Of a DNA stretch of 64,000 bases, positions 1 to 64,000 are shown one piece after another. The stretch is from an uncultured Candidatus Saccharibacteria bacterium. GTDB lineage: Bacteria > Patescibacteriota > Saccharimonadia > Saccharimonadales > CAZWFS01. How positions within the stretch are numbered: position 1 is the stretch's first letter; the number at the start of each line of letters is the position of its first letter. The position numbers were made by a program, and so were the translations under genes. The notes beneath the pieces were generated by a model that was not told the DNA's origin, made no database searches, and was given only the letters and a program-made list of their open reading frames with translations. Where the stretch lies: positions 3,063 to 67,062 of the forward strand of contig CAZWFS010000001.1 of the NCBI GenBank assembly GCA_964633325.1, in the 5' to 3' direction.

Positions 1-13
1 GCGGTCCATATTC

Positions 14-601
14 GTGCGGATTGCTCGGGAGCTAAACAGCTTGACCGGCGGGCGCATACACCCTAACGCGATCACTGTCACAGCTTTATTAGCCCATATA
101 CCAATCTCATGGCTGATTGCCACTAGGCAATATTTATTGGCTGCTGTGTTATTAGTAATCTTTGGGCTTTTTGACGCACTTGATGGCGCCCTGGCTCGCG
201 TCCAGCAACGCGTCAGCAAGGTAGGTATGCTGCTGGATTCGATCACTGATCGCATGAAGGAGATTATTATTTATATAGGCATCGCCTTGGCCTTGATCAA
301 CGGCGGACAGCCTAACGCTGTCGTATGGGCCGTAGCGGCCTGCGGCGCGTCGCTACTAGTGAGTTACGTTAACGCATGGGGAGAGGCGGTCGTGGCTGGC
401 GATAACCTAAACAAGCACGAGCTAAACAAGTCGTTCCGAAGTGGATTAATGAGTTTTGATATCCGGATAACAGTTATTTTGGTTGGCTTGGCCAGTGGTA
501 AGTTAGTCGAGGCAGTCATTGTCATAGCCGTTTTGGCATGGATAACGGCATTGGAGAGGCTTATTAAGTTAATACGGGCGCTTCAACATGTACAAAGTTG
601 A
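14..601 (+). CDS. CDP-alcohol phosphatidyltransferase family protein; may be 5' partial because the frame is open to the window edge
   Basis: DALDGALAR-x8-G-x3-D-x3-D matches the CDP-alcohol phosphatidyltransferase signature D-G-x2-A-R...G-x3-D-x3-D. The protein is hydrophobic and multi-TM. Confidence 0.6.
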   Translation: MRIARELNSLTGGRIHPNAITVTALLAHIPISWLIATRQYLLAAVLLVIFGLFDALDGALARVQQRVSKVGMLLDSITDRMKEIIIYIGIALALINGGQPNAVVWAVAACGASLLVSYVNAWGEAVVAGDNLNKHELNKSFRSGLMSFDIRITVILVGLASGKLVEAVIVIAVLAWITALERLIKLIRALQHVQS

Positions 602-1244
602 TTTGCATACACACTCTATCGCCTCGCAAGACGGGGGCATTAAACTGGAACAATACCGCCAAGCGCTAAAAGAAAGCGTGCTAGATTGCATTGCCATAAC
701 CGACCATAACCGTATAGATATGGCTAGTGCTATTCATAGTGAACTGGGAGAAAAAATCATCGTCGGCGAAGAAATTATGAGCGAGGCTGGCGAGATTATC
801 GGCCTGTTTCTTACAAAAACAGTGCGGCCCGGCCAGTCCGCACAGGCTACCATGCAAGACATCAAGGACCAGGGAGGCCTGGTTTATGTGCCGCATCCCT
901 TTGAAACAATCCGCCACGGTTTGCACCCTGCAACATTAGACAACCTGAGTGATTGGATTGATTTGATAGAAGTCTGCAATGGGCGGGCTTTTTTACAGCA
1001 GCGCGGTGCCCAAGTGGTGGTGTGGGCACGCTTGAACGGAGTTCCGGGAGTAGCCAGTAGCGATGCGCATGGAATGCGGGGTTTAGGCCGAACGTATGCC
1101 CGAATCGGCGAAATGCCGGACAGTGACAATTTGGTCGAAAATATGCGACGGGCGACTTTAATTACCACCCGCCCTGGTGTCCGGGAATTGTTGTACCCAA
1201 AATATCATCGACTGATAAAGAAAGTCAGGCCAGATAATAACTAA
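588..1244 (+). CDS. PHP-domain metal-dependent phosphoesterase
   Basis: N-terminal DLHTHS...SDG and a later HPFE fit the PHP (polymerase/histidinol phosphatase) fold. Its start overlaps the upstream gene stop, suggesting translational coupling. Confidence 0.55.
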   Translation: MYKVDLHTHSIASQDGGIKLEQYRQALKESVLDCIAITDHNRIDMASAIHSELGEKIIVGEEIMSEAGEIIGLFLTKTVRPGQSAQATMQDIKDQGGLVYVPHPFETIRHGLHPATLDNLSDWIDLIEVCNGRAFLQQRGAQVVVWARLNGVPGVASSDAHGMRGLGRTYARIGEMPDSDNLVENMRRATLITTRPGVRELLYPKYHRLIKKVRPDNN

Positions 1245-1801
1245 TGATGGACACCTTTTTCTTTGCCGTGTGGTTCTTTTTACCCGCTGGCATAGCCAAT
1301 ATGACACCGGTTTTAGCCAATAAGGTTCCGCGACTTAATGAGTGGGATACTCCTATGGACTTCGGAAAATCCTTTCGCGGCAAACGTATTTTTGGCGACC
1401 ATAAAAGATGGCGGGGTGTTGTCAGCGGTGTAGTTGTGGCTTCTATAATTGTACTGATTGAATACTCTCTATACCAGCATAGTGCCGGCATCAGGTCTCT
1501 GGTAACGGAACTTGACTACGGTATCCCTGAAGTACTCTGGCTAGGGCCGCTATTGGGCGCCGGCGCATTGTTCGGTGACGCCATAAAAAGTTTCTTCAAA
1601 CGACGGGTCGGAGTAAAGCCCGGTCATTCCTGGTTTCCTTTTGACCAGTCAGATTACATTGTCGGGGGGCTATTAGCTAGCCTTATCATTGTACGGCTGA
1701 ATGTTCTTACCTACTTGTTTATATTTGCTACCTGGTTCGCGCTCCACCTGATAGCCAGCTTCATCGCCTTTCAGCTCGGCCTCAAACTCAAACCAATTTA
1801 A
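1244..1801 (+). CDS. CarS-like (DUF46, CDP-archaeol synthase family) integral membrane cytidylyltransferase
   Basis: FFLPAGIANMTPVL...PMDFGKSFRGKRIFGDHKRWRG closely resembles the CarS/DUF46 N-terminal signature (LPAYIAN...P.DFGK...G..K.WRG). The protein is polytopic. The start abuts the upstream stop. Confidence 0.5.
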   Translation: MMDTFFFAVWFFLPAGIANMTPVLANKVPRLNEWDTPMDFGKSFRGKRIFGDHKRWRGVVSGVVVASIIVLIEYSLYQHSAGIRSLVTELDYGIPEVLWLGPLLGAGALFGDAIKSFFKRRVGVKPGHSWFPFDQSDYIVGGLLASLIIVRLNVLTYLFIFATWFALHLIASFIAFQLGLKLKPI

Positions 1802-2586
1802 CGGTCTATTGGCAACGGGCTTCGACGTTTAGGGCTAGCCCAACGCAGGTCTTTCTGGGCGCTTACGAACGACTCAACGGCCAATCCTTTTTTCAAAAAT
1901 GCATTATCGAACATTCCGAACATGCTCTCCGTCTGGGACGGCATCACCCTTAGCGCCTCGAATTTTAGACGGGCTATCTCAGGTGAAAAACTTAATACCA
2001 TGTCGCACTTTTCAACCGGGATACGACAAGGCTCCTCAACGTTAAAGTAAAATTTAAATTTCTGATTTATAACGGCAGTAAATCTATCGACTTGGTCGCA
2101 ATTAAAAATCGCATAATATAGCACTGGACTAAATCCCAAATCCTGATTCAGTGCTAAATTAACCCAACGATTCACGGCTATATGATCCCAGTGGCCGGTC
2201 ACGCCATCCGGAGGGAAAGTAATCACCGTATCCGGTTGGTATTGTTTTATGAGGGCCGTGATTTTAGATACCGAAGTCTCGTCTGCAACATCGCAACAGC
2301 AACCATCTTGAAAGCTAAGCCAGTGATGGTGCTTAACTTTTAGTACTTTTAGTGCACTCGTCAGCTCTGTCTCGCGGATATCACCTAAAGTGGCGGCCGG
2401 CCATTTTTGTTCATTTTGTATACCGGCCTCCCCCCTCGTAGCCGTTATGCACACAACTGTCTGGCCATTCTGGGCGGCTACAGCCATCAAGCCAGCCATC
2501 ATGAATGACTCATCGTCCGGATGAGCCCAGATGCCCATAATCGTTCCAAGCGATTTGATGGTTGAGGGTGAGGAGAGCGTTTTCAT
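1798..2586 (-). CDS. PIG-L/LmbE family N-acetylglucosaminyl deacetylase
   Basis: AHPDDE motif near the N-terminus (MGIWAHPDDESFM) with downstream His/Asp residues, as in LmbE/BshB-like deacetylases. Confidence 0.6.
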   Translation of the reverse strand: MKTLSSPSTIKSLGTIMGIWAHPDDESFMMAGLMAVAAQNGQTVVCITATRGEAGIQNEQKWPAATLGDIRETELTSALKVLKVKHHHWLSFQDGCCCDVADETSVSKITALIKQYQPDTVITFPPDGVTGHWDHIAVNRWVNLALNQDLGFSPVLYYAIFNCDQVDRFTAVINQKFKFYFNVEEPCRIPVEKCDMVLSFSPEIARLKFEALRVMPSQTESMFGMFDNAFLKKGLAVESFVSAQKDLRWASPKRRSPLPIDR

Positions 2587-2835
2587 TGGACTACAAGGCG
2601 ATTAATTTATGTGGTCGCACATATTACAGATTAATAATAGCAGTATTGTTAGTAGCTAGGGGTGCTTCCGCTTTCGTCCTGTCCGTACTTCATATATGTA
2701 CTTCTCTGCAACTGGAATAAAACAGGGATGCCCCGTGTCTACTTTACGAGTCTCAATGTATTAGCCGGCTCAAGTCGGTTGCTAATAAGTTTTATGTGAT
2801 CAGGTAAGGGCGCTGCAAAGCCACCAACGCGCTGC

Positions 2836-3873
2836 TCATCCAAGTTCTTTTTTAAACCTTTCTATGATGTCTTTATCCCCGGTCTCAATCGGCTGCGAAC
2901 CATTAAGAAAGGCTAAATATAAACTGACAAAGTCGCCAAGCGCCACAGCCCAGAGCAGCTGCTCCAGCTTGTTGCTTCCTCGAACCTCTACCCTATGTGG
3001 AGATGGCCAACGGCCGCTTAGCAGCTTGTCGCTCAGGTCATAACGCCGGGTTACTCGAGAATGATCGTATGAGGACATAAGGTAGATTATCCCATAAGGT
3101 TTTTCCGTCGGATGAGATGTCCAGCCAGTAAATTCATTATGATTAAATTCTGGAAAAGGATACGTCCAGGCAACATTCTTAGCATTTTCGTTAAAGCTGA
3201 TCTTCCATTTGTGGGCCGCCGGGAAAAGATGGCTACCGGCATAAATGACCGGCGAGCGGCCCATTAGTTCCTGGGCTAACTGCTTAGCTTTATTATTCCG
3301 CGCGGGAACTGTGGGAAGCCAATTTTGCACAGCTTCCTTCAAAAATTCAGCAGCTCCTTGCATCGCTTCGGCCGTACCGGATTGAGCCAGTACCCCGTAG
3401 CGATCCATTAAGCTTATCAGACCCCGGAGACCATATAAGGCACCGTAGCGCGGTTTATCGATCTTAGGCAGCTCGACGAGCGGGTAGCCTTTTGCTATCG
3501 AAATATCCGCTAATTTACCGCCGGATGCCACAACCGCTATACGTGCACCTTTTCTTTCGGCTTGCGATAAGGCCGATATAGTTTCCTCGGTATTACCCGA
3601 ATAGCTTGAAGCTATAAACAGGGTTTTTTTGTTTACGTACGGAGGTATGTCATAATCACGGACGACCTCAAAGGGCAGCGTGTAACCTGGCCAACTGGTA
3701 CTCAGTAAGGCCCATAGGGCTGAACCTCCCATACCGGCATGCACAATATTTTCAAATGATCCAGAGACCTTTGGGAGGCTAAACTCGTGCTGAAGTTGCT
3801 GCCATTGCTTCTCGGCTATACCTAGTGCGTCCTGCGCGTCGCGTTCATGAATATATTTCAGATCGTCAAGCAT
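2836..3873 (-). CDS. bifunctional phosphoglucose/phosphomannose isomerase (SIS domain); start moved to an internal ATG that has a GGAGGA RBS
   Basis: SIS-domain signature IASSYSGNTEETISALSQAERKGARI with a bact-PGI_C-like C-terminus. The track ORF 2836..4065 has a low-complexity N-terminal extension lacking an RBS. Confidence 0.55.
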   Translation of the reverse strand: MLDDLKYIHERDAQDALGIAEKQWQQLQHEFSLPKVSGSFENIVHAGMGGSALWALLSTSWPGYTLPFEVVRDYDIPPYVNKKTLFIASSYSGNTEETISALSQAERKGARIAVVASGGKLADISIAKGYPLVELPKIDKPRYGALYGLRGLISLMDRYGVLAQSGTAEAMQGAAEFLKEAVQNWLPTVPARNNKAKQLAQELMGRSPVIYAGSHLFPAAHKWKISFNENAKNVAWTYPFPEFNHNEFTGWTSHPTEKPYGIIYLMSSYDHSRVTRRYDLSDKLLSGRWPSPHRVEVRGSNKLEQLLWAVALGDFVSLYLAFLNGSQPIETGDKDIIERFKKELG

Positions 3874-4175
3874 AAATCCTCCGGTATTAGTAACTATAGA
3901 GTAGTAAATCTTATTTCGAAACACAAAGATAGTTTTAAAGAGCTTGCTAAGGATCTTTCTTTGGATTGTTACTCGTAACCCCGGTGAGATGTAAGAGCCT
4001 TTCAGGTAAAGGAAGTATATTTGAAGAGTACGGAGAGGAGCGATAGCGGTCTGTCCGATCGCCAATGTTACGAGTAGATTGTTAGGAGGCTACAAAGCCG
4101 CTTATGTTATAGTAAATGGGTAAATATTTAACATAATAATCGAAAAAGTCCCTAAGATGGGACCGGGGGGAACAT

Positions 4176-4670
4176 ATGTTTGGGCACGATAACCAGGACG
4201 AACACCAAGACGATCAAGCTCACAACGGTCAGGTAACCGCTCCGACCGATCCGGTCGTTGACGACAACCTTGGGCTGGGAGACGAGAGCCCTAACGACAC
4301 CGGTACCACAGCACCCCCTGTACATACGACTACCGAAGGGTTCATTGTTGATCCGGTCACACCGACGGTAGCACCCACTGCTACTGTGCTATCCTCGGCA
4401 AACGGCGCCGCAGTGACTGATGATTTGCTTACGATCAAGCAGCAGGCCTTGCACCAACTATCTCCATTAGTCGGGCACTTAAACCAAACGCCAGAAGAAA
4501 AGTTCCGAACCCTTATGATGATGATTCAGGCATCTGACGATCAATCGAAACTCAAGGAAGCCTACGAAATAGCCCAACAAATTCCGGACGAAAAAGTCCG
4601 TGCCCAAGCGTTATTGGATGTGGTTAACGAGATCAACTACTTTACTCAACAGCACAAAGACAAGCCATAA
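4176..4670 (+). CDS. hypothetical protein with an acidic, low-complexity N-terminal region
   Basis: ORF in a gene-sized gap with GGGGGAACAT upstream of the ATG; no recognisable domain. Confidence 0.3.
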   Translation: MFGHDNQDEHQDDQAHNGQVTAPTDPVVDDNLGLGDESPNDTGTTAPPVHTTTEGFIVDPVTPTVAPTATVLSSANGAAVTDDLLTIKQQALHQLSPLVGHLNQTPEEKFRTLMMMIQASDDQSKLKEAYEIAQQIPDEKVRAQALLDVVNEINYFTQQHKDKP

Positions 4671-4760
4671 GCTGTTAGCTAATTTTAATAGAGACGAGTA
4701 GAGGGATTAAGAACGATAGCGGTCTTCCCGTTATTAGGAAATACGTACTACGCTATACGT

Positions 4761-5135
4761 TTAATATGGGTGCTCATACTGCGGATGCTTGTGCGCAGTT
4801 TCTATCTCTTTGCGCGTGGCGGCCGTCATAACTACATTGGGCATGCTGGCTAACACACTATTTAAGCGTTTTTGCTCTTCCAGCAGACGAGACATGAGCT
4901 GCCTCATGCCCTTTAATTCTTGCTCTAGATTGGCTATCCGACGAGTCTGCTGATCGACCTGGACAAATGATTGGCGCACCCACTGTTGCTGTTGTTGGTA
5001 CTGGCCGTTCATGGTCACGATAATGCGATCCCGGACATTCTGTACCTCGCTTTTGCTGACCATACGTTCAATAATTTTGTTTTTGGCATAGTCCAGCGCG
5101 CTTTGCAGATCTTGACGGGTCATCGATACTTGCAT
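4761..5135 (-). CDS. hypothetical coiled-coil protein
   Basis: ORF with Q-rich heptad-like sequence (QQQQWVRQSF...LEQELKGMRQL); no known domain. Confidence 0.35.
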   Translation of the reverse strand: MQVSMTRQDLQSALDYAKNKIIERMVSKSEVQNVRDRIIVTMNGQYQQQQQWVRQSFVQVDQQTRRIANLEQELKGMRQLMSRLLEEQKRLNSVLASMPNVVMTAATRKEIETAHKHPQYEHPY

Positions 5136-5470
5136 AGCTTTTCCCTCCTTTGCTTCCCTTAGGTTGCTGGCTGTTTATTTGGCGTTGTTATCTGTGTTAA
5201 TTGACCTTGTCATTATCTTTTTTGCCGCTTTAGAGGTCAAAACAAAAAAGCTTGACTGTTAATGTAGCCAAGCTTCGGAATACTCATGAAATCGTAGTTT
5301 CACCTACGGTCGGAAAACCAGAAAGCTGTCTTAGGAGTAAGAAGCTTGGTTACCGAAGGTACGAGGCAGAACTTTTCGCCATATAGGTTTATATTCTTGC
5401 CAAATCCCATCGTAAATTTAAGTATATAGCACACCTTCCGCGTAGCGCAAGTAAGAATTCTGTGGGCTCT

Positions 5471-6061
5471 TTAGCTATTAATGTGGTCAGAACGCCGGCT
5501 TAGGTATAGGCGGTGAGCAATCGTTCCCAATATCGTAGTAGCTGCAAAAATAGCTACTACATCGCCAGGGCCGCTATTGGGCGTAGATGTGGTAGTACTA
5601 CTAGTTGGCGGAGGAGTTGTCGGGTTTGGGGTGGCTGGATTTGGAGCCGACGAAGGAGCACTACCCGGAGAGGGTGAGGGGTTTGGGGCTGGTGCTGGTG
5701 AGCTGGGCTGAGGCGCTGGGCTAGGCGGATTTGATGATGGCGGAGCCGGCGACGGGTTAGGTTGAGTAGGATTAGACGAATTACCCTCTTGTTTCTTATC
5801 ATCACCATTAGCTGGCTGATTCTCTTGAGACGTGGCGGTCTCATTCTGACCGGTAGTAGCAGTCTGTCTGTCCCGGTTGGCCAGCTTGTTATATAACCAA
5901 CGCCCGCCAAAGAACAAACCCAACACAACCGCTACCGTAATTAGTAGCGTCACTAAGGCAACCAGCCATGCTACGCCGACACGTTCGCGGCGCTCCGCCT
6001 GGTAATACTCTTGGATTTCCGCAGGAACTTCATCCTTCTTCTTGCGACTAAATAACGCCAT
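5471..6061 (-). CDS. membrane-anchored Pro/Ser/Thr-rich protein
   Basis: One N-terminal TM helix (VAWLVALVTLLITVAVVLGLFF) followed by a PSPAPP-rich low-complexity region. Confidence 0.4.
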   Translation of the reverse strand: MALFSRKKKDEVPAEIQEYYQAERRERVGVAWLVALVTLLITVAVVLGLFFGGRWLYNKLANRDRQTATTGQNETATSQENQPANGDDKKQEGNSSNPTQPNPSPAPPSSNPPSPAPQPSSPAPAPNPSPSPGSAPSSAPNPATPNPTTPPPTSSTTTSTPNSGPGDVVAIFAATTILGTIAHRLYLSRRSDHINS

Positions 6062-6202
6062 ACTCTGCTCCTAAACCACCCTTTAAACATAATCATAGTA
6101 CATAACTCCCCATTTTGCAACCCCTTTATCCACCAGGGACTGAAAGCCGTTAACCTTAGGTTGTTAGGCATGCTGGTTGTTTTGCTTTTCAAAAATTCAA
6201 GT

Positions 6203-6239
6203 CAAAAAGAAGTTCGGATTCACTCCGAACTTCTTTTTT
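6203..6239. terminator. intrinsic terminator hairpin downstream of groEL; U-runs on both strands
   Basis: gaagttcgga-ttcac-tccgaacttc stem-loop followed by TTTTTT, preceded by an A-run on the other strand. Confidence 0.55.
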
Positions 6240-6253
6240 CCTATTGGGAGGTA

Positions 6254-6317
6254 AGCAGCCAGAGAAAATGTTTCATTTTCCCTGCGCGATGAGAGGAGGA
6301 ATCACCTCCTCTCATGG
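6254..6317. repeat. conserved twin-hairpin intergenic element, copy 1; copy 2 is at about 34289..34354
   Basis: About 64 nt reading AGCAGCCAGAGAAAATG-loop-CATTTTCCCTGCGC-ATGAGAGGAGG-loop-CCTCCTCTCAT. It recurs nearly identically at 34289-34354 with the differences confined to loops. Confidence 0.5.
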
Positions 6318-6333
6318 GCAAGCGCAGCGTGGC

Positions 6334-7989
6334 CTACATTCCCATCATGCCGCCAGGCATTCCACCGCCGCCGCCCGGGGCTGGGGCTTCCTTTTCGGGT
6401 ACTTCGGCTACCAGGGCGCCCATGGTCATGGCCGTGCCGGCAATCGACGTAGCATTCTGCAAAGTTTCTTTGACAACCCTGACCGGGTCAACAATTCCGT
6501 TAGCTTTGAGGTCAACTAATTTGCTTGGGTCATTGACGTTAACACCCTGTCCGGCCTTTCCGGCCTTAACCTGGGGTAGCCATTCGTCGGCGTTGATGCC
6601 AGCGTTATCCAACAGGATGCGGAAGGGCTGTTCCAGCGCTTTTTTAAGCAGTAATCGGCCGGCTGTCACGGAATCGTCATCGCTGGCAGTCGTGGTGATA
6701 TTGCTTGTCAGGTTGATAAGCGTAACTCCACCGCCAGGTACGATGCCTTCTTCCAGGGCGGCTTTGACGGCCGCTACGGCGTCGTCAACCCGGAATTTCT
6801 TTTCCTCAATCTCGGTCTCTGTTGCGCCACCCACTTTAATGACAGCTACTTTGCCGGAAAGGGCTGCGCGCCGCTTTTCCAGATTCTCTCGGTCATACTC
6901 GCTACTGGCAGCTGCCACTTGGGCATTGATCTGCTTAATACGGGCGTCTACTTCAGTAACCGAACCATCACCTTCGATTATGGTGGTCTCGTCTTTAGTG
7001 ACAATTACCTTGCGGGCCGTACCAACCATATCGAGTTCAGCGTTTTCAAACGTGAAGCCTTGGTCCTCGGTAATTACCGTGGCTCCAGTCAGGATAGCAA
7101 TGTCGGCTAGGATATCCTTGCGGCGGTCCCCAAAGGCAGGCGCTTTTATAGCCACTGTATTGAATACGCCCTTCAGCTTGTTAAGCACCAAGGTGCCAAG
7201 CGCTTCCCCTTCCACGTCTTCTGCGATGATGACCAAATCTTTCTTACCGGCCTGAGCCATTTTCTCCAGCAGCGGCAAAAATTCTTGTATGGAACTGATC
7301 TTCTTATCGGTTATCACAATGGAGGGCTTGTCGTAAACGACTTCCATGCGGGTAGGATCGGTAACCATGTAGGGGCTAACAAAACCGCGGTCAAAGGTAA
7401 AGCCTTCTACTACTTCGCTCTCCAACAGTAAGCCTTGGCCCTCTTCTACCGTCACGACGCCGTCTTTGCCGACTTTGTCGATGACGTCGGCAATCAACGC
7501 GCCAATGGCGCTGTCTCCGGCAGAGATGGTGGCCACTTCAGCCACGCGGTTCTTCTTGCCCTGGATGTCCTCGGCTAGACCGCTAAGCTTGGTGATGACA
7601 TCATGGGCGGCAGCCTCCAGTCCTTTACGCAGGAGCATGGGGTTGTGTCCAGCCGCAATCAGCTTGTTGGCCTCGTTCAGGATGTGATAGGTTAGCACCG
7701 TAACTGTGGTGGTACCGTCTCCTGCGACATCGTTCATCTTGCTAGCTGCTTGTTTGATAAGTTCAGCGCCCACTTTATAGCCTAGAGTCTCGTCGTCGAC
7801 ATCGGCCAGCTCCACACCTTTAGCTACGGTCACGCCGTCATGGGTAACTGTCGGGTTACCGTATGACTTGCTTATAACAACGTTACGGCCTTTGGGACCC
7901 ATAGTCGTCTTTACCGCGTCATACAATACCTTGGCTCCCGCCAGGACACGTCGCCGCGCATCGTCATCGTAAAAAACTTTCTTTGCCAT
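6334..7989 (-). CDS. groEL: chaperonin GroEL (Hsp60)
   Basis: Full-length GroEL sequence ([14 protein letters not shown]..., GGM-rich C-terminal tail). AGGAGG RBS. Confidence 0.95.
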
Positions 7990-8009
7990 AGTTGAATAAA
8001 CCTCCTTGT

Positions 8010-8276
8010 TTACTTGGTAAGTGTGCCGTAAATATTTTCAGCTTTGATAATCATATACTCGACGCCGGCAATCTTGATGTCAGTGCCGGACCAGCTGTAA
8101 ACGATCCGATCGCCAGCCTTGACACCTTCCACCTTTTTGCCCACGGCCAGTACTTTAGCCACTTTGGGTTTTTCCTGCGCTTTATCCGGCAGATACAGAC
8201 CGCTGGCTGTCTTGGATTCAGCCTCCTCCTGCTGGGCGACCACATAGTCTGCAAGCGGTTGAATTGGGACACTCAT
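8010..8276 (-). CDS. groES: co-chaperonin GroES; start placed at the internal ATG that has an AGGAGGAG RBS
   Basis: MSVPIQPLADYVVAQQ...AGDRIVYS is a typical GroES sequence, located immediately upstream of groEL. Confidence 0.9.
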   Translation of the reverse strand: MSVPIQPLADYVVAQQEEAESKTASGLYLPDKAQEKPKVAKVLAVGKKVEGVKAGDRIVYSWSGTDIKIAGVEYMIIKAENIYGTLTK

Positions 8277-8316
8277 AGATAGAACTCCTCCTGTTAACAC
8301 TTTTGCCTTGAGTATT

Positions 8317-8343
8317 TTAGCACTTGCATGATGAGAGTGCTAA
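8317..8343. promoter_or_regulatory. CIRCE operator (HrcA binding site) upstream of groES
   Basis: TTAGCACTT-N9-GAGTGCTAA matches the CIRCE consensus TTAGCACTC-N9-GAGTGCTAA in 17 of 18 arm positions. Confidence 0.7.
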
Positions 8344-8559
8344 TGTAGCCCTATGGTATCGAATTGGGTTCAGTAATGTCAACCCGAGATCTTAAATTAA
8401 GCTTTTTGGTATCTTTGATTGAATTGCGCGGGGCTAATAAAACCAGCGTTATTAATAAAGCCTGCTAACCCGGACGGGTGTTTGCATGCACTAATATAGA
8501 TTACAATTTATATTCAAATGTTTTACATTAGTGAGTATTCATGTTACAGTTAGCGCCTT

Positions 8560-9087
8560 ATGACATCTCCTTCGGAATCATCGACTGAGGCTTTGCGTCC
8601 TGCTTTTGTGGACATGTACCCTGTGCCCGAAGACTGGGTAGCATTGCAGGGTGGTAAGCCACGCATCTTCCGTAATCCACATAAGCCCGACACTCGCTGG
8701 ATAGTACTTCACGTGTATGAAGAACACGGGGATGTGGGGCAGCGGTTTCAGAGTGGCCTTGTTGTAGACACCCTTCCGCCGAGAGGCAAAATCCAGCTTT
8801 TACACAAAGTTATCCAGCGCCATGACGACGAAGGAAGGTTAATAGAAAGAGGCGTTGTAATCCCTTCAATCATGGATCGCTCTGTTCATGGCGATTATTG
8901 CGAAGATCGCAGCTCGCAGTCAAACGGAGGTACCTATAATCGCATAGGGAATCAGCAACGTTACGAAGAATACCTGCAGGAGCTCTCGATGATGGGCATG
9001 GAAGAACTCCGATTCACCTTTAACAGGGATGGTTTTGTACTTCAGGCTTATCCTGAAATTCGACCAGCTAGACCGCTAGGCGATTAG
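8560..9087 (+). CDS. hypothetical protein
   Basis: ORF only; no recognisable motif. Confidence 0.3.
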   Translation: MTSPSESSTEALRPAFVDMYPVPEDWVALQGGKPRIFRNPHKPDTRWIVLHVYEEHGDVGQRFQSGLVVDTLPPRGKIQLLHKVIQRHDDEGRLIERGVVIPSIMDRSVHGDYCEDRSSQSNGGTYNRIGNQQRYEEYLQELSMMGMEELRFTFNRDGFVLQAYPEIRPARPLGD

Positions 9088-9281
9088 CCAGCGGCTTGCC
9101 AGCGCTAAGTTAAGATGTCCAATGCTTTTTGTCTCAAATTGGGTATCTGCCAAACGGCGTAAGGGAACATATTTAGACCCATGATACTTCATGGTTTTAA
9201 GAATTTTGGTTTTATATATTAACACAACTGCCAGCGCTTTTCCGTTCAATCCAAGCCGATTCTCATGCTACAATTCGACAT

Positions 9282-10232
9282 ATGAATTCCTTGAGGGAAA
9301 AAGCTACTATTATTGGCGTTCCGCTGGATCTAGGAGCTGAGAATTTGGGGGTGGACGTGGGGCCGGATGCCTTCCGGTATCAGAAAATCGTCGAGAAGCT
9401 GGAGGGCGCAGGACTGATGATAAGTGATGCCGGCAATGTGGTTTGTGCGGAGCGAAGCACCATAAAAGTAGGCAATCCGAAGCTTCGCTACATGGAAGAA
9501 ATTGTCCGGATATCTGAAGAGGTATCGCACATGAGCGAATCGGCAATAACCAAAGGTGAGCGAGTAATTGCGCTGGGCGGCGACCATTCAATATGTTTAG
9601 GCGTTGTCTCCGGAGCTTCGGCGGCATTAAAGGGTGATCTGGGGCTGATTTATTTGGATGCCCACGGGGACTCCAATACACCGGAAACTACTTTGTCGGG
9701 CAATATCCACGGCATGCACTTAGCTTCCCTGCTCGGATATGGCGCTCCGGAACTGACTCATATACACAGCGAATCAGCCAAAATCACGAAAGAAAATCTG
9801 CTACACATAGGTGGCAGTGACTTCGATGATGCCGAATGGGAATTCATGCAGCGCGAGGGCTTCCCGATGTTCACCATGTTCGACCTGCTTTCAAAAAATC
9901 TTTCACCGCTATTAAAGATGATTGACGACCTTAGCAGCCGGGTCGGAAACGTTTGGGTCAGTTTGGATCTGGACGTTATCGACAGCGTCTACGCCCCGGG
10001 CGCCGGCATTCCTAATCAAGGTGGCTTGGCCTACCGAGAAATAGCCCTGATTGCCAACTACATAGGTGAACACTGCAACGTGGTAGGCGTAGATGTGGTT
10101 GAATACAACCCCCTCCAAGATATCAATCGTAAAACAGCCGAACTTGGCATAGAGCTAATCGCTAAATTATTAGGCACCAACTATAGCTGGTACACCACCT
10201 ACATGGGTCACAATCAAGTTTCTGAGTCTTAG
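9282..10232 (+). CDS. arginase/agmatinase/formiminoglutamase family (ureohydrolase) protein
   Basis: GGDHS, DAHGD and SLDLDVIDSVYAPG motifs are the three Mn-binding signature regions of the arginase family. Confidence 0.7.
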   Translation: MNSLREKATIIGVPLDLGAENLGVDVGPDAFRYQKIVEKLEGAGLMISDAGNVVCAERSTIKVGNPKLRYMEEIVRISEEVSHMSESAITKGERVIALGGDHSICLGVVSGASAALKGDLGLIYLDAHGDSNTPETTLSGNIHGMHLASLLGYGAPELTHIHSESAKITKENLLHIGGSDFDDAEWEFMQREGFPMFTMFDLLSKNLSPLLKMIDDLSSRVGNVWVSLDLDVIDSVYAPGAGIPNQGGLAYREIALIANYIGEHCNVVGVDVVEYNPLQDINRKTAELGIELIAKLLGTNYSWYTTYMGHNQVSES

Positions 10233-11044
10233 GCTGCCAGCTTCTCTGAAACCTTAGGATCATGAGCCACAATGTCATACACAACCCCTAACTGGGCGTC
10301 CATTTGGGGTGTCCACTGCCCTTTACCAAAGTCAATGCAGTAAATTTCAAGAGTTTCAGGATTAACCAGTAGATTAGGAGAAGACTGAAAGCCGTTAACT
10401 AAATGCTTATAGCTAAGGGTCTCGGGGCCAGCATCTTTATTATCTCTTACAAAATTTGAGAATTCGCCTAAATCAAGTGAATTCTCAACCAAAAACTCAT
10501 CACCCTGTCCTTCTACGATGTCCTTAGCACGAGCTAAAACTTGGTGCATTATTTGTAAGCGAGTAACTAAACCATAGATGTTACCCCTGAGTATGTCCGA
10601 GTTTCGTTGCTCGGTAGTTAACTCAGAAAGCATAAAGCGAGGCAATCTCTCCTGTAATGTATAGGATTTTATGGTATCCTGGCCCCCGCTCTGCATGTTA
10701 CCTACTACAAATGCGCTATTAGGCACATAATCGCCAAGGAATCGCTTCAGCAATTCGTACTTTGCTTTCTTGTATTTTGCATCAGCAAAAGCTGCCTCAG
10801 GAGAAAATTTTTCACGTCGGCGCGGTTTATTGCTCGCTTTAATGACAGCCTCGCCTACATACCGCGGAAACTCATCGGCATACTCAGCCCCTGCGGCTTG
10901 CTCATGACGGAATTCATAGACTTTGTTGTCTTTGCCAGAGCCAATCTTCCGCCCAATTGGGTAACGAAAAGGTCCGTGTATTTCGCGATATTGAGACATA
11001 ATTTTATTTTTAAGGTTAGCTTTTCTATTAATTAACAGTGACAA
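10229..11044 (-). CDS. hypothetical protein; possible kinase-like fold
   Basis: GRKIGSGKDNKVYEF resembles a glycine-rich nucleotide-binding loop; the rest is unassigned. Confidence 0.3.
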   Translation of the reverse strand: MSLLINRKANLKNKIMSQYREIHGPFRYPIGRKIGSGKDNKVYEFRHEQAAGAEYADEFPRYVGEAVIKASNKPRRREKFSPEAAFADAKYKKAKYELLKRFLGDYVPNSAFVVGNMQSGGQDTIKSYTLQERLPRFMLSELTTEQRNSDILRGNIYGLVTRLQIMHQVLARAKDIVEGQGDEFLVENSLDLGEFSNFVRDNKDAGPETLSYKHLVNGFQSSPNLLVNPETLEIYCIDFGKGQWTPQMDAQLGVVYDIVAHDPKVSEKLAA

Positions 11045-11068
11045 TATACCATAATACTATTTAATTGT

Positions 11069-12427
11069 CTAGTTAAGTTTGCGCGCTCGGCTGGATAGCT
11101 TTTGGCGGGCAGTGGCGATTTCGTCCCAGGGGTGTTCACCTGTAGCGTCTTCTTGGGTTTTTTCGTGCCCTTTGCCCAGCAAAAGGACGACGTCGCCTTT
11201 TTGGGCCCTGTTGACTGCAAATTGAATTGCCTCGCTCCGGTCATGTATCAAAAACAGATCCTTATCCCGAATTTTGCCGGCTTTTTCGGCTCCCACCGCA
11301 ATGTCGTTCAAAATAGTGCCCGGATCCTCCTGACGGTCATCTTCCTGGCAAAGCACCACTTCATCGGCGTACTTGCCGGCAATCTCGCCCTGCAGGGGCC
11401 GCTTGCCTTTATCACCGCCGCCGAGCGAGCCAAACAACACGATGATTTTGCCCTGGACAATTGGCCGCAGATCCGCAAATAATTTTTCAAAGCTATCAGG
11501 GCTGTGAGCGTAATCGACAATTACGTCGAAGTCCTGACCTTCGTCAATTTTAGTCATACGGCCTTCTACGCTATCTAGCGCCGTTATCCCCTTTTCAATC
11601 TGTTCTTTTGTTAGACCCAAGGCGCGTCCCACGCAGACTGCAGCCAATGAATTATCAATATTGAAGCTGCCCGGCAGGCGGCATTCAATTTGGTATTCCT
11701 CATCACCCGCCTTAGCCAGATAACTGCTCCCGCCGGGGCTTAGCTTAACGTTAATTGCCCTAACATCACCTTTGGTCTGGCCATATAAAATCGGGTTGGC
11801 AATGGCGGCTGCGAACACTTGGGCGTTTGGATCCTCGGCGTTAATAATTCCTGCCTGTAAACCCTTTTTATTACGATTTGCTAGTATAAACAGCTTCTTT
11901 TTGGCGTCGCGGTAGCGCTCGAAAGTACCATGATAGGCTAAATGCTCATGTGTCAGGTTGGTCAGGACTGCCACGGAATACGGCACGCCCCATACGCGGT
12001 TTTGAGCCAGCGCATGGCTAGTCGTCTCTAGTACTAACCACTCTACGCCCTGGCTCTTCATCCATTTGAGCCGCTGCATAAGTTCTGGAACGGTGACGTT
12101 AGTCATATGGTGCAGCTGCGGTCGGATATCCATTCCGGCACCGTAACTTACGGTACTATTGAAGCCAACCCTATAACCAGCTTCGTGTAGCATGCGGTGA
12201 ATCAAGAAAACAGTAGATGTCTTGCCGTTAGTACCAGTTACGCCAATGACTTTTAGCCCCTTGGCTGGAAACCCATTGATCGTATTGAACACTACGCCCT
12301 CTAACAGATGTCCATACGGCTCAATCTTTGGAAACAGCCCCTTAGGGATAAATTTCTTCACTAGTCTGCGAAAACCCATAAGCCCTAGTATAGCGGAATT
12401 TACAGTAGTCCCGCCTGCGCCCTTCAC
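11069..12427 (-). CDS. Mur ligase family protein, MurE-like
   Basis: GVTGTNGKTST P-loop and a DYAHSPDSFEKLF motif typical of the MurE/MurT branch of Mur ligases. Confidence 0.55.
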   Translation of the reverse strand: MKGAGGTTVNSAILGLMGFRRLVKKFIPKGLFPKIEPYGHLLEGVVFNTINGFPAKGLKVIGVTGTNGKTSTVFLIHRMLHEAGYRVGFNSTVSYGAGMDIRPQLHHMTNVTVPELMQRLKWMKSQGVEWLVLETTSHALAQNRVWGVPYSVAVLTNLTHEHLAYHGTFERYRDAKKKLFILANRNKKGLQAGIINAEDPNAQVFAAAIANPILYGQTKGDVRAINVKLSPGGSSYLAKAGDEEYQIECRLPGSFNIDNSLAAVCVGRALGLTKEQIEKGITALDSVEGRMTKIDEGQDFDVIVDYAHSPDSFEKLFADLRPIVQGKIIVLFGSLGGGDKGKRPLQGEIAGKYADEVVLCQEDDRQEDPGTILNDIAVGAEKAGKIRDKDLFLIHDRSEAIQFAVNRAQKGDVVLLLGKGHEKTQEDATGEHPWDEIATARQKLSSRARKLN

Positions 12428-12470
12428 GGCAAGAGAGCAAGTCTTCTAAACCACGTCATGCGCCGTTGAC

Positions 12471-13952
12471 TTAGCCCGTGTCGCTGGTTTCCGTATGGTC
12501 TACATGTACTGGCTTCAGGTAAGCAATCCGGTGCTTGCCTGCCTGGCTCTCAGCGGTAGATTGGTCCGCTTCAATCAGCCCCTGTAAATAAGCCTGTAGC
12601 TTAGCCTGAACGGGTTCAACGAAATGGGAATGTTCCGTGCCTTTAACTTGTTTGCCATCAATCACTTGGTCAGAACTTAATTCCTCCGTCCCATTCTTGC
12701 TACTTGCGCCAGCAAGACCATGGGCAACCTCATGGGCCACCGTCAGGGCGATCCCAAGGTCGGGGGGAAGCGGGTCGCCAGTCGTTGTCCTACTAGTGCC
12801 GCTATCTAACACAACTAAAAATTGATTATTGGTAGGCTCGTGGGGTTCCGCGGCGCGTACGTTGATACCTATTGCGCTACATTGTTGCCGCTCAGGAGGC
12901 CGGACAAGAACTTTATCTACACCTGGGGTTTCAGAGTCAACAAGGCACAGCCGTTCGTCCGATACTAACACCAGGCTTAGCCTCAGGTTCAACTGGCCCC
13001 GCATAGCCTTTTGCCGCATCACGGCGATGTCACTAGTTATAGGGTTACCTTCAAGTGTCGCGCCAATATCTAGGACTTTGGTTATCAGGACGTCCAGGGC
13101 CCGAGGATCAATCTCCAGCGGTTCAGTTTTGTCATCAAGTTTACTGGTATAAATATTGAACATAATGCCTTGAGAGGTCCGGACGGCCATATTGAATTCT
13201 GCTTGATAATGCTCTAGTTGGCTTTTGACTACGGCTTCGTCGCGTTCAATATTTTCTAATCCACTATTTTGCTGCTCAAGTTGAGCGGTCTCAGCTATCG
13301 TGGCGTCGATCCGGCTCCTGATATCATCATACTTTCGGACAGCCTCGGGCAGCTCCCATATATAGTCGCGGCTGTATCTGACATCAGTCAGCTCAGCAGT
13401 CAGTTTAGCTTCTAGCGATCGGGCTGCTGCAAGCGCGGCCCGTTGGTCAATAGCAAAGGAAGTTACCTCAAAGGGATGATTCTGAACCACCACATCGGCC
13501 TGGTCATATAATCGTTGCTCCTCGGATGTTGCGGGCATCAGCTCCTCTTGCTGGCTGTCAACTATTTCCGGGGGGATATGATTATGGTGTTCGGCGCCTT
13601 GTGGGGCATCATGCCTAAGCGCTCCAGTACCTTCATACACTGCGCCTCCTAGCACCCCTAAGTGAGCCACCGCCAGCATCCCGAGAGCCATAGCCTTCCT
13701 CCCCCAACCAGGACGTCGTTGTTCAACAGCGTCAAAGGCATCTGCCACCCAATCGACACCACTTTGCACTTTCCGGGATAGCCAGTTACCCTGAAGGTCG
13801 ACTGGCGGCCATGAAGCAGCTTCCGCATGAGTAGGATCCACTTCCTCCACCCATAGGCCAGCGAAAGGATCTGGCTCGTTCCAAGACATACCGTCATATA
13901 CTAAAGGCGGACTGGGTTCGGGAGGCGTTGGTAATTTAGGATGAGATGTCAT
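12471..13952 (-). CDS. membrane protein with a C-terminal HEXXH zinc-metallopeptidase-like motif
   Basis: Pro-rich N-terminus, one TM segment (ALGMLAVAHLGVLGGAV) and TVAHEVAHG near the C-terminus. Confidence 0.35.
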   Translation of the reverse strand: MTSHPKLPTPPEPSPPLVYDGMSWNEPDPFAGLWVEEVDPTHAEAASWPPVDLQGNWLSRKVQSGVDWVADAFDAVEQRRPGWGRKAMALGMLAVAHLGVLGGAVYEGTGALRHDAPQGAEHHNHIPPEIVDSQQEELMPATSEEQRLYDQADVVVQNHPFEVTSFAIDQRAALAAARSLEAKLTAELTDVRYSRDYIWELPEAVRKYDDIRSRIDATIAETAQLEQQNSGLENIERDEAVVKSQLEHYQAEFNMAVRTSQGIMFNIYTSKLDDKTEPLEIDPRALDVLITKVLDIGATLEGNPITSDIAVMRQKAMRGQLNLRLSLVLVSDERLCLVDSETPGVDKVLVRPPERQQCSAIGINVRAAEPHEPTNNQFLVVLDSGTSRTTTGDPLPPDLGIALTVAHEVAHGLAGASSKNGTEELSSDQVIDGKQVKGTEHSHFVEPVQAKLQAYLQGLIEADQSTAESQAGKHRIAYLKPVHVDHTETSDTG

Positions 13953-14015
13953 TGTATAATAGTTTGTTTTTTATAGTACTTATAAACATTAGCATATTAT
14001 TGACATAAAGGCAAT

Positions 14016-15092
14016 ATGAAAATTTTGGGAATTGAGACGAGTTGTGACGAAACGGCAGTGGCAGTGGTGGAGGACGGTTGCCGCTTACTATCTAATGCCG
14101 TGCTTTCCAGTATGGATTTGCATGCAGTTTATGGTGGGGTGGTGCCGGAGATTGCCGCCCGCAGCCATATAGAATCGATAATCCCAGTAATCAAACAAGC
14201 CCTGGAGGAGGCACGGTGCGAATGGGGTGATGTTGATGGCATTGCCGTTACTTATGGCGCTGGACTAGGTGGTTCCCTGCTCATTGGGGTGCTAGCCGCC
14301 CGCACTTTGGCAATTATCAAAGATAAGCCGCTTTATGCGATAAATCATGTCGAAGGCCACGTATACGCCAATTTCATTACTGAGTACAGAGCTGAGAGTA
14401 CAGAGCTGAGAGATTATCATTTGCCGCCTGCCGCGCCGGCATTTCCGATGCTGGCCTTAATTGTCTCCGGGGGACACAGCCAGCTGGCGCTGTTTAGGAA
14501 CCATTTTGACTACACTTTGCTAGGACAGACGCAGGATGACGCCATCGGCGAGGCTTTTGACAAGGTAGCAAAAATCCTAGGACTCCCCTACCCTGGCGGG
14601 CCAAGCGTGGGCAAAAAAGCTTTGGAGGGCAACCCGCGCACTTTCACCTTACCGAAAGCCAAGATGACGGGTAAATACGATTTCTCATTCAGCGGGTTAA
14701 AGACAGCCGTTTTAAGGCTCTGTCAACAACAGATTGGGGAAGATTACGCATTTCCCTCTTCCGGGCTGCCAGAACGGCTCTCTGAGACCCAGAAGGCCGA
14801 TATTGCCGCCAGCTTCCAGCGCGTGGCCATTGAAACGGTCGTAGATAAGACGCTTCTAGCCTATAAAGAGTTCCAGCCGGCCAGCGTCGTTATTGCAGGA
14901 GGGGTGGCCGCTAGCCCAGAACTGCGTCGCCAGTTAAGCGAAAGGCTCCCCTGCCCTATAAACTATACCGACCCAAAACTCTGCACCGACAACGGCGCTA
15001 TGATTGCCGCCCTGGGCTGCTTCAAGATGAAGCATGGCCAACCAGCTGTCGACCCTTATTCGCTCGATATTGCACCGAATTTATCAATGTAA
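14016..15092 (+). CDS. tsaD: tRNA N6-adenosine threonylcarbamoyltransferase TsaD (Kae1/Gcp family)
   Basis: MKILGIETSCDETAVAVV N-terminus and HxxGH-type motifs (NHVEGH) of the Kae1/TsaD family. Confidence 0.85.
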   Translation: MKILGIETSCDETAVAVVEDGCRLLSNAVLSSMDLHAVYGGVVPEIAARSHIESIIPVIKQALEEARCEWGDVDGIAVTYGAGLGGSLLIGVLAARTLAIIKDKPLYAINHVEGHVYANFITEYRAESTELRDYHLPPAAPAFPMLALIVSGGHSQLALFRNHFDYTLLGQTQDDAIGEAFDKVAKILGLPYPGGPSVGKKALEGNPRTFTLPKAKMTGKYDFSFSGLKTAVLRLCQQQIGEDYAFPSSGLPERLSETQKADIAASFQRVAIETVVDKTLLAYKEFQPASVVIAGGVAASPELRRQLSERLPCPINYTDPKLCTDNGAMIAALGCFKMKHGQPAVDPYSLDIAPNLSM

Positions 15093-15096
15093 AAGC

Positions 15097-15444
15097 TTAG
15101 GCTGATAACCGAGCTTGTGCATCCTGAACCAGTATTGCGAGAATCTCATCAGGATGCCTTGGCACCTGGGGTGTACCCACGCCAATAGACCTATTTATTT
15201 CCGCCATTTCAGGAGTTAAGTCATCAGGTGTACCGATAAAAGCAACCACCTGCCTTCCCAGCATTCGTGACGCTTCCCAGCTTATAGCATCTAGAGGATT
15301 CGGTAGCTCAGGATCATAACGGTAACGAGGTGGGCGCACTACCTGTCTACGAGGTAGTTCTGCATAAAGTATTGGATCTGATTCTGTGCCAAATGCAGAT
15401 TTCATAATTGCAGGTATGGTAACACAGCATAAGCTATATGTCAA
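15097..15444 (-). CDS. hypothetical protein
   Basis: ORF only. Confidence 0.3.
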   Translation of the reverse strand: MTYSLCCVTIPAIMKSAFGTESDPILYAELPRRQVVRPPRYRYDPELPNPLDAISWEASRMLGRQVVAFIGTPDDLTPEMAEINRSIGVGTPQVPRHPDEILAILVQDAQARLSA

Positions 15445-15756
15445 CTATTGCATTAAACAATTAAATAGGTTATACTTGGTAGGAAAACAAAAATGTTCGA
15501 GACCTGTCCGTCTAAGTCGGATCGTACCTTGAAGATAAAATGACAGTTTGGCAAAAGCAGAGTGGACTTTCACGTGAAAGTTTAGTTTATTGTTGCCAAA
15601 TTTCATGTGAAATCTTATCTGTTTAACAGAAGCTTAGGTAGTCTGGCTATGTTACGGCTTAAGAAGCAGCTATTTTATGTAGTGCGTTGACCCAAGAAGT
15701 CATAGAATCCTTAACAGATTGCTATCAGGTCGGCATCCTCTGTATAATGAACCTCC

Positions 15757-18351
15757 ATGACAACTGACAAACAGGGAAGTCGGGATTCTAGCAGCATGAA
15801 GCTGCCGAAAGTCTACGAACCCGCCCAGTACGAATCCGACATTTACGCCCTTTGGGAGAAAAGTGGAGCTTTCAAACCTCAGGGTAACGGCCAGCCCTTT
15901 TGTATTATCATGCCGCCGCCGAACGCTAACGGCTCGCTCCACTGTGGACACGCTATCGGATATACATTGACGGACGTAATCATCAGGTATAAACGAATGC
16001 AGGGCTTTAAAACACTATGGCTGCCAGGGACGGATCATGCTGGAATCGAGACGCAGTTCGTCTATGAACGCGATATTTTGGGTCCGGAAGGGAAAACCAG
16101 GTTAGACTTCACGCCTGACGAGTTCTTCCAAGATGTCATGGAATTTACGCTTGCCCGACAGGTTAAAATTTTAAGTCAGTTCCGCAGTATGGGATTCAGC
16201 CCTGACTGGAGCAGGCTGAAGTTTACTCTTGATCAAGACGTTATCGATGTTGTCTATGAAACGTTCAAACGCTTACATAATGACGGACATGTTTACAGGG
16301 GTAACCGTATCGTTAATTGGTGTCCCCGTTGTAGCGCTGCATTCGCCGATATCGAGCTAGAGCATAGGGAACAAGAGGATGCCATGTACACCCTAGATTA
16401 TGGTTCCGTACAGGTAGCTACGGTGCGTCCTGAGACTATCTTTGGCGATGTCGCCGTAGCCGTTCACCCCAAAGATGAGCGTTATAAAGATCTGAAGGGA
16501 AGGGAAGCGGTAATCCCACTAGTAGACCGCCCCATACCTATCATTACCGATGATTACGTAGACCTAAAAACTGGTACGGGAGCCTTGAAAATCACCCCAG
16601 GCCACGATCCGCATGATTATGATATTGGCCAGCGCCATAAATTACCGGAGATCTCTGTTATTGATAATGGGGGGTTAATGATTAACGTGCCGGAGGAATA
16701 CAGAGGCCTGAACGCTCAAACAGCCCGCAAAAAAGTGGTCGAGGATCTCAAAAAGGCGGGAAAACTGATGGGTACGCAACCTCTAGTCCACCAAGTTGCT
16801 GTCCACGACCGCTGCGGCACAACGATCGAACCACTAATCTCTGAGCAATGGTTCCTGCGCGTGAAAGAACTCAATAAGCCAGTTATCAAAGCGCTTAACG
16901 GCGAGGACGTCCGTATATTTCCAAAACGTTTTAAGAAAGTTGCACTTAACTGGTTGGAGCAAGAGCATGACTGGTGCGTAAGCCGGGACAGCTGTTGGTG
17001 GGGCATCCGCATGCCGGTTTACTACAGAATTTCTCACGACAGCAAAAAAGAACCTTACATAATAGCTAACAATGAGGATGAGGCGGCCGACTACTACGGC
17101 GCAGGGAACTATCAGGCGGAAACGGCGACGTTTGACACTTGGTTTTCCTCTGGGCAGTGGCCTTACGCCACGCTTATGAACACCGAAAAAGACGATTTTG
17201 CTACTTTTTACCCCACTGCCCTCATGGGAACGGCACGTGAAATCCTACACAAGTGGGTAACACGAATGGTCATGTTCGGCCTTTATAGGACTGGCCAGGT
17301 ACCGTTCAAGAACGTCTACTTGTGGGGGCTCGTAACAGATGAGCACGGGAAGAAAATGAGTAAAAGCAAGGGCAATGTAGTCGATCCGCTCAAGATGACG
17401 GATCTGTACGGTACCGACGCCTTACGGCTCGCAGGAGCCATAAGCAATACGGCCGGTTCCGATTCTCCATTGAGCGAAAAGCGTGTGGAAGCGATGCGAA
17501 ATTTCTGCAACAAACTATGGAACATCGCGCGGTATATCGAGGATAAGCTCGGCGCGGATTTCAGTACTGGAGCCCATCCAATACCAAAAACCATAGCCGA
17601 TCATTGGATGTTGAGTAATTTACAACAAGCGACAGAGAAAACCTCGGCGGAATTGAATGATTACCGATTGAATGAAGCGGCGAACGCCGTCTATCACTTG
17701 ATGTGGGATGATTTTGCTGATTGGTACATCGAGGCTTCCAAACAGGAATTGAACGCTAGCATGTTGGCTTATGGGCTGGAAACTATACTGAAGCTAGCGC
17801 ACCCCTTTGCCCCATTTGTGACTGAGACTATTTGGCAGACCCTGAACCAAGAAAACGATAGTTTATTGATTACCTCTAGTTGGCCGAAAGTACCGGGTGG
17901 CGACGCTAAAGCGGCACAGGAGTTCGAGGAGATTAAAAAAATTGTGGGTGAAATCCGCTACATACGTGGCGCGCTAAAGGCTCACAACTTGCACCTTTAT
18001 CACACCAGTGAGCCTTTTTTGCAGAAACATAGCGAGCTAATAGCCCATTTGGCTGGCTTGGAGTCGGTACAAGAAGTTAGAGATGGAACGGGGTTGCACC
18101 TTACCCAAACAAAGTACCGCTGCTGGCTGGACGTCGAGCAAGAAGCGGTCCAGCACTACGTAACTGAGCTGCATGGGAATATGACTGGCCAAGAAAAAGT
18201 AGTAGCACAGCTAAAAGGACGGCTGGAGAACAAAGATTATATTAAACGGGCGCCCAAGAAAATTGTCGAAGAGACTCGGCAGCAGCTAATTGAGGCCGAG
18301 ACCTTACTTAGCAAGCTTAACGAAGAATCCCAGCGGTTCAGCAGTAACTAG
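15757..18351 (+). CDS. valS: valyl-tRNA synthetase
   Basis: PPPNANGSLHCGHA (HIGH region) and KMSKS motifs. Class I aaRS of about 860 aa with a C-terminal coiled coil. Confidence 0.95.
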   Translation: MTTDKQGSRDSSSMKLPKVYEPAQYESDIYALWEKSGAFKPQGNGQPFCIIMPPPNANGSLHCGHAIGYTLTDVIIRYKRMQGFKTLWLPGTDHAGIETQFVYERDILGPEGKTRLDFTPDEFFQDVMEFTLARQVKILSQFRSMGFSPDWSRLKFTLDQDVIDVVYETFKRLHNDGHVYRGNRIVNWCPRCSAAFADIELEHREQEDAMYTLDYGSVQVATVRPETIFGDVAVAVHPKDERYKDLKGREAVIPLVDRPIPIITDDYVDLKTGTGALKITPGHDPHDYDIGQRHKLPEISVIDNGGLMINVPEEYRGLNAQTARKKVVEDLKKAGKLMGTQPLVHQVAVHDRCGTTIEPLISEQWFLRVKELNKPVIKALNGEDVRIFPKRFKKVALNWLEQEHDWCVSRDSCWWGIRMPVYYRISHDSKKEPYIIANNEDEAADYYGAGNYQAETATFDTWFSSGQWPYATLMNTEKDDFATFYPTALMGTAREILHKWVTRMVMFGLYRTGQVPFKNVYLWGLVTDEHGKKMSKSKGNVVDPLKMTDLYGTDALRLAGAISNTAGSDSPLSEKRVEAMRNFCNKLWNIARYIEDKLGADFSTGAHPIPKTIADHWMLSNLQQATEKTSAELNDYRLNEAANAVYHLMWDDFADWYIEASKQELNASMLAYGLETILKLAHPFAPFVTETIWQTLNQENDSLLITSSWPKVPGGDAKAAQEFEEIKKIVGEIRYIRGALKAHNLHLYHTSEPFLQKHSELIAHLAGLESVQEVRDGTGLHLTQTKYRCWLDVEQEAVQHYVTELHGNMTGQEKVVAQLKGRLENKDYIKRAPKKIVEETRQQLIEAETLLSKLNEESQRFSSN

Positions 18352-19190
18352 CCAGCCGGTTCAAGAGAGCTGCGGACGCGTTCGATGCTTTCGGCCACCC
18401 GGTAATCATCAAACCACAGGACGTGCCACCCCAGCTTCTCGGCTGCCATCAGATTAGCTCTAGAATCATCCACCAATAGAATCTCGGCCGGTGGGCAACC
18501 GGCTTTAGCTGCCGCTACCTCATAAATTTTGGTTTCCGGTTTGATGGCACCGACCTCCGAAGAATCAATTATTACATCATAGGGTATATCCGGCAAAAAG
18601 TTCTTGGCTACCATGGCCTTGATCTGTCCGGGCATTATATTACTTAGCAAACCAACCTGGTAATTTTCAGCTGCCCACCGGATTGTTTCCTGCATTTCCT
18701 CTATAGGATCAATAGCATCCAAATAGTAATCTTGCCAGTTAAGGTCTGCCACGTTTAGACGTTCCGCTAGCACGCGGTTGAATTCATCTGTACCTAGTTC
18801 TCCCCGACAGACGGCATCATTGTAATGCCAGAAAGTTGTCTCTATAAGGTCGGCAGGCGCACCCGTATCTTCGGCTATGCGCGTAAAGGCCCGGTGAAAG
18901 AAACGTACCAGGCAGCCATTAACGTCAAAGTAGGCAAAGCGAACCCCACTTTTGGAGACTTTCAAGTCGCGGCTTGAGGCGACAACCTCGCCAAGCAAGT
19001 CGCCCATGGACAGCCCTAGGGCGGCAGCAATGTTTTGAATTGTGAATATTGACGGAGCTTTGATGGCACCGCGTTCTATCTTGGCCAGAGTAGAATAACT
19101 GAGGTTGGCCTTATGGCAAAGGGTTTGCTGCGTCAAACCGGCCGCCTGTCTAGCCTCCTGCAGGCGTTTGCCCAACCCCTTTTCATCCAT
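18348..19190 (-). CDS. XRE-family HTH domain fused to a HAD-superfamily hydrolase domain
   Basis: N-terminal LTQQTLCHKANLSYSTLAKIERG helix-turn-helix, followed by HAD motifs (FDVNGCLV, LLSN, KPE...VDDS). Confidence 0.5.
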   Translation of the reverse strand: MDEKGLGKRLQEARQAAGLTQQTLCHKANLSYSTLAKIERGAIKAPSIFTIQNIAAALGLSMGDLLGEVVASSRDLKVSKSGVRFAYFDVNGCLVRFFHRAFTRIAEDTGAPADLIETTFWHYNDAVCRGELGTDEFNRVLAERLNVADLNWQDYYLDAIDPIEEMQETIRWAAENYQVGLLSNIMPGQIKAMVAKNFLPDIPYDVIIDSSEVGAIKPETKIYEVAAAKAGCPPAEILLVDDSRANLMAAEKLGWHVLWFDDYRVAESIERVRSSLEPAG

Positions 19191-19478
19191 AGACCATATC
19201 GTACCAATTAACGGCGGAAAATGGAAGAGAAACTAGTACTAAATGGCTAGCGATACCAAAGTCTGGGGCTACCAAATAAGTGCTGTGTCCTGTTAAAAGA
19301 TGGCTTTGAGGATAGCCAGAACCACAAGGAATAATAAAAGGCCTGAACCGCCAGCTACCACTAAAGAACTGGTATTATTGCCTCCCGTAGACCGGTACAC
19401 CTTGGAATATATCCACGTCCCAGCCCCTATGGCAAAAAGAAATGCAACAGTTATGTCAGAGAACATAACCGTATTGTA

Positions 19479-19871
19479 TCAGAGGCGCAGTTTATCGGCC
19501 ATAATGGCAAGCTCTGCCTGATCGGCCTCCCGTGTAAAGTCAGGCTCGACCCGAAATTGCGCCCCAGAGCTGATTGGAATCAGTTTGACGTGGGCGTGAG
19601 CCACATCTAGACCCTCAATCTGTACGCCAATTCGTTTGTCAGGTAAAACTTCATGCAGCCGTAGGGCAACCTTTTTTACTGTGTCCATAAGTGCGTGATA
19701 ATAGTCATCGGGCAAATCCATAAAATGATCGATCTGCGCCTTGGAAACAACGAGCACATGGCCCGGCTGGACCGGATGTATGTCGAGCAGGGCTATCGTC
19801 TTTTCGTCTTCGTAAATCTTATGGCAGGGGATTTCGCCTTTGATGATCTTGGTAAAGATGCTGTCTTCCAT
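19479..19871 (-). CDS. HIT (histidine triad) family protein
   Basis: Histidine-triad motif AHAHVKLIP and an N-terminus typical of the HINT branch. Confidence 0.75.
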   Translation of the reverse strand: MEDSIFTKIIKGEIPCHKIYEDEKTIALLDIHPVQPGHVLVVSKAQIDHFMDLPDDYYHALMDTVKKVALRLHEVLPDKRIGVQIEGLDVAHAHVKLIPISSGAQFRVEPDFTREADQAELAIMADKLRL

Positions 19872-19916
19872 ACTTCCATTGTAACCCCTTTCGTCGACCT
19901 GCCGTACAATTAGGTT

Positions 19917-20969
19917 ATGGGTTTTATTCGTAAGCTTGGAGTTATTGTGGCCGCTTCTTTACTGGGGACATCTTTACTGTTGGTGGTGGTAGCGGTCTGC
20001 TTGAATCAATTGTTTGGCAACTCGGGATATCTGAAGCGGGCATTGCAAGACAGTAAGGTTTACGAAACCCTAACGGATGACGCCTTACGGCAGTATCAAT
20101 ACACTGATAGTCCTGAGGATAGTAACGAGCTACCGATGGACAGGGAAGAGATCCATCAGGCGGCAAAAGAGGCTTTTAACCCACGGTTGCTACAAAGCTC
20201 CGCAGAGACAATGATTGACGGCACCTACGCTTGGCTGGAGGGGAAGACGGCACATCCGGATTTCCGGGTTGATCTGGGCGGCGCCAAGGCGGATTTTGCT
20301 CAGCGGATCGGCAGTTATGCACGCCAACGACTGGCTAGCTTGCCGGATTGCGGCCGTGGCCAATTACCGGACACGACCGACCCGTTCCAGATAAATTGCC
20401 GCCCTGTGGGATTTAGCTTTGAGCCAGAAATTAGACGTTTGACTGAAGGGCTGGCCAGCAGCCCGGACTACCTGGCCGACCCTGTTATTACTGCCAACAC
20501 ATTGACGGTCAAAAATGGCGAGGAGACAATACCAGTTTTTGAGCGCGCCAATAACCTGCCAGAAGCCTTTCGCGCGCTTAGGATAATGCCTTCCGTGTTC
20601 GGGTTACTAGCTACGGTGGCGGCAGGAATTATTATTGGCTTAGGCCGGCCCTGGATATCAGGTGTTAAACAGATCGCCAGAATATTTTTGGCAGCAGGTG
20701 TTATCACGCTCATAAGTTTATGGTTGGTTGGCTTCCTGGCTGATAAGCTGGTTGGGCAAGCAGCCGGATCCAGCCTCCAAGTTGCGGATTTCTCACAGCA
20801 AAACGTGTCGGCCGCCCTTATAAACACCACTCAGCAGGTAATCAGTGGTGTTGTCTTATCCATTGGTGTTATTTATATCTTTATTGGCCTGTTACTTACC
20901 CTGTGCATTCGGTTGGCGGGTCGTCGAAGGGCTATGGGCGAAGTTCCGCCAGCTCCATCGGGTAATTAG
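19917..20969 (+). CDS. hypothetical membrane protein
   Basis: N-terminal TM helix and a C-terminal cluster of TM helices; no motif. Confidence 0.4.
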   Translation: MGFIRKLGVIVAASLLGTSLLLVVVAVCLNQLFGNSGYLKRALQDSKVYETLTDDALRQYQYTDSPEDSNELPMDREEIHQAAKEAFNPRLLQSSAETMIDGTYAWLEGKTAHPDFRVDLGGAKADFAQRIGSYARQRLASLPDCGRGQLPDTTDPFQINCRPVGFSFEPEIRRLTEGLASSPDYLADPVITANTLTVKNGEETIPVFERANNLPEAFRALRIMPSVFGLLATVAAGIIIGLGRPWISGVKQIARIFLAAGVITLISLWLVGFLADKLVGQAAGSSLQVADFSQQNVSAALINTTQQVISGVVLSIGVIYIFIGLLLTLCIRLAGRRRAMGEVPPAPSGN

Positions 20970-20997
20970 CGCTCGGACAAAGGTTAAGCGGTGTATA

Positions 20998-21768
20998 ATG
21001 AGGATGATGAAATCCGTAACAATCCGGTTGGACCTGCGTCTGTTATGTGCCGTTCTTATACTGGTTATCATCGGTATGCTGGCCGTTTGGCAGCCATGGA
21101 CCGAACGCGCCAATAACAAAAAAACGGTGACTGTGACAGGGCAGGCGACTCTGGAAGAAACTCCCGATGAATATGTCTTTATGCCCAATTTTAACGCTAG
21201 CGCGGCTACATCCGCCGAGGCGGTGGCCCAAGTAACCAAAAAAGGCAATGAAGTCGTTGACGCACTGAAAAAAATGGGAATTCACGAAGATCAACTTACC
21301 ACTAGGGTAGACAATTACGCCACCGATAATGGCGGCGGTCCTGAATTGCAGATAGCTCCCGCACAGCCTAACAGGCCGGGCGGAGCAATCACGGCCTTCT
21401 ACTATATAAATTGCAAAGTTAAAGACAAGGCGGTGGCCCAAAAGGTAACCGATTATCTTGCTAGTAGTGGAGCAACGGGCGGCGTCACCCCCCAAGCCGA
21501 TTTTAGCCTGGAAACTCGTAGCCAATTGGACACCCATGTACGGCAAAAAGCAATCCAGGACGCCAAGAGCAAGGCCGAAACCGAAGCCCGCGAACTTAAC
21601 GTCCGCTTAGGTGAAGTTGTATCTGTCAGCGAGGAGCCGTCTCCAGGAGGCATGCCAGCTCTAGACGCCAAAGCTGAAACAAGCGCTGGTAATTCCGGTT
21701 CGCCGCCGGTACTGACTGGAACCCAACGCATTACACTAATTATCACAGTCACCTATTCGATCAAATAA
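20998..21768 (+). CDS. SIMPL/DUF541-domain secreted protein; start placed at an internal ATG after the upstream gene's stop
   Basis: Signal-anchor sequence followed by TVTGQATLEETPDEYVF, which is characteristic of SIMPL (DUF541) proteins. The track ORF 20845.. overlaps the upstream gene by 125 nt. Confidence 0.5.
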   Translation: MRMMKSVTIRLDLRLLCAVLILVIIGMLAVWQPWTERANNKKTVTVTGQATLEETPDEYVFMPNFNASAATSAEAVAQVTKKGNEVVDALKKMGIHEDQLTTRVDNYATDNGGGPELQIAPAQPNRPGGAITAFYYINCKVKDKAVAQKVTDYLASSGATGGVTPQADFSLETRSQLDTHVRQKAIQDAKSKAETEARELNVRLGEVVSVSEEPSPGGMPALDAKAETSAGNSGSPPVLTGTQRITLIITVTYSIK

Positions 21769-21841
21769 TAGCTTTTTGTCTCTCGACTCGCGTCGCTCAG
21801 GATCATTCGACAACCCCTAGGCTTGCCATGAGCTTGTCGAA

Positions 21842-21993
21842 TGGCGGAGAGGGAGGGATGACGCTATCGCTTCGCCGTTCAACCATGCTCGAAGCAAGCT
21901 TCTGCGCGTGGCCTCACTCTGCCGAACCTGGGTGTTCGAATCTTTCTCTGGAAGAGAAACGGCCATATCTTTCTGATATGACCGCCTCTCTCC
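21842..21993 (-). pseudogene. degenerate duplicate of the tRNA-Ser 3' region (pseudo-tRNA or att-site remnant)
   Basis: The 17-18 nt TGGCGGAGAGGGAGGGA(T) at 21842-21859 exactly repeats the 3' end of the adjacent tRNA-Ser. The 135 bp in between retains a T-arm-like GGTGTTCGAATC and an anticodon-arm-like segment. Confidence 0.35.
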
Positions 21994-22085
21994 TGGCGGA
22001 GAGGGAGGGATTCGAACCCTCGATGGAGTTGCCCCCATACTGCATTTCGAGTGCAGCGCACTAGACCGGACTATGCGACCTCTCC
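21994..22085 (-). tRNA. tRNA-Ser (anticodon CGA) with a long variable arm and encoded CCA
   Basis: The reverse complement reads GGAGAGG...CTGCA-CTCGAAA-TGCAG...GAGGGTTCGAATCCCTC-CCTCTCC-G-CCA. It folds as a cloverleaf with a class II variable arm. Confidence 0.7.
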
Positions 22086-22136
22086 ATATTCATCATATTA
22101 CTCTACCTCTGTTGGAGGTTCCAAATTAAAAAAACA

Positions 22137-22165
22137 TTGACTTGCCCTCATAAAGCTACTATACT
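22137..22165 (+). promoter_or_regulatory. sigma70-like promoter for the PadR gene
   Basis: TTGACT - 17 nt - TATACT located 29 nt upstream of the ATG. Confidence 0.4.
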
Positions 22166-22193
22166 TCTGGTGTAGTAGACTAAGGGTATACTA

Positions 22194-22568
22194 ATGCATA
22201 AACTTGACTCGTACGAACGCAAACTATTGGATGGATGGGAAGAGGTCTTTAAGAAAGGGCAGTTGACGCTTTGGATCATGCTGGCGCTCAAAGACAACCC
22301 CAAGCACATGACAGAGATTAAGCAGTTCGTGGCGTCACTAACCCTTGACCGGCTGCAAGCTGACAATCAAAGCATGTACCGGGCTTTGCGCCGCTATTAC
22401 GACGCCGAGTTGGTTGATATTAGCATCGAGCCTAATGATAGCGGCCCGGACCGTAAAGTATACGGACTGACCGAGACCGGATACAGGGTGTTGGAAGCAT
22501 TTCTGGACCGCAATATCCGTCTGTTTTATAAACCACAAGTAAAAAAGCTTATCGAAAGGAGCTTATAA
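22194..22568 (+). CDS. PadR-family transcriptional regulator
   Basis: Winged-HTH PadR pattern: LLDGWEE...LALKDNPKHMTEI...MYRALRRYYDAELV...GPDRKVYGLTETG. Confidence 0.7.
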   Translation: MHKLDSYERKLLDGWEEVFKKGQLTLWIMLALKDNPKHMTEIKQFVASLTLDRLQADNQSMYRALRRYYDAELVDISIEPNDSGPDRKVYGLTETGYRVLEAFLDRNIRLFYKPQVKKLIERSL

Positions 22569-22963
22569 TGACACGAAATAGTAAACTGTATGCCGGGTTT
22601 TGCGTGATTTGGTCAGTCGGGTTTTTTAGCGTATTGCACTGGGCTTTATTTGATCAGGAGGGTCGATGGCCCTATATTGTCGCCTCGGCACTAACCTACG
22701 GAATGGGTTTTGCAATAATGGGAGCCCTGCTTGGGCGTTTCGATAAAGCCAGCTCCACCCGCCACGATTTGCAGCTTTTATATTCTTCTACCAGTAACAT
22801 CATAAGTTTTTTTATAGGCGGGTTATGGATTCTGTTATTTCGAGGCGAGCATTGGTGGGAATTGCCAATTGCTGGCGGTTTTCTGGCTGTTGCCCTAGGA
22901 CTAACCTTGCGAGCCAGTCGGCGACGCATTAAGGGTATGAGCAAACAAGAATTGTTTAAATAA
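22568..22963 (+). CDS. small membrane protein translationally coupled to padR
   Basis: ATGA start/stop overlap with the PadR gene; four predicted TM helices. Confidence 0.4.
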   Translation: MTRNSKLYAGFCVIWSVGFFSVLHWALFDQEGRWPYIVASALTYGMGFAIMGALLGRFDKASSTRHDLQLLYSSTSNIISFFIGGLWILLFRGEHWWELPIAGGFLAVALGLTLRASRRRIKGMSKQELFK

Positions 22964-23124
22964 TTACATATTTTATGGTAAAGATTATATAGAGTAAGGG
23001 ATCGGCTTGGTTGGCTTTGTAGGAACCATCATTGACCCTGTTGTAATGATTCTGGTCGCTACTACTACCAAGAGTCAAAAGACTACTCCGGTTACGATGT
23101 AATGGAAATTGGTTGGCCGTATAG

Positions 23125-24243
23125 ATGAAGATAACACGCGAGAAGCGAACCTTGACTGGTTACGGACTTATAGTCGCAAGCGGCTTAATGGGCGCCGCAA
23201 TCACTATCGGGGCAGTTTCATTCTTTGACATGATCCTGAAACTGATTTGGGAAAATTTATTCAACCTGGATACGGTCGAGCCGTCTCGGTCCTTGGTGGG
23301 GCCGTTAATGTTAGTCCTGGGGGGGTTGAGCGTCGGTTTCTTCATCAAACGCTATGGCAAAGCGGGCGAGGGCTTGGAAGAAATTGCGCAGCAAGTTGCC
23401 AAGTCCGGTGGCATACAGTGGCGGCAAGTCCCTAGGACACTTGCGCTCAGCCTACTTTCAATAGCCAGCGGAGCCAGCCTTGGGCCGGAAGCCCCTTCAA
23501 CCGTTGCCAGTGCCGGCAGTGCTAGCTGGTTGGCGGAAAAGGCTAACAAAGGTCTTTGGCTCAAGAAAGCTATGGGGGTAGCTAGTTTGGTTGGCATGAT
23601 TGGTGGTTTTTTTGTATTAACGAATGAGGCAGGAGGTTTTGGGCTACCGGCTGACAGCGGGTCAGAGTTACATCATCTACCAGCGGCTTTCATCTTTGGA
23701 GTGGCCGGTGGGGCGTTAGGTGTTTTGGTCGCTGGTCTTATGCTAGTATCAGAGCCCCTATTTAAACATTACGACAAAAAGCCTGTGCATTTGGCCCTTA
23801 TAGGTTCGATAGCGGTTGCCATTATTACCTTTGCTGCTCCCTTGACCATGTTTAGCGGCCAGTATGTCATGCCCAAGCTTATAGCTGGTTCTGCCATAAT
23901 GACAGTTATCGGGTTAATGGCTTTAGCTTTAGCGAAATTGCTTTCCACTAGCATCTTACTTCGTAGCGGTTTTTTTGGCGGACCAATCTTCCCTACCTTG
24001 TTTGCTGGCACGGCACTAGGCCTGGCCTTGAATCACCTGATGGGTAGCCCTGACGGGGTTGCCGTCGCTGCCTCCGTAGCTGGGCTTCTGACTATAACGC
24101 TAAGAAAGCCCCTCATTGCAGGGCTGATGGCGATAGCTGTCACTAACACTGCTGCTACGCCGTCGGTTTTGGTGGGTGTGGCGGGAGCGATGCTGATACA
24201 TGGAGCTGCCGCAAGGCTGCGGCCTCCAAGCACTATTATTTAG
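23125..24243 (+). CDS. ClC-type chloride channel-like membrane protein (short)
   Basis: GASLGPEAP resembles the G(K/R)EGP motif and GFFGGPIFPTLFAGTALG resembles the GxFxP motif of ClC selectivity-filter regions. The protein is polytopic. Confidence 0.4.
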   Translation: MKITREKRTLTGYGLIVASGLMGAAITIGAVSFFDMILKLIWENLFNLDTVEPSRSLVGPLMLVLGGLSVGFFIKRYGKAGEGLEEIAQQVAKSGGIQWRQVPRTLALSLLSIASGASLGPEAPSTVASAGSASWLAEKANKGLWLKKAMGVASLVGMIGGFFVLTNEAGGFGLPADSGSELHHLPAAFIFGVAGGALGVLVAGLMLVSEPLFKHYDKKPVHLALIGSIAVAIITFAAPLTMFSGQYVMPKLIAGSAIMTVIGLMALALAKLLSTSILLRSGFFGGPIFPTLFAGTALGLALNHLMGSPDGVAVAASVAGLLTITLRKPLIAGLMAIAVTNTAATPSVLVGVAGAMLIHGAAARLRPPSTII

Positions 24244-24449
24244 TACCAATAATAAGGTTTTCTGGTAATGATAGTGGTACCAGCTACCTGACGTATTACG
24301 TACAGAGTACCACCAAGTTATTATACAAATATCAAAGGAATTGCGTATAGCTAAGGAGTATCTTGGCAACGGCTTGCCAGAGTTAGGATTATCAGCAGCC
24401 TAAGAAAAACGAGAAAACTAGTTTTGTATATATAGTTAGCTTTTGCGGT

Positions 24450-26264
24450 TTAGCGATAGCCCTCGGCTTGTTTGTCAAACATTTCTTTGTAAAGCCCGTC
24501 TTTATTTTTCATAAGTTGTGAGTGTGGTCCTTGCTCAATAACTTCACCGTCACGCATTACATAAATTGTTTCTGCACGTCTAACAGTGCTAAATCGGTGG
24601 GAAATGATTATTGTGGTCTTGTGTTTACTGTGAGCTTCAAGTGTCTTAAAGATTTCATACTCACTTTTTGCGTCTACGGCAGCAGTAGGTTCGTCCAAGA
24701 TTAAAATATCAGCGTCCCTAAAGAGCGCACGGGCTAAAGCAATCCTTTGCCATTGACCTCCTGACGGTTCAATACCGTCCTTGAAACCCACCTCAAGTAC
24801 CTGTTCGTATTGTTTCGGGTACTCTTTGATAAAAGGTTCAGCGTTAGCAATTTGTGAAGCCTTATGAACTCTTTTATTGTCACTAAAATCTTCAACTCGC
24901 CCAAGGGCAATGTTATCCCGAACCGAAAATGGGTAGTCGTTGAAGTTTTGAAACAACACACCAATGTGAGTGTAGTAGCTAGTTAAATCTAATTCTCTTA
25001 CATCTGTACCATTCACTAGTATTCTGCCTTCATCAGGGTCGTAAAAGCGGAGCAACAGTTTAATTACGGTAGTTTTACCAGCCCCATTCTCACCTACAAA
25101 TGCCAGGCTGTCACCAGGCTTAACGGTGAAGCTAACATTTTTAAGGGCTAGTTTTTCACTATTGGGATACTTAAATGATACGTTTTCAAAAGTAATAGTC
25201 GGGTTGGTCTTTGACGATAGCTCTACTGGGTTCTTCGGTTGTGGCATTTGTGGCTTCACATCAAACAGCCAGTACAAATCTTTCATGTACTCATTATTGT
25301 CGTAGATAAAGCTGAGTGAGTTAACGATAAGGCTTAATGAGCTGCCAAACTGCAAGATGATTCCACTGTAAAAGCTGTAGTCGGCTAGACTAAGAGTGCG
25401 GTCAAGTACTTTTTGAAGTAGCCAAAGCGTAACCCCTGCCGCCACAAGCACCTCGGTAGTTAAGCCAGCAAACATTCTTCCTTGCGTATTTCTGAGATAC
25501 TTGAGCTGGCGATTATAGAAGTCCGTATGTAGTCCCTCTAAAAAGTTAATTAAGTGGCTACGTGTTCCAAAGATTTTTGTTTCTTGTAGCTTATTTTTAT
25601 CTTGTAAGTACTGAGTAGTTCGGTGTGCCAATAATGGCTTGTCGCCCTTTTCGCCCCATAAGTTCCACTTTAATTTACTAAATCTTTTCTCTGCTAAAAA
25701 TCCAGGTATCAGAGAAGCTGCCATAACGAAGATTAGCCACGGCGCAAATGTCGCTACCACAATTAGGGTTGAAACTAATCTAACTACAGAGTGCAGACAC
25801 TGCAATATATAATTAGCGAAGTTCTGTGGAGTGTAGGAGTATTCTTGCTGTAACTTTTGAAGTTTTTTCTCAAAGTCATGGTCATGGTGTTGCTCCATAT
25901 CCAGCCCTGAAACGGCATTATTGAAATCAACGGTTATTCTCACGTACCATTTAATCCATGTTTTTCGTTCAATAAAGGTAAGCCACCGCCACGCAAAACG
26001 CTCGCCAAGTACTGCTAGAGTTGATAAGGCAAGCAGAAGATATACATAAGAATTAGATACGGGTTGATTTTGGAACACTTTAGTTAATTCACCGATGATA
26101 CGACTACCGAAATAGATTGTAAGAATACTTGACGTTACTTGTAGGGCAATTAGTAGCAAATAACTAATCAGCGAAGCTTTATCTATCTGCCAATAAAGAC
26201 GTATAGTGCGCCAAACGTTTTTGCGCAATGAGTAACTAGCAGATTGGTGTTTTGGTTTACTCAT
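24450..26264 (-). CDS. ABC transporter, fused permease and ATP-binding protein (exporter type)
   Basis: N-terminal six-TM domain, then Walker A GENGAGKTT, signature LSGGQWQRIALARAL and Walker B ILILDEPTAAVD. Confidence 0.85.
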   Translation of the reverse strand: MSKPKHQSASYSLRKNVWRTIRLYWQIDKASLISYLLLIALQVTSSILTIYFGSRIIGELTKVFQNQPVSNSYVYLLLALSTLAVLGERFAWRWLTFIERKTWIKWYVRITVDFNNAVSGLDMEQHHDHDFEKKLQKLQQEYSYTPQNFANYILQCLHSVVRLVSTLIVVATFAPWLIFVMAASLIPGFLAEKRFSKLKWNLWGEKGDKPLLAHRTTQYLQDKNKLQETKIFGTRSHLINFLEGLHTDFYNRQLKYLRNTQGRMFAGLTTEVLVAAGVTLWLLQKVLDRTLSLADYSFYSGIILQFGSSLSLIVNSLSFIYDNNEYMKDLYWLFDVKPQMPQPKNPVELSSKTNPTITFENVSFKYPNSEKLALKNVSFTVKPGDSLAFVGENGAGKTTVIKLLLRFYDPDEGRILVNGTDVRELDLTSYYTHIGVLFQNFNDYPFSVRDNIALGRVEDFSDNKRVHKASQIANAEPFIKEYPKQYEQVLEVGFKDGIEPSGGQWQRIALARALFRDADILILDEPTAAVDAKSEYEIFKTLEAHSKHKTTIIISHRFSTVRRAETIYVMRDGEVIEQGPHSQLMKNKDGLYKEMFDKQAEGYR

Positions 26265-26270
26265 ACTAAC

Positions 26271-26762
26271 TTAGCTCTCATCTTTCATTAACAGTATTGG
26301 CGGGTCAAAAAAGCTCATTTCATCTTTATCGGGTGGCTGTAGCTGGCTGGCAGATTTCTCAAGTCGTTCACGTGTTAGTGGTGCGTCAAGCTCTGTTTCT
26401 TTTTTATTACGAGTATCAACACGCTGCCATAGTTCCTCAAAAGGTAGCTCTAAATAATGTAACTCAATCCTTAATCCATTAGAATGAGCTTCAAGCCTTA
26501 ACTTATCTCGCTCCTCACGTCCCCAGAAACCATTTTCAAGAACAACATTGCTACCTGACTTCGCTAACTTTAATGCCTTTTTCCATTGTTCGGCTTCAAT
26601 ATCCGCCCTGGCTTTCTCGTCAAAGAAGCTAATGCCACGTTCGTATAGCTCTTGGTCTGGACTCATGACAACTGCTGGCATTTCACTAGCCAGTTTCTTT
26701 GCAAGCGTAGACTTACCAGCACCTGGCAAACCGCATAACAATACTAGAGTTCCTTGTTTCAT
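26271..26762 (-). CDS. small P-loop kinase-like protein (AAA_33/zeta-toxin/phosphotransferase-like)
   Basis: Walker A LLCGLPGAGKSTLAK at the N-terminus, about 160 aa. Confidence 0.5.
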   Translation of the reverse strand: MKQGTLVLLCGLPGAGKSTLAKKLASEMPAVVMSPDQELYERGISFFDEKARADIEAEQWKKALKLAKSGSNVVLENGFWGREERDKLRLEAHSNGLRIELHYLELPFEELWQRVDTRNKKETELDAPLTRERLEKSASQLQPPDKDEMSFFDPPILLMKDES

Positions 26763-28237
26763 TTAATTTCCTTATCTAAGTTAATTGTACGACTTATGCC
26801 GACCTGACGTAAGAAGTATTTATCGTGTGAAGCAATTAGCATTGCGCCTTGATAATTTTGCAGTGCAGCTTCAATCTTTTCTCTAGTCGGTAAGTCTAAA
26901 TGATTGGTTGGCTCGTCAAGGATTAGTAGTTGGTTTTGAGAAAGAAGCAACTTAGCAAAACTTAGCTTTGATTGCTGACCACGAGATAGTTCACTCGGCT
27001 TCTTTCTAAGCTCGTTTTCGTCTAGTCCTAGACTTCGTGCTTCACGATAAATTGCTGTTGAGGTAGCAGTTGTAACTTCAAGATTTTCAAAATTAGTCAG
27101 GCTGTAGTCCAGTCCATTAACGTCTTGTGAGAAATAACCAAACTTTATATCTTGTCCTACTTCTACAGTGCCAGTATTCGGCGTGAGTAAGTGAGCAGCA
27201 ATTTTAAGTAGCGTAGTTTTGCCACTGCCATTTGTACCTTGAATATGTAGTCTTTCGGTTCCTCGTATTTCAAAGTCAGGGTACGTAATAGTCTTATTGC
27301 TGTAGTTTTTTCTAACATTTTCAGCTCCTAGAATAAGCTTAGTTGGCGGAACATTCCCACCTAGTGTAACTTTATAGTTTTTGCTGGATTCTGGCTTCTC
27401 AACTTCCTCTAATTGCTCAAGCCGACCTTGTAACATTTTAGAGTTTTGCCCGAACTTAACAGTTACACGATTACGGAAAAAGTCCCTTTGGTACTTATCG
27501 TTATCATTGCGTTTAATATGCTTATGGGCGTGTTGGCTCTTATCGCTCTGTACCTTAATAGCTTTTTCTAGTCGTTTGCGTTCCTCAATGTTGCTTTCAT
27601 ATTTTGCATATTCACTCTGATATTCAATTTCCTTTTGTTGTTTGTAGAAATCGTAATCCCCACCGTATTGCTTAAGTTCGCCGTTGCGTAGTTCGGCAAT
27701 ACTAGTTGAGACTTTGTTGATGAAGTGCCTATCGTGGCTTACAAGCACAATACCGCCCCTAAAGTTTTTAACGAATTGTTCCAACCATACTAGACCGCCA
27801 GCGTCTAAATTATTGGTAGGCTCATCAAGCAGCAACATTGTTGGTTCTGGGTCTTTTGCGAGTACTTTCGCTAGTGCCAAGCGTGTTTTCTGACCACCAC
27901 TTAAGCTAGAAACAGCTCTGGTTTTTGGTACGCCTTCAAGCCCAACCAGACTTAGCGTATGGTCAATTTTCCAGTCTTCGCTGTGCTTATCAAAGCTATC
28001 TTGAATAGTGCCAACTGATTCAGCTTCCTGTGGCACATAGCCTACTGCTTCATGATGTAGTGCAATGTTGCCACTATCAGGCTTTAGCTCCCCTAAAACT
28101 ATTTTAAGCAAAGTAGTTTTACCCGCTCCATTTTCGCCAATAAGAGCAATGACCTCGCCAGCATTAACTGACAGACTTACATCTTTAAGCACAGGTTTAT
28201 CTCTGTATGATTTGTGTATGTGTTGCAAGGTAAACAT
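26759..28237 (-). CDS. ABC-F family ATPase (two tandem NBDs, no TM domain)
   Basis: Two Walker A motifs (GENGAGKTT and GTNGSGKTT), two LSGGQ-like signatures (LSGGQKTRL and LSRGQQSKL) and two Walker B motifs. Its 492 aa are in the range of antibiotic-resistance (ARE) ABC-F proteins. Confidence 0.8.
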   Translation of the reverse strand: MFTLQHIHKSYRDKPVLKDVSLSVNAGEVIALIGENGAGKTTLLKIVLGELKPDSGNIALHHEAVGYVPQEAESVGTIQDSFDKHSEDWKIDHTLSLVGLEGVPKTRAVSSLSGGQKTRLALAKVLAKDPEPTMLLLDEPTNNLDAGGLVWLEQFVKNFRGGIVLVSHDRHFINKVSTSIAELRNGELKQYGGDYDFYKQQKEIEYQSEYAKYESNIEERKRLEKAIKVQSDKSQHAHKHIKRNDNDKYQRDFFRNRVTVKFGQNSKMLQGRLEQLEEVEKPESSKNYKVTLGGNVPPTKLILGAENVRKNYSNKTITYPDFEIRGTERLHIQGTNGSGKTTLLKIAAHLLTPNTGTVEVGQDIKFGYFSQDVNGLDYSLTNFENLEVTTATSTAIYREARSLGLDENELRKKPSELSRGQQSKLSFAKLLLSQNQLLILDEPTNHLDLPTREKIEAALQNYQGAMLIASHDKYFLRQVGISRTINLDKEIK

Positions 28238-28448
28238 ATAAACTCCTAACTAAAAAAACCGAGCGTTGGTTAACGAAATATCGCCACACAACTGCTCGGT
28301 CTTTTACAAGGGTTTAACTGATAGAAAAACAATCAAATAGCAAAGCTACACAAAGCTGTGTGAACGACTTTAGCGGTTGATTGTTACTATCATAAGTACG
28401 TTTAACTCCTTTAGATAGCTACATTGTATAACAATTATGTTTATCTTG

Positions 28449-28994
28449 TCAAATTGACAGTTTTATTATCTCGTCTACAACTTTTTCAAGTGGCTGTTCT
28501 GCATTAACAAGCATTGCGCCATAGCTTTTCATTTGTTCGTCAATAGTATTATTCCAACCTAGTATATCTTTTAAGTCATCGGGGTGTTTTCCGTAATCAT
28601 TATTAGTTCTGTCATCAAGACGTTGCTGCAATACTTCATTACTAATTGAAAGGCTTATGACCTTATCAAATAAGTCCCATACATCTTTATCATTTGGAGT
28701 TGTACCGCATAGAAAAAAAGGCTTACCTTTAGTTTTAGCAAGTTCGGCAATTTCTTCTACTTTTGAGCGTTCTACTTTTAACCAATACCGCTTACGCCAC
28801 TCGTTAGTAGTATCCGTCCACCCTTTTTGCTCAGCAGCTTTTTTATCAGTTGAGCGGTTGTACCACACCCTAAAATTATCTTCATCAACATCATAAGCGT
28901 CATATCCACGCCTTTTTAATTCAAGCCGAATGGTTGATTTTCCAGTTCCTGAAATCCCAGTAATGAATATGAGTGGCATAGAGTAATTATACAA
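28449..28994 (-). CDS. small P-loop kinase-like protein
   Basis: Walker A ITGISGTGKST, about 180 aa. Architecture resembles small nucleotide/antibiotic kinase folds. Confidence 0.45.
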   Translation of the reverse strand: MYNYSMPLIFITGISGTGKSTIRLELKRRGYDAYDVDEDNFRVWYNRSTDKKAAEQKGWTDTTNEWRKRYWLKVERSKVEEIAELAKTKGKPFFLCGTTPNDKDVWDLFDKVISLSISNEVLQQRLDDRTNNDYGKHPDDLKDILGWNNTIDEQMKSYGAMLVNAEQPLEKVVDEIIKLSI

Positions 28995-29154
28995 AATTAT
29001 ATGCTCTGGAATAGTTGCTGTTTAAGGCACATACAGGCGTTTTAACGTGAGTTTATGGCAAACCTGCGGAATTGTAGGGAAACGGACTTTTCGTACAGCA
29101 AATCTGCAAAAAACAAAGAGAAAACACTGCGTTTTCAAATAATCTGTCAGAAAA

Positions 29155-29625
29155 CTATTGTCCTTGCTTATGTGGCGCATTCTTACCGTTAAAACCAGGT
29201 TGCACAGCAATTCTAGCTTTCCATTCTGCGTTATCAAGCACTGATACTGGTTCGGCGTTGTGTAGCTCCCGAAAGTCTTCACGAGCTGCTTTAATGACAC
29301 TACTAATTACTAAAGCACTGGGATAGAAATGTGGTGTTAGCAGTATTTGGGTCTTACTGCCAATATGCTGTTTGTCTAATACCTGGTAATAAAGGTGTGA
29401 AGGAAATATATACAATCCTTGTTGCTTGTAGTCCCCGTCTTCTATTCCGAAGTCTTTACCGATATTTGTTATAAATATAAATCTAACGTTGCAGTTACTA
29501 AGCAAACCACCACGCAAGGTTGAAGCCGTTACAGGATTAAGAGCGTGTACCCAATCGTTTAGCACATACCTTTCCAGCAGCCGTCCATTGGCTTCTATGT
29601 CGGCGTAAAGGAAATTAAAAGTCAT
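29155..29625 (-). CDS. hypothetical protein; its start overlaps the upstream HTH gene's stop
   Basis: ORF overlaps the upstream HTH gene by 11 nt, suggesting an operon; no motif. Confidence 0.3.
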   Translation of the reverse strand: MTFNFLYADIEANGRLLERYVLNDWVHALNPVTASTLRGGLLSNCNVRFIFITNIGKDFGIEDGDYKQQGLYIFPSHLYYQVLDKQHIGSKTQILLTPHFYPSALVISSVIKAAREDFRELHNAEPVSVLDNAEWKARIAVQPGFNGKNAPHKQGQ

Positions 29626-29857
29626 AAGCCACTACTTCACCTAACTTTGAAAGGTATAAAAGATTTGTGCGAGCATTATTTATCTTTTCAGCGAAGACCT
29701 TTTCATTACGAAAATGTCGGTAAAAAGTGTCCCTGCTGATACCAGCATAAGCGCAAGCTTCCGAAATACTTGAGCCGTGCTGCAAAGCGTCTTCCAGCTT
29801 GCTCATTACGGTGTAATTAACTTTGGCGGGTCTGCCGTTAGCTTTTTTATTTGTCAT
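29615..29857 (-). CDS. small helix-turn-helix DNA-binding protein
   Basis: GSSISEACAYAGISRDTFYRHF is a typical HTH of transposase-OrfA or terminase-small-subunit type. Confidence 0.45.
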   Translation of the reverse strand: MTNKKANGRPAKVNYTVMSKLEDALQHGSSISEACAYAGISRDTFYRHFRNEKVFAEKINNARTNLLYLSKLGEVVAYDF

Positions 29858-29985
29858 AAAACTCCTGTTTGTTTTTGTTTAAGGCTCTCTATTTATTATG
29901 ACAAAAATAGCACTTTAGTTATCTGACATTAGTAGAAATATAGCTACAGTGAGTATTTACCTGTCTGTCCGTATAAAATAGGACT

Positions 29986-30753
29986 ATGAAGAAGTCCGAA
30001 CTACAAAAATTGGTTGATGAACTTTTTGCTCAAGATTATCAAGGAGCAAGCCAATCTTACTCACGACCTGTTCTTTGGCCGACAGATTACAATAAAATCA
30101 TTGAAACCGCTCGCAAGAAACTAGGAATAACCAGTAAGGCACTTATGATTATTGGTAAGAACCAGGGCATATTGAGCCGTAAAGACGGAGTTATTGGCGC
30201 AAAGGATTACTACCCAATAGCCGAGGACAAGTATCTTGAGTTGGTTATCGCTCATATAAAAAGTAGCTCTAAGGCTAAGACTGATGTTCAAGCAAAGGAG
30301 CACTTTTATTCAGTGGTTGATGAAGTCCTTGGGCGAACTGGACTATCGGAAGAATGGCGGGAGTATGTAGCGGTATTCATCGTAACTAATATGCCACCAA
30401 GTAAAAACTTTCCAGCACCTTACCCATTCATTACTGTCCAAGATACTGATGACGATTCTGTAACTATCAAAATCCACAGAGGCATACGATATGAAGAATA
30501 TATTACGGCGTGGGCTGCTCTAGCCGAGTTTCTAGGACTAGGCAGACGTAAGGCTAAAAAACTTAGCGAGAAAACAGCAGCAATCCATGCTCAAATGTAT
30601 GGCAAGCGAGAGTTCTACGGACTTACGTACAGACAATTAGCAGAGGAGTACGGCATTGAACGCCTTACCGTTGATGACGCAAAGGACTACGTTAAGAAAG
30701 TCATTAAAAGACAAAAGAAACTGCGCAATGGGGGGACAGATTTAACTAAGTGA
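29986..30753 (+). CDS. hypothetical protein; first gene of the integrative element
   Basis: ORF only. Confidence 0.35.
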   Translation: MKKSELQKLVDELFAQDYQGASQSYSRPVLWPTDYNKIIETARKKLGITSKALMIIGKNQGILSRKDGVIGAKDYYPIAEDKYLELVIAHIKSSSKAKTDVQAKEHFYSVVDEVLGRTGLSEEWREYVAVFIVTNMPPSKNFPAPYPFITVQDTDDDSVTIKIHRGIRYEEYITAWAALAEFLGLGRRKAKKLSEKTAAIHAQMYGKREFYGLTYRQLAEEYGIERLTVDDAKDYVKKVIKRQKKLRNGGTDLTK

Positions 30754-30881
30754 TTTGCGTCTCCTTATAAATTATTGCATAGCATGTACGATAGTAATGT
30801 GATGATTTAAGGAACCGTTCTAGGACAAATATAAACGTCATCACATCTAGTGCGGTTCCCATTTCAGAAGGGGGTTCCATC

Positions 30882-31850
30882 ATGGACCCAATTAAAAAAA
30901 TAGACGAGCTTATGGGGCAGCATTTCCCAGAGCAGGAATACATTGTGGACAGGCTTGTGCCTGACGGTTCAATAACAATCCTGTCGGGTGCGTCAGGCTC
31001 GTTCAAGACCTACTCACTACTACAAATCGCAATAGCGGTGGCGAGTGGTAAACCGCTCTTTGAGCAGTACCAAACACAGCAAACAGGCGTACTCATCATA
31101 GATGAGGAAAACGGTGAACGCCTAATGCAGAAACGGCTGTACCAGCTCGGTGCAACAGCAGATTTGCCAATCTACTTTACGCCAAGAATGGGCTTTGAGC
31201 TGACAGAAGAAAATATAGATAACGTGCTGTTATCGTGCCTAACATACGACTTGAAGCTAGTTGTTATAGACAGCTTAATCCGTGTGCATAGCGCAGACGA
31301 AAACAGTGCCAGAGAAATGGCAAAAGTCTTTAAGCTACTACGTAAGTTTACAGAACAAGGCGTAGCGGTATTGGTAACACAGCATAACCGCAAGCCTGGC
31401 GCAAACGGTGGCGGAGCTGGCAATGAAATGCGTGGCTCAACCGATATACGGGCAGCCATAGATAGCCACATAGGCGTTACTCGCAAGAATAAGTGGTACC
31501 TAACCTTTGACCAAACCAAGCAACGCTACGATGTGGAACTTGACCCGTTCAAAGTTAAGGTGAATGCCGATAAAGACAGCTTCACCTTTGAGTACCTCGG
31601 CACTCTTACGGCGGAAGCTAACACGGCAGAACAGCTATACAAAGCGGTTACTGACCTGCTGGCGGAACATGAGCAACTTTCACAGAAAGAGCTGCTGGCA
31701 AAGCTTGCAGATACCGAAGCTAAGACTAACGAGCATACCTTGCGGGAACTGCTTAAACAGTGGGTTGCAGAAGGTGTGTTACCTCAGCCAAAACCAGGTG
31801 TTGGTAAGACTAAGTACTACCACCTTGAAGCAGAGGTTAGTAATGAGTAA
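30882..31850 (+). CDS. RecA-like AAA ATPase (AAA_25/RepA-type, replicative helicase-loader-like)
   Basis: Walker A SGASGSFKTY and Walker B LVVIDSLIRVH. Typical of plasmid and phage replication ATPases. Confidence 0.55.
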   Translation: MDPIKKIDELMGQHFPEQEYIVDRLVPDGSITILSGASGSFKTYSLLQIAIAVASGKPLFEQYQTQQTGVLIIDEENGERLMQKRLYQLGATADLPIYFTPRMGFELTEENIDNVLLSCLTYDLKLVVIDSLIRVHSADENSAREMAKVFKLLRKFTEQGVAVLVTQHNRKPGANGGGAGNEMRGSTDIRAAIDSHIGVTRKNKWYLTFDQTKQRYDVELDPFKVKVNADKDSFTFEYLGTLTAEANTAEQLYKAVTDLLAEHEQLSQKELLAKLADTEAKTNEHTLRELLKQWVAEGVLPQPKPGVGKTKYYHLEAEVSNE

Positions 31851-32067
31851 GCCAGAACCGAAAAACCGAGCTACTAATAGTAGTGCTAGCTTACTCGGTT
31901 CCGACAACCCACTACATGAAATGTACGAGCGTCCATTAACTAAGGCAGACGAAGAACAGATGATGTTCAACCTCGTCAACTTTGTAGAAACGCTGATAGC
32001 AATGGACAAGCAACACAAACAATGGAAAGAAAACAAGCAAGTAACTAAGGAGCAAGAAAATGAATAA
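31843..32067 (+). CDS. small hypothetical protein; ATGAGTAA start/stop overlap with the upstream gene
   Basis: In-frame ATG overlapping the upstream stop and preceded by GAGG. The longer track ORF 31564.. lies antisense and out of frame inside the upstream gene. Confidence 0.3.
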   Translation: MSKPEPKNRATNSSASLLGSDNPLHEMYERPLTKADEEQMMFNLVNFVETLIAMDKQHKQWKENKQVTKEQENE

Positions 32068-32512
32068 GCAAGACAAGGCAACAGAAAAGTTAATGGAAAA
32101 TATATGTACCGCAGTAGCCGAGTATCACAGCAAGGCAATGTCGGACCACGTAAAGACAGCAATGCAGCAACTAGCCAAAGCTGGATATGCGCTAAGGCGC
32201 CCACCTTTTGGTTACTCAACCACAGAAACTAGCGGATTGTTCCGCATAAACCGTATAGGCATGGCTATGCGTGTAGCAATGCAGGAAGCAGCCAACGGTG
32301 AGGTTTCTAGCGAGGAGTTTAAGCTACGGCTTTCTATCCTCTTTAGCGGTGAATCACTGGATATACGTAGTAAGGCTAGTCTAAAACGAATAGTTTCAAA
32401 TCCGTACTATATCGGCTTAATACGTTGTGGCAATGAGCTGTATAAGGGCTTGCACGAGCCACTGATTACGGCAGAGGAGCAGCAGAAGCTAATAGAGATA
32501 TTGGAAGCATAG
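32060..32512 (+). CDS. recombinase-domain-only protein (serine recombinase fragment lacking the catalytic resolvase domain and zinc ribbon)
   Basis: RRPPFGY and NPYYIGLIRCGNELYKG match the recombinase-domain motifs seen in the three full-length serine recombinases in this window (NPFYVG, NPYYCG, NRYYMG). Confidence 0.5.
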   Translation: MNKQDKATEKLMENICTAVAEYHSKAMSDHVKTAMQQLAKAGYALRRPPFGYSTTETSGLFRINRIGMAMRVAMQEAANGEVSSEEFKLRLSILFSGESLDIRSKASLKRIVSNPYYIGLIRCGNELYKGLHEPLITAEEQQKLIEILEA

Positions 32513-32590
32513 CCACTTGGGGGAGTTTATCTCCCCCTTGCTGGTAGCAATTACCAGAGGTACATCATAAAATATAAGTAGGAAACAATA

Positions 32591-34093
32591 ATGAATTATT
32601 TAATAGCACGGGTATCAGACCAAGACCAAAAGAAAGCCTTACCAGCGCAAAAGAAACGACTTGAAGACTACGCCAAGAGCTTAGACTGGATTGAGGATAA
32701 AGATTACAAATATATTGAGTTTGACGAAACAGCGTTCAAAGATAATCGCAAACGATTTAACGAACTAGTTCTAGCACCAATAGTAAATGCAATAGATAAA
32801 TCCATAATAGTCCACGATAAAGTGGACAGATTCACGAGGGATTCTTCATCAGAAGAAAAATCTATCCTTACCAGGCTTGCTAAACAAGACAAGATTGAAC
32901 TGCACTTTCCGCACGACCACCTTATTATTAACTCTGAATCAGCAGCAACGGCACATTTCCAGTTTGATATAAATGTAGCTTTAGCTAGCTACTATTCAGG
33001 GGCTATTCGGGACAATGTTAAACGCCGATTTGACCAAATGCTAGATGACGGTATCTGGATTGGACGTGCGCCAATAGGCTACGTTAATTATCAAGAACAC
33101 GACGCTAACGGCAAAGTTATTTTTAAGGGCATACGTTTGGACTTAGAGCGTGACTACCACGTCAGGAAAGGCTTTGAGTTGCGCTCCACTGGGCTGTCCT
33201 ACAAAGCTATTGCCAAAGAAATGAAGAAAGCTGGTCTGCGTAGCCGTACTGAAAAAGCCGTAGTAATCAGTGCAGCGCAGTGGGAAGAAATACTTAACAA
33301 TCCGTTTTATGTAGGCAGAATGGTGTTTAAGGGTAAAGAGTATGACCATAACTATGACACTATTGTAGAGCCTTGGCTCTGGGACAAAGTACAGGAAGTC
33401 AAAAACAGACGGGCTAATGGCAAAACCAAGTACAACAGTAAGCCATTCCTGTTTAAGAACTTAAAGTGCCACGTCTGCGGGTATTCAATAACCTTTGACG
33501 GACCTAAGCACAATGGCAAGACTTACGGGAAGTGTACCGAGTATGGTGGCAAGCACGGCGCAGTATGGGTAAATGAAGAAATACTTATTGAGCAAGTGCG
33601 TGAGCTGCTAAGAGCCATTCAGCTTCCTAAACGTCTGTTACCTAAATTAGTTGCTGAAATAGATAAGAACCACGCTAGTGAGCAAGACCGCTATGTTACT
33701 ACTAGAACTCGCTTAGAAAAAGAATATAACGCCCTGGACGAAGAACTAGAGGACTTATTTAAAGACCGCAAGCAGTTCAAAACCCGCCACGAGCTGTTTG
33801 AGCGAATGGTTAAAAAGATTGAAAAGCGTCAGAAAGATATTATGGAAGACCTGAAAGACCACAGTGCTGGCGATAAGGCGTTTGTTATCGGCGCAAGCTA
33901 CTTATTAGATGTATGTAGTCGTGCAGTTGAGTTGTTTGACGCTGAAAGTACGAAAGTGGAGCAAAAACGGTACCTAATAGAGTTCATACTTACGTACATA
34001 ACTTTGGACGGCGAAAAGCTGCATTTAACACTTAAGGAACCGTTTGAAGCGGTCATTTCATTGGCAAAAACTGGGAAATGGTACACCCGATAG
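32591..34093 (+). CDS. large serine recombinase (integrase)
   Basis: N-terminal catalytic motif LIARVSDQDQ, recombinase domain (GYVNY...NNPFYVGRMVFKG), Cys-rich zinc ribbon (CHVCGYS...CTEYGG) and a C-terminal coiled coil. Confidence 0.8.
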   Translation: MNYLIARVSDQDQKKALPAQKKRLEDYAKSLDWIEDKDYKYIEFDETAFKDNRKRFNELVLAPIVNAIDKSIIVHDKVDRFTRDSSSEEKSILTRLAKQDKIELHFPHDHLIINSESAATAHFQFDINVALASYYSGAIRDNVKRRFDQMLDDGIWIGRAPIGYVNYQEHDANGKVIFKGIRLDLERDYHVRKGFELRSTGLSYKAIAKEMKKAGLRSRTEKAVVISAAQWEEILNNPFYVGRMVFKGKEYDHNYDTIVEPWLWDKVQEVKNRRANGKTKYNSKPFLFKNLKCHVCGYSITFDGPKHNGKTYGKCTEYGGKHGAVWVNEEILIEQVRELLRAIQLPKRLLPKLVAEIDKNHASEQDRYVTTRTRLEKEYNALDEELEDLFKDRKQFKTRHELFERMVKKIEKRQKDIMEDLKDHSAGDKAFVIGASYLLDVCSRAVELFDAESTKVEQKRYLIEFILTYITLDGEKLHLTLKEPFEAVISLAKTGKWYTR

Positions 34094-34155
34094 GATTCGA
34101 ACCTACGACCTTTGGCTCCGCAAGCCAACGCTCTATCCAGCTGAGCTACGGGTGC
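34079..34155 (-). tRNA. tRNA-Arg (anticodon read as GCG; unusual and to be verified) with encoded CCA; overlaps the recombinase stop codon
   Basis: The reverse complement reads GCACCCG-TA-GCTC-AGCTGGATA-GAGC-G-TTGGC-TTGCGGA-GCCAA-AGGTC-GTAGG-TTCGAAT-CCTAT-CGGGTGT-A-CCA. The cloverleaf has a G1:U72 pair. Confidence 0.55.
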
Positions 34156-34288
34156 TCGAAAATATGATATAGAACAGAGGTGAGTTTACCATATTGTCTC
34201 AGGAAAGCCTATGGTTGCTAGAGATTTGGGTGAAATGGCAAAAAGTTCGAATTCACTTCGCGCTTTTTGGTTCCGTTTGTGGGAGGAG

Positions 34289-34354
34289 AGCAGCCAGAGA
34301 AAATGTATTCCATTTTCCCTGCGCTATGAGAGGAGGAGTCACCTCCTCTCATGG
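34289..34354. repeat. conserved twin-hairpin intergenic element, copy 2
   Basis: Near-identical to 6254-6317. It is preceded by a degenerate copy of the same TTCAC-loop terminator hairpin and lies immediately 3' of minus-strand gene 34357..34953. Confidence 0.5.
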
Positions 34355-34356
34355 TT

Positions 34357-34953
34357 TTAGAAGCGGACGCGGCGCATTAGGCGTTCCAGGGGATCCTGGC
34401 TACGCTGTTCTACTGGTAGGGCGGCGGAAAGCACGCGCACTATTTTATCCTCGTCCGCTGGATCGTAATAGATACTTATAGATGTCATAAACCTCTTCAG
34501 TGGCAATAACAGGATGGATCTTATGACGCCCTCTTCGAGTATGGCAAAAGATTTAAGCTCGCCGTAGCCGTAAAATTTTGGGCCAATTTGTACACCCGAC
34601 GAATTAACGGAGTACTCCAGTACCCGAGGCGTACGGGCAGCCATAACGCCGAAGACAGCGCCGACCACCACGATCATCCCAGCCGAAATCCGGTCGCCTT
34701 GGGTAAAGAAATATACAATTATAGCGGCAACAGCCGTGGCCAGACCAAGCATTACGAACCAACCAGTGGACTTGTGATGCGCTACATACTCTGAAGCAGT
34801 CCATGATACAGGCTCTATAGGCTGGATAGAATTAGCCGGCGCTTCCGGTGCCGTCTGGCCGGACGCATCCTCGGACTTGAATTGCCATCCGGGCGCTTCT
34901 TGGTCGGTTTTAGTCTCTTCCGTACCTGCGTATCCTGGCTGATCATCGTCCAT
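34357..34953 (-). CDS. hypothetical membrane protein
   Basis: Acidic N-terminus followed by two TM helices; no motif. Confidence 0.4.
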   Translation of the reverse strand: MDDDQPGYAGTEETKTDQEAPGWQFKSEDASGQTAPEAPANSIQPIEPVSWTASEYVAHHKSTGWFVMLGLATAVAAIIVYFFTQGDRISAGMIVVVGAVFGVMAARTPRVLEYSVNSSGVQIGPKFYGYGELKSFAILEEGVIRSILLLPLKRFMTSISIYYDPADEDKIVRVLSAALPVEQRSQDPLERLMRRVRF

Positions 34954-34995
34954 AAGCGTTATTGTACATTAGCGGGTAACTTTAACAAACGGCGG

Positions 34996-35088
34996 GAACC
35001 GAACGTGGCGGAGAGGGAGGGATTCGAACCCTCGCGGGGGATTGCTCCCCCCTATCGATTTAGCAAACCGACCCCTTCAGCCTCTTGG
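34996..35088 (-). tRNA. tRNA-Ser (anticodon GCU) with a long variable arm and encoded CCA
   Basis: The reverse complement reads GGAGAGG...TCGGT-TTGCTAA-ATCGA-(19-nt variable arm)-GAGGG-TTCGAAT-CCCTC-CCTCTCC-G-CCA. Confidence 0.75.
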
Positions 35089-35494
35089 GTACCTCTCCTT
35101 GCGCCAGACTCGGCCATTATAACAAACGCGGAGGAATACGGGCCTGGAATTTTTAGGGGCCCTCCGACTTTATAATTACTCGCTCAGGATTTTTCGGTCT
35201 CCTGGCCCGCCATACACTTGTCAAATGGCGGGACATTCGGGTCTGGAACCTTTCACCCTGTTTCTGTCCCTATACAGTCTAGCGGATAAAATGGGACACA
35301 ACCAGACTAGTTTGTGCCATTTTTGTAAAATCTCATCTGAAAATGAGACAAATGGAACAAGCGTCTCATTAAAAGACGTGTCCCATTCTATGAGGTAACT
35401 TGACTACAATCATAAGTTATGACATAGCAAGCATAACTACACGCTTATGTTAGTATAGAAGCGAAATAGTCCGTGAATCCTTGCGAGAGACGGA

Positions 35495-37099
35495 CTATTT
35501 TACTTTCTTGACCATTTTCTTGCGCCTTTCCATAGACAAAGCCAGAATAGCTTCGGTAATGTGGCGCATATTCATTGGCTCATGCCAGTTAACTTTGGTG
35601 ACTCGCACATAATGCGTCCTAGGCTTACCGTATTGATGTCTTTGGATGGTGACATGGTCGTCAATGGCGGCTTTGGCAAAAAACGCTAGGCAAAAATGCC
35701 GTTTGATAGCCGGATTAGCATTAACGTACGCTTTGGCAAAATCTAAGCCTTCCGCAAGCTGTAAGGCGCGGTCTCGACGAAAAGTGATAGTCGCTAAACG
35801 CTTCTCAGCTTCCTTGATAACGGATTTAGCTTGCTTAATGTCATGGCTGATCCGCTTTTGTTCGCTCTTCATGAGCTCGGCCGCAATCATTTTGTCATAG
35901 TAGGCCTGCAGCAAGTTCTCCTGCTCAGCTAGCAAATTATTTAGCCGCTGCTGTTGCTGTTTGACCTCGGTTTCAGCAAAGTGCTGTTCGCTCTTAAGCT
36001 CCTCGCCTACTTGCTTAACCAATAGTTCCCGGTCATCGGCCGAAACCTTGAGCCTCTTGAATTGCCGAGCGATAACTTCTTCGATCTTAGCGACTGGCAC
36101 ATATGGCAGGTCACAGCTACCGTCCTTACGATTCAGACAAAAGTAATAGCCGTATTCAACACCGTATCGATTCTTAGATACGCAGTAACAAAGGTGGCGA
36201 TCACAGCGACCGCATAAGAGTAGTCTGGATAGGTAATGGAAGTGGTGCCGGTGCTTGTTATCCCTAATTAGGTGATTAAGTCGCACCATTTGGACAGCTG
36301 CAAAGACAGATGACGTGACAATGGGCTGATGTCTGCCCTTATACTCGACGCCCATATAACGGACATAGCCCATGTAATAGCGATTGGTCAGCATCTTGTT
36401 AAGGCCGCCTAAGCTAAGTGGCGCTACGACTGAGCGTCTACGGATACGGCTCCTGAGGCCGCGTCGAGCCAGAGCTTCACACAACTGTCGTTGTCCATAG
36501 TCGCCGGTGGCATAACGTTCAAAGGCCCAGCGCACCAGTGGCGCTCGTACCGCATCGAGGATCACTGAGCGGACTTCGCGCCTATTAATTCGTTCAATGA
36601 CGTTGGTGTAACCAATGGGGGCTTGGAATGGTGTACCTCCTTGCTTGGCTTTCTCAGTGGCTCCTTTTAAAGCTTCAGCCGCCAGGTTACGGCTATAGAA
36701 CTCAGCAATGGCAGCCATAATGCCGTGTAGTAACTGGCCGGATGGTGTATCATCGATGTTTTCAGTGACACTGACAAGCTGCGCCCCACCTTTCTTGATG
36801 GCAAGGCCAATCATGACATCGTCGTGGAGATTGCGAGCTAGCCGGTCAATCTTATGAACAATGACGTATTCAATCTTCTTCTTGTCGCACAAGTCTTGTA
36901 AAAGCTGCTGCAATCCTGGTCGAGCAGCTGATCTGGCTGACTCACCACGGTCGACGTATTCTTTAATCTTGGTAGCACCCAGCTCCTTGGCTTTGCGTCT
37001 ACAAGCCTCTCGCTGCGCTGGAATCGAGAATCCATCCCGATTCGTATTACCTTTGATTTGATCGAGCGTTGACACTCGCAGATATATAGCTACTTTCAT
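35495..37099 (-). CDS. large serine recombinase (integrase); start placed at the internal ATG that has a GGGAGGAG RBS
   Basis: MKVAIYLRVSTLDQ catalytic motif, recombinase domain (NRYYMGYVRYMG), CxxC...C zinc-ribbon region and a long C-terminal coiled coil. The track ORF carries a 66-aa N-terminal extension. Confidence 0.8.
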   Translation of the reverse strand: MKVAIYLRVSTLDQIKGNTNRDGFSIPAQREACRRKAKELGATKIKEYVDRGESARSAARPGLQQLLQDLCDKKKIEYVIVHKIDRLARNLHDDVMIGLAIKKGGAQLVSVTENIDDTPSGQLLHGIMAAIAEFYSRNLAAEALKGATEKAKQGGTPFQAPIGYTNVIERINRREVRSVILDAVRAPLVRWAFERYATGDYGQRQLCEALARRGLRSRIRRRSVVAPLSLGGLNKMLTNRYYMGYVRYMGVEYKGRHQPIVTSSVFAAVQMVRLNHLIRDNKHRHHFHYLSRLLLCGRCDRHLCYCVSKNRYGVEYGYYFCLNRKDGSCDLPYVPVAKIEEVIARQFKRLKVSADDRELLVKQVGEELKSEQHFAETEVKQQQQRLNNLLAEQENLLQAYYDKMIAAELMKSEQKRISHDIKQAKSVIKEAEKRLATITFRRDRALQLAEGLDFAKAYVNANPAIKRHFCLAFFAKAAIDDHVTIQRHQYGKPRTHYVRVTKVNWHEPMNMRHITEAILALSMERRKKMVKKVK

Positions 37100-37156
37100 A
37101 GCTCCTCCCTTCATTAAGTTAGCCTTCTTATGATGGAAGGATGAGATAATATAGCT

Positions 37157-37753
37157 ATGAGACCCGAAGACTTTACCCGTATAGACTTCAGCCAGATAGA
37201 CCGTATGGCTGCAAATGCTTTGCGGGCGGCGGAACTCGTCCAGCCCAGTGTAGATAGGGCTATTGAAGTGCTCAGTCGCATACAAACAGATATTCAACCG
37301 TATATGCCCAAGATCTTAGAAGCCGTAGAACGGATTCGGCCGGTTATCCTTCGTACTTCAAGCATCTATTTCATGCCATCAAATACGTTAACTCCTACTC
37401 AAACCCAGCCCTTGCTTGCCGAGCCAGCAGTCCCACCCACTCAGCGGCTTAAAAAGAACATCTGTTTAGTTGCCGGTAACAGTTTCAAATTTAAAAACAA
37501 AGCACTCCGAGCCGTAACCCTAACATCTAAGCCTGGCAAGCTCTTGCAACTGCTACTAACAAGTAACGAGCACTTCGTCACTGATGCAGCCATCTGCCGT
37601 GAGCTAGACTTGGAAGACATACGTGGTTTTAGCTATGTGCTGCGTGATCTTAAGAAATTTTTCCGCCAAAATGAGCTCGAAATTATTATTGAAGACCGCA
37701 AAAATCCTAACGGCTATATTCTCATAGATATCCGAAAAACAGATACAAACTAA
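37157..37753 (+). CDS. hypothetical protein; divergent neighbour of the integrase and a possible element regulator
   Basis: ORF only. Confidence 0.3.
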   Translation: MRPEDFTRIDFSQIDRMAANALRAAELVQPSVDRAIEVLSRIQTDIQPYMPKILEAVERIRPVILRTSSIYFMPSNTLTPTQTQPLLAEPAVPPTQRLKKNICLVAGNSFKFKNKALRAVTLTSKPGKLLQLLLTSNEHFVTDAAICRELDLEDIRGFSYVLRDLKKFFRQNELEIIIEDRKNPNGYILIDIRKTDTN

Positions 37754-37845
37754 CTCACTTTGACTCCTAATTAGCCATTTTTTAGTTCCGTCGTGTAACG
37801 GCACTTCTTAGCGTAGCTTTATAAGTGTTAACTAAGGAGTTAAAA

Positions 37846-39171
37846 ATGAGTGAGCAAACATTAGCAATCCAACAAGTAAGCGTCAAGGATTTAAATTCAG
37901 CGCCATACAATCCCCGTAAGTGGAGTGAAGATGCTATTAAGCAGCTGACCGACAGCATCCAGCAGTTCGGTTTGGTTGATCCAATTATTGTGAACGGTAC
38001 ACCCGAGCGTAAGAACGTGGTCATTGGTGGCCACTTCCGTTTGAAAATTGCCAAAGACCTGGGATTCAAAGAAGTGCCAGTAGTCTACGTTAATATTCCA
38101 GATGAAGCCCGCGAAAAAGAGCTGAACCTGCGGCTCAATAAAGCTGTTGGTGACTGGGAGTGGACGTTGCTGGCTGAATTCGATGAAACTCTGCTGGTAA
38201 ATGTTGGTTTCACTAGCGAGGAACTGGACACCATCTTCGACCTTGATGAAGTCATACCAGAAGAATTTGACCTGCAGAAGGAGTTAGATAAGCTCAAGAT
38301 CACTGAGATCAAGGTTGAGAAAGGCGACGTCTACCAGCTCGGTGATTCGCGTCTAATGTGCGGTGACTCCACCATTCCTGAAGATTTTGCCAAGCTGATG
38401 AACGGCGAACAGGCTGACATGTGCCTGACTGACCCACCCTATATCCTCGACTACTTAAAAAGTGGCAAACGCCATGGCAAGCCTACCGAAGGCTTTGGTG
38501 CTAAGAAAAACCGTCGCTACCTGGAAACTGACGTCTTGCCAGACAACTTTACTGAGCTTTGGATGGCCAACGTCGCTGCCCATGCCAAATCAGACTTCAG
38601 CATCATTGTCTACGAGAACTGGAAAAACCTACGCATCATCTGGACCGAGATGGAAAAGTACTGGAAGGTTAAAAACATGATCGTCTGGCATTTGCCAAAC
38701 CGCAATCAAGGTTTTGCAGCCAAGTACAAGTTTTTCTCTAAGCACGACATTGCCATGGTCGGTGCTAGCGGCGATATACCGTACAACCATGATGAGGAGC
38801 CGGAGGGCCTGCAAGAAGAATACGAATCAGCACTTTTCGCAATTGCTGGCAAACCTCAGTGGGAGGGCTACCAAAAAGGTAGAAAGTACCAGCCAACCGA
38901 CTTTATCGACTTTAATGCCGCCGACGAGAAAAGCTCTGGTCAGGCCATTATCTTCGGTGTTAAGCCGCTGGAAATCCTAATCCCATACATAAAGGTCCTG
39001 ACTAAACGTGGTGACCTAGTTGTAGAACCATTTTGCGGCAGCGGCAGCACTTTAGTTGCAGCCACCAAACTGCACCGGCGCTGTTACATCATGGAAAAGT
39101 CACCAGTCTACGCTGAAGTCGCTATGGATCGCTGGGAAAAAGCGACTGGTCTCAAGCGAGTTAAGCTATGA
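37846..39171 (+). CDS. ParB-like nuclease N-terminal domain fused to an N4/N6 DNA methyltransferase
   Basis: The ParB-N region (GGHFRLKIAKDLGFKEVPVVYV) is followed by a DPPY catalytic motif (CLTDPPYILDY) and the SAM-binding motif FCGSGSTLVAA. An AAGGAG RBS precedes the ATG at 37846; the track ORF starts at a GTG at 37825. Confidence 0.7.
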   Translation: MSEQTLAIQQVSVKDLNSAPYNPRKWSEDAIKQLTDSIQQFGLVDPIIVNGTPERKNVVIGGHFRLKIAKDLGFKEVPVVYVNIPDEAREKELNLRLNKAVGDWEWTLLAEFDETLLVNVGFTSEELDTIFDLDEVIPEEFDLQKELDKLKITEIKVEKGDVYQLGDSRLMCGDSTIPEDFAKLMNGEQADMCLTDPPYILDYLKSGKRHGKPTEGFGAKKNRRYLETDVLPDNFTELWMANVAAHAKSDFSIIVYENWKNLRIIWTEMEKYWKVKNMIVWHLPNRNQGFAAKYKFFSKHDIAMVGASGDIPYNHDEEPEGLQEEYESALFAIAGKPQWEGYQKGRKYQPTDFIDFNAADEKSSGQAIIFGVKPLEILIPYIKVLTKRGDLVVEPFCGSGSTLVAATKLHRRCYIMEKSPVYAEVAMDRWEKATGLKRVKL

Positions 39172-39566
39172 GCCGTAACCAAAAAACAGATAAGAAACGC
39201 TTGCTAGAGAAGTTAGCTAAGACACCAATTGTGGAAATCGCCTGCAAGCAAGCTGGTGTACCACGTAGCACCTACTACCGGTGGCGTAAGGATGATGAAA
39301 CCTTTGCCAACCAGTGCGACGAAACCATTGAGCAAAGCGCAGGCCTGATCAATGACATGGCTGAGAGCCAGCTTATCCAAGCCATTAAAGACCAGAACAT
39401 GACGGCTATTATCTTTTGGTTGAAGCACCACCATCCAACCTACTATGCCCGACTTCGGCTGGATGGGCACATCAAACATGAGAGTGAGGAACTAACGCCA
39501 GAACAGACCGAGGCGGTCGTTCGGGCGCTGGCATTCTTGAAGGAGAGTAACGATGGCAGTGGCTGA
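39168..39566 (+). CDS. terminase small subunit-like HTH protein
   Basis: IACKQAGVPRSTYYRWRKDDETF HTH. It overlaps the methylase stop (ATGA) and lies immediately upstream of terL. Confidence 0.5.
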   Translation: MSRNQKTDKKRLLEKLAKTPIVEIACKQAGVPRSTYYRWRKDDETFANQCDETIEQSAGLINDMAESQLIQAIKDQNMTAIIFWLKHHHPTYYARLRLDGHIKHESEELTPEQTEAVVRALAFLKESNDGSG

Positions 39567-41118
39567 ACTAGTTGACCTAACGCAGCTATCCGCTGGTGAT
39601 CTGGAGCACATCCGTAGCTCTAAGCAAGTTCGCATGGGCATCGCTAGCCGTAGCCTGACCGGTTTTATGCATTTGTACTTCCCCGAATACATCACCCGAC
39701 CCACAGCACCTTTTCATCATGAAATGTACGGTTTGCTTGAAGATGAGGCCATCGATCATCTAGTACTAATGGCCTTTCGGGGTTCTGGTAAGTCGACCAT
39801 TGTTACCCTCGGTTATCCCATCTGGGCAGCCTTAGGCACACCCAGCAAAAAGTTTATTCTAATCGCCAGCCAAACCCAACCGCAAGCCCAACAGCATCTC
39901 AAAAACATTAAACGGGAGTTTGAGAGCAATGAACTGTTGCGAAAAGACTTCGGCCCGCTGAATGAAATAGCCGACGAATGGGGCTCGGTATCGTTGGTAC
40001 TTCCTAAGTTTGATACTCGCATCACAGCCGTATCGGTTGAGCAAAGCATCCGTGGGGTGCGTCACGGGCCTCATAGGCCCGATTTAATTATTGCTGACGA
40101 TGTGGAAGATAGTAACTCAGTGAAAACTCGCGAGGGACGTAATAAGGTCTTTGACTGGTATACCGGCGAAGTTGTCCCTGCTGGTGATACCAATACCAAA
40201 AGAGTTGTCATTGGCAACCTGCTGCACGAAGACTCTTTGCTGATGCGCCTGAAAGAGGCCTTTGCGTTAAAAATGATGCAGGGCGTGTTCAAATCATATC
40301 CATTGATTAAGCACGGCAAACCGCTGTGGCGCGGTAAATACCCTGATAGCCAGGCGCTGCGGCGTGAGGAGTTGCGGGTCGGCAACCGGGTAGCCTGGCA
40401 CCGTGAGTACCTGTTGGAGATACTGCCAACCGAAGACCAAGTGGTACATCGAGGATGGCTACGCTACTACGATGAGCTGCCCGAACTTAATCGTGAAAAT
40501 CCTGACAATACACTGCGTTACTACAACACCTACCTAGGTATAGATTTAGCGATCAGCCAAAAAGATACCGCTGACTACACCGCCATGGTGGCAGTACACG
40601 TGTTTGGATTCCAAGAAACTTTGAAAGTTTACGTTGACCCCCTGATTATTAACAAGCGGCTGACTCATTTGCAGACGCTGGAAACCATTGCTCAGGTGGT
40701 GGAATCCGTAGGTGATAAGTACAAAGTGGAAATTATTGTCGAGGACGTTGGCTACCAGTCGTCCGTAATTGAACAACTGCAGAACAAAAACTACCGCGTG
40801 GAACCGTTTAAAGTTCTGGGTGCTGACAAACGTGCTCGTTTTATCTCTGTTAGCCACTTGTTTGAATTTGGTCGGATCTATCTGCCTAGAGCTGCTTCCA
40901 AGGAACTAGCTAACCAACTGACTGGGTTTGGCGTCGAAAAGCATGATGACCTGGTTGATGCTATCGTCATGACCCTTGGTAAAGTGGTGAGTAAAGACAA
41001 ACCGATTGGTACCTACAGTGGAGTTAGGCTTGGCAAACATAGCCTCTGGAAAGATTTTGACGACTTCGAGAATGGCCGAGGCCGGTGGTCGCTTAGTCGG
41101 TTTGATCAGCAGTGGTAG
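39553..41118 (+). CDS. phage terminase large subunit
   Basis: Walker A FRGSGKST and Walker B DLIIADDVED in the ATPase domain, followed by a C-terminal RNaseH-like nuclease region with conserved acidic residues. Confidence 0.75.
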   Translation: MAVAELVDLTQLSAGDLEHIRSSKQVRMGIASRSLTGFMHLYFPEYITRPTAPFHHEMYGLLEDEAIDHLVLMAFRGSGKSTIVTLGYPIWAALGTPSKKFILIASQTQPQAQQHLKNIKREFESNELLRKDFGPLNEIADEWGSVSLVLPKFDTRITAVSVEQSIRGVRHGPHRPDLIIADDVEDSNSVKTREGRNKVFDWYTGEVVPAGDTNTKRVVIGNLLHEDSLLMRLKEAFALKMMQGVFKSYPLIKHGKPLWRGKYPDSQALRREELRVGNRVAWHREYLLEILPTEDQVVHRGWLRYYDELPELNRENPDNTLRYYNTYLGIDLAISQKDTADYTAMVAVHVFGFQETLKVYVDPLIINKRLTHLQTLETIAQVVESVGDKYKVEIIVEDVGYQSSVIEQLQNKNYRVEPFKVLGADKRARFISVSHLFEFGRIYLPRAASKELANQLTGFGVEKHDDLVDAIVMTLGKVVSKDKPIGTYSGVRLGKHSLWKDFDDFENGRGRWSLSRFDQQW

Positions 41119-41360
41119 AGCTAGGCTGCTAAACCCGCATTGTCCTAGCCTTCTCCTCTGTTGACAGGTATAATGCTGATTGTCTAGGTCACTGATAAGC
41201 GAACGCGGTTCGCGTAGTTAAGCCATAGTAATGGGCAGCTACGTGAAAAGTAGGCTTAACGGCTTATCTGTGACCTAGACAGTTACTAGCGTGGCTGTCC
41301 ATTTTTATATAAGGGCAGCCTCCAAAACAACTAACTAGGCCTTCAGGAGGGGCTGTCAAA

Positions 41361-41816
41361 ATGAGTAAAGATAAAAGCGGAAACTGGTTCGGCAGGCACA
41401 AAATATTAACAGTAGTTGGTGTCCTTATTGTCATAGGCATCATAGCTAGTGCGGCTGGTGGGAATAAATCCAATACACAAACGGTGCCTAACAGTAATAG
41501 CAATACAACAACTACGGCACCGACCCCAGCTCAGCAAACACAACCGCAAAAAGAAAAGCTAACAATTAAGAACTCGACTTACTCGGAAACGAGCGGTCTC
41601 AAGCAGGTAGTCGGTGAAGTAACAAATAATGACTCCAGCCAGCACTCGGCTACCCTAAAGGCAACCTTCTACGACGCAAATGGCAAAATCTTAGGAACTG
41701 CCAGCGGCGCGGTCAACGAAGTAGCTCCAGGTGAAACCAAAACCTTCACGCTGATCACCGCCGACAATGTCAGCGGCTACAAGGACATGAAAGTTCAGGT
41801 CGACACACTGCTATAG
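41361..41816 (+). CDS. small secreted or membrane-anchored protein
   Basis: Signal-anchor (ILTVVGVLIVIGIIASAAG), a Thr/Asn-rich linker and a beta-rich C-terminus. AGGAGGGG RBS. Confidence 0.4.
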   Translation: MSKDKSGNWFGRHKILTVVGVLIVIGIIASAAGGNKSNTQTVPNSNSNTTTTAPTPAQQTQPQKEKLTIKNSTYSETSGLKQVVGEVTNNDSSQHSATLKATFYDANGKILGTASGAVNEVAPGETKTFTLITADNVSGYKDMKVQVDTLL

Positions 41817-41896
41817 TATATTCAAACAAAGAGCTAATGTATGGCCGAGCCTTCGGGCTCGGTTATGGTTTGCTAATGCTAAACTACTAATGAACT

Positions 41897-42790
41897 ATGG
41901 ATAAACAAAAAAGAGCTTACATATACGCAATTAGTGCTGTATTGCTTTGGTCAACCGTAGCCTCAGCTTTTAAGATCTCATTACGCTATCTGGATACCTT
42001 CCAGCTACTTTTCTTTGCAGCCCTGTCATCCACGTTGATATTGTTCCTCATACTGCAATTACAACACAAGCTAGAGCTGCTTAAACAGACTACTAGTAAG
42101 GACTACCTGCATTCTGCCCTTTTTGGCTTATTGAACCCTTTCTTGTATTACATAATCCTCTTTAAGGCCTATGATTTGCTCCCCGCTCAAGAAGCCCAAC
42201 CTTTGAACTACATTTGGGCCGTTATGCTGGTTATCTTGTCCATCCCCCTTCTTAAACAAAAGATTAGCTTAAAAAGTACCCTAGCTATCCTTATTAGTTT
42301 CTTTGGAGTATTCGTCATTGCAACTCATGGAAATGTTCTTGGATTTAGGTTTACAAACATAGGCGGTGCTTCATTAGCTATCGGTAGTTCTGTAATATGG
42401 GCCTTGTTTTGGATATACAACGTCAGAGACAAGAGAGATGAAGTTATAAAGCTCTTTTTAGGCTTTCTATTTGGGTTGGTGTATGTGGCAATAGCCACAA
42501 TCATTTTTTCAAGCCTGGCTGCTCCCGATATTCGTGGCCTCTTGGGAGCTATCTATGTTGGCTTATTTGAGATGGGAATCACTTTTGTCCTATGGTCTAA
42601 GGCCATAAAGTTGTCAGTTAATACGGCAAAGGTTAGCCGCTTCATCTTTCTATCTCCGTTCATATCCCTGATACTTATTCACTTTATAATCGGAGAGGAT
42701 ATTTTGCTTTCAACAATAGTAGGCCTTGTGTTTATTGTTGCTGGAATACTTTTGGAACAATCGGGCAAAAAACTTAGCGAAGCTAAGTGA
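41897..42790 (+). CDS. EamA/DMT-superfamily transporter
   Basis: Ten TM helices with the duplicated EamA architecture; N-terminus AISAVLLWSTVASAFKISLRY. Confidence 0.7.
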   Translation: MDKQKRAYIYAISAVLLWSTVASAFKISLRYLDTFQLLFFAALSSTLILFLILQLQHKLELLKQTTSKDYLHSALFGLLNPFLYYIILFKAYDLLPAQEAQPLNYIWAVMLVILSIPLLKQKISLKSTLAILISFFGVFVIATHGNVLGFRFTNIGGASLAIGSSVIWALFWIYNVRDKRDEVIKLFLGFLFGLVYVAIATIIFSSLAAPDIRGLLGAIYVGLFEMGITFVLWSKAIKLSVNTAKVSRFIFLSPFISLILIHFIIGEDILLSTIVGLVFIVAGILLEQSGKKLSEAK

Positions 42791-43055
42791 TAGAAACCGA
42801 TTTTGGCATCCTCGGCGATTTACGTGTGGTCGCTTAGAGACTTCGAGTAGTTTGCTTATCACACAGAGAACCCAAGCTTAAAGCAAAAGGCCCTGAGGGT
42901 ACTGTAGATATTTGGCTCAGTAGGAGCAAAAGAATGGTATTTAGATAACCGGGAGAAAGCACGTCCGGCGATTGGGACTATGTTATCGCAGAACTTAAGC
43001 ACGCAAATTAGGCTGTAGTCACGGACGCTACTTTTACTCCCTTTTGCTTACCGTT

Positions 43056-44390
43056 CTATAAAAGCTGTTTACTTAATTCCGCAGGCCATTCTCGCCGGAT
43101 AAAAGGCATATACTGCACTTCTTCAGCTAGTTTTTTGACCAGCTTTTCAAGCTCGCTAAAGCCATCATCAACTTCCTTCTGCCCGATAACAACCTTGTGC
43201 GGCACGTGATCTTCGTGGGCAGCCTTCAGCCGAGAAGACACACTGATAGCCTTATCGTCTATTTCAATGCGTAGCGGTAAGTTCTCGTATTTGTTAACCA
43301 AATCTTGGCAATGCTTAACGAACTCGGCACCAACTGGTAACAATCTGATCTGCACCGGACTTACCCATAACGGCAATCCCTGCTCGAAGTTGTCGAACAG
43401 TATATACAAATATCGTTCAACGCCACCTGGAATGGCCGAATGGATGATGATCGGGTTTTTTGATTCACCATTCTCATCGATGTAGTGAATATTTAGTCGC
43501 CGGGCGTTATCAATATCAACCTGGATACAAGCTATTTCACGAGCCTGGCCGAGCTTGTCGATGACTTTGTAATCGACGTTGACGACCCAATAGCGGTCTT
43601 TACCGTCTTCTAGGATATTGACCAGCACATCAGCACCGAGTGATATCGGTATTTGCTCTATGTAGCCTTGGTATTCTTGCCAGACTTTTTCTGATGGCAC
43701 TTCAATCACGACCTGATAGCTACGATTTGCGGCAGCGACCGATTGGAGAATCTGCTCTTGTAACTTCGGGAACCAGTCAAAGGCCTCGGAAACATCCTTA
43801 AAGTAGGGGTGAATGTCTGGCATATAGAACCGTCTTTGCCGAAGCAGCATCATCATTTCGCCGCTTTGTTCTTGCCGATAGCAATCGGATAGTGAAAAGT
43901 GAGCGAACGGAAATTGTTTGTAGCTCAACGGTGCTTTGGAAGCTAGGTTGAACTGCGGATAGCTAGCATCGTAACTCATGACAATGTCTGACTTGCCCGA
44001 TTTGAACTGGTACAGCCGGTCGCCATATAACGAAGCGTAAGCATCAACCACCGGATGCTGAAGACTAAACATATTCGCGCCGTTGACCTCATAGATCGGT
44101 AAGCCGATACCATGCACGAGTTGTCGGGCGTAATCCTGTACTAACCGTCGCATCAGGTTGGCTTTATAGTTGTATTGCACATGGCCAATATCGGCATTCG
44201 GCTCCCAGTTGAAACCTAGTTTACTGGCGTGAGCAAGATATGCTGGCTTGTCGTTAGATTGGTCTACCAATACTTCGCCAAGTGCCTCTCGGCGGACAAA
44301 ACGAGCAAACTCACTGTTAATTTTACGCAGCTTTAAGTAATCGTCTATTTCAACGACCTGTTTTTGTTGGTTTAAGATAAAGTATTTCAT
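43056..44390 (-). CDS. thrS: threonyl-tRNA synthetase, catalytic and anticodon-binding domains only (lacks the N-terminal TGS/editing domains)
   Basis: PIIIHSAIPGGVERYLYILFDNF and PLWVSPVQIRLLPV match the ThrRS motif-3 and anticodon-domain regions. At 444 aa it is too short to contain the N1/N2 domains. Confidence 0.65.
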   Translation of the reverse strand: MKYFILNQQKQVVEIDDYLKLRKINSEFARFVRREALGEVLVDQSNDKPAYLAHASKLGFNWEPNADIGHVQYNYKANLMRRLVQDYARQLVHGIGLPIYEVNGANMFSLQHPVVDAYASLYGDRLYQFKSGKSDIVMSYDASYPQFNLASKAPLSYKQFPFAHFSLSDCYRQEQSGEMMMLLRQRRFYMPDIHPYFKDVSEAFDWFPKLQEQILQSVAAANRSYQVVIEVPSEKVWQEYQGYIEQIPISLGADVLVNILEDGKDRYWVVNVDYKVIDKLGQAREIACIQVDIDNARRLNIHYIDENGESKNPIIIHSAIPGGVERYLYILFDNFEQGLPLWVSPVQIRLLPVGAEFVKHCQDLVNKYENLPLRIEIDDKAISVSSRLKAAHEDHVPHKVVIGQKEVDDGFSELEKLVKKLAEEVQYMPFIRREWPAELSKQLL

Positions 44391-44780
44391 TTGGAAACTC
44401 CATTAGGGTTAAGTTCTATTACCTCTGCTTGTCGCCCTAAATGGAGTTTTCCCTTGAGAAATAAAAAACTCCCGCCGTTGGGAGTTTTCAATCATGACAA
44501 ACCCAACGGTCTAGGACGGTACCGTTGTCGTGGTTGATTGGCTTGAAATGATTGGATAAATCATAGAGTGTATTATAGCACGAAACTTAAGTATTGACAA
44601 ATTTTTGTATAACGTGTAAGCTTGCCTGGATGATAAGTTTAACCCAAGTATTATTTATTGTACCGCCAGCCCCTAGTAGTCACCGGAGGCTTTGCTAGGT
44701 TTTAAATAACATAAATCCAAGAATCAGCGCAAGGCGGCCTCCGGGCCGTCTTTTTACTTGCGCTGATTTACGGAGTAATT

Positions 44781-45752
44781 ATGTTAAATCTAAATATTGA
44801 ACGTGTCGAACTTGGCACGGATGAAATGCAAAAGCTAGTGAGACAAGGACATAGAGTCAGAGAAACCCCTCATCTTGGTGGTCCTTATTTTGGAAAATAT
44901 GCCTTAACACTAGGTGGTCTGGCAAGCGATGTTGTCCTAGTTGATACCATTAAGGCTGCCCGGGACAAGTTTGGTAAGGTCCAAGACTTGGCTGGAATTA
45001 GAATACTCTCGAATAGTGAGGGAGAACGTATCCCAGCTGCCGCAACAAATAACTTCGCTCTGGAAGCTACAAAAAAGAAAACAGCACAAGCTAGATTAGA
45101 TGAAGTAGCTAGTTTGGTAGAAAGTTTGGGAGTTGCAGGGGCTGAACGATTTTTTCAAAACGGTGCTGTTGATTTTGTAGCATTGCATACTCATTGCACA
45201 GAATCAGTCGTTGCTGACGGTATATCCGTTTCAACCTTTGCTGATTTATGGAGAAAATCGGGAGAGACCGCCAATGCCATGATGTTTTATATGGCAGAAC
45301 AAGGTTTGCTTGAACGCTGGTATGACTCCGAGGCAAAAGAGGTTATGGGAGTAAACGACACAGGCCAATCTGCCCTGCTAAGGAGTGAGGGTAGTTACTT
45401 TGATTCGTGTACGACAGTACACGGTGTGTTGCCTCCTGTGGAGGCTATGCTAGCAATTGAAGCCGTCCAGGCTGTAATTGACGGGCGAGATGTTACTTAT
45501 GACCATCTTTATGTTAGGAGTACGGAGTACACCAAAGACGAAGCGGTCAATGACCGTGTGCGTGATATTGCACTTGGTACTCTTGCGTTGCTGGGAGGTT
45601 TAAGTGGTCAAGTTTCCTATCGCTACATCATTGCCGATAACCAACTACTAGACGAGATAGGGGGCGCGAAAACTCACTTCGATATGTTAAAAGTAGGCCA
45701 AAGATTTGATGCTGATACACTTACAAGGAAATGGAGTGGTTCAAATGATTAA
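44781..45752 (+). CDS. hypothetical protein; upstream partner of the VanX-like gene
   Basis: ORF whose stop overlaps the next gene's start (ATGATTAA); no motif. Confidence 0.35.
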   Translation: MLNLNIERVELGTDEMQKLVRQGHRVRETPHLGGPYFGKYALTLGGLASDVVLVDTIKAARDKFGKVQDLAGIRILSNSEGERIPAAATNNFALEATKKKTAQARLDEVASLVESLGVAGAERFFQNGAVDFVALHTHCTESVVADGISVSTFADLWRKSGETANAMMFYMAEQGLLERWYDSEAKEVMGVNDTGQSALLRSEGSYFDSCTTVHGVLPPVEAMLAIEAVQAVIDGRDVTYDHLYVRSTEYTKDEAVNDRVRDIALGTLALLGGLSGQVSYRYIIADNQLLDEIGGAKTHFDMLKVGQRFDADTLTRKWSGSND

Positions 45753-46463
45753 AACAAACTTACTGGCCAAAATTACTACACCTTCACCACATCCATCCAG
45801 CATAAAGATTAAGGATTGTGGCGACGATTTAGTGTCGTTAGACGACCAATTTACAGTCAAGCCATTTTGGCTTGATAAAAATGCTCTCGTTCGTGAAATT
45901 GAGGGTAAATACTACTTACCTTACATAGTAGAACATCCTGACTTTCAATTAAAAGTAAGGGCTGGTGTCCTAAAAGACTAATCATTGCCAGGGAGTATTT
46001 ACCCGACCATTGGCAAGTAATAGTCAAGGCAGGTTTTCGACCCCTAGGGGTACAGCAGTCAATGTTTCAGGACTTTCTTGAAAAAGTCAGAATCGAACAT
46101 TCTGACTGGAGTAGCAAAAAATGTCTCGAGTATGCTAGTCAATATATTTCAAATGCTGACAAGGTTATACCGCCCCATGTTACAGGAGGCGCTATTGATA
46201 TAGATGTCTACGACACTCTCAATAAGAAATTCGTTGATATGGGAGGCAAGATGTGTGAGCTTAGCGAGCTTTCACACTGTTTAAATAGCAAACTGACTAA
46301 AGCGCAGCACAGTAATCAGGAAGTACTGATTGCTGCAATGTGTAGGTCTGATTTTGCGCCTCTTTATTCAGAATGGTGGCACTATAGTTATGGCGACCAG
46401 CGGTGGGCAGCATTTTACGATAAGAAAAAAGCTGTTTACAACGCTGTTAATTCAGAAAGTTAG
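45745..46463 (+). pseudogene. M15-family D-Ala-D-Ala dipeptidase (VanX/DdpX-like), split by a frameshift near 45940-45980
   Basis: Frame B encodes QVIVKAGFRPLGVQQSMF (similar to DdpX LVIYDAYRPQQAQAM), then HVTGGAIDID and WWHYSY (zinc ligands of VanX: SxHxxGxAxD...EWWH). The preceding frame A (45745-45981) carries the N-terminal part and ends 40 nt after frame B opens. Confidence 0.5.
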
Positions 46464-46492
46464 ATTACAATTAACGTAACAAGGAAAAAATT

Positions 46493-47923
46493 ATGAGTGA
46501 TAAAAAACTACTACCTTCAAAAACTGACAATATTTCAGATTGGTATACTACCGTTATTAAATTAGCCGACCTGGCTGAATACGGCCCTACCAAAGGCACA
46601 ATCATAGTCAAACCCTATGGCTGCGCCATATGGGAATTAATACAAGAAACACTTAACAAGGAATTCAAAGCCAGGGGTGTTAGCAATGCTTTCTTTCCAC
46701 TTTTCATCCCTATGTCTTTTTTAGAAAAAGAAAAAGCGCATGTTGAGGGTTTTGCCCCAGAACTTGCGGTTGTAACTCACGCCGGAGGCGAAAAACTTGA
46801 GGAACCACTCGTAGTGCGCCCAACAAGTGAAACGATAATCTATGATGCATACTCCAAATGGGTACACTCGTGGCGTGATTTGCCAATCATGATGAATCAG
46901 TGGTGCAGCGTTGTGAGGTGGAATAAACGCACAATGCCCTTTATCCGTACCAGTGAATTTTGGTGGCAAGAGGGGCATACCGCTCATGCTACACACGATG
47001 AAGCAATTGAGTTGCAAAATTGGGCAATGCAAACTTATGCAAAACTCTACCGTGAATACTTTGCGATGGACGGATATATGGGCTGGAAATCTACTGCCGA
47101 ACGTTTTGCAGGCGCAGACAGCACGCTTACTTTTGAATCGTTAATGCCTAGCGGGAAAACACTTCAAGCCTGTACATCTCACGATCTAGGGCAAAATTTT
47201 GCCAAAGCGTTTGATATTAGTTTTCAGGATAAAGACGGTACTGAAAGTTACGCATGGCAAACAAGTTGGGGCATATCAACTCGTTCACTTGGTGGTCTCA
47301 TCATGGCACACGGAGACAATAATGGTTTGCGGTTACCTCCAAAGTTAGCACCCGTACAAGTTGCGATTGTGCCCGTTAAGGCAGAATCGGGTGTTGTTAG
47401 TTACTGCCAGGAAATTAAAGATGACTTGGAAAAACAGGGTTTACGAGTGATTGTAGATGACCGTGATGATGAGACGTTTGGTTTTCGGCTCAATAAGTGG
47501 GAAGTAAAAGGCGCGCCTATAATACTAAAAATAGGCGACAAAGAGCGTACACAGCAAACGGTGCTTGCTAAGCGTAGAGACAGTGGCGATGAAATATCTG
47601 TTGAAAAGACTAAACTTACCGACAAAATAAGTGAACTCCTTGAAGATGTTCATACAAGAATGTTCATTGAATCGCAGAGTTTCATAAAAGAAAATACACG
47701 TTCAGCTAAAACCTACGATGAGTTCAAGAAAGTCCTCAAAGAACACAAAGGTTTCATCAAAGTTTGCTGGAACGATAACCCTGAAATTGAAAAGAAAATT
47801 AAAGAAGAAACTAAAGCCAAAACCAGTTGCAGACCGATTGATCTGCCAGAAGTAGAAGACGGTGTAGACTTTTACACTGGCGAGCCAGCCAAACAACAAT
47901 GGCTCTTTGCTCAAAGCTATTAA
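46493..47923 (+). CDS. proS: prolyl-tRNA synthetase, archaeal/eukaryote-like type
   Basis: N-terminus ISDWYTTVIKLADLAEY...IVKPYGCAIWE and class II motifs. About 476 aa with the C-terminal ProRS-specific domain. Confidence 0.85.
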   Translation: MSDKKLLPSKTDNISDWYTTVIKLADLAEYGPTKGTIIVKPYGCAIWELIQETLNKEFKARGVSNAFFPLFIPMSFLEKEKAHVEGFAPELAVVTHAGGEKLEEPLVVRPTSETIIYDAYSKWVHSWRDLPIMMNQWCSVVRWNKRTMPFIRTSEFWWQEGHTAHATHDEAIELQNWAMQTYAKLYREYFAMDGYMGWKSTAERFAGADSTLTFESLMPSGKTLQACTSHDLGQNFAKAFDISFQDKDGTESYAWQTSWGISTRSLGGLIMAHGDNNGLRLPPKLAPVQVAIVPVKAESGVVSYCQEIKDDLEKQGLRVIVDDRDDETFGFRLNKWEVKGAPIILKIGDKERTQQTVLAKRRDSGDEISVEKTKLTDKISELLEDVHTRMFIESQSFIKENTRSAKTYDEFKKVLKEHKGFIKVCWNDNPEIEKKIKEETKAKTSCRPIDLPEVEDGVDFYTGEPAKQQWLFAQSY

Positions 47924-48274
47924 ATCTTTTACAGTAATAACATAGATTAAATTCTGCAAATCGCTCCACTTTAGTTCGGCGCATTTCTTAGAATAACCTA
48001 AAAATTGACGGTTCACATAGTTTGGAGTAGTATAATCACACAAAAGCAATGAAGGGGTATGCCGCCCTGGAGCTGCCTGCGATGAGCAGTGCCGGAAGCT
48101 CAACCGTATAAATAGAGACACTGATGTCGACCAAGTCGGAGTCAGTTATTGAGGTCGCAAGCAGTGATGTTGCGACAAAAGCAAGATGGTAACACGAGTA
48201 GCCTCGTTCTTGCTAAGCACAGAGATGTGTTTAGTGGGAACGGGGCTATATTATTTTGAAAGGAGATATAACAA

Positions 48275-48610
48275 ATGAAAATAGTATACGAAGACTTTGA
48301 AAAAGTTGATATCAGAGTAGGTAGGATAGTTGATATAGAAGATTTTCCAGAAGCTCGTAAGGCTTCATACCGACTTAAGATAGATCTAGGACAAGAAATC
48401 GGTATTAAAAAATCATGTGCCCAATTGCCTAAGAATTACACCAAAGAACAGCTCAAAGATAAACTTGTTCTGTGTGTGGTTAACTTCCCTCCGCGTCAAA
48501 TTGGGCCGGCGGTATCAGAAGTTCTAACGCTAGGAGTGCCTGACGATGAAAATGAATGCGTACTGGTTATCCCTGATAAGGATATACCCTTAGGCGGAAA
48601 ATTATATTAG
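48275..48610 (+). CDS. stand-alone tRNA-binding domain protein (Trbp111/CsaA/EMAP-II-like OB fold)
   Basis: DIRVGRIVDIEDFPEARK...IDLGQEIGIKKSCAQL...LVLCVVNFPP is the canonical Trbp111-type tRNA-binding domain. It lies 11 nt upstream of alaS. Confidence 0.7.
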   Translation: MKIVYEDFEKVDIRVGRIVDIEDFPEARKASYRLKIDLGQEIGIKKSCAQLPKNYTKEQLKDKLVLCVVNFPPRQIGPAVSEVLTLGVPDDENECVLVIPDKDIPLGGKLY

Positions 48611-48621
48611 GAGAAACCACC

Positions 48622-50505
48622 ATGGATACACAAACTATTCGTAGTAAATATCTAGAGTTCATGAAAGAACGAGGGCATGTAATTGTGCCTCGCGCCCAAT
48701 TGGTGCCACAAGATGACGCCTCTACATTGTTCACCGGCAGCGGCATGCAGCCAATGGTGCCGTATCTGCTGGGTGCAGAGCACCCGGAAGGCACGAGGAT
48801 AGCGGATAGTCAGACGGTCTTTCGTGTTGTTGACATTGACGAAGTGGGAGATTCTAGTCATTGCACATTCTATGAAATGATTGGCAACTGGAGCTTGGGT
48901 GATTATTTCAAACGCGAACAGCTAACTTGGATTTTTGAATTCTGTGTAGATGTTATTGGGCTTAACCCCGAGCGAATGTACCCTACTTGTTATATAGGTA
49001 GTGATGAGTTTGGAATCCCGAAAGACCAGGAAGCGGCTCAAATTTGGCAAGAATTATTTAAGACAAAAGACATTAAAGCACAAGCGGTAGATATTGGCTC
49101 TAAAACTGATGGGTATCAAAAAGGAATGAGTGGTGGCAGAATTTTCTATTATGAGGGTAACGAAAATTGGTGGAGCCGTGGAGGTCCCGAAGCGGGTACG
49201 CCAGTCGGCGACCCCTGTGGCCCAGACAGCGAAATCATGTATGAGTTTCCTGATGTTGAGCACGATTTAAAATTTGGGCCAAATTGCCACCCAGCCTGTG
49301 ATTGTGGCCGTTTTATAGAAATCGGTAACAATGTATTTATGGGATACAAGCATACTTCTAGTGGTTTTGAAAAGCTGCCGAAACCAAACATTGATTTTGG
49401 TGGAGGGCTGGAACGGATTGCCGCAGCCGCAGAAGGAAGTGGCGATATGTATAAAATTAGTGTCCTGTGGCCAATTATTGAGAAAATTCAAGAACTTAGC
49501 GGCAAGTCATACGAAGATTACACGAAAGCAATGCGTGTGATTGCCGACCATTCAAGAGCTGCTGTATGGCTGGCAGTTGATGGAGTAGTGCCAAGCAATA
49601 CACAGCAGGGCTATGTTATGCGCCGTCTCATGCGCCGTGCCATTCGTTATGGATTAGAATTAGGCGTTGCTAATGATTTGTGCTCTCAGTTAATTCCAAC
49701 AATAGTTCAAATATATGAGCTGGATTTTCCTGAAGTTAGCGACAGAAATGACATGGTAGTTGACTTGCTGGACAAGGAGGAAAAATTATTTCGCCAGACA
49801 TTACGTAATGGAGTGAAAGAATTTAGCAAAATGACACGAAGCGGTAGCTTGAATGGTAAACACGTTTTTACTCTTCATGATACTTATGGCTTTCCTGCAG
49901 AACTTAGTATTGAGGAGGCCGCGCTCAATAATGTTCTGGTAGACGAGAACTGGCGTACAGAATTTGACCAATTGATGAGCAAACAAAAGGAACGCTCCCG
50001 AACGGCAACAGAAGGTCAATTTAAGGGCGGCCTGGGCGGGCATTCAGCAATGCACAAGAAATACCACACCGCAACACACTTGATGTATAAAGCGTTGCGC
50101 ATGGTTTTAGGTAAACATGTTATTCAACGAGGTAGCAACATTACAGAAGAACGTTTACGTTTTGATTTTTCTCATCCTGAAAAAATGACACCAGAACAAA
50201 TCGCTGAAGTAGAAAGTATTGTAAACGAACAGATTGAAAAAGATTTGCCGATGACATGGCAAGAACGACCCACCAAAGAGGCCTTAGAAGCTGGCGTTTT
50301 AGGTGCATTTGGTCACAAATACGGTGATACGGTGAAAGTTTATACAGCTGGCGACCCTAACGGCGAATGGTTTAGTATGGAAATTTGCGGTGGTCCACAC
50401 GTTGACCATACTAGTGAATTGGCTGAAGGTGGTAAAAAATTCAAGATCAGCAAAGAAGAAGCAAGTTCAGCTGGTATCCGCAGGATTAAAGCCATCTTGG
50501 AATGA
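48622..50505 (+). CDS. alaS: alanyl-tRNA synthetase (catalytic, tRNA-recognition and editing domains; no C-Ala domain)
   Basis: N-terminus RSKYLEFMKERGHVIVPRAQLVP...TLFTGSGMQP, with editing-site HxxxH (HTATH) and CGGPH motifs. At 627 aa it ends right after the editing domain. Confidence 0.85.
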   Translation: MDTQTIRSKYLEFMKERGHVIVPRAQLVPQDDASTLFTGSGMQPMVPYLLGAEHPEGTRIADSQTVFRVVDIDEVGDSSHCTFYEMIGNWSLGDYFKREQLTWIFEFCVDVIGLNPERMYPTCYIGSDEFGIPKDQEAAQIWQELFKTKDIKAQAVDIGSKTDGYQKGMSGGRIFYYEGNENWWSRGGPEAGTPVGDPCGPDSEIMYEFPDVEHDLKFGPNCHPACDCGRFIEIGNNVFMGYKHTSSGFEKLPKPNIDFGGGLERIAAAAEGSGDMYKISVLWPIIEKIQELSGKSYEDYTKAMRVIADHSRAAVWLAVDGVVPSNTQQGYVMRRLMRRAIRYGLELGVANDLCSQLIPTIVQIYELDFPEVSDRNDMVVDLLDKEEKLFRQTLRNGVKEFSKMTRSGSLNGKHVFTLHDTYGFPAELSIEEAALNNVLVDENWRTEFDQLMSKQKERSRTATEGQFKGGLGGHSAMHKKYHTATHLMYKALRMVLGKHVIQRGSNITEERLRFDFSHPEKMTPEQIAEVESIVNEQIEKDLPMTWQERPTKEALEAGVLGAFGHKYGDTVKVYTAGDPNGEWFSMEICGGPHVDHTSELAEGGKKFKISKEEASSAGIRRIKAILE

Positions 50506-50561
50506 TCGATTGACGGAAATTAAGACTAAACTCCTAGACTTCCCACCCCTTCGCGGTACCT

Positions 50562-51935
50562 TTGTCCTTGATGAATCAACAAGGAACACAACTAACCAAT
50601 ACCTCAGCTCTCCAGTTGCCACATGAAAAAAACGGGAGGCCTGTCGATAGTATAGCCGTCAAAGCAAAACGAGTTGAATACTGCCTCTATGCCCGAAAAT
50701 CCAGCGAAGATGATGAACGCCAAGCCCTTTCCATTGATTCACAGATCAAAGAAATGGCAGTTCAGGTCGAAAGCCAGGGACTACGGGTTACAGAGATCCG
50801 GAAAGAGAGTCACTCTGCCAAACAATCTGGACAAAGACCAGTGTTTCAACAATTGATTGAGGATGTTCGCAAAGGACTATTCACTGGCATATTGAGCTGG
50901 GCACCAGATCGCCTAAGCAGAAATGCCGGTGACTTGGGCTCAGTCGTAGACCTTATGGATCAAGGTAAGTTAGTTGAGATCAGAACTCACGGCCAGGTAT
51001 TCACCAACTCACCCAACGACAAGTTTCTGCTAATGATTCTATGTTCCCAGGCCAAACTTGAGAACGACAACAGAGGCATCAACGTTAAAAGAGGCATGAA
51101 AACCAAGTGTGAACTGGGCTTTCGGCCTAATATGACACCACTCGGTTACCTTAACGACCATTACTCCGGCAAAGGTCAAAAGAAGGTGTTCGTAGATAAG
51201 AAGCGAGCACCAATTATCAAAGAGGCCTTTGAAAAGGTGGCTACCGGTGCTAGCGGACGCGATATTTATAACTGGATGAAAGAAATCAACTATAGGACTA
51301 AGAGCGGCAAGTTAATGACACTGAGTGGTGTTTACCGTATGCTCAATAACCCATATTACTGCGGTATCTTCGAATTCCCGACCGGCAGTGGCAAATGGTA
51401 CAAAGGATCGTATACGTCGATTATCTCTAGAGAATTATTTGATGCGGTTCAAAAGAAGATGGAAGTGAACCCAAAAAGTAAGCCAGGAACCAAGCAATTT
51501 GACTATACCAAATTGCTTAAATGTGGTGGCTGTGGCTCCGGCGTCACGGCGCAGGAGAAATTCAAAAAACGCAAAGACGGTACTGCTAAACGTTACGTTT
51601 ATTACCACTGTACTCAATCGCGAGACTTTGACTGCCCGCAAGGCTATATCCGGGAAGAAAAACTGGCCGAGGCCTTCGTCAACATGCTGGAGAAAGTAAC
51701 AGTTGAAGAAATTGAAAGCAAGGAAGCCCTGAGGGCTGAACTTGATAGATTCAGGCGTTTATCGTCTGCAGTACTGGGATACAGTAACAATCCAGAGCAA
51801 CCGGAGATTAATCTGCATAACTTTGCTAAATACGTGCTTACAGAAGGAACAAGAGCCGAAAAACGTGAATTGATCTCATGTCTTGATCAAACGATTTATC
51901 TTAAAGATAGACAAGTGCACACAACTCTGAGCTAG
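50562..51935 (+). CDS. large serine recombinase; true start uncertain
   Basis: Catalytic motif YARKSSEDDERQ, recombinase domain (NNPYYCGIFEF), zinc ribbon (CGGCGS...YYHC) and a C-terminal coiled coil. The track ORF starts at a TTG and places the catalytic Ser unusually far from the N-terminus (about aa 49). Confidence 0.75.
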   Translation: MSLMNQQGTQLTNTSALQLPHEKNGRPVDSIAVKAKRVEYCLYARKSSEDDERQALSIDSQIKEMAVQVESQGLRVTEIRKESHSAKQSGQRPVFQQLIEDVRKGLFTGILSWAPDRLSRNAGDLGSVVDLMDQGKLVEIRTHGQVFTNSPNDKFLLMILCSQAKLENDNRGINVKRGMKTKCELGFRPNMTPLGYLNDHYSGKGQKKVFVDKKRAPIIKEAFEKVATGASGRDIYNWMKEINYRTKSGKLMTLSGVYRMLNNPYYCGIFEFPTGSGKWYKGSYTSIISRELFDAVQKKMEVNPKSKPGTKQFDYTKLLKCGGCGSGVTAQEKFKKRKDGTAKRYVYYHCTQSRDFDCPQGYIREEKLAEAFVNMLEKVTVEEIESKEALRAELDRFRRLSSAVLGYSNNPEQPEINLHNFAKYVLTEGTRAEKRELISCLDQTIYLKDRQVHTTLS

Positions 51936-52013
51936 GAAACCGTAAGCTTGCAGAATAACTTGCTTATTGGATAGCTATATTTTTATCTGTTGTTCCCCTA
52001 TACTGAAGGAGCT

Positions 52014-55000
52014 ATGGGAAGTGTTACTGCACACCAGGATCAGAATCGTTTACTAGAAGTGGAGCCTACTAAGCTCCACAGTACAAAAGTTACTCTGCCT
52101 CTACGTCTAATCGACAGCGTAAAAGTTGGCAAGAATCGAGCCAATCAAATTTACCAAGACGAAGAATTAGTTGACGTTGATGTTTATGATGAGGGGGATA
52201 AGCTCTTAAAGTTAAAATCAGAAAAAGAAGAGTTTATTCTTAAGCTACCGGGAGCCAGAGCAACCATCACTAATAAAAATGTGTTAAGAATTGCAAACTA
52301 CACAGATGCAAAATCTATAAATCAAGATAGCAAATTAACTTGGGAGGACTTTCAGGGCTCCGAGGCACCAAACAGTACTAATGGAGTGAAAGAATCTTGG
52401 CTTCATTCCTTTAATTTTAAGGAAGAATATCCAGCAAAGAATATACCTGGTCTTAGAAAACCCCAAGCGGGCGCAATACACTCTGTAGCCGCTCATTGGT
52501 CTGTGAAAAACGACTGCGCCACAATTGTAATGCCTACTGGTATAGGGAAAACTGAAACGATGCTTTCGGTTATGGTTCATCAACAATGTGAAAAGATTCT
52601 TGTTCTTGTACCCACCAGTGCGCTTAGGAAACAAATATATAACAAATTCTTAACGCTAGGTAAGTTGAAGAAACTTGGGGTTGTTGAGCAGAAAGCACTG
52701 AGCCCCCGTGTATTAATGATTGAGCACACCATTGAAAATGTGGCTGAAGCAAAAGAAGTATTAAAAAACGCCAACGTTATTGTAGCTACTGTAAGTGTCC
52801 TAAATCGCTCAAGTGATACCGTCAAACAAGTAATATCTGAGGGATGCTCTCATTTGTTTATAGATGAAGCGCACCATGTACCTGCCAATAGTTGGAGTGC
52901 CATAAAAGACCTTTTTGAGAACAAATATATCTTGCAATTTACTGCTACACCGTTTAGGCGAGACTCAAAAGTAATTGAGGGGGATATCATATACAACTAC
53001 CCCCTAGGAATGGCGCAGAATGACGGCTACTTTAAGAAGATTAACTTATTGAAGCTTCAGGAGTTTGATGACGCGAAGTCAGACGAAGAAATAGCCAAAG
53101 CGGCAATAGGAGCACTTGAGAATGATCTAAACGGCCCAATAAAACTTGATCATATGATTATGGCTAGGTGTAAGGATAAGGATCGAGCTCGTGATATAAT
53201 CCGACATTACAAAAAACACGGTACAACATACAACCCGGTTCTTATTGATTCTGAATTGACCAGTAAACAATATAGAGAAATCGAGGAGAAGCTAAAGAAC
53301 GGCGAAACTAGGATTATTGTCTGTGTAAATATGCTTGGTGAAGGTTTTGATCTGCCTAATCTCAAAATAGCTGCCCTACATGATGTCCATAAGAGCCTTG
53401 CGATCACCCTCCAATTCATAGGTCGTTTTACAAGAGAAGCTAAGGATGTTGGTGACGCTACCGTTGTAGTGAATGTGAATGATCCCCAAGTTAATAAGGA
53501 CTTGGAGGGTCTATATTCTGAAAACCCAGATTGGAATGAAATCTTAAAGCAAAAAAGTGAATCTACCATAGAGCACGAAATAGAATCCCATGAGTTTATA
53601 AAAGAATTTTCAGGGGAGCTTTCAAAGCACATTTCTCTTTGGAATTTACGCCCATCATTCTCAACGCTAATTTATGAAACTAAGTGTCAAGACTGGAACC
53701 CCAAAAAGTTCGAGGAGGTAATGCCCAAGCGATACAAATACTGGCATGCAATAAACCAAAAAGAGAAAATACTGGTTGTAGTTATTAGCAAAGAAGATGA
53801 GGTAAATTGGGGCCGCTATAAGGACATTCATAATCACAGCTTTGAACTTTGTGTGGTGCATTGGAGCGAAGAGCATAAAGCGTTGTTTATACAATCTAGT
53901 GACTACGATGCAATTAACCCGGCAGGTTTATCAAGAGCTATTTGTGGAGAAGATACCAAAATCAAAAATGGGTCTAATGTATTCAACATATATTCAGGCG
54001 TGGAGCGCATTCTTGCTCGTAATCTCGGCATCTCGACTGTTGGGAATAATATATCCTACACAATGCACTTTGGTAGTGACATTACTCAAGGCCTCTCAAA
54101 ATTAGATAAGTCTTTAGGGGTTCTGAACAACATTTCGGCTTGGGGTTTTGAGGGCGGTGATCGTTTTATGGCAGGCTGCTCGGAAAGAAGTGGCAAAATT
54201 TGGTCTATCGGTGGTGGTCCTATGATGCTTTGGAAAAGTTGGTGTCATAAGGTGGCCGACAAAGTTTTTGATGAAACTATTGAGGCGAATAAGGTAATCG
54301 AAGAATTTCTTCGCCCCGTCCAGCTCGAAAAGAGGCACAAATCCGTACCTCTGTTGATCGAATGGAGTGAAAGGATTCTTAAGGCAAAAGAGGACAATAT
54401 AACTGTCTTGTTCGGTAAAGAAGAGTTTAAAATTTATGACGTAGAAATAGAGATTACTAATTTTTCTGATTCAGGTCCTGTTCACTTCCGAGTATTTAAT
54501 GATACCCATGAAACAAAATACAAAATAGATTACTCAAAAACGGACTGCAAATACTCCATTGTCAGTGGCAACGATATGAGTATTAAAAAGTACAGTGCAC
54601 AGCCTGTTCCGTTTATGGACTACGTTTTGAGAGACCCGGTTGTCGTTATATACGTGGACGGGTCTTTCTCATACAACAATTATCACGTACCTACACCGCC
54701 ACTAAACCAATTTTATGACAAAGAGCGTTTGCAGGTTGTTGATTGGCAAAAGACAAATATACGGGTGGAGTCAATGAAAAAAGAAAGAAAAACCGATAGT
54801 ATTCAACACAAAGTGTGGCAAATGCTTAATGATGAATATGAAGTCGTCTTTAACGATGACGATTCAGGAGAAGCTGCCGATCTAATCGCCATAAGGCAGG
54901 AGTCTACTGACACAATAAAGTTGCACCTAGTTCACTGTAAATTTTCATCAAAGCCAAACACTGGGTCTAGAATAGGAGATTTTTATGCTCTCTGTGGACA

Positions 55001-55304
55001 GGCGCAAAAATCAATCAAGTGGAAGCATAATGGGCTCGATTATCTTTGTGAACACATGAAGCATCGTAATGAGGCATGGGAAAAGACAAAGAACAGCAGA
55101 TTTTTAAAGGGCAGCGTGGTTGATTTAAATAAGTTAAAAAAATTCTCAAGATTTGCGACAAACTTTGTATTCGAAGTTACAGTCGTACAGCCCGGGTTAT
55201 CAAAGGCAAAAATATCTGATGACGTCATTCAGCTTTTAGGTAGCACGGAGGACTATTTACTAAAGACTTCCAATGCCAGCTTTAATGTGTTTTGTTCAAA
55301 GTAG
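52014..55304 (+). CDS. large SF2 (DEAH/ResIII-type) helicase with an about 600-aa uncharacterised C-terminal region (possible nuclease); candidate defence protein
   Basis: Helicase motif I MPTGIGKT, Ia LVLVPTSAL, II FIDEAHH, III TATPFR and VI QFIGRFTR. The C-terminal half has no recognised domain except a possible D...(E/H)xK-like segment (EAADLIAIRQES...LHLVHCKF). The start was moved to the ATG at 52014, which has a GAAGGAG RBS. Confidence 0.7.
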   Translation: MGSVTAHQDQNRLLEVEPTKLHSTKVTLPLRLIDSVKVGKNRANQIYQDEELVDVDVYDEGDKLLKLKSEKEEFILKLPGARATITNKNVLRIANYTDAKSINQDSKLTWEDFQGSEAPNSTNGVKESWLHSFNFKEEYPAKNIPGLRKPQAGAIHSVAAHWSVKNDCATIVMPTGIGKTETMLSVMVHQQCEKILVLVPTSALRKQIYNKFLTLGKLKKLGVVEQKALSPRVLMIEHTIENVAEAKEVLKNANVIVATVSVLNRSSDTVKQVISEGCSHLFIDEAHHVPANSWSAIKDLFENKYILQFTATPFRRDSKVIEGDIIYNYPLGMAQNDGYFKKINLLKLQEFDDAKSDEEIAKAAIGALENDLNGPIKLDHMIMARCKDKDRARDIIRHYKKHGTTYNPVLIDSELTSKQYREIEEKLKNGETRIIVCVNMLGEGFDLPNLKIAALHDVHKSLAITLQFIGRFTREAKDVGDATVVVNVNDPQVNKDLEGLYSENPDWNEILKQKSESTIEHEIESHEFIKEFSGELSKHISLWNLRPSFSTLIYETKCQDWNPKKFEEVMPKRYKYWHAINQKEKILVVVISKEDEVNWGRYKDIHNHSFELCVVHWSEEHKALFIQSSDYDAINPAGLSRAICGEDTKIKNGSNVFNIYSGVERILARNLGISTVGNNISYTMHFGSDITQGLSKLDKSLGVLNNISAWGFEGGDRFMAGCSERSGKIWSIGGGPMMLWKSWCHKVADKVFDETIEANKVIEEFLRPVQLEKRHKSVPLLIEWSERILKAKEDNITVLFGKEEFKIYDVEIEITNFSDSGPVHFRVFNDTHETKYKIDYSKTDCKYSIVSGNDMSIKKYSAQPVPFMDYVLRDPVVVIYVDGSFSYNNYHVPTPPLNQFYDKERLQVVDWQKTNIRVESMKKERKTDSIQHKVWQMLNDEYEVVFNDDDSGEAADLIAIRQESTDTIKLHLVHCKFSSKPNTGSRIGDFYALCGQAQKSIKWKHNGLDYLCEHMKHRNEAWEKTKNSRFLKGSVVDLNKLKKFSRFATNFVFEVTVVQPGLSKAKISDDVIQLLGSTEDYLLKTSNASFNVFCSK

Positions 55305-55784
55305 TTTGGGGGATAAGTTCACAATTACTCCCGGGTGCACGCGTAGGTCCGGTGAGAATTCTTATGTTCTTGGAGTTTAAAGGACAATACGTTCAAGGGT
55401 GTACGTAGTTAGTGTAGATGCATTCTTTTCGTTGCGTTCTGGCATCCACGGCGCATCTCTTGAACCTTTTACCCAAAGTGCAAGAAATACTGGGTTTGTA
55501 GTTTTGTGTACATCCGGGGTGACGGAAAGAATCTATGCTTTTTACGCCAGACTTTTACCATAGCCACAATAATCGCAATGTAGACCAAACCATTCTAGAA
55601 CCAAAATTCATTTAAAAGTTCCAGAAAATCAGGGCTTTAAGGAGTAATTGGCGAGTTCCAGTCCCAGGTGGGGTCAAGCTAAATCAAGCACTTAAGACAA
55701 ATAGAAGACCCCTCGCGGGGTTTTCCTTCCTCTTTGATTGTTCTTGTCCTTTCACTGACCCCTGTAAAAGTTCCACTTTCTATC

Positions 55785-55876
55785 TGGCGGAAGGGGTGGG
55801 ATTCGAACCCACGGACCCGTTGCCGGGTCTCCGGTTTTCAAGACCGGTGCACTCGACCAGACTATGCGACCCTTCC
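55785..55876 (-). tRNA. tRNA-Ser (anticodon UGA) with a long variable arm and encoded CCA
   Basis: The reverse complement reads GGAAGGG...CCGGT-CTTGAAA-ACCGG...GTGGG-TTCGAAT-CCCAC-CCCTTCC-G-CCA. Confidence 0.75.
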
Positions 55877-55939
55877 ACGAAATTAAGTGATTATAACTTA
55901 ACAGGGGTGATTATAACAGTTAAGCTACCCGGCTCCAAG

Positions 55940-56614
55940 CTAAAGCCTTTGGGCAAATATAATGGCATCGACTTGGCGGGCGCCGGCTACTTTAAGGGCT
56001 TTGGCGGCTTGCTCCAACGTAGCGCCGGTAGTCAAAACATCGTCAACCAGTATTATATGCGCGTCCTTAATCAGAAAGTCCTTGCGCGGGGAGAAAGCGC
56101 CCTCTAACTGACGGAGGCGCTCTGCTCTACTTGCACCTACTTGCCTGGACTGGCCGTGGCGAGCTAATAAAGCAATATGCCTGCGGCCTAGTCGCCTTGA
56201 TAAAGCCCTGGCTATTAACTGGGATTGGTCGTAGCCACGGATGCGCACCCGCGAGGTAGCGGCCGGAACGTGAGAGATAATCACGCTTTTATCAAAATAG
56301 GGGATTGTCCCCTCAATAAGCGTGGCGATGGTTTTGGCGGCATCCTTGGCGCGTTCAAACTTTAGGGAATGGACTAACTGTTTACTAGGCCCCGTATATT
56401 CACCGGCAATCCAGACATGTCGGAGATAGCTAGAGCGGCGACACTTGCTGCATACCGCACTATCCTGGGTGGCTGCATGACAACGATAACATCTAGAGGG
56501 CATTGGTGTTTCGACTTCTGACAGGCACCACTCACATAGCAAGGCACCTTCCCGCTGGCACCCAAGACACTGGTGCGGAGCCAAAAAACCGATTACTTGT
56601 TCAAGAAACAGCAT
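55940..56614 (-). CDS. comFC: ComF-family protein (ComFC-like phosphoribosyltransferase with an N-terminal double zinc ribbon)
   Basis: CLGCQREG...CEWC and CYRCHAATQDSAVCSKC zinc ribbons, followed by the PRTase motif ILVDDVLTTGATL. Confidence 0.7.
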   Translation of the reverse strand: MLFLEQVIGFLAPHQCLGCQREGALLCEWCLSEVETPMPSRCYRCHAATQDSAVCSKCRRSSYLRHVWIAGEYTGPSKQLVHSLKFERAKDAAKTIATLIEGTIPYFDKSVIISHVPAATSRVRIRGYDQSQLIARALSRRLGRRHIALLARHGQSRQVGASRAERLRQLEGAFSPRKDFLIKDAHIILVDDVLTTGATLEQAAKALKVAGARQVDAIIFAQRL

Positions 56615-57014
56615 GCTTTATCCATTTTACATATACCCATCAAAAATTGCTTTTCGGTTTTTGGGGTCGATGATTTTTGAGTCGGAAGTTTCCGAAATTT
56701 TATCAGCGTACTCTGGAGTACGGTTATCAAATTTCGGAAAGTTCTGGCCGAAAAGAGCGGGCCTAGAAGCCGGAAAGTGGCTTCTGGTGGGTATACCCTT
56801 TAGTTACCTCAAACTAGTCAAACCCAGGCAGAAGAAACCGCATCTAACACTCAAAGGCTGAAGGCATTCATTGACCAAAGCTACTGTTGTTGTGCGAATT
56901 ACCGTTGTAAATATGTATGTTTAGTGGTTGCAAGGTGTTTACTAACTAAGCTATACTGCTAACAAGATAAAAACGCAAGCCAAATACTATATTACACCTG
57001 GAGGGTAAAAAATT

Positions 57015-57500
57015 ATGGCGCGACGTAACCGCGACGAAGACCTATTGATGGAAGACGAACTGACTGCCGCATTCTTGGGCGACGATGACATGCCAGCTGA
57101 TGACGCAGGCGCCCAGCCGGCTGCTCAACAAGCCCAGGCTCCGACTACTGACGAATGGGACGAGGAAGAAGCCGTTCCCGGACAGCTTGCCGTTGACGTT
57201 TACGAAACTAAGGAGCGCTTGGTGGTGAAAGCCCGAACCGCAGGAGTAAATAAATCCGACCTTGACGTTAGTATTTCTGATAATACCCTGAGCATCCGCG
57301 GGACGCTTTCGGCCGGTACCGAGGATGACGTAGAGAATTACTTTGTGCAAGAATGTTACTGGGGCGAATTCTCGCGCAGCATCGCCCTGCCGGTGCCTGT
57401 CAAAGAGGATGAGATCGAAGCCGTACTTAAGGACGGCGTGCTCACCATTAGCTTCACAAAGGTTAAACAAGATACCGTCAAAAAGATTCAAATCCTCTAA
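57015..57500 (+). CDS. small heat-shock protein (Hsp20/alpha-crystallin family)
   Basis: Alpha-crystallin domain (LAVDVYETKERLVVKARTAGVNKSDLDVSI...). The gene is preceded by TTGCAA - 18 nt - TATACT. Confidence 0.8.
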   Translation: MARRNRDEDLLMEDELTAAFLGDDDMPADDAGAQPAAQQAQAPTTDEWDEEEAVPGQLAVDVYETKERLVVKARTAGVNKSDLDVSISDNTLSIRGTLSAGTEDDVENYFVQECYWGEFSRSIALPVPVKEDEIEAVLKDGVLTISFTKVKQDTVKKIQIL

Positions 57501-57573
57501 GCTGTATGTAGTCAATAATTAAAGACCGTCCGTGTAATAACGGACGGTTTTTTGTTTTACAGCTCGAGGAATT

Positions 57574-57990
57574 TTAGCTGGTTGTTTGGGTGGCCTTGGC
57601 CAGTACGAAGCGAACGATGAACTGGGCTAGCGCTACCACTATTAAACCTACAATGGCATAGAGTATGGTGTTCTTTGCGCCGGTGACATTGCCGGAATCA
57701 CCACCGGAGGTAATGTATTTGAGCCCTCCTACGATTATCATTATGACAGCGACCACACCTACTATCAGCGAAAACACGTTTACGATTAGTTTAATGATGC
57801 TGTCCAGCCTTGATGTGGCTGTAGCATCATCGGGTTCACACTCTGCTCCGGGAGATAGGGTTAAGTCAGCCCCACACTGGACCTTCTTGCCCAGCTCTTG
57901 AGCATAAACAGTTGCCGGGAGTACCGCGGGAGCCGCGAAAAGCCCAAACGCCATAGCGCTTAATAAAAATCTTTTAATTGCTGTAATCAT
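57574..57990 (-). CDS. VirB2/TrbC-like pilin-family protein, paralog A
   Basis: Signal peptide, a Cys pair in the exposed region and a core of two hydrophobic helices joined by GGLKYITSGGDSGN. The C-terminus ALAQFIVRFVLAKAT is shared with paralog B. Confidence 0.55.
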   Translation of the reverse strand: MITAIKRFLLSAMAFGLFAAPAVLPATVYAQELGKKVQCGADLTLSPGAECEPDDATATSRLDSIIKLIVNVFSLIVGVVAVIMIIVGGLKYITSGGDSGNVTGAKNTILYAIVGLIVVALAQFIVRFVLAKATQTTS

Positions 57991-58137
57991 TTTTAGTTAT
58001 ACCTTTCTTTGATATAGCCTTACTTATATCATAAACTTTTTACTTTATTCAAGTGCTCGGGCATGTAGACGGATATAGATGTCCGAATAAGAAGGCTTAA
58101 TTATTAATTGCCGGGGCCTTTTACCGCCCCTATCTTA

Positions 58138-58536
58138 CTACGTGGCCTTAGCTAACACGAAACGAACTATAAACTGGGCTAATGCAACAACGACCAGGCC
58201 GATTACTGCATAAAGCAACGTTGACCGCGCAGCGTTTATATTACTACTTTCTCCGCCGGAAATGATGAACTTAAGACCTGACACGATAATCATGATGATT
58301 GCCGCTATGCCGACAACCAGCGAAAAGATGTCAATAGCCGCCTTGACCACCGTACTGACCCTTACCCTGGAAGTGTCGCTGCCGCAAGCCTCGCTGGAAC
58401 CTATATTCACTCCGGCGCATATATCGTCAACTGCAGCGGCTTGGACGGCTGCAGGAACTAGAAATGCACCTACCAACAGCATCAGCACCACTAATGACGC
58501 TAGCCTGCCCCTAAGTGCATAAATCGCTTCCTTCAT
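58138..58536 (-). CDS. VirB2/TrbC-like pilin-family protein, paralog B
   Basis: Same architecture as paralog A; IMIIVSGLKFIISGGESSN core. Confidence 0.55.
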   Translation of the reverse strand: MKEAIYALRGRLASLVVLMLLVGAFLVPAAVQAAAVDDICAGVNIGSSEACGSDTSRVRVSTVVKAAIDIFSLVVGIAAIIMIIVSGLKFIISGGESSNINAARSTLLYAVIGLVVVALAQFIVRFVLAKAT

Positions 58537-58550
58537 AAAATTAACTCCGT

Positions 58551-58979
58551 TTATAGTTTATTAAGTACGAATATTACGATGGATTGGGCCAACGCCGCCA
58601 CCACTAGGCCGATTACCGCGAACAGCACGCTGTCACGCGCGCTATTGACTTTGTTTATATCGCCGCTGGCAGTCACGAAACGGATAGCGCCGATTATAAT
58701 GACGAACAGCGCTACAACCCCGACTACCATAGATAAAATATTAGCTATTTTAGTCAGGATGCCATTAGGCCCATAAAGTTTATTACTGCCAGGTTCTTGT
58801 GGGGTATTATCCTTGCATATAGTGGCGCTCGGAGTAGACTGGCAGACCGGGTCTAAGACCTGGGCCCTAACGGCTTGGGTGCCTGATAGCGCAAAAGCCA
58901 ACGTCATTATAGCCATAAGCAACAAGCTCCGTAACCTTTTAGGTGCCCACACATTAAGCATTTGCAAAATATGGGTCAT
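58551..58979 (-). CDS. VirB2/TrbC-like pilin-family protein, paralog C
   Basis: Signal peptide, Cys pair and FVIIIGAIRFVTASGDINK core. Confidence 0.5.
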   Translation of the reverse strand: MTHILQMLNVWAPKRLRSLLLMAIMTLAFALSGTQAVRAQVLDPVCQSTPSATICKDNTPQEPGSNKLYGPNGILTKIANILSMVVGVVALFVIIIGAIRFVTASGDINKVNSARDSVLFAVIGLVVAALAQSIVIFVLNKL

Positions 58980-59275
58980 TACGATACACCCCTTAGTACC
59001 AAGCTTACGATACTGAAAGCCAGGACAGAAATCGCCAGGCCTACGGCCGCGTAGATTATGGAGTTACGGGCTTTGGCTGTTTGGCTTGAATCGCCCAAGG
59101 CAACGGAGAATTTAATCCCTTGGATAATAAGGATGATAAGTGTACCTGCCCCAATAAGCCCGAACACTATCTGCAGGATGCCCCGAAGGCTAGCATCGGT
59201 AAAATCCGGCTGCGGAAGTTTTACATCTTGACGCGGTACATTCACCTGGGCAAGATAAGATAAAAGCTTCGTCAT
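58979..59275 (-). CDS. VirB2/TrbC-like pilin-family protein, paralog D (short)
   Basis: LIILIIQGIKFSVALGDSSQ core; no long N-terminal region. Confidence 0.45.
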   Translation of the reverse strand: MTKLLSYLAQVNVPRQDVKLPQPDFTDASLRGILQIVFGLIGAGTLIILIIQGIKFSVALGDSSQTAKARNSIIYAAVGLAISVLAFSIVSLVLRGVS

Positions 59276-59661
59276 ATAAGGCTCCCCGCTACAAGGTTGA
59301 CAATTACGGTGGCTGAAGCAGCTATGGCTAGGCCAATCAGGGCATTGATTATAGTGTTCAGAGCCTTCTTTGCGTTATCAGGTTCACCTTGGCTTAGGAT
59401 GTATTTGATGCCGCCAAATATGACGAACGCAACAGCTACCATACCCCCAAGTCGCAATAATATTTCCGCTAGTGCTAGCAGAATTTTGCCTATATCGTCC
59501 GGAAAATTAATAATAGGCGAGCATTTGCCAGCTATGGATTCTTCCCCCAAATACTTATACCAGGTAGGAAACATTTTGAAGGCCTTCGGATCACCGCAAG
59601 CCGCAAACTGTGTGAGTATATCCCAGCCAACCATTAGAATATGCCCCCTGGCACCAACCAT
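59272..59661 (-). CDS. VirB2/TrbC-like pilin-family protein, paralog E
   Basis: Cys pair and FVIFGGIKYILSQGEPDNAKK core. Confidence 0.45.
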   Translation of the reverse strand: MVGARGHILMVGWDILTQFAACGDPKAFKMFPTWYKYLGEESIAGKCSPIINFPDDIGKILLALAEILLRLGGMVAVAFVIFGGIKYILSQGEPDNAKKALNTIINALIGLAIAASATVIVNLVAGSLI

Positions 59662-60215
59662 TGCAGAAAGGCAAAGGTGAAAATGTATGCAATAAGGGCT
59701 ATGACGGCATTGCCAATACGTTTTTGGGCGGCTTGCGCTGTCTGCGGGTTATCTGCCGAAGCCGAGTACTGGATACCACCGATAATGATCATGATGACAA
59801 CAGTAATTCCCACAATCGCCGACAGGGCCCTGATGAAAATTACCAGGTATCTGATAATACCGCAGTTACTTTGGTCTAGACCCACAGAACTGCAGTCATT
59901 TTTAACGTATTTTGGAGTGTCGGTTGTCTTCGTGGGGTTATAGCTATGGCTAGTGTCGGGACAGGTTGTGCCAGGAGCTAGTGTTCCGGGCGGGCCGCCT
60001 GGGCAGCCTGCTGGGATCACTGGGCACACCACACCAGGAGCGCGCGGCCCAGCTGGACCACCGGGGCAGCCGGCTGGGATAGTTTGGGCGCCTACAAACA
60101 ATGCAGAGCTAGAAAAGATAATGAAGCCGGACAGAGCCGCCGTGGCAAGCACGGCGATCCTTATTGGAAATGATTTCTTTTTGTGAGACATATCTGATGC
60201 CGATTTTACAAACAT
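59634..60215 (-). CDS. VirB2/TrbC-like pilin-family protein, paralog F, with a collagen-like Cys/Pro/Gly repeat region
   Basis: Signal peptide, repeats PAGCPGGPAGPRAPGVVCP/PAGCPGGPPGTLAPGTTCP and a conserved core VIMIIIGGIQYSASADNPQ. Confidence 0.5.
   Translation of the reverse strand: MFVKSASDMSHKKKSFPIRIAVLATAALSGFIIFSSSALFVGAQTIPAGCPGGPAGPRAPGVVCPVIPAGCPGGPPGTLAPGTTCPDTSHSYNPTKTTDTPKYVKNDCSSVGLDQSNCGIIRYLVIFIRALSAIVGITVVIMIIIGGIQYSASADNPQTAQAAQKRIGNAVIALIAYIFTFAFLQWLVPGGIF
59990..60090. repeat. tandem direct DNA repeat inside the paralog F coding region
   Basis: ccgggcgggccgcctgggcagcctgctgggatcactgg... is repeated as ccagctggaccaccggggcagccggctgggat...; it encodes the PAGCPGGP peptide repeats. 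Confidence 0.5.
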
Positions 60216-60297
60216 TACCGGTGAAAGTCAAAAACACTACCTAAATCGCTTGTGTATTGAACCGTCTGGTATAATCTAAAAGCAAGAACTATCAAAC

Positions 60298-62712
60298 ATG
60301 AAAACAAAGCATATAATAATTTCCCTGTTCATGACCGTCATTTGCGGTCAGCTTTTACTCCTGCTAGCGCCACTATCGGCATCGACGGCCACCTATCAAG
60401 GAAAGTGGATCGATAGGAGCACCATTGAAATAAATGGCGTAAAATATATTGACAATAAGACCAGTGACAATACTCACCATTTCCAGGAAAACGGCAATGA
60501 CGACAAATCGAAATGTGTCGATGTTATCAAGGAGTTTAACAACGGCGATATTACCAAAGCTACCTCCGCACATTTGGTTAAGTGGGAAAGTTACTCACCC
60601 CGTATACCTGGTTTAGGCTCAGTTGATGCCACCTGTGTAGAGAAAAGCACTGACACGGTAAACATAGATCCCGCCTCGCTTGCGAACGCCAACAAGCCTC
60701 CTGGCGCTAACCCCAGCGGGCAGAATGAGGAGGACACTTGTGAATCCCATGGAGTTATGGCATGGCTCATGTGCCCGGTTATAGAGCTGTTGGACGGCAC
60801 CTTTAATTGGCTCGACACACAAATCCAAGCCTTATTAGAAATTAATCAAGACGCCTACACCAGCCCTAAGCTTCGTGAAGCCTGGGGTGCAATGCGTAAT
60901 ATCGCCTATATCATCTTGGTGCCCATGATGCTTGTCATGGTTATTGGTACGGCGCTCGGTATTGAATTGTTCAGCGCCTATACCGTCAAAAAAGCCATGC
61001 CGCGGATGGTAGCGGCTGTTATATTTATGACTTTGTCGTGGCAAATTTGCACTTTTATCATCGGTTTTTTCAATGTGGTCGGCGCTGGTGCCCTGGGTCT
61101 CATGACCGCCCCTTTTGGTGCGGCGCTGCAAGGCGACGTCACCCTCTCCCGCTTGTTCGAGGTCAGTTATGGGGGCTCGGTGGGTCAGTTTGCGGGCATC
61201 GGTGCTTTCTTACTGTTAATCAATAATATATCGGGTTTGATGGGTATTATAATGAGCTACCTTGGCCTGGCTGTTCTAGTAATGATCATTACCTTTTTGG
61301 TGCTGACCCTCCGCCAGATGTTCGTACTAGCTTTACTGGTGGTATCGCCGCTGGCTATCCTAGCGTGGATATTCCCTGGTAACGACAAGCTTTGGAAGTC
61401 CTGGTGGGGATTGTTCTCTAAGTTACTCATGATGTTCCCGCTCATAATGGTGCTTATTGGTGTTGGCCGGGTATTCGCGTTTATCATTGGGAACACTCCA
61501 GGAGGAACACTCCAAGGCAGTTTATTAAATCCTATCCTAAAAATTGTAGCCTATACGATTCCCTACGCGCTGATACCGCTGACGTTTAAGTTTGCCGGGG
61601 GAGTGTTTGCTACCGTTACCGGCATGGTCAATGACCGTAGCAAGGGCGTATTCGACAGAATGGGCAAGAAGCGCCAACAGAAATACGAACGGACAGGGCG
61701 GCAAGTGCTCCAAAAACGGGCTGACTGGCAGAACCGTTTGCAAACGGCCGCATCGCAGAACCGACCGGGGGCAAGAGGCGCAATGCAAAGTTTTGCCCTC
61801 GGAAAACTATCTAGAGGAGTGGGGGGCTATAATGTGATGGCGGCCGATTCAGCACGCCGCGCGGCTGTGCAGAAAGAGCTCAATGACCAAATCAACACTG
61901 GTCGTGATGATGAAATCCGCGGATTAACGGTAAATAAGGCAGCGGCAACACTGCAAAATGGATTAATGCGCCTCCACACGAATCCTGACGGTACTGAAAC
62001 CCGGCAATATAAAACTCTTGGTGGAGCATGGGTAAGTGAAGCGGCAGTCGATGACGGGTACCGGCGCTGGGGTGATGATAGTTACGCGCAGCAAACTGCC
62101 TTGTCTTACGAGATGCGCAAAGCGGCTACAGACGAAGAAGTCCAGGGCATTGGTGAAAGGTACCAGGATCTTGCGGTTGGCGGATGGGGTATGAGCGGGA
62201 ATATGGCAACTGGGACACTTAAGGGCGCTGGTTTCGAAAATCAGGGCACCCACTTGGAATTCAAACACATGAAACTGGATGGTAGCTTGGACCACGAGGC
62301 TTTTGTCAAAGAAGCGTATGAAAAGAAGGGCAGCTACCCATTGTCTCAAATGAGCGGGCACACTATTAAGCAGCTAAGGAATTCCCACGCTGCGGCAGTA
62401 GCGTCAGGAGATACTGAAACCCAGAGAAGGGTTGCAAGCGTGGCGGAAACATTCATGACCAGATATGGAGCGGGCGATGGCATGATGGATGATGGCAGTG
62501 GGAACATGGTACCTGCGCCGACTGGGGCTAGGGGACCAGCAGCTCCAGCTTATCAGACCAATTCCCATGGTGCCGCTTCTGTAGCCGAGGAAGTACGCAA
62601 ACTGGCCGTAGACACAGGAGTTTACCGAAGAGACGTGCATACAACCCCTGGCACACTTCCTGTAAGTCCGGGGCCAGTAGGTCCTATTCCTCCTATTGAT
62701 CCTCATCACTAG
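60298..62712 (+). CDS. VirB6/TrbL-like polytopic membrane protein with an N-terminal secreted domain and a C-terminal hydrophilic tail
   Basis: Signal peptide and about 130-aa extracellular region, followed by 6-7 TM helices in TrbL/VirB6-like spacing (aa about 200-440) and then a long hydrophilic C-terminus. The gene is divergent from the pilin array. Confidence 0.5.
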   Translation: MKTKHIIISLFMTVICGQLLLLLAPLSASTATYQGKWIDRSTIEINGVKYIDNKTSDNTHHFQENGNDDKSKCVDVIKEFNNGDITKATSAHLVKWESYSPRIPGLGSVDATCVEKSTDTVNIDPASLANANKPPGANPSGQNEEDTCESHGVMAWLMCPVIELLDGTFNWLDTQIQALLEINQDAYTSPKLREAWGAMRNIAYIILVPMMLVMVIGTALGIELFSAYTVKKAMPRMVAAVIFMTLSWQICTFIIGFFNVVGAGALGLMTAPFGAALQGDVTLSRLFEVSYGGSVGQFAGIGAFLLLINNISGLMGIIMSYLGLAVLVMIITFLVLTLRQMFVLALLVVSPLAILAWIFPGNDKLWKSWWGLFSKLLMMFPLIMVLIGVGRVFAFIIGNTPGGTLQGSLLNPILKIVAYTIPYALIPLTFKFAGGVFATVTGMVNDRSKGVFDRMGKKRQQKYERTGRQVLQKRADWQNRLQTAASQNRPGARGAMQSFALGKLSRGVGGYNVMAADSARRAAVQKELNDQINTGRDDEIRGLTVNKAAATLQNGLMRLHTNPDGTETRQYKTLGGAWVSEAAVDDGYRRWGDDSYAQQTALSYEMRKAATDEEVQGIGERYQDLAVGGWGMSGNMATGTLKGAGFENQGTHLEFKHMKLDGSLDHEAFVKEAYEKKGSYPLSQMSGHTIKQLRNSHAAAVASGDTETQRRVASVAETFMTRYGAGDGMMDDGSGNMVPAPTGARGPAAPAYQTNSHGAASVAEEVRKLAVDTGVYRRDVHTTPGTLPVSPGPVGPIPPIDPHH

Positions 62713-62794
62713 TTGCAAGTTGGCACAGGAAATATATAAATAAGCGTTTAGCTATAGTTGCGCGTAAGCATCTTGTACAGGATAATAAAAGTAT

Positions 62795-63958
62795 ATGGCA
62801 ACCTATAAAGTAATCCAGGATATTGAGGCTGAAGACAAGCTGCTAGGACCGCTGTCCTTAAGACAGTTTATCTATGCGGTAATTGTAGTGTTGCAGCTTT
62901 TCCTTGGCTATAAGCTACTTCCTATCAGTCCGTTTTTTATCGTACCAATGTTGCCGACCATTATCCTATTTACGGTGTTAGCGGCTCCGTTTGGAAGGGA
63001 CCAACCTTCTGAGGTATGGCTGCTGGCTAAGATCCGGTTTTTCCTAAAGCCCCGTAACCGTATATGGGATCAGAGCGGACTGAAGCAGCTGGTGACGATC
63101 ACCGTACCTAAACGGCCAGAGAAACACTTCACTAATAACTTGAGCCAGACCGAAGTGCACAGCCGCCTGCGCGCCCTGGCCGACACCATCGATAGCCGAG
63201 GCTGGGCCGTCAAGAACGTCAACGTCAATTTAAACAGCGAGCCTTCATACGCCGCGACCGGCTGGGGAAGTGACCGCCTAGTGGATGCCTCCAGCCTACC
63301 CCAAGAAGTACCCAGCTACGAAGTTACCGCTTCCGACGATATTATGGACGCCAGGAATAATCCAGTCGCACAACAATTGGACCAAATGATGATGGCCTCC
63401 GCCCAAGCTCACCGCAAGCAAGTAGTCCAGCAGATGCAGCAGCCAGCTGCCGCGCCGGCCAGCAATCCCGCGCCGACGCCAACTAATGACTATTGGTTCC
63501 TGAACCAGCCCGACCCCATGCAATTGCCAGATCCCGGCTATGTGACCTTTGGGGCACAGACCATTTCCCCGGGCACGCCATTGCCTGAAACCGCTGCATA
63601 CGGATATGCTGACCCGTCTGAAGAAGCAGCCATTGCCCAGCAGCTGCATACCCAGCAGTCTAATTCTCCGGCTGCGTCTTTTGCCCACATGAAAGTCATT
63701 AACCCATTGGGACAAGCTGAATCGCAGCCGCTATCGTCCGCCAATCCGCAGTCAACGGATGCCGCACAACAAGTAGCAGACGACAACGCAGTTAATGCTG
63801 ATAACAGATTGCAGACCACTAGCGGTACGCCCGCTAACCCTGCTATACTTAATCTGGCTAACAATAACGATCTGAATGTGGCGACGCTGCAGCGCGAAGC
63901 CAATCGTTCTACCAAGAAACATCCTCCGAACGATGAAGTAGTCATTTCGCTGCGATAA
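62795..63958 (+). CDS. PrgI/VirB3-like two-TM protein with a long low-complexity C-terminal extension
   Basis: The N-terminus KLLGPLSLRQFIYAVIVVLQLFLGYKLLP...FIVPMLPTIILF has the PrgI-family topology and position (it would precede a VirB4 ATPase beyond the window). The C-terminus is Q/A/P-rich. Confidence 0.4.
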   Translation: MATYKVIQDIEAEDKLLGPLSLRQFIYAVIVVLQLFLGYKLLPISPFFIVPMLPTIILFTVLAAPFGRDQPSEVWLLAKIRFFLKPRNRIWDQSGLKQLVTITVPKRPEKHFTNNLSQTEVHSRLRALADTIDSRGWAVKNVNVNLNSEPSYAATGWGSDRLVDASSLPQEVPSYEVTASDDIMDARNNPVAQQLDQMMMASAQAHRKQVVQQMQQPAAAPASNPAPTPTNDYWFLNQPDPMQLPDPGYVTFGAQTISPGTPLPETAAYGYADPSEEAAIAQQLHTQQSNSPAASFAHMKVINPLGQAESQPLSSANPQSTDAAQQVADDNAVNADNRLQTTSGTPANPAILNLANNNDLNVATLQREANRSTKKHPPNDEVVISLR

Positions 63959-64000
63959 GTATAAAAACGCGTATGTACCAAAGGGTGGAAATGAAAATCG

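Follow-up and report, generated by a model that had tools for sequence, protein, structure and literature searches.

A candidate leader-peptide attenuator upstream of an editing-domain-less threonyl-tRNA synthetase gene in Saccharibacteria

The threonyl-tRNA synthetase (ThrRS) gene in the Saccharibacteria DNA analyzed here (a stretch of 64,000 nucleotides, referred to below as the window) raises two questions: what kind of signal is read by the RNA switch that precedes it, and what sort of ThrRS the switch would control. The earlier note on this locus had taken the switch for a T-box-like attenuator and the enzyme for one deprived of its editing domains, and both points were followed up by domain searches, comparison with relatives, and RNA folding.

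The thrS ORF (43056..44390, minus strand) encodes 444 amino acids, with a class II core at residues 151–334 (Pfam PF00587) and an HGTP anticodon-binding domain at residues 347–424 (PF03129). The best-matching family was the archaeal-type model NF003068 (363 bits, E 2.6e-108), which was matched over profile positions 155–609 of 613 only; the N-terminal editing domain is therefore absent, and its absence accounts for a score below the curated cut-off of 484 bits. A Pfam domain search likewise found no PF08915 editing domain in the window ThrRS. The description of a catalytic core plus anticodon-binding domain without an editing domain is thus borne out by both Pfam and NF003068, but the domain that is missing is not the bacterial N1/N2 pair named in the earlier note; it is the archaeal PF08915 domain, carried at residues 1–145 by the closest long relatives (P0125, P0126, and P0127). 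Close relatives of about 443–445 amino acids all lack an N-terminal editing domain. On alignment to E. coli-type ThrRS chains, the enzyme keeps the Cys of CYRQE and the His residues of DIHPY and IHSAI, which we take to be the zinc ligands. Crenarchaea have a separate editing gene, ThrRS-ed (model NF011500). The crenarchaeal catalytic protein ThrRS-cat (A. pernix, PDB 3A31/3A32) and yeast mitochondrial MST1 (PDB 3UGQ) consist, as here, of catalytic core and anticodon-binding domain only, and both were among the PDB matches to the window enzyme, with weak similarity in the case of 3A31 (E 1e-7). The window enzyme differs from ThrRS-cat in being bacterial, from the candidate phyla radiation (CPR), and in having archaeal-type proteins with PF08915 as its nearest relatives.

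A free-standing editing domain or second thrS was sought by tblastn with archaeal PF08915 and bacterial tRNA_SAD sequences, and in the 64-kb window only the editing domain of AlaRS was found (50065..50421). No editing-domain homologue was detected by tblastn beside thrS in 333 kb of relatives' thrS loci, a result that applies to these loci and not to whole genomes. An editing-less ThrRS across the lineage raises the question of whether Ser-for-Thr errors are corrected in trans or tolerated. In a single case, a long ThrRS relative (P0123, locus L087) has a bacterial-type editing domain and no upstream threonine ORF of the kind described below.

For the extent of the leader, the gap between thrS and the next ORF (44391..44780) is a divergent intergenic region, all 390 nt of which had been counted as leader in the earlier note. 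A near-consensus promoter lies within it on the minus strand (44572..44600; 11 of 12 matches), made up of a −35 element TTGTCA (44595..44600), a 17-nt spacer, and an extended −10 element with the TG extension, TGcTATAAT (44572..44580); this shortens the predicted leader to about 174 nt, and the remainder forms the 5′ region of the plus-strand ORF 44781..45752. The ATG (44564) of a short ORF (sORF) follows the end of the −10 hexamer by 7 nt, which implies a leaderless transcript with a predicted start at or within one base of the A of this ATG. The same geometry was seen in relatives, where the sORF ATG lies 6–7 nt past the −10 hexamer in 58 of 68 cases, an extended −10 (TGn) occurs in 50 of the 68, and an SD-like motif precedes the sORF in only 1. 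In the leader, other Rfam families gave chance-level matches only (among them drum, RT-9, and Phe_leader on the opposite strand; E 5–9) and were set aside.

The sORF, read from the sequence at 44511..44564 (minus strand), consists of 17 codons encoding MIYPIISSQSTTTTVPS followed by a TAG stop, and contains four consecutive Thr codons, ACC ACG ACA ACG (44523..44534), as the proposed stall site; relatives hold an equivalent Thr-run ORF. When an ATG ORF of 8–35 amino acids with at least three Thr in five residues was used as the criterion, such an ORF was present in 72 of 74 distinct thrS upstream regions, compared with 2.9 in shuffles. The same scan for other amino acids gave none above 19, and for Thr on the reverse complement it gave 0. 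These 74 regions, among which ThrRS identity goes as low as 43%, derive from Saccharibacteria, one Dojkabacteria genome, and unassigned metagenome contigs; the exceptions are L043, without an sORF, and L019, which has only T-A-T. A pattern scan of the window for similar combinations of leaderless sORF and terminator returned only the thrS element as convincing.

The relatives' sORFs hold 3–8 Thr each, with all four ACN codons in use, and their peptides diverge (MIYSINSNQATTTTVLS, MVKSIAKFATITTTTTTDSAVG, MFNLVTTTTTTTTAHAGG) while the Thr run persists. TAG is the stop codon in 57 of 68 sORFs versus 9 of the 20 long ORFs of the window, and ACG makes up 63% of sORF Thr codons versus 21% in long ORFs. 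Part of the conservation of the Thr codons could reflect an RNA constraint, because the last of them double as the 5′ strand of helix 1:2. The N-terminal sequence M-I-[YK]-[SR]-I is fairly conserved in close relatives and unrelated in far relatives, and it coincides with helix P1.

The leader folds with a minimum free energy (MFE) of −53.7 kcal/mol, better than all 200 shuffles (z = −4.5). All of its elements lie on the minus strand. In the MFE structure, an extended hairpin is closed by P1, in which AATCAT (44548..44553, inside the sORF) pairs with ATGATT (44490..44495); this helix is 83% paired and occurs as AATCAGC/GCTGATT in relatives. Next comes P2, supported by MFE and alignment, in which CAAGCC (44540..44545) pairs with GGTTTG (44498..44503), so that the 3′ strands of both helices together occupy 44490..44503; all 7 pairs of P2 are changed on both sides, with only 64% of cells paired in the MAFFT alignment. 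The innermost helix, P3, the anti-antiterminator, likewise rests on MFE and alignment and joins segment 1 (CAACGGT, 44521..44527), which overlaps the last two Thr codons, to segment 2 (ACCGTTGGG, 44502..44510), which immediately follows the stop codon. Segment 2 begins 1–5 nt past that codon in nearly all relatives, and the overlap of segment 1 with the Thr codons is likewise kept in near and far relatives whose sequences differ.

Covariation shows segment 3 to be the other partner of segment 2. The intrinsic terminator claimed in the earlier note was located at 44464..44489 as GAAAACTCCC-AACGGC-GGGAGTTTTT plus a T run, ending about 70 nt before the ATG at 44390, with segment 3, (G)AAAACTCCCAACGG, at 44475..44488 and segment 4, GGGAGTTTTTT, at 44463..44473. 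It is conserved in relatives, most of which have a terminator between leader ORF and gene. The upstream segment said to pair with the terminator's 5′ arm and loop also held up, since (G)ACCGTTGGG (44502..44511) is complementary to CCCAACGG in that arm and loop, and the resulting antiterminator, an uninterrupted helix, is 79–97% paired in relatives with 6–7 of its 8 pairs varying on both sides. With the ribosome footprint set at its established size, the modelled probability of the terminator in the window leader was 0.87 for ribosome-free RNA; it fell to 0.18 when a ribosome occupied the first Thr codon and was 0.96 when the ribosome sat at the stop codon. Under equilibrium folding, masking of segment 1 left the terminator in place in many relatives (near-group median 0.91), and the switch must therefore be kinetic, as in the trp operon; equilibrium folding as proof of the switch works for the window and fails for many relatives, and is not relied on here.

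Downstream of the terminator the leader holds a further set of alternative pairings. Segment a (CGTCCTAG, 44511..44518), formed by the last sORF codons and the stop codon, is the 5′ strand of a long-range helix to box b2 (TTAGGGCG, 44433..44440), with compensatory variants GTTCTA/TAGAAC, GGCTTAA/TTAAGCC, GGGTGT/ATACCC, and AGATCTGA/TCAGATC; judged by covariation, b2 can alternatively pair with CCCTAA just before the Shine–Dalgarno sequence (SD). Segment 5 (AAAACTCCAT, 44441..44450), an anti-SD and near-repeat of segment 3, pairs with either segment 4 or the SD region (5:6), as indicated by folds and covariation. The 4:5 hairpin was found in 62 sequences (median z −2.9); its inner stem shows register shifts in the MAFFT alignment and was assessed by per-sequence folds and covariance-model alignment, and in the per-sequence folds it covaries. 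The loop of this hairpin is motif c (TCTCAA, consensus UCUCG, 44454..44459), which can pair with motif d (CAGAGG, 44422..44427) in a putative pseudoknot, with covarying c:d variants UUUC/GAAA, UUAUC/GAUAA, GUACC/GGUA, and UCUUC/GAAGA. Segment 6 (CCCTAATGGAGTT, 44396..44408) includes the thrS SD, GGAG (44398..44401), and is sequestered by segment 5 and b2 in the MFE structure.

The helices of the read-through state (long-range, antiterminator, and anti-SD:SD; 20 pairs) were 90% paired on the plain MAFFT alignment, where slid controls gave 33–54%, and beat shuffles on all five measures, four of them in 500 of 500 and the fifth in 498 of 500. A junction covariance model gave one match per source in 68 sources, at the leader coordinates where mapped and always directly upstream of thrS; its single match in the window is the thrS leader (94.6 bits). 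In the alignment of these matches, which was fitted to the structure under test, the helices are paired in 92% of cells, and both partners vary in 15 of the 23 pairs; compensatory cells number 92 versus 21 ± 3.7 in shuffles. This covariation supports a three-way junction of a:b2, the antiterminator 2:3, and the terminator 3′ arm with the anti-SD, as a predicted form of the read-through RNA, and such a junction would free the thrS SD. Enforcing the junction raised the unpaired probability of the SD from 0.01 to 0.49 in the window (near-group median, 0.23 to 0.46). Because the junction state lies about 11 kcal/mol above the hairpin that sequesters the SD, release of the SD would be transient.

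As to the sensor, a T-box riboswitch would recognize uncharged tRNAThr by pairing at two places, a Stem I specifier codon and a bulge of the antiterminator, which is thereby stabilized. The alternative terminator and antiterminator fit such a device, as do a GGUACCG in the window sequence that partly matches the T-box core and the organism's use of a T-box-like element ahead of alaS. Mutually exclusive terminators and antiterminators are common to all attenuators and are not diagnostic of a T-box. The Rfam T-box model, RF00230, gave no match at E ≤ 10 in either the leader (44380..44790, 411 nt) or the surrounding 3 kb (42500..45500), and none at E ≤ 1 in ten relatives' thrS loci, whereas as a positive control it found the element upstream of the alaS operon in the same window (43 bits, E 1.8e-8; gathering score, 93 bits). 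GGUACCG is a chance feature of one sequence, relatives having GGTGCTG, GGTATTA, or GCTATTG in its place. The antiterminator helix has no T-box bulge, and the approximately 50 nt on its 5′ side, where an ACC/ACU specifier had been expected, offer too little room for a Stem I and are taken up by a conserved ORF that starts at the transcript 5′ end. With no Rfam match even at permissive thresholds in the leader or in relatives, T-box identity was rejected, and we regard it as extremely improbable. What survives of the T-box-like attenuator is the terminator/antiterminator switch before thrS; its sensor had been misidentified. Because a conserved leaderless ORF of Thr codons lies where Stem I would be, the switch is most likely read by a translating ribosome and not by uncharged tRNA.

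Two other readings would dispense with such a ribosome. ThrRS or another RNA-binding protein might bind the pseudoknotted region between terminator and SD (44396..44460) and repress translation in the manner of E. coli ThrRS on its operator, with the sORF incidental or secondary; the downstream domain is indeed more conserved and structured than masking of the SD needs (c:d, 5:6, and b2 covary), and it matches no Rfam family. This autoregulation is nevertheless unlikely, as it leaves the Thr-run ORF unexplained, and an operator acting by itself would have no need of the conserved alternative partners that the domain elements have in the attenuator (4:5, a:b2). Reading of the alignments also revealed no conserved anticodon-like NGU loop, and a tRNA-anticodon-like ThrRS operator was rejected. 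The sORF and its terminated transcript could instead be the product, a small protein or small RNA made behind a constitutive terminator, with thrS served by leak-through or another promoter. Trans-acting RNAs and peptides derived from attenuators are known in Sinorhizobium (PMC6614838, PMC7298713), and the N-terminus fairly conserved among close relatives could be read in the same way, but that conservation falls on helix P1 and is lost in far relatives. The constant position of the element directly upstream of thrS and the covarying antiterminator speak against this reading too, and no other promoter-like site was found between terminator and thrS; we consider it very unlikely, less probable still than protein autoregulation.

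We conclude that thrS is very probably controlled by a ribosome-mediated (leader-peptide) transcription attenuator, with Thr-tRNAThr, which ThrRS itself makes, as the signal. The ORF, its conservation, its geometry, the alternative helices, and their covariation are what this proposal is built on, and they suggest that the sORF would be translated, that ribosomes would stall on it, and that folding would follow a kinetic order. A ribosome would translate the leaderless 17-codon ORF from the 5′-terminal ATG (44564). When Thr-tRNAThr is scarce it would stall on the four Thr codons and mask segment 1, leaving segment 2 free to pair with the emerging CCCAACGG; this 2:3 pairing would block the terminator and let RNA polymerase read into thrS. 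When Thr-tRNAThr is plentiful the ribosome would reach the TAG and, because segment 2 begins immediately after the stop codon, cover that segment, so that terminator 3:4 would form and transcription would end about 100 nt from its start. With no ribosome the extended P1-P2-P3 hairpin (1:2) would also hold segment 2, again favoring termination.

A second layer may act on the read-through RNA, in which segment 4 (terminator 3′ arm plus U tract) would pair with segment 5 through AAAACUCC and segment a with b2, closing the three-way junction (a:b2, 2:3, 4:5) and leaving the SD unpaired. Translation would be blocked by pairing of segment 5 and b2 with the SD region, either in the termination-prone fold or upon refolding. 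Tentatively, and with our judgement leaning slightly against it, these parts may make up a relay of six segments through which a single stalled ribosome governs both transcription and translation, the pseudoknotted junction (UCUC:GAGA) unmasking the SD while leak-through RNA stays silent. The leader would then represent a conserved dual transcription/translation class, present at least in the Saccharibacteria and in one genome of Dojkabacteria, ahead of a ThrRS without a cis and possibly without a trans editor.

CPR bacteria such as Saccharibacteria have tiny genomes. Our literature search found nothing on cis-regulatory RNA of such bacteria, and nothing on either attenuators or the editing function of ThrRS in Saccharibacteria, Patescibacteria, or CPR. 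The window holds two tRNA-charging sensors, a T-box-like element on alaS and a well-conserved candidate leader-peptide attenuator on thrS. The latter offers a compact, testable model of leaderless translation coupled to termination, and possibly of a single switch over transcription and translation initiation, and the junction covariance model is ready for annotating CPR genomes. The Saccharibacteria are described as limited in their biosynthetic capabilities (PMC7427843), and on that account the attenuator would tune the charging enzyme itself.

Synthetase genes controlled by leader-peptide attenuators have been described before (pheST; Streptomyces trpS, leuS, and thrS), and the window thrS leader is a variant of these and not a new kind. 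E. coli pheST, with leader peptide pheM, is attenuated through codons that match the amino acid of the enzyme, whose own product sets its synthesis. The two share the classical arrangement of a leader-peptide attenuator with cognate codons before a synthetase gene; they differ in amino acid and in the start of the ORF, which is SD-led in pheM and leaderless in the window, and have no sequence or Rfam similarity. We know of no SD-sequestering relay for pheST. The thrL leader of gamma-proteobacteria (RF00506) likewise has a short Thr-run ORF followed by alternative hairpins and an intrinsic terminator. RF00506 gave no match in the window leader at E ≤ 10 (gathering score, 55 bits), and the leader of relative L050 scored 37.4 bits (E 0.002), a resemblance that is functional and not one of membership. 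thrL mixes Thr with Ile codons and controls biosynthetic genes, whereas the window leader would respond to Thr alone and has the synthetase as its target. More ThrRS is likewise made at low tRNAThr charging under the T-box of B. subtilis thrS/thrZ and the operator of E. coli thrS. Gene and logic are the same as here, but their sensors are uncharged tRNA on the RNA or ThrRS on a tRNA-like operator, and neither signature is present in the window leader.

Leader peptides upstream of synthetase genes thus have precedent (PMC1262725, PMC8079986), the former source citing pheST and describing the Streptomyces trpS and leuS attenuators. Close counterparts are the leaderless thrL-thrS, trpL2-trpS, leuL2-leuS, and alaL-alaS arrangements of S. 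lividans, short ORFs with cognate codons directly upstream of aminoacyl-tRNA synthetase genes (PMC8079986). S. lividans thrL has two Thr codons and no clear terminator and comes from one genome, whereas here there are 3–8 consecutive Thr codons, a canonical terminator, and covariation in at least 60 sequences; Streptomyces also belongs to a different phylum, and the window thrS is archaeal-type. In the polycysteine attenuators of mycobacteria (bioRxiv 10.1101/834739), a leaderless sORF containing repeats of a single codon is reported to adjust the expression of downstream genes to the supply of that amino acid, as proposed here, with Cys metabolism rather than a synthetase as the target.

The thrS gene (43056..44390, minus strand) is preceded by a divergent intergenic region of 390 nt (44391..44780), which an earlier note had taken in its entirety for the leader. 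A near-consensus promoter (TTGTCA-17-TGcTATAAT, 11/12 matches) was found at 44600..44572 (minus strand), and the end of its -10 hexamer lies 7 nt upstream of an ATG at 44564, so that the leader up to the thrS ATG shrinks to ~174 nt. This ATG opens a 17-codon ORF (sORF; 44564..44511, minus strand), ATG ATT TAT CCA ATC ATT TCA AGC CAA TCA ACC ACG ACA ACG GTA CCG TCC TAG, encoding MIYPIISSQSTTTTVPS with four Thr codons in succession. The intrinsic terminator noted before thrS was confirmed at 44489..44464 (minus strand), as was an upstream segment, ACCGTTGGG (44502..44510), complementary to CCCAACGG in the 5' arm and loop. The non-thrS portion of the supposed 390-nt leader is filled by a long, nearly perfect hairpin at ~44720..44770 (plus strand; AATCAGCGCAAGGCGGCC...GGCCGTC...CTTGCGCTGATT), with an inner GC-rich stem and then a T run, directly 5' of the Shine-Dalgarno (SD) sequence and ATG of ORF 44781..45752 (323 aa), for which no match was found in Pfam, NCBIfam, or PHROG.

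For comparison, thrS loci were taken from reference genomes (20) and metagenomes (66, with ThrRS identities of 43-87%). ATG-initiated ORFs 8-35 aa long that contain three or more Thr within five residues were present in 72/74 distinct upstream regions versus 2.9 in composition-preserving shuffles, and on none of the 74 reverse complements; the next commonest run, Ile, occurred in 19/74. Outside the Thr run the peptides diverge strongly (e.g. MIKSIKPNQITTTVLS, MIYRISQSVITTTTTLLS, MVKSIAKFATITTTTTTDSAVG, MFNLVTTTTTTTTAHAGG, and MKNIIVSKNISINSTTPTTRV), with 3-8 Thr each and all four ACN codons in use. ACG makes up 63% of Thr codons in the sORFs of 68 leaders versus 21% in 20 long window ORFs, a bias that could come from a pairing constraint (ACGACGACGG with CCGUCGGGU), from one tRNAThr isoacceptor being sensed, or from both. 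The -10 hexamer is TGn-extended in 50/68 leaders. Because the ATG lies 6-7 nt downstream of it in 58/68, with an SD-like motif upstream of the sORF in only 1/68, the sORF is placed at the extreme 5' end, and that of the window is predicted to open a leaderless transcript. The same layout, with ORF MKNREYFFSLTTTP, was seen at 43% identity in P0122 (L088:777-2159), whose annotated start (460 aa) probably lies ~20 codons upstream of the true one, since the Thr sORF and hairpins fall within the called N terminus. One locus of 72% ThrRS identity (L043, WNGD01020670.1; thrS at 1501) has neither the sORF nor the leader's 5' half, and retains the downstream anti-SD/box/SD domain, which may reflect rearrangement or an assembly chimera.

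In almost every sequence, segment 2, which can pair with the terminator 5' arm (segment 3), begins 1-5 nt past the stop codon, and segment 1, which can pair with segment 2, overlaps the Thr codons. The footprint of a ribosome extends roughly 12-15 nt 3' of its P-site; with one waiting on the Thr codons, segment 1 would thus be hidden and segment 2 would stay available, whereas one that had reached the stop codon would cover segment 2, the same masking logic as in the trp, thr, and pheST attenuators. With ribosome occupancy modelled as hard folding constraints, the window's terminator was predicted to form with a probability of 0.87 on ribosome-free RNA, of 0.18 when a ribosome occupied the first Thr codon, and of 0.96 when it occupied the stop codon. 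The terminator was still favoured at equilibrium in many relatives under such constraints, which means that the decision must be a kinetic one, as it is in the classical systems, and would be made in an order in which segment 3 is transcribed before segment 4, the terminator 3' arm. When 50 leaders were aligned with plain MAFFT, the helices of the read-through state (long-range helix, antiterminator, and anti-SD:SD; 20 pairs) were 90% paired, against 33-54% in slid controls, and beat shuffles on all five measures (four in 500/500, the fifth in 498/500). Those of the termination state (P1, P2, P3, terminator, and SD hairpin) were 78% paired, above all shuffles.

The earlier note had proposed a T-box-like switch instead. 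Rfam 15 gave no T-box match in the thrS leader at E<=10, in either a 3-kb or a 411-nt search, RF00230 gave none at E<=1 in the thrS loci of ten relatives, and the GGUACCG motif, read as a partial T-box core, is not conserved among relatives. The same procedure did find a T-box-like element at 48040..48214 (plus strand; RF00230, 43.2 bits, E 1.8e-8, below the gathering score of 93), and the T-box reading of the thrS leader was rejected on these grounds. In this other element Stem I is ultrashort (5 nt in place of 74 model positions), and the loop UAUGCCG includes the Ala codon GCC; the element is followed by a 20-bp hairpin (48201..48246), an ORF with a tRNA_bind domain (48275..48610, 111 aa), and alaS (48622..50505), whose 627-aa product consists, by Pfam, of the core and a tRNA_SAD editing domain. 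For the thrS leader, the best explanation, in which we place high confidence, is a leader-peptide attenuator in which Thr codons are read on a leaderless transcript.

A further long-range helix was proposed by RNAalifold, between the sORF end including the stop codon (segment a, CGUCCUAG) and a box ~25 nt past the terminator (b2, UUAGGGCG). Both close and distant relatives have it at the same position, with compensatory substitutions (GUUCUA/UAGAAC, CGCUCUAG/GUAGAGCC, GGCUUAA/UUAAGCC, AGGCUUAG/AUAAGCCA, GGGUGU/AUACCC, AGAUCUGA/AUCAGAUC, and UAAGUCCUAG/UUAGGACUUU), and the position of the stop codon within it accounts for the use of TAG in 57/68 sORFs versus 9/20 long window ORFs. Directly 5' of b2, AAAACUCC(AU), segment 5, closely repeats the sequence of the terminator 5' arm and is complementary to the thrS SD region (AUGGAGUU, segment 6), so that the terminator 3' arm and U tract can switch to a hairpin 4:5. 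This hairpin was predicted in 62 sequences (median z -2.9), and its inner stem covaries (GCUU/AAGC, GGUG/CCAC, and CUUUU/AAAAG). Taken together, helices a:b2, 2:3, and 4:5 nest perfectly into a three-way junction. Searched over 87 sources (397 kb), a covariance model built on this junction (R1) matched once each in 68, coincident with the leaders wherever mapped; the single window match is at 44431..44522 (94.6 bits). In the alignment of these hits, which is fitted to the model, 92% of cells were paired (slid controls, 35-56%), 15/23 pairs changed on both sides, and 92 cells were compensatory versus 21 +/- 3.7 in shuffles. In a further conserved pairing, the 4:5 loop UCUC(G) (44454..44459, minus strand), which lies between the terminator and the anti-SD, can join (C)AGAG(G) (44422..44427, minus strand), 5-8 nt past b2, with compensatory variants UUUC/GAAA, UUAUC/GAUAA, GUACC/GGUA, and UCUUC/GAAGA; this would be a pseudoknot with the 4:5 or 5:6 hairpin.

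At -53.7 kcal/mol (z = -4.5), the termination-prone fold is also the one of minimum energy; in it, segment 5 and b2 pair with CCCUAAUGGAGU and the SD is buried (predicted unpaired probability in the window, 0.01). When the junction was enforced, modelled SD accessibility rose to 0.49 in the window and from a median of 0.23 to 0.46 in close relatives, on which basis antitermination and SD unmasking are proposed to be coupled; transcripts merely leaking past the terminator would then be translationally silent. The ground state is predicted to be more stable than the junction by ~11 kcal/mol, so the junction would need to be a co-transcriptional, ribosome-held, transient state. A second, translational output of the leader is plausible, and we put it forward tentatively, at somewhat less than even odds.

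The ThrRS itself (444 aa) was found by Pfam to contain the class II core (PF00587, residues 151-334) and the HGTP anticodon-binding domain (PF03129, residues 347-424) and no further domain. Its best NCBIfam model, the archaeal-type threonine--tRNA ligase NF003068 (E 2.6e-108), is covered from position 155 to 609 of 613, for which reason the score (363 bits) falls below the 484-bit cut-off; the enzyme thus lacks an editing domain, as had been claimed. The 119 nearest relatives (90% clustering) measure 435-470 aa, mostly 443-445, which makes the short form a stable lineage trait and not a truncated gene. In a library of 1.84 billion proteins, the nearest long relatives (617-619 aa) have residues 1-145 taken up by PF08915, the archaea-specific editing domain; in its place, the 645-aa P0123 (L087:1304-3438) has a bacterial-type tRNA_SAD editing N terminus fused to the archaeal-like core, and its gene is preceded by one for a 54-aa basic protein, with no Thr sORF upstream. 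The source organism is a Saccharibacteria (TM7, CPR) bacterium, and the nearest genomic loci (72-85% protein identity) all belong to MAGs of Saccharibacteria/Saccharimonadales or to the complete genome CP025011; a Dojkabacteria MAG supplied a relative of 51% identity.

Alignment to solved ThrRS chains showed that the zinc ligands, a Cys and two His, are retained, so the Ser/Thr discrimination problem should persist. Apart from the AlaRS editing domain, no homologue of archaeal or bacterial ThrRS editing domains was found in the window, and the loci of relatives (333 kb) likewise showed none next to thrS; trans-editing, pre-transfer editing, or tolerated mistranslation may each apply. The attenuator offers no protection from mischarging, because ACN codons are decoded by Thr-tRNAThr and Ser-tRNAThr alike and it cannot distinguish the two. 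On both sides of the synthetase genes (32591..41118 and 50562..55304) lies a block resembling a mobile element or prophage remnant, with three large serine recombinases (32591..34093; 35495..37297, minus strand; 50562..51935), a ParB-N6/N4 DNA methylase (37825..39171), a terminase large subunit (39553..41118; phrog_38, E 2e-87), and a 1104-aa ResIII/SNF2 helicase; genes for tRNA-Arg and tRNA-Ser are located at 34079..35098.

The leader is not a member of the Rfam Thr_leader family (RF00506), which had no match in the window; the leader of one relative of 56% identity, with sORF MVKSIAKFATITTTTTTDSAVG (L050:1320-1444), reached 37.4 bits (E 0.002) of the required 55, and its likeness to the gamma-proteobacterial threonine operon leader is taken to be convergent. 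Leaderless poly-Cys sORF attenuators have reportedly been described in mycobacteria. Among synthetase genes, pheST of gamma-proteobacteria is a known case of control by a classical upstream attenuator, and such attenuators have been predicted for Streptomyces trpS and leuS (PMC1262725); a transcriptome-based reannotation of S. lividans placed leaderless leader peptides upstream of alaS, leuS, trpS, and thrS, the thrL peptide (MKRVRPFLETTPGFVPAR) having two Thr and no clear terminator (PMC8079986). With these precedents the kind of attenuator is already known; a literature search for CPR returned no such attenuator. What is new in the thrS leader is the CPR lineage, an architecture that is both clean and conserved over deep distances, and an apparent link to the SD by way of a three-way junction whose helices covary.

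Follow-up and report, generated by a model that had tools for sequence, protein, structure and literature searches.

In a 64,000-nucleotide stretch of DNA from an uncultured Saccharibacteria bacterium (the window), a large serine recombinase (LSR) gene, a 1,104-aa SF2 helicase gene and a tRNA-Ser(UGA) gene follow one another, and we conclude from context and domain content that this is probably a tRNA-Ser LSR module whose cargo gene encodes a stand-alone helicase-nuclease defence enzyme. The three-part layout had been proposed in a first-pass annotation (LSR at 50562/50571-51935, helicase at 51990-55304, tRNA at 55785-55876), and it stands. For the locus itself, the best explanation is a tRNA-Ser-associated LSR module of Saccharimonadales, of which this copy has gained a 3.7-kb single-gene cargo. 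The parts, in window coordinates, are as follows.

50534-50570, plus strand: conserved sequence just 5' of the recombinase start, CTAGACTTCC-N9-GCGGTACCTTTGTCC (homology with relatives)
50571-51935, plus strand: LSR gene (Pfam, phrog_95, Saccharimonadales homologues)
51936-55594, plus strand: cargo insertion, 3.7 kb, made up of the helicase-nuclease gene and 290 nt of unique non-coding DNA (relatives' LSR-tRNA-Ser modules)
51990-55304, plus strand: predicted helicase-nuclease gene, 1,104 aa from TTG 51990 (ORF, homologues, AlphaFold2 model)
52071-52349, plus strand: N-terminal all-beta domain, aa 28-120, eight strands (secondary structure, pLDDT 78-94)
52437-53519, plus strand: SF2 motor, aa ~150-510, XPB/RadD/SauUSI-like (Pfam, PDB phmmer, Foldseek)
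53655-54269, plus strand: tandem alpha/beta module, aa ~556-760 (fold likeness)
54348-54689, plus strand: all-beta domain, aa ~787-900 (secondary structure, pLDDT ~90)
54801-55301, plus strand: C-terminal predicted PD-(D/E)xK nuclease domain, aa ~938-1104 (conserved residues, model geometry)
55305-55594, no strand: window-unique non-coding DNA belonging to the cargo (without homology to relatives)
55595-55784, no strand: conserved 190-nt spacer of the LSR-tRNA-Ser module (72-74% identity to L058-L064)
55785-55876, minus strand: tRNA-Ser(UGA) (ARAGORN; Rfam tRNA, 58.4 bits)

The recombinase module and its cargo

The recombinase ORF (50562-51935) opens at TTG 50562, giving 457 aa, but probably starts at ATG 50571 (454 aa), since its homologues are 452-454 aa long. 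Judged by its domains it is a large serine recombinase, with the resolvase catalytic, recombinase and zinc beta-ribbon domains all found (Resolvase PF00239, 3.8e-20; Recombinase PF07508, 9.4e-16; Zn_ribbon_recom PF13408, 2.6e-10), and it matches the integrase family phrog_95 at 5.7e-65. Homologues in Saccharimonadales reach 89% identity, and LSRs found beside helicase homologues in other places share just 26-27% identity with the window LSR.

Each of the four locus types has the LSR abutting a tRNA-Ser gene, and the anticodons of these tRNAs are of three kinds. In three groups of relatives (L058-L060, L061-L063 and L064), the LSR, the 190-nt spacer and the tRNA-Ser are kept without any helicase, and the window blocks 50534-51916 and 55593-55844 sit ~52 bp apart in L058-L060, L061/L063 and L064. 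Hence the helicase gene is a 3.7-kb cargo insertion and not a core gene. Recombinase and helicase had been described as a single island; both are indeed present beside the tRNA, but they are not one unit, as the module exists without the helicase, and the suggested survey of this tRNA locus among relatives finds the helicase missing in all three groups. The island had also been called AT-rich, which holds only modestly: the cassette has a G+C of 0.40 (4th percentile among 3.66-kb windows), compared with 0.464 for the window as a whole. One flank holds proS, a small ORF and alaS; the opposite flank has a ComF-like gene, hsp20 and T4SS pilins. The names derive from the translations and from synteny with locus L058, whose genes carry Pfam labels.

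The 480-bp non-coding stretch before the tRNA (55305-55784), put forward earlier as a possible home for an att site or an ncRNA, exists as described; it has no Rfam match, and its folding energy is not unusual (z -0.65). Only its tRNA-proximal 190 nt are kept in relatives. The remaining 290 nt (55305-55594) arrived with the cargo and have no detectable gene remnant, homology to relatives or Rfam match. The 190-nt spacer carries a bidirectional terminator hairpin (55704-55725), within which all three of its compensatory pairs fall, and a GTTCCA motif repeated at 55615, 55656 and 55767; aligned with relatives, the 25 nt abutting the tRNA are nearly invariant.

The recurring adjacency of LSR and tRNA-Ser suggests the tRNA as a putative att site, and the 3' end of tRNA-Ser(UGA) points toward the cargo and the recombinase. 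On the other side of the recombinase, homology to relatives starts at 50534 or 50549, and the CTAGACTTCC-N9-GCGGTACCTTTGTCC motif is found in all four locus types. The window alone has, at 50541-50552, an inverted 12-nt match to the tRNA-Ser 3' end (55790-55801) without a mismatch; in relatives' copies of the motif the N9 core does not equal the tRNA end. A direct repeat of the tRNA-Ser(UGA) 3' end was seen nowhere else in the window, and a search of relatives for an empty site found none.

Domain content of the cargo protein

From its sequence, the cargo protein is an SF2 helicase of ResIII/XPB-like type, with Walker A, DEAH, motif III and motif VI on two RecA-like domains. Translation from ATG 52014, which has GAAGGAG before it, is an alternative that would yield 1,096 aa; conservation among homologues starts near aa 27. 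Pfam matches cover aa 155-482 (ResIII PF04851, 1.5e-27; DEAD, 3.6e-15; Helicase_C PF00271, 3.5e-11), and SWI2_SNF2 is matched at 4.2e-9, as a generic ATPase only. The DEAH/ResIII motifs quoted in the first-pass annotation are all confirmed as invariant or nearly so in 90-112 homologues: MPTGIGKT (aa 181-188), DEAHH (aa 292-296), TATP (aa 318-321) and QFIGRFTR (aa 475-482). The motor carries Walker A GxGKT, DEAH, motif VI QFIGRFTR and a TATPFR-x-D that resembles the RED motif of XPB. The nearest solved structures by PDB phmmer are XPBII (2.4e-10) and SauUSI (7clg, 5.2e-9), and by Foldseek XPB (1e-14), RadD (8.8e-14), SauUSI (2.8e-12), LlaBIII (4.5e-12) and EcoP15I (3.9e-11). The best partial matches in NCBIfam are RadD, Hef and XPB, all far under their cut-offs (46 bits against 720 for RadD).

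The C-terminal ~600 residues had been said to match nothing recognisable, and this is borne out: aa 520-1104 are unmatched in Pfam, NCBIfam, PADLOC and PHROG, for the window protein and for each of its 19 homologues in an alignment of 20 diverse members (A1), and a PDB profile search of the C-terminal half found nothing. The one hint that had been noted there, a D...(E/H)xK-like segment, proves genuine. D956, E961, D964 and K984 never vary, at least 90% of the sequences keep D957 and H982, and Q1004 and K1012 are also conserved. In the full-length AlphaFold2 model (mean pLDDT 89.0, pTM 0.74), strand beta2 opens with D964 and strand beta3 closes with H982-C-K984, the canonical PD-(D/E)xK arrangement; the predicted catalytic triad has His in place of the usual Asp or Glu. 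Conserved residues and modelled geometry together place this domain in the PD-(D/E)xK superfamily as a predicted nuclease, one akin to the FokI and BspD6I cleavage domains, a similarity not recovered by Foldseek of the nuclease domain (no match at E<=0.001).

Two further kinds of domain accompany motor and nuclease. The N-terminal beta domain (aa 28-120) has no family match and may be a DNA-binding or sensor domain. The tandem alpha/beta module has a fold resembling CENP-N/Chl4, Iml3, RdgC and TBP-like proteins and is presumed to bind DNA; its aa 666-760 are the most conserved non-catalytic stretch of the protein, rich in invariant Gly and Trp. The predicted order is N-terminal beta domain, SF2 motor, helical linker, tandem alpha/beta module, beta domain and C-terminal nuclease. 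With these motifs, and with no methyltransferase or specificity partner, as had been reported (no methyltransferase lies within ~5 kb of the gene), the earlier description of a stand-alone helicase with a putative nuclease appears sound.

Distribution, genomic company and likely function

The family is large, with at least 664 clusters at 50% identity in many phyla. Its 664 representatives are matches to a C-half profile at E<=1e-30; among representatives of full length (~1,000-1,100 aa) the match falls ~500 aa in from the N-terminus, and shorter matches look like fragments. Full-length identity is 35-45% from CPR bacteria to proteobacteria and Firmicutes. A member is carried by 16 of the 5,426 complete E. 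coli genomes (0.3%) and by 73 plasmid records, Streptomyces and Halorussus among them. Given its rarity in E. coli and its absence from relatives' LSR-tRNA-Ser loci, the gene is accessory. Neither half of the refutation set beforehand, a housekeeping C-terminus and a core gene with conserved synteny, is borne out. The family is unnamed in the databases searched and may already carry a name elsewhere; Pfam does not cover its C-terminal 600 residues, and none of its members has a solved structure.

In 11 contexts the homologues sit in defence or mobile islands, often directly 3' of hsdS, with no conserved partner and with mutually unrelated genes on their 3' side. One E. coli homologue lies 13 bp 3' of hsdS in a tRNA-Leu island, and another homologue, itself intact, follows hsdR/hsdM pseudogene fragments on a tRNA-Phe island. 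Others are found with PycTM and a type III-like RM system, with HsdR and an LSR, in the array hsdR-rmuC-hsdM-hsdS-[gene]-AAA_15-YjiT/YjiV, with GmrSD and type I RM, in a gamma-mobile-trio (GMT) island with SIR2, 3' of hsdRMS and DUF3696, next to a TIR protein, DUF3800 and RelE, and next to a Gabija-like ATPase and helicase pair; Druantia-like genes are also among the neighbours. This company of restriction-modification, TIR, SIR2, Gabija-like, PycTM, GmrSD and Druantia-like genes agrees with the defence role first suggested for the island. PADLOC v2 gave no full-length match for the helicase-nuclease, which fits a new family and lends no positive support to defence.

If the protein is a defence enzyme, its accessory domains would bind invading or aberrant DNA, ATP hydrolysis would drive the motor along double-stranded DNA, and the tethered non-specific nuclease would then cut, probably after two enzymes meet or dimerise, by analogy with the FokI-type requirement. 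How self is spared is a guess: as in Hachiman, Hna and Nhi, the cue may be the state of the DNA itself (ends, gaps or replication intermediates), which is the rule we lean toward; the alternative rule would be recognition of modified bases. DNA-state sensing is favoured because whole-protein conservation of 35-45% across distant hosts argues for a universal cue.

Under that alternative rule the protein would be a type IV-like restriction enzyme, ATP-driven and dependent on modification, as an analogue of SauUSI or McrBC; we consider this unlikely, though the most credible of the rivals. Here one of the two beta domains would read a modified base (5mC, hmC or glucosyl-hmC, for instance), the motor would translocate and the C-terminal nuclease would cut, the host being safe since its own DNA would lack the mark. 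The gene does stand alone without a methyltransferase, its motor matches SauUSI (7clg at 5.2e-9; Foldseek at 2.8e-12), the PADLOC mREase_IV model is matched at 2.9e-11 over the helicase part only, and the E. coli and Methylomicrobium homologues occupy a slot beside hsdRMS, symE and yjiT/yjiV where K-12 carries mcrBC. However, sequence searches gave no SRA, EVE, PUA, YTH, DUF3427 or McrB-N match, the nuclease is a C-terminal PD-(D/E)xK domain instead of the N-terminal PLD of SauUSI, and a universal cue would account more readily for full-length conservation among hosts so far apart.

A repair or recombination helicase-nuclease, either a fused XPB-Bax1 counterpart or RadD-like, serving the mobile elements' own replication, repair or maintenance in place of defence, seems improbable. 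The nearest solved motors are XPB and RadD, the best partial NCBIfam matches are RadD, Hef and XPB, and TATPFR-x-D recalls the RED motif, but those NCBIfam scores are far too low (RadD 46 bits vs 720), only 0.3% of E. coli genomes carry the gene, close relatives lack it at the same locus, and homologues consistently keep company with RM and other defence genes instead of repair genes. Least likely is an accessory subunit of type I RM, an alternative R-like motor-nuclease docking on HsdM2S: in E. coli and Methylomicrobium the gene follows hsdS on the same strand at a distance of 12-15 bp, and in Vibrio it lies in the same operon-like array, but neither the window nor other CPR loci nor the Bradyrhizobium, Bacillus and Acinetobacter plasmids have hsdM or hsdS near it, the gene is intact beside pseudogene hsdR and hsdM, and HSDR_N and HsdR C-terminal domains are missing.

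Helicase-nuclease fusions recur as a means of destroying invading DNA, and in Hna, Hachiman, Nhi, SauUSI and DdmD each family has a different trigger. If the present family defends, it would pair motor and sensor in a new way and offer a candidate route by which immunity recruited XPB-type motors; it includes an E. coli member, WP_028132769, which is easy to test. Saccharibacteria have tiny genomes with few recognised defence systems, and a candidate defence gene carried as recombinase-tRNA cargo would be a route by which such genomes gain immunity. The LSR-tRNA-Ser module may also find use by itself, as a compact integrase directed site-specifically to a tRNA. In its broadest form our reading is a tentative one: that a widespread, unnamed single-protein immune enzyme (XPB-like motor, CENP-N/RdgC-like DNA-binding module and FokI-like nuclease) might protect hosts from CPR bacteria to E. 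coli, with homologues on Halorussus plasmids too, and that in Saccharibacteria it might be the cargo of a previously undescribed mini-element whose serine recombinase targets tRNA-Ser genes of any anticodon.

Comparison with known systems

The protein is not a canonical type I or type III enzyme, as had been claimed: no methyltransferase is nearby, HSDR_N is absent, and the NCBIfam type I R score is 33.5 against 550. With LlaBIII (type ISP), EcoP15I Res (type III) and the type IIS domains of FokI and BspD6I it shares a ResIII-type translocase and a predicted non-specific PD-(D/E)xK cleavage domain; unlike those enzymes, protein and neighbourhood lack a methyltransferase or target-recognition domain. 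Archaeal XPB-Bax1 and bacterial RadD have the nearest motors by sequence and fold, and XPB works with a partner nuclease. These are core repair factors with the nuclease separate or absent, whereas the window gene is fused, sporadic and island-borne, with extra domains.

SauUSI is likewise a stand-alone motor-nuclease without a methyltransferase, and its motor is among the nearest solved relatives, but it combines an N-terminal PLD nuclease with a C-terminal DUF3427/SRA-like reader, in contrast to a C-terminal PD-(D/E)xK domain and no recognisable reader in the window protein. We rejected this assignment, there being no PLD or DUF3427 match and only the motor aligning. Hachiman (HamAB) consists of two proteins, the HamA/DUF1837 nuclease and the HamB helicase (PMC12278908). 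It was rejected too: DUF1837 is not matched, PADLOC's HamB model aligns only weakly and in part (2.5e-6, over aa 175-294), and the domain order differs. HmaA, a single Snf2 helicase with a C-terminal NOV_C nuclease of the PD-(D/E)xK superfamily, is sufficient for defence (PMC11232893) and has the same overall plan of one helicase with a C-terminal nuclease of that superfamily; it was set aside for lack of a NOV_C or DUF3883 match, SWI2_SNF2 similarity being at the generic motor level only.

Hna, the type to which the first-pass annotation had compared the protein, is a single-gene abortive-infection helicase-nuclease with a DinG/XPD-like SF2 motor, an Arch domain and phage SSB as its trigger (PMC13381803). 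No Hna chain is among the PDB sequence matches listed for the helicase-nuclease, and the PADLOC typeIV_DinG match is only partial (aa 154-228); since the motor aligns best with XPB, RadD and SauUSI, identity with Hna was rejected. The likeness holds for the architecture, in that both are one polypeptide with an N-terminal SF2 motor and a C-terminal PD-(D/E)xK nuclease (predicted here), and for the setting, both being single genes lodged in accessory regions, but not for the motor, which is XPB/RadD/SauUSI-like and not DinG/XPD-like.

The recombinase-tRNA module and its cargo

The candidate island at 50.5-55.9 kb of the window has proS and alaS upstream of it, and a ComF-like phosphoribosyltransferase gene, hsp20, and a T4SS pilin gene array downstream.

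Features of the candidate island
50562-51935, +: large serine recombinase (LSR) ORF, 457 aa; ATG 50571 is the likely start because homologues measure 452-454 aa
51990-55304, +: helicase-nuclease ORF, 1,104 aa
55305-55594: noncoding and window-only, the first 290 nt of a 480-bp stretch
55595-55784: conserved spacer, 190 nt, with a bidirectional terminator (55704-55725) and repeated GTTCCA motifs
55785-55876, -: tRNA-Ser(tga), 3' end toward the helicase gene

The LSR ORF matches Resolvase, Recombinase, and Zn_ribbon_recom in Pfam and a phage integrase family in PHROGs (5.7e-65). Its close homologues are very numerous (up to 89% identical), and its ~453-aa subfamily is widespread in Saccharimonadales. 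We compared three groups of loci carrying LSR relatives (L058-60, L061-63, and L064). In every group a tRNA-Ser lies on the opposite strand ~210-220 bp after the LSR, with the anticodon tga, gct, or gga, respectively; the arrangement of LSR, conserved spacer, and opposite-strand tRNA-Ser is found in 4/4 locus types and with three anticodons (UGA, GCU, and GGA). Two blocks of the window (50534-51916 and 55593-55844) are 72%-79% identical to the relatives' loci, where only ~52 bp separate them, and therefore the helicase gene, together with 290 nt of noncoding DNA (about 51936-55594, 3.7 kb), is an insertion. Its site is between the LSR stop codon and the conserved spacer. L058-60 match the right-hand order of the window (tRNA-Ser, ComF-like gene, hsp20, pilins), and the helicase gene is absent from them. 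The first-pass annotation had asked for presence or absence in relatives at this tRNA, a core gene syntenic across the lineage counting against its reading; a presence/absence search run through the recombinase homologues recovers LSR-tRNA-Ser loci without it, which makes it cargo rather than core. The cargo has a G+C content of 0.40, versus 0.464 for the window. Co-inheritance of LSR and helicase as a single cassette was rejected, as the LSRs adjoining helicase homologues are only 26%-27% identical to the window LSR.

Beyond the LSR-tRNA module, the flank on one side or on both differs from locus to locus, which places the module at mobile-element boundaries or rearrangement breakpoints. The arrangement suggests a mini-element that targets tRNA-Ser, or a recombination hotspot. 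With alaS as anchor, we collected 23 loci from genome contigs (best 73% identity) and 24 from metagenome contigs, all from Saccharimonadales (CPR), the group to which the organism of the window belongs too. Past alaS, none of them keeps the gene order of the window, a tRNA scan of 20 genome loci was negative, and one relative (L057) departs from the window immediately after the alaS stop codon. In L058-L060, tRNA-Ser(UGA) and tRNA-Ser(GCU) are divergent neighbors adjoining the ComF-like gene; in the window the two (55785-55876 and 35006-35098) share a strand and are separated by 20 kb. This difference in layout would fit a rearrangement between tRNA-Ser genes. The pilin array of the window (57574-60215, -) comprises five or more small paralogues encoding T4SS/TrbC-type pilins, and L058-L060 have a corresponding array followed by TrbL, PrgI-like, and TraC-like genes.

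An att site or an ncRNA had been suggested for the noncoding stretch at 55305-55784. The ncRNA finds no support: there is no Rfam match, the folding energy is unremarkable (z -0.65), and covariation is confined to the terminator. Six-frame comparison with the collected loci shows no similarity that would indicate a gene remnant. A reasonable guess is that the conserved spacer holds putative binding sites for the recombinase protein. Just upstream of the LSR, the window repeats the tRNA-Ser 3' end in inverted orientation, 12 nt without a mismatch (50541-50552 versus 55790-55801). An exact 12-mer inverted match should turn up by chance about once somewhere in 6.2 kb; by our estimate, the chance that one joins exactly these two short segments is ~1e-4. 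As att arms the repeat was rejected: it occurs in this genome only, and relatives have another 9-nt core at its position, their similarity being confined to the flanking CTAGACTTCC...GCGGTACCTTTGTCC. Elsewhere in the window the tRNA-Ser(UGA) end has no direct repeat.

A second recombinase/tRNA-bounded island lies at 24450-35098. Its 500-aa serine recombinase (32591-34093, +) ends on tRNA-Arg(gcg) (34079-34155, -), near tRNA-Ser(gct) (35006-35098, -). To its left, a low-G+C stretch (0.37-0.42) encodes two ABC-F-like ATPases, AAA_33/zeta-toxin-like and AAA_18 kinases, an AAA_25 protein, and a recombinase fragment. Both islands have the recombinase on the plus strand and the tRNA on the minus strand; their recombinases align over one domain, at just 32% identity.

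Architecture of the helicase-nuclease

The SF2 helicase core spans aa 155-482 (Pfam ResIII 1.5e-27, DEAD 3.6e-15, Helicase_C 3.5e-11). All of the helicase motifs named in the first-pass annotation are present, and they are invariant or nearly so across 90-112 homologues. The closest solved chains by sequence are XPBII (2.4e-10) and SauUSI (7clg, 5.2e-9). By fold, the closest motors are XPB (1e-14), RadD (8.8e-14), Mfd, SauUSI (2.8e-12), LlaBIII (4.5e-12), and EcoP15I Res (3.9e-11). A TATPFR-x-D segment conserved after motif III resembles the XPB RED motif. The ATPase motor, of the dsDNA-translocase type, is intact.

The C-terminal ~600 aa, described at first pass as matching nothing recognizable, are indeed blank (aa 520-1104) in Pfam, NCBIfam, PADLOC, and PHROGs. 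Pfam likewise leaves this half empty in all 20 members of a diverse alignment (the window protein and 19 homologues), a profile search against all PDB sequences gave nothing meaningful, and Foldseek against the PDB gave no significant match. We modeled the C-terminal half alone (20-sequence alignment, pLDDT 76.6) and the full-length protein (90-sequence alignment, pLDDT 89.0, pTM 0.74). The full-length model has seven parts, the first six of which are listed here.

Parts 1-6 of the full-length model
1, aa 28-120: beta domain of eight strands
2, aa ~150-510: two RecA-like domains
3, aa 515-538: long helix
4, aa 556-652 and 662-760: two alpha/beta units in succession
5, aa 787-900: beta domain
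6, after the aa 787-900 beta domain: linker

The model shows an intact PD-(D/E)xK domain at the C-terminus, nearest to the nonspecific cleavage domains of type IIS enzymes. In the nuclease-domain comparison, the scores are N.BspD6I 9.3, CdiA-CT EC869 8.8, FokI 8.6, R.BspD6I 8.2, HamA 7.7, Shedu SduA 7.4, NucS 7.0, Upx 6.7, LlaBIII 6.5, and Hna 6.1, with Can2, MspJI, NucC, and McrC further down the list. With D964 opening beta2 and H982-C-K984 closing beta3 in the full-length model and the homologue alignments, the triad is of a variant type, D...HxK. The end of beta3 pairs with the start of beta2 in a hairpin, and D956, D957, E961, Q1004, and K1012 surround the triad. The early hint of a D...(E/H)xK segment is thus borne out, the conserved residues being consistent with a nuclease fold. 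No solved protein has the whole architecture (best TM-score 0.26, normalized to the query).

Distribution and genomic neighborhoods

Full-length homologues (~1,075-1,095 aa, 40%-64% identity) occur in CPR bacteria, Omnitrophota, Planctomycetes, γ-proteobacteria, and Geomonas, and their sole label is "DEAD/DEAH box helicase." Searching with a profile built on the C-terminal half gives 664 representatives (clustered at 50% identity) at E<=1e-30 and 1,374 at 1e-10. Where the representative is full-length (about 1,000-1,100 aa), the profile aligns from ~500 residues after the N-terminus onward; shorter matches look like fragments. The family is present on 73 plasmid records (Klebsiella, Acinetobacter, Rhizobium, Streptomyces, Bacillus, Halorussus, and others) and in 16 of 5,426 complete E. 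coli genomes, and is essentially absent from the phage genome collection. Among phage records, a near full-length homologue (31% identity, annotated UvrB) occurs in just two, both of Acinetobacter phage MD-2021a (328-379 kb); judging by their size, these may not be genuine phage genomes. For one 808-aa family member (P0043), 61% identical across 68% of the query, the precomputed Pfam list puts NUDIX (PF00293) where the N-terminal helicase lobe would be; the cause is a domain swap or a chimeric gene call. No exact copy of the window protein is on record.

We read eleven independent contexts.

Neighborhoods of helicase-nuclease homologues
CPR (L001/L002): PycTM, S24 peptidase, LSR, type III-like RM
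CPR (L003): LSR immediately upstream, HsdR, T4SS genes
Methylomicrobium (L004): hsdR-rmuC-hsdM-hsdS-[gene]-AAA_15/21-YjiT-YjiV
Anaerohalosphaera: PDDEXK_13, transposase, type I RM, GmrSD
E. coli plasmid: CdiI, SymE, IS elements
E. coli chromosome (A19): tRNA-Phe integrase island; hsdR and hsdM pseudogene fragments precede the gene
Acinetobacter plasmid: γ-mobile-trio island, SIR2, DUF3800
Vibrio plasmid: hsdRMS, DUF3696
Bradyrhizobium plasmid: TIR protein, DUF3800, RelE
Bacillus plasmid: Gabija-like ATPase and helicase, integrase

No neighbor is conserved across these contexts, and in one E. coli strain the gene is intact beside hsdR and hsdM pseudogenes, the signature of a stand-alone gene of defense islands, as the first-pass annotation had proposed. 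Its further remark that a Mod methyltransferase or HsdM/S partner is lacking also stands, with neither a methyltransferase nor a specificity gene nearby in the window. The ~417-aa proteins downstream in E. coli and a CPR locus were rejected as a conserved partner; they are mutually unrelated and have no significant Pfam family match. Repeatedly in proteobacteria, the gene lies 12-15 bp 3' of hsdS in a type I RM operon (E. coli chromosomes L032 and L033, Methylomicrobium L004, and Vibrio plasmid L066). These same copies adjoin symE or yjiT/yjiV-like genes, a variable slot that is occupied by mcrBC in E. coli K-12.

Possible mode of action and comparison with known systems

Extra conserved domains have a DNA-binding-like fold in the model. 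Such accessory domains would bind foreign or aberrant DNA, ATP would drive translocation, and the tethered nuclease would cut, probably on the meeting of two molecules. We tentatively suggest that the enzyme reads DNA state. Reading of base modification seems somewhat less likely, because full length is kept across very distant hosts.

Hna and HmaA were rejected as the family, neither giving a sequence or profile match, and so were the GAPS systems of γ-mobile-trio islands, whose preprint has no mention of a helicase. PADLOC v2 holds no full-length model for the helicase-nuclease, and we found no description of the family in the literature, including under the accession of the E. coli homologue (WP_028132769). 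We regard it as a strong, easily tested defense candidate. Although it is without the defining features of Hna, Hachiman, SauUSI, and the type ISP enzymes, these likewise have a motor joined to a nuclease, and helicase-nuclease defense enzymes are already a familiar theme.

Follow-up and report, generated by a model that had tools for sequence, protein, structure and literature searches.

Saccharibacteria are ultra-small bacteria that live on other bacteria. Among the closest described counterparts of the locus analysed here is the T4SS of Candidatus Southlakia epibionticum ML1, SEML1_0006-0019 (Wang et al. 2023, Cell; PMC10633639), which has the same order and orientation, orthology being judged by gene order, size and annotation only: tRNA-Ser, comFC, Hsp20 and six pilins, followed divergently by a VirB6-like gene, an extended PrgI, a protein of ~290 aa, VirB4 and large hydrolases. 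The whole block spans SEML1_0006-0022, with the tRNA-Ser (SEML1_0022) likewise beside comFC. The T4SS and pilin genes of this strain scored as essential or growth-defective and comFC as non-essential (PMC10633639), and the Hsp20 gene, SEML1_0020, is listed as essential. The same architecture, without relaxases, is also described in a survey of 2,474 virB4 genes by Quinonero-Coronel et al. 2025 (PMC12102498). No T4SS other than that of Patescibacteria is known to be indispensable to its own bearer, and no other monoderm (single-membrane) T4SS is known to have VirB2-like pilins.

The window, that is, the whole 64-kb stretch of DNA that was analysed, very probably contains the front half of a chromosomal Patescibacteria-type T4SS of a Saccharibacterium, related to the monoderm MPF-FATA conjugative T4SSs and serving epibiotic host interaction, not conjugation. 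A sequence-only reading had proposed that the locus encodes a T4SS, and this is borne out by the PrgI and pilin profile matches given below. Since the system has already been described in Saccharibacteria, the result is a correct rediscovery and not a new type of machine.

Layout and chromosomal setting of the locus

The region 55785-63958 consists of tRNA-Ser, comFC, Hsp20, six minus-strand VirB2-like pilin genes, and the divergent genes for an 804-aa VirB6-like and a 387-aa PrgI/VirB3 protein. All ORFs named in the sequence-only reading were recovered by an ORF check at the coordinates it had assigned to them. In window coordinates, the features are as follows.

55785-55876, minus strand: tRNA-Ser(tga) (ARAGORN; Rfam tRNA, 58.4 bits)
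55940-56614, minus strand: comFC-like gene, 224 aa, with a double zinc ribbon and a phosphoribosyltransferase domain
57015-57500, plus strand: Hsp20 small heat-shock protein (PF00011, 68.4 bits)
57521-57552, both strands: terminator-like bidirectional hairpin with a 13-bp stem and T-runs on both strands
57574-57990, minus strand: pilin 1, 138 aa, last gene of the operon (PF18895, 52.8 bits; TrbC PF04956, 24.2 bits)
58138-58536, minus strand: pilin 2, 132 aa (PF18895, 41.4 bits)
58551-58979, minus strand: pilin 3, 142 aa (PF18895, 32.1 bits)
58979-59275, minus strand: pilin 4, 98 aa, short form (PF18895, 35.8 bits)
59272-59661, minus strand: pilin 5, 129 aa (PF18895, 49.9 bits)
59634-60215, minus strand: pilin 6, 193 aa as called, first gene of the operon (PF18895, 25.8 bits; DUF6112, 22.9 bits)
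60203-60297, no strand assigned: divergent control region, consensus matches only, not conserved in relatives
60298-62712, plus strand: extended VirB6-like protein, 804 aa (fold, topology, gene position and precomputed TrbL_3 label)
62795-63958, plus strand: PrgI/VirB3-like protein, 387 aa (PF12666, 38.9 bits against a cut-off of 27, residues 5-90)

The pilin operon and the VirB6-PrgI operon are divergent and share a control region of 82 bp. For the pilin operon, a promoter-like match (TTGACT-17-TAAAAT, 60231-60203, minus strand) is a consensus match only; its -10 hexamer falls within the ORF of pilin 6 as called, the true start of which is probably Met9, at 60191. For the VirB6-PrgI operon, an extended -10 element had earlier been placed at about 60262-60275. 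Its motif, TGGTATAAT, occupies the narrower interval 60267-60275 on the plus strand, 22 nt 5′ of the ATG, and is likewise a consensus match only. Taken alone, TGGTATAAT is within chance expectation, as the window contains five matches where 2.8 would be expected, and a count of five or more arises in 18 of 100 shuffles. Neither is the element conserved: even a looser pattern matches at the same position in just 2 of 12 relatives. At the far end of the pilin operon, the hairpin at 57521-57552 separates the operon from the converging Hsp20 gene.

The locus was compared with the related loci L002, L003 and L004, which carry comFC, Hsp20, five to six pilins, VirB6, PrgI, a TraC-like gene, VirB4 (TraG P-loop, AAA_10), a VanY/GDSL hydrolase and a lysozyme with M23 or amidase domains, and with a metagenome set of 80 loci. 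The Hsp20 gene, which sits between comFC and the pilin array, is a conserved neighbour found in 11 of 14 metagenome loci, and its product shares 84-89% identity with its orthologues in L002 and L004. Like Hsp20, comFC and tRNA-Ser are best regarded as conserved neighbours and not as T4SS components. The tRNA-Ser forms the conserved outer edge of the syntenic block, with a low-GC island on its opposite side. VirB6 proteins across syntenic Saccharibacteria are only 25-55% identical; the block tRNA-Ser-comFC-Hsp20-pilins-VirB6-PrgI is syntenic despite this divergence, and also in S. epibionticum ML1, a pattern that indicates vertical inheritance. The present locus confirms vertical inheritance of the architecture across Saccharibacteria, including the flanking tRNA-Ser-comFC-Hsp20.

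The window carries GroEL, several tRNA synthetases, a Mur ligase and TsaD. In keeping with this housekeeping context, the earlier view of the locus as chromosomal and not borne by a mobile element holds. GC content is 0.47-0.52 in the locus, the same as in the housekeeping parts of the window, and 0.38-0.44 in the islands. The 64-kb window yielded neither a relaxase nor a coupling protein, a domain scan of 35 window ORFs outside the locus having returned no relaxase or T4CP domains, which agrees with the earlier remark that neither was visible. An Rfam scan detected tRNAs only. Three serine recombinases and phage-like genes are also present in the window; the recombinase island is on the far side of the tRNA-Ser, away from the T4SS locus, and a search for att-like direct repeats of the island next to the tRNA-Ser was negative.

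Components of the secretion machine

The sequence-only reading had taken the 804-aa protein to be VirB6-like with extracellular and cytoplasmic extensions. Fold, topology, gene position and a precomputed PF19590 label bear this out, our own sequence comparisons with TrbL, PrgH and TrwI being not significant. In the hydropathy profile, the N-terminus is signal-like, the ectodomain takes up ~160 aa, the hydrophobic core lies at 197-435 and the C-terminal domain (~345 aa) is K/R-rich. The ectodomain is beta-rich (33-123), and cysteines C148 and C159 are invariant; the polytopic core covers ~190-435, and the helical domain on the cytoplasmic side (~455-775) is conserved. The core helices are seen both in hydropathy and in the AF2 model (pLDDT 76.9), for which the top Foldseek matches in the PDB are to TrwI/VirB6 of R388 (7o3v, 8rt9, 8rtd), with modest values (probability 0.89-0.99, E 0.02-0.24, target-normalised TM-score 0.34-0.39); the best chain is 7o3v_F (probability 0.99, E 0.024, target-normalised TM-score 0.36-0.39). 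The C-terminal domain models well (pLDDT >90 over ~190 residues) and has no convincing PDB neighbour, the best match (E 0.2) being to generic helical repeats. As for gene position, the gene lies immediately 5′ of PrgI, and in 25 of 25 related loci PrgI likewise has a VirB6-like gene upstream. The precomputed PF19590 (TrbL_3) label, which was not reproduced here, is carried by the identical protein P0001 and by 119 of 120 homologues among the matches listed (E at most 1e-5). A search with PF04610, which had been put forward as a check on the VirB6 assignment, fails: the TrbL model of the local Pfam copy matched neither the 804-aa protein nor any of 40 family members. NF046089 (CD3337/EF1877) matched the protein with E 9e-5 and 21 bits against a cut-off of 120, and matched 2 of the 40 family members. 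Comparisons by hhalign were not significant (0.2% against pCF10 PrgH, 2.4% against R388 TrwI), and neither a tblastn search of the transmembrane core against plasmids nor a PDB profile search with the protein returned anything.

The PrgI assignment is firmer, having passed the PF12666 check with the score listed above. The protein has two transmembrane segments at ~24-67 and a tail of ~240 aa in which Ala, Pro, Gln, Ser and Asn are abundant; tail included, it is 54-56% identical to its orthologues over nearly the full length. PrgI lies directly 5′ of a TrsD-like gene in 55 of 55 loci, and also on L001, a 3,080-bp Logan contig that overlaps the window by 2043 nt at 100% and ends in a (CTCACTG)n repeat 76 nt past the TrsD-like stop. 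On this contig, the gene following PrgI is a 289-aa TrsD/TraC-like ORF beginning at window position 64092, ~134 bp past 63958. The ORF carries a precomputed PF26593 TraC-like label and gave no match in the local Pfam scan; its product shares 68-74% identity with the orthologues located just ahead of VirB4 in L002 and L003, and this product is recorded on the same NCBI contig, of 159,795 bp, as the window proteins. The earlier expectation of a VirB4 ATPase just beyond the window end has indirect support as to the gene and needs correction as to its place: VirB4 should start ~1.1 kb beyond the end, because the TrsD/TraC-like gene comes next and in 51 of 51 related loci VirB4 is the gene right after it. 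Neither of two homologue searches showed the VirB4 of the source genome among its 120 listed matches. From the 51 relatives and S. epibionticum ML1, we infer that the downstream genes encode a VirB4 ATPase, which is highly conserved, and a pair of large cell-wall hydrolases.

The pilin array, which had been proposed as such, consists of six tandem minus-strand VirB2-like genes. Five of the six small ORFs score above the T4SS_pilin (PF18895) cut-off of 26.6 bits, at 32-53 bits, and the sixth reaches 25.8; all six encode a C-terminal two-helix hairpin as judged by hydropathy. Pilin profile comparisons with R388 TrwL (0.7%) and pCF10 PrgF (5%) were not significant, the PrgF alignment covering the whole hairpin. 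A type IV pilus or T2SS reading of the array was also considered and is out, as the small proteins match VirB2/T4SS_pilin models and have the C-terminal hairpin and no N-terminal prepilin helix.

Pilin 1 is VirB2-like, with a signal peptide (VYA↓Q), a Cys-X11-Cys loop and the two-helix hairpin, and its best matches are the same-position pilins of L002, L003 and L004 (50-58% identity). The paralogues are 22-51% identical to it, pilin 2 being a close one (51% in a MAFFT alignment, 44% by BLASTP). The best matches of pilin 3 are at position 3 of L003 and L004. Pilin 4, which is without an N-terminal signal peptide and whose ORF overlaps its neighbours by 1 and 4 nt, has same-position orthologues of 95-99 aa in all three loci. 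Pilin 5, with the conserved motif C..F..P(T/V)W(Y/F)KYL, takes second place in the operon in all 21 of 21 arrays, and pilin 6 adjoins the divergent VirB6 gene in the same number. The latter has two 20-aa Pro/Gly/Cys-rich repeats in its ectodomain and scores 28.6 bits, below the cut-off, against NF045849 (Mycoplasma ICE pilin-like). The pilin genes are therefore positional orthologues across genomes. The promoter-proximal genes are invariably types 6 and 5, usually with type 4 after them, the order 4,5,6 being kept in 16 of 21 arrays; arrays in the metagenome loci contain four to seven pilins, most often six.

From this, one could tentatively suppose, though we hold it to be rather doubtful, that the six pilins are ancient, non-interchangeable subunit types in a fixed order, with copy number varying only for the far-end type 1/2 genes, and not a redundant array for antigenic or host-range variation, and that the helical cytoplasmic domain of the extended VirB6, which is without a PDB neighbour, could replace the missing coupling protein as substrate receptor. 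If the pilins are such fixed types, the pilus would be heteromeric, with dedicated base, tip or minor pilins, which would be unprecedented for VirB2-type pili. The fixed order of distinct pilin types thus leads to a heteromeric-pilus hypothesis that is testable in genetically tractable strains.

Function of the locus and alternative explanations

In the most likely reading, the product of the locus is a pilus or channel driven by VirB4 that serves host interaction, and not conjugation or Com-linked DNA uptake. In such a machine, as characterised T4SSs suggest by analogy, a VirB4 hexamer would be docked on the membrane by PrgI/VirB3 and the TrsD-like protein, and VirB6 would provide the membrane platform and channel. 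Membrane-embedded pilins would be pulled out by VirB4 and polymerised into a tube or filament reaching the host bacterium, the peptidoglycan being opened by the hydrolases. The role in epibiotic host interaction could be protein export, or the structure may act as a conduit to host material.

Alternatively, the pilin array may form only an adhesive or structural filament for host attachment, through which nothing is translocated, but we consider this unlikely. Such a filament would fit the six conserved, non-redundant pilins with their variable Cys-containing ectodomains, the lack of a recognisable T4CP or substrate receptor, and the tubular structures toward the host seen by cryo-EM in another Patescibacterium (bioRxiv 10.64898/2026.06.21.733656). 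However, type IV pili already serve adhesion in Saccharibacteria (PMC12857230), the extended VirB6 has a conserved cytoplasmic domain, and two very large hydrolases are conserved together with the ATPase, which suggests more than a filament.

A second possibility is a DNA-uptake T4SS like Helicobacter ComB, working with ComFC to import host DNA for nucleotides or transformation. The neighbouring comFC product has a Pribosyltran domain (34.6 bits, above cut-off), a DZR_2 match below cut-off (22 bits) and eight cysteines arranged as four CxxC pairs, and it matches TIGR00201 (comF) with E 1.5e-27 and 96.8 bits against a cut-off of 233.55; K02242, assigned to the same-position gene of S. epibionticum ML1, we take to be ComFC. 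The adjacency of comFC is conserved in L002, L004, 9 of 14 metagenome loci and S. epibionticum ML1, the locus is without relaxase or T4CP as are ComB systems, and Saccharibacteria are unable to make nucleotides (PMC10633639). Nevertheless, comFC is a separate transcription unit from the T4SS, because it lies across the Hsp20 gene and the bidirectional terminator from the pilin array; its distance, earlier given as 1.5 kb, is in fact 0.96 kb to the end of the array and 3.7 kb to the start of the VirB6-like gene. In S. epibionticum ML1, comFC, comEC and dprA are dispensable and the T4SS is essential, so the essential role cannot run via the Com system; deletion of comEC abolishes transformation and leaves growth unaffected. 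In the literature, transformation is assigned to ComEC and type IV pili (PMC12857230; PMC10633639). Moreover, ComB systems have VirB7-10 homologues, whereas no VirB8, VirB9 or VirB10 domain was found among the locus proteins. The DNA-uptake machine of the sequence-only reading, with its implied link to comFC, is thus disfavoured, comFC being a separate unit and non-essential where the T4SS is essential (PMC10633639; PMC12857230), and we regard uptake as very improbable.

Finally, hardly any credence can be given to a mating-pair-formation module of an integrated conjugative element with relaxase and coupling protein outside the window: the order VirB6-VirB3-VirB4-hydrolase is that of pCF10 prgH-prgI-prgJ-prgK, recombinases and phage-like genes occur in the window and the locus abuts a tRNA gene, but the synteny of the block across divergent Saccharibacteria and S. 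epibionticum ML1 points to vertical inheritance, the GC content is that of the housekeeping parts and not of the islands, the recombinase island lies beyond the tRNA, BLAST searches with PcfC, TrwB, PcfG and TrwC (a low-sensitivity test) gave no relaxase or T4CP match within 10 kb on each side in related loci, and relaxases are found near virB4 in only 15 Patescibacteria genomes in the survey of 2,474 virB4 genes (PMC12102498).

Comparison with known T4SSs

With the MPF-T systems R388 Trw and Agrobacterium VirB, the system of host interaction proposed here shares a VirB2-type two-helix-hairpin pilin and the VirB3-VirB4 module, and, among PDB structures, the TrwI/VirB6 fold matches the 804-aa model best. 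These systems differ in being diderm (two-membrane) and in having VirB5, VirB7-11, a T4CP, a relaxase and a single pilin gene. In addition, R388 VirB6, of 342 aa, is without ecto- or cytoplasmic extensions, and its sequence similarity to the 804-aa protein is not significant. The MPF-FATA prototype, Prg/Pcf of Enterococcus pCF10, resembles the locus in the gene order prgH (VirB6-like), prgI, prgJ (VirB4), prgK (lysozyme), in its PrgI family protein and in a monoderm architecture with no VirB7, VirB9 or VirB10. In contrast to the locus, pCF10 has PcfC (T4CP), the relaxase PcfG, adhesins and no VirB2-like pilins, and no similarity of its PrgH to the 804-aa protein can be detected by sequence (0.2% probability in hhalign).

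The Patescibacteria-clade T4SSs (PMC12102498) have TrsD, PrgI/VirB3, VirB6 and VirB2 arrays of 2-11 genes near virB4, and they are chromosomal, without relaxase and with highly divergent pilin paralogues. There, comF near the T4SS was reported mainly for the class ABY1, whereas comFC adjacency is found here in Saccharimonadia, and the arrays were suggested to serve antigenic or host-range variation, whereas fixed positional orthology is seen here. Beyond the shared gene order, S. epibionticum ML1 has pilins of similar sizes and a cluster without relaxase or T4CP. It differs in that an NTF2-like gene separates a pair of VirB6-like genes, of 1088 and 998 aa; the window has a single VirB6-like gene, for the 804-aa protein, and no NTF2-like gene. 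Its PrgI (SEML1_0010) is also extended, at 300 aa, compared with 117 aa for PrgI of pCF10 and 387 aa here.

Gene layout and promoter motifs

All of the ORFs named in the sequence-only reading were recovered where it had placed them, and the locus reads as follows.

Genes of the T4SS-like locus (window positions)
55785-55876, minus, tRNA-Ser(tga)
55940-56614, minus, comFC-like gene, 224 aa
57015-57500, plus, Hsp20 gene
57574-57990, minus, pilin 1
58138-58536, minus, pilin 2
58551-58979, minus, pilin 3
58979-59275, minus, pilin 4
59272-59661, minus, pilin 5
59634-60215, minus, pilin 6
60298-62712, plus, VirB6-like ORF, 804 aa
62795-63958, plus, PrgI ORF, 387 aa

Since neighbouring pilin ORFs touch or share 1, 4 and 28 nt at three junctions, the six look like one operon, which is closed, together with the Hsp20 gene, by a hairpin with a 13-bp stem (57521-57552) that is terminator-like on both strands. 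Pilin 6 and the VirB6-like gene are separated by a divergent spacer of 82 bp. On the minus strand, TTGACT-17-TAAAAT is found at 60231-60203, and because its -10 hexamer falls within the called pilin 6 ORF, translation of pilin 6 probably begins at Met9 (60191). As for the extended -10 element proposed for the spacer, TGGTATAAT is present at 60267-60275, as a consensus match only: the motif occurs five times in the window against 2.8 expected, and at the divergent spacer it is not conserved at the same position in relatives. Four of the five matches lie directly upstream of genes, in promoter-like positions. TGnTATAAT at 35116-35124, 44572-44580 and 55910-55918 (all minus strand) is located directly 5' of two tRNA-Ser genes and a class II tRNA-synthetase gene (43056-44390).

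Family assignment of the proteins

The PrgI assignment was borne out by PF12666 (38.9 bits against a cut-off of 27). Five pilins scored above the cut-off of T4SS_pilin (PF18895) and the remaining one slightly below (25.8 against 26.6), with TrbC/VirB2 as secondary, sub-threshold matches and further weak matches to a pilin-like protein of Mycoplasma ICEs. A C-terminal two-helix hydrophobic hairpin is found in all six, and signal peptides with A-x-A sites in pilins 1, 2, 3 and 6. In the ectodomain of pilin 6 (59958-60077, residues ~47-86), a 20-aa Pro/Gly/Cys-rich repeat occurs twice in tandem (IPAGCPGGPAGPRAPGVVCP and IPAGCPGGPPGTLAPGTTCP), in place of which pilins 1-3 have one Cys-X(10-13)-Cys loop each. 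The comFC-like protein has a zinc-ribbon plus phosphoribosyltransferase architecture and matches TIGR00201 (E 1.5e-27) under the curated cut-off.

The proposal that the 804-aa protein is VirB6-like can be accepted on fold, topology and context, but not on sequence. Neither this protein nor 40 family members matched anything in the local Pfam copy, and NCBIfam gave a weak match (21 bits) to the CD3337/EF1877 mobilome membrane protein. A PDB profile search and tblastn against plasmids were non-significant, as were hhalign comparisons of the VirB6-like family with pCF10 PrgH and R388 TrwI, the sole aligned stretch pairing the motif that is most conserved in the family, PLAILAWIFPGNDKLWKSWW, with PLFILALIWQPTHRFFDQW of TrwI. 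A precomputed PF19590 (TrbL_3) label is carried by the identical database protein P0001 and by 119 of 120 homologues among the matches listed. Local Pfam-A hmmscan of the same or identical proteins returned neither this label nor the precomputed PF26593 (TraC-like) label; the models may be absent from the local library, or the pipelines may differ. In an AlphaFold model of the protein (pLDDT 76.9), the best PDB matches were TrwI/VirB6 chains of the R388 T4SS (probability <=0.99, E ~0.02), with target-normalised TM-scores of 0.34-0.39. The layout comprises a signal peptide, a beta-rich ectodomain, two invariant cysteines, a polytopic core and the K/R-rich start of a long cytoplasmic domain, in agreement with the 'extended VirB6' of a FEMS review (PMC12857230), and the gene lies directly 5' of PrgI. 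The modelled fold, the topology and the context thus point to a VirB6. The C-terminal domain (residues 455-804) was confidently modelled, and a PDB search of the model gave no convincing neighbour for it; in the proteins of Southlakia epibionticum ML1 (Se ML1), Wang et al. tag the corresponding regions as ARM-repeat-like (PMC10633639).

Past the window end and the chromosomal setting

The Logan contig L001 overlaps the final 2043 nt of the window with 100% identity, and the next gene on it, starting at window-equivalent 64092, encodes a 289-aa protein with a precomputed TraC-like label (here TrsD-like), which is also assigned to the 159,795-bp NCBI contig that carries the window proteins. Just 3' of this gene is a (CTCACTG)n tandem repeat (L001 3045-3080, ~window-equivalent 65002-65037), and it is because the Logan assembly breaks at this repeat that the VirB4 of the source organism is not linked to L001. 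Three related loci have, after the TraC-like gene, one for a ~640-aa VirB4-type ATPase (TraG P-loop, AAA_10, DUF87), with two large cell-wall hydrolases 3' of the ATPase. One of these loci, L002, comes from a metagenome-assembled Candidatus Saccharibacteria genome. VirB4 (L002 13875-15803; L003 8114-10027) is unusually conserved when compared over hundreds of Saccharibacteria clusters defined at 90% identity. Among 80 metagenome loci gathered via the TrsD-like protein, VirB4 was directly downstream of the TrsD-like gene in 51/51, PrgI directly upstream in 55/55 and a VirB6-like gene upstream in 25/25; pilin arrays held 4-7 genes (mode 6), and Hsp20 and comFC were within 10 kb in 11/14 and 9/14 loci, respectively. 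Given these neighbour counts in relatives, the prediction of a VirB4 gene beyond the window is almost certainly right, except that it would start ~1.1 kb past the end, after one more gene, and not just past it.

The chromosomal setting and the apparent lack of a relaxase or coupling protein held up as well. GroEL, valyl/leucyl-type, alanyl- and prolyl-tRNA synthetases, a Mur ligase, TsaD and PGI are encoded in the window, and a scan of 35 window ORFs outside the locus turned up neither a relaxase nor a coupling protein; BLAST of the metagenome loci against the pCF10 and R388 coupling proteins and relaxases, a low-sensitivity test, likewise gave zero matches. The GC content of the locus (0.47-0.52) is like that of the housekeeping parts of the window, whereas three recombinase-bearing islands have 0.38-0.44.

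Features of the recombinase-bearing islands
24000-34155, stretch with the lowest GC in the window (0.38-0.45), with ABC transporter ATPases inside
30882-31850, AAA_25 protein, in 24000-34155
32591-34093, 500-aa serine recombinase, in 24000-34155
34079-34155, tRNA-Arg(gcg), overlapped on the opposite strand by the 3' end of the 500-aa recombinase gene
35006-41118, phage-like/integrative segment adjoining tRNA-Ser(gct)
35495-37297, minus, 600-aa serine recombinase, in 35006-41118
37825-39171, ParB-N6/N4 DNA methylase fusion, in 35006-41118
39553-41118, terminase large subunit, in 35006-41118
50562-55700, low-GC (0.40-0.42) two-gene island adjoining tRNA-Ser(tga)

The stretch 24000-34155 is probably another integrated element. 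Of the two genes in the island at 50562-55700, one encodes a 457-aa large serine recombinase and the other an SF2 helicase-type protein of 1104 aa, which weakly matches defence models (PbeA, type IV restriction and Cas3-like). The tRNA at the edge of the conserved T4SS block lies between that block and the island, and a search for att repeats found none.

Conservation, possible mechanism and known systems

In each of the three comparison loci, the best match of window pilins 1, 4, 5 and 6 is the gene at the corresponding position. The two places nearest the divergent promoter are taken by types 5 and 6 in 21/21 arrays, type 4 is ahead of them in 16/21, and copy-number variation is limited to the type 1/2 genes at the opposite end of the array. 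By these matches, pilin genes of divergent genomes are positional orthologues, which fits non-redundant subunits better than recent amplification for antigenic variation; in Se ML1, all six pilins scored essential or growth-defective (PMC10633639). Identity among Saccharibacteria falls steeply from VirB4 (84-92% among the matches listed) through the TrsD-like protein (~70%) and PrgI (~55%) to VirB6 (25-55%) and the pilins (30-58%); the fastest-evolving parts are the surface-exposed ones. Gene content and conservation are direct observations. By analogy with solved T4SSs, VirB6 would form the membrane platform, VirB3 and TrsD would anchor VirB4, VirB4 would drive pilin extraction and polymerisation, and the hydrolases would breach the peptidoglycan. 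Tubular structures, possibly T4SS pili, that join another Patescibacterium to its host, and acquisition of host RNA by that Patescibacterium, are described in a 2026 preprint (bioRxiv 10.64898/2026.06.21.733656).

This kind of system has already been described, and the locus is confirmed and biologically interesting rather than a discovery; the overall interpretation, a T4SS-like locus not borne by a mobile element, is supported. In Tn-seq, the T4SS of Se ML1 (SEML1_0006-0019, with the pilins among these genes) proved essential when the epibiont grows on Actinomyces, and it has neither coupling protein nor relaxase (Wang et al. 2023, PMC10633639). Since comEC deletion abolishes transformation and leaves viability intact, the Com machinery cannot be the route by which the T4SS is essential (FEMS review, PMC12857230).

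The gene order of the window is identical to that of Se ML1, tRNA included, the sole difference being that the window has one VirB6-like gene and no NTF2-like gene. We take the KEGG identifiers K02242 and K12063 to be ComFC and TraC/VirB4, respectively. In Se ML1 the order is tRNA-Ser (0022), the non-essential K02242 gene (0021), Hsp20 (0020), six pilins (0019-0014), two VirB6-like genes on either side of an NTF2-like gene (0013-0011), PrgI (0010), a 293-aa protein (0009), the K12063 gene (0008) and a pair of large hydrolases (0007-0006) (PMC10633639, supplementary tables). The interval between pilin array and PrgI differs among relatives (L002 8700-9251, minus; L004 8833-9927, plus; L035 6346-8784; and other metagenome loci), holding an NTF2-like (possibly VirB8-like) gene, an extra ~360-aa gene or, as in Se ML1, a second VirB6-like gene, and it is at its most compact in the window. 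In a survey of 2,474 virB4 genes, the adjacency of comFC and Hsp20 was noted for the class ABY1 (Quinonero-Coronel et al. 2025, PMC12102498); it is present here in Saccharimonadia also.
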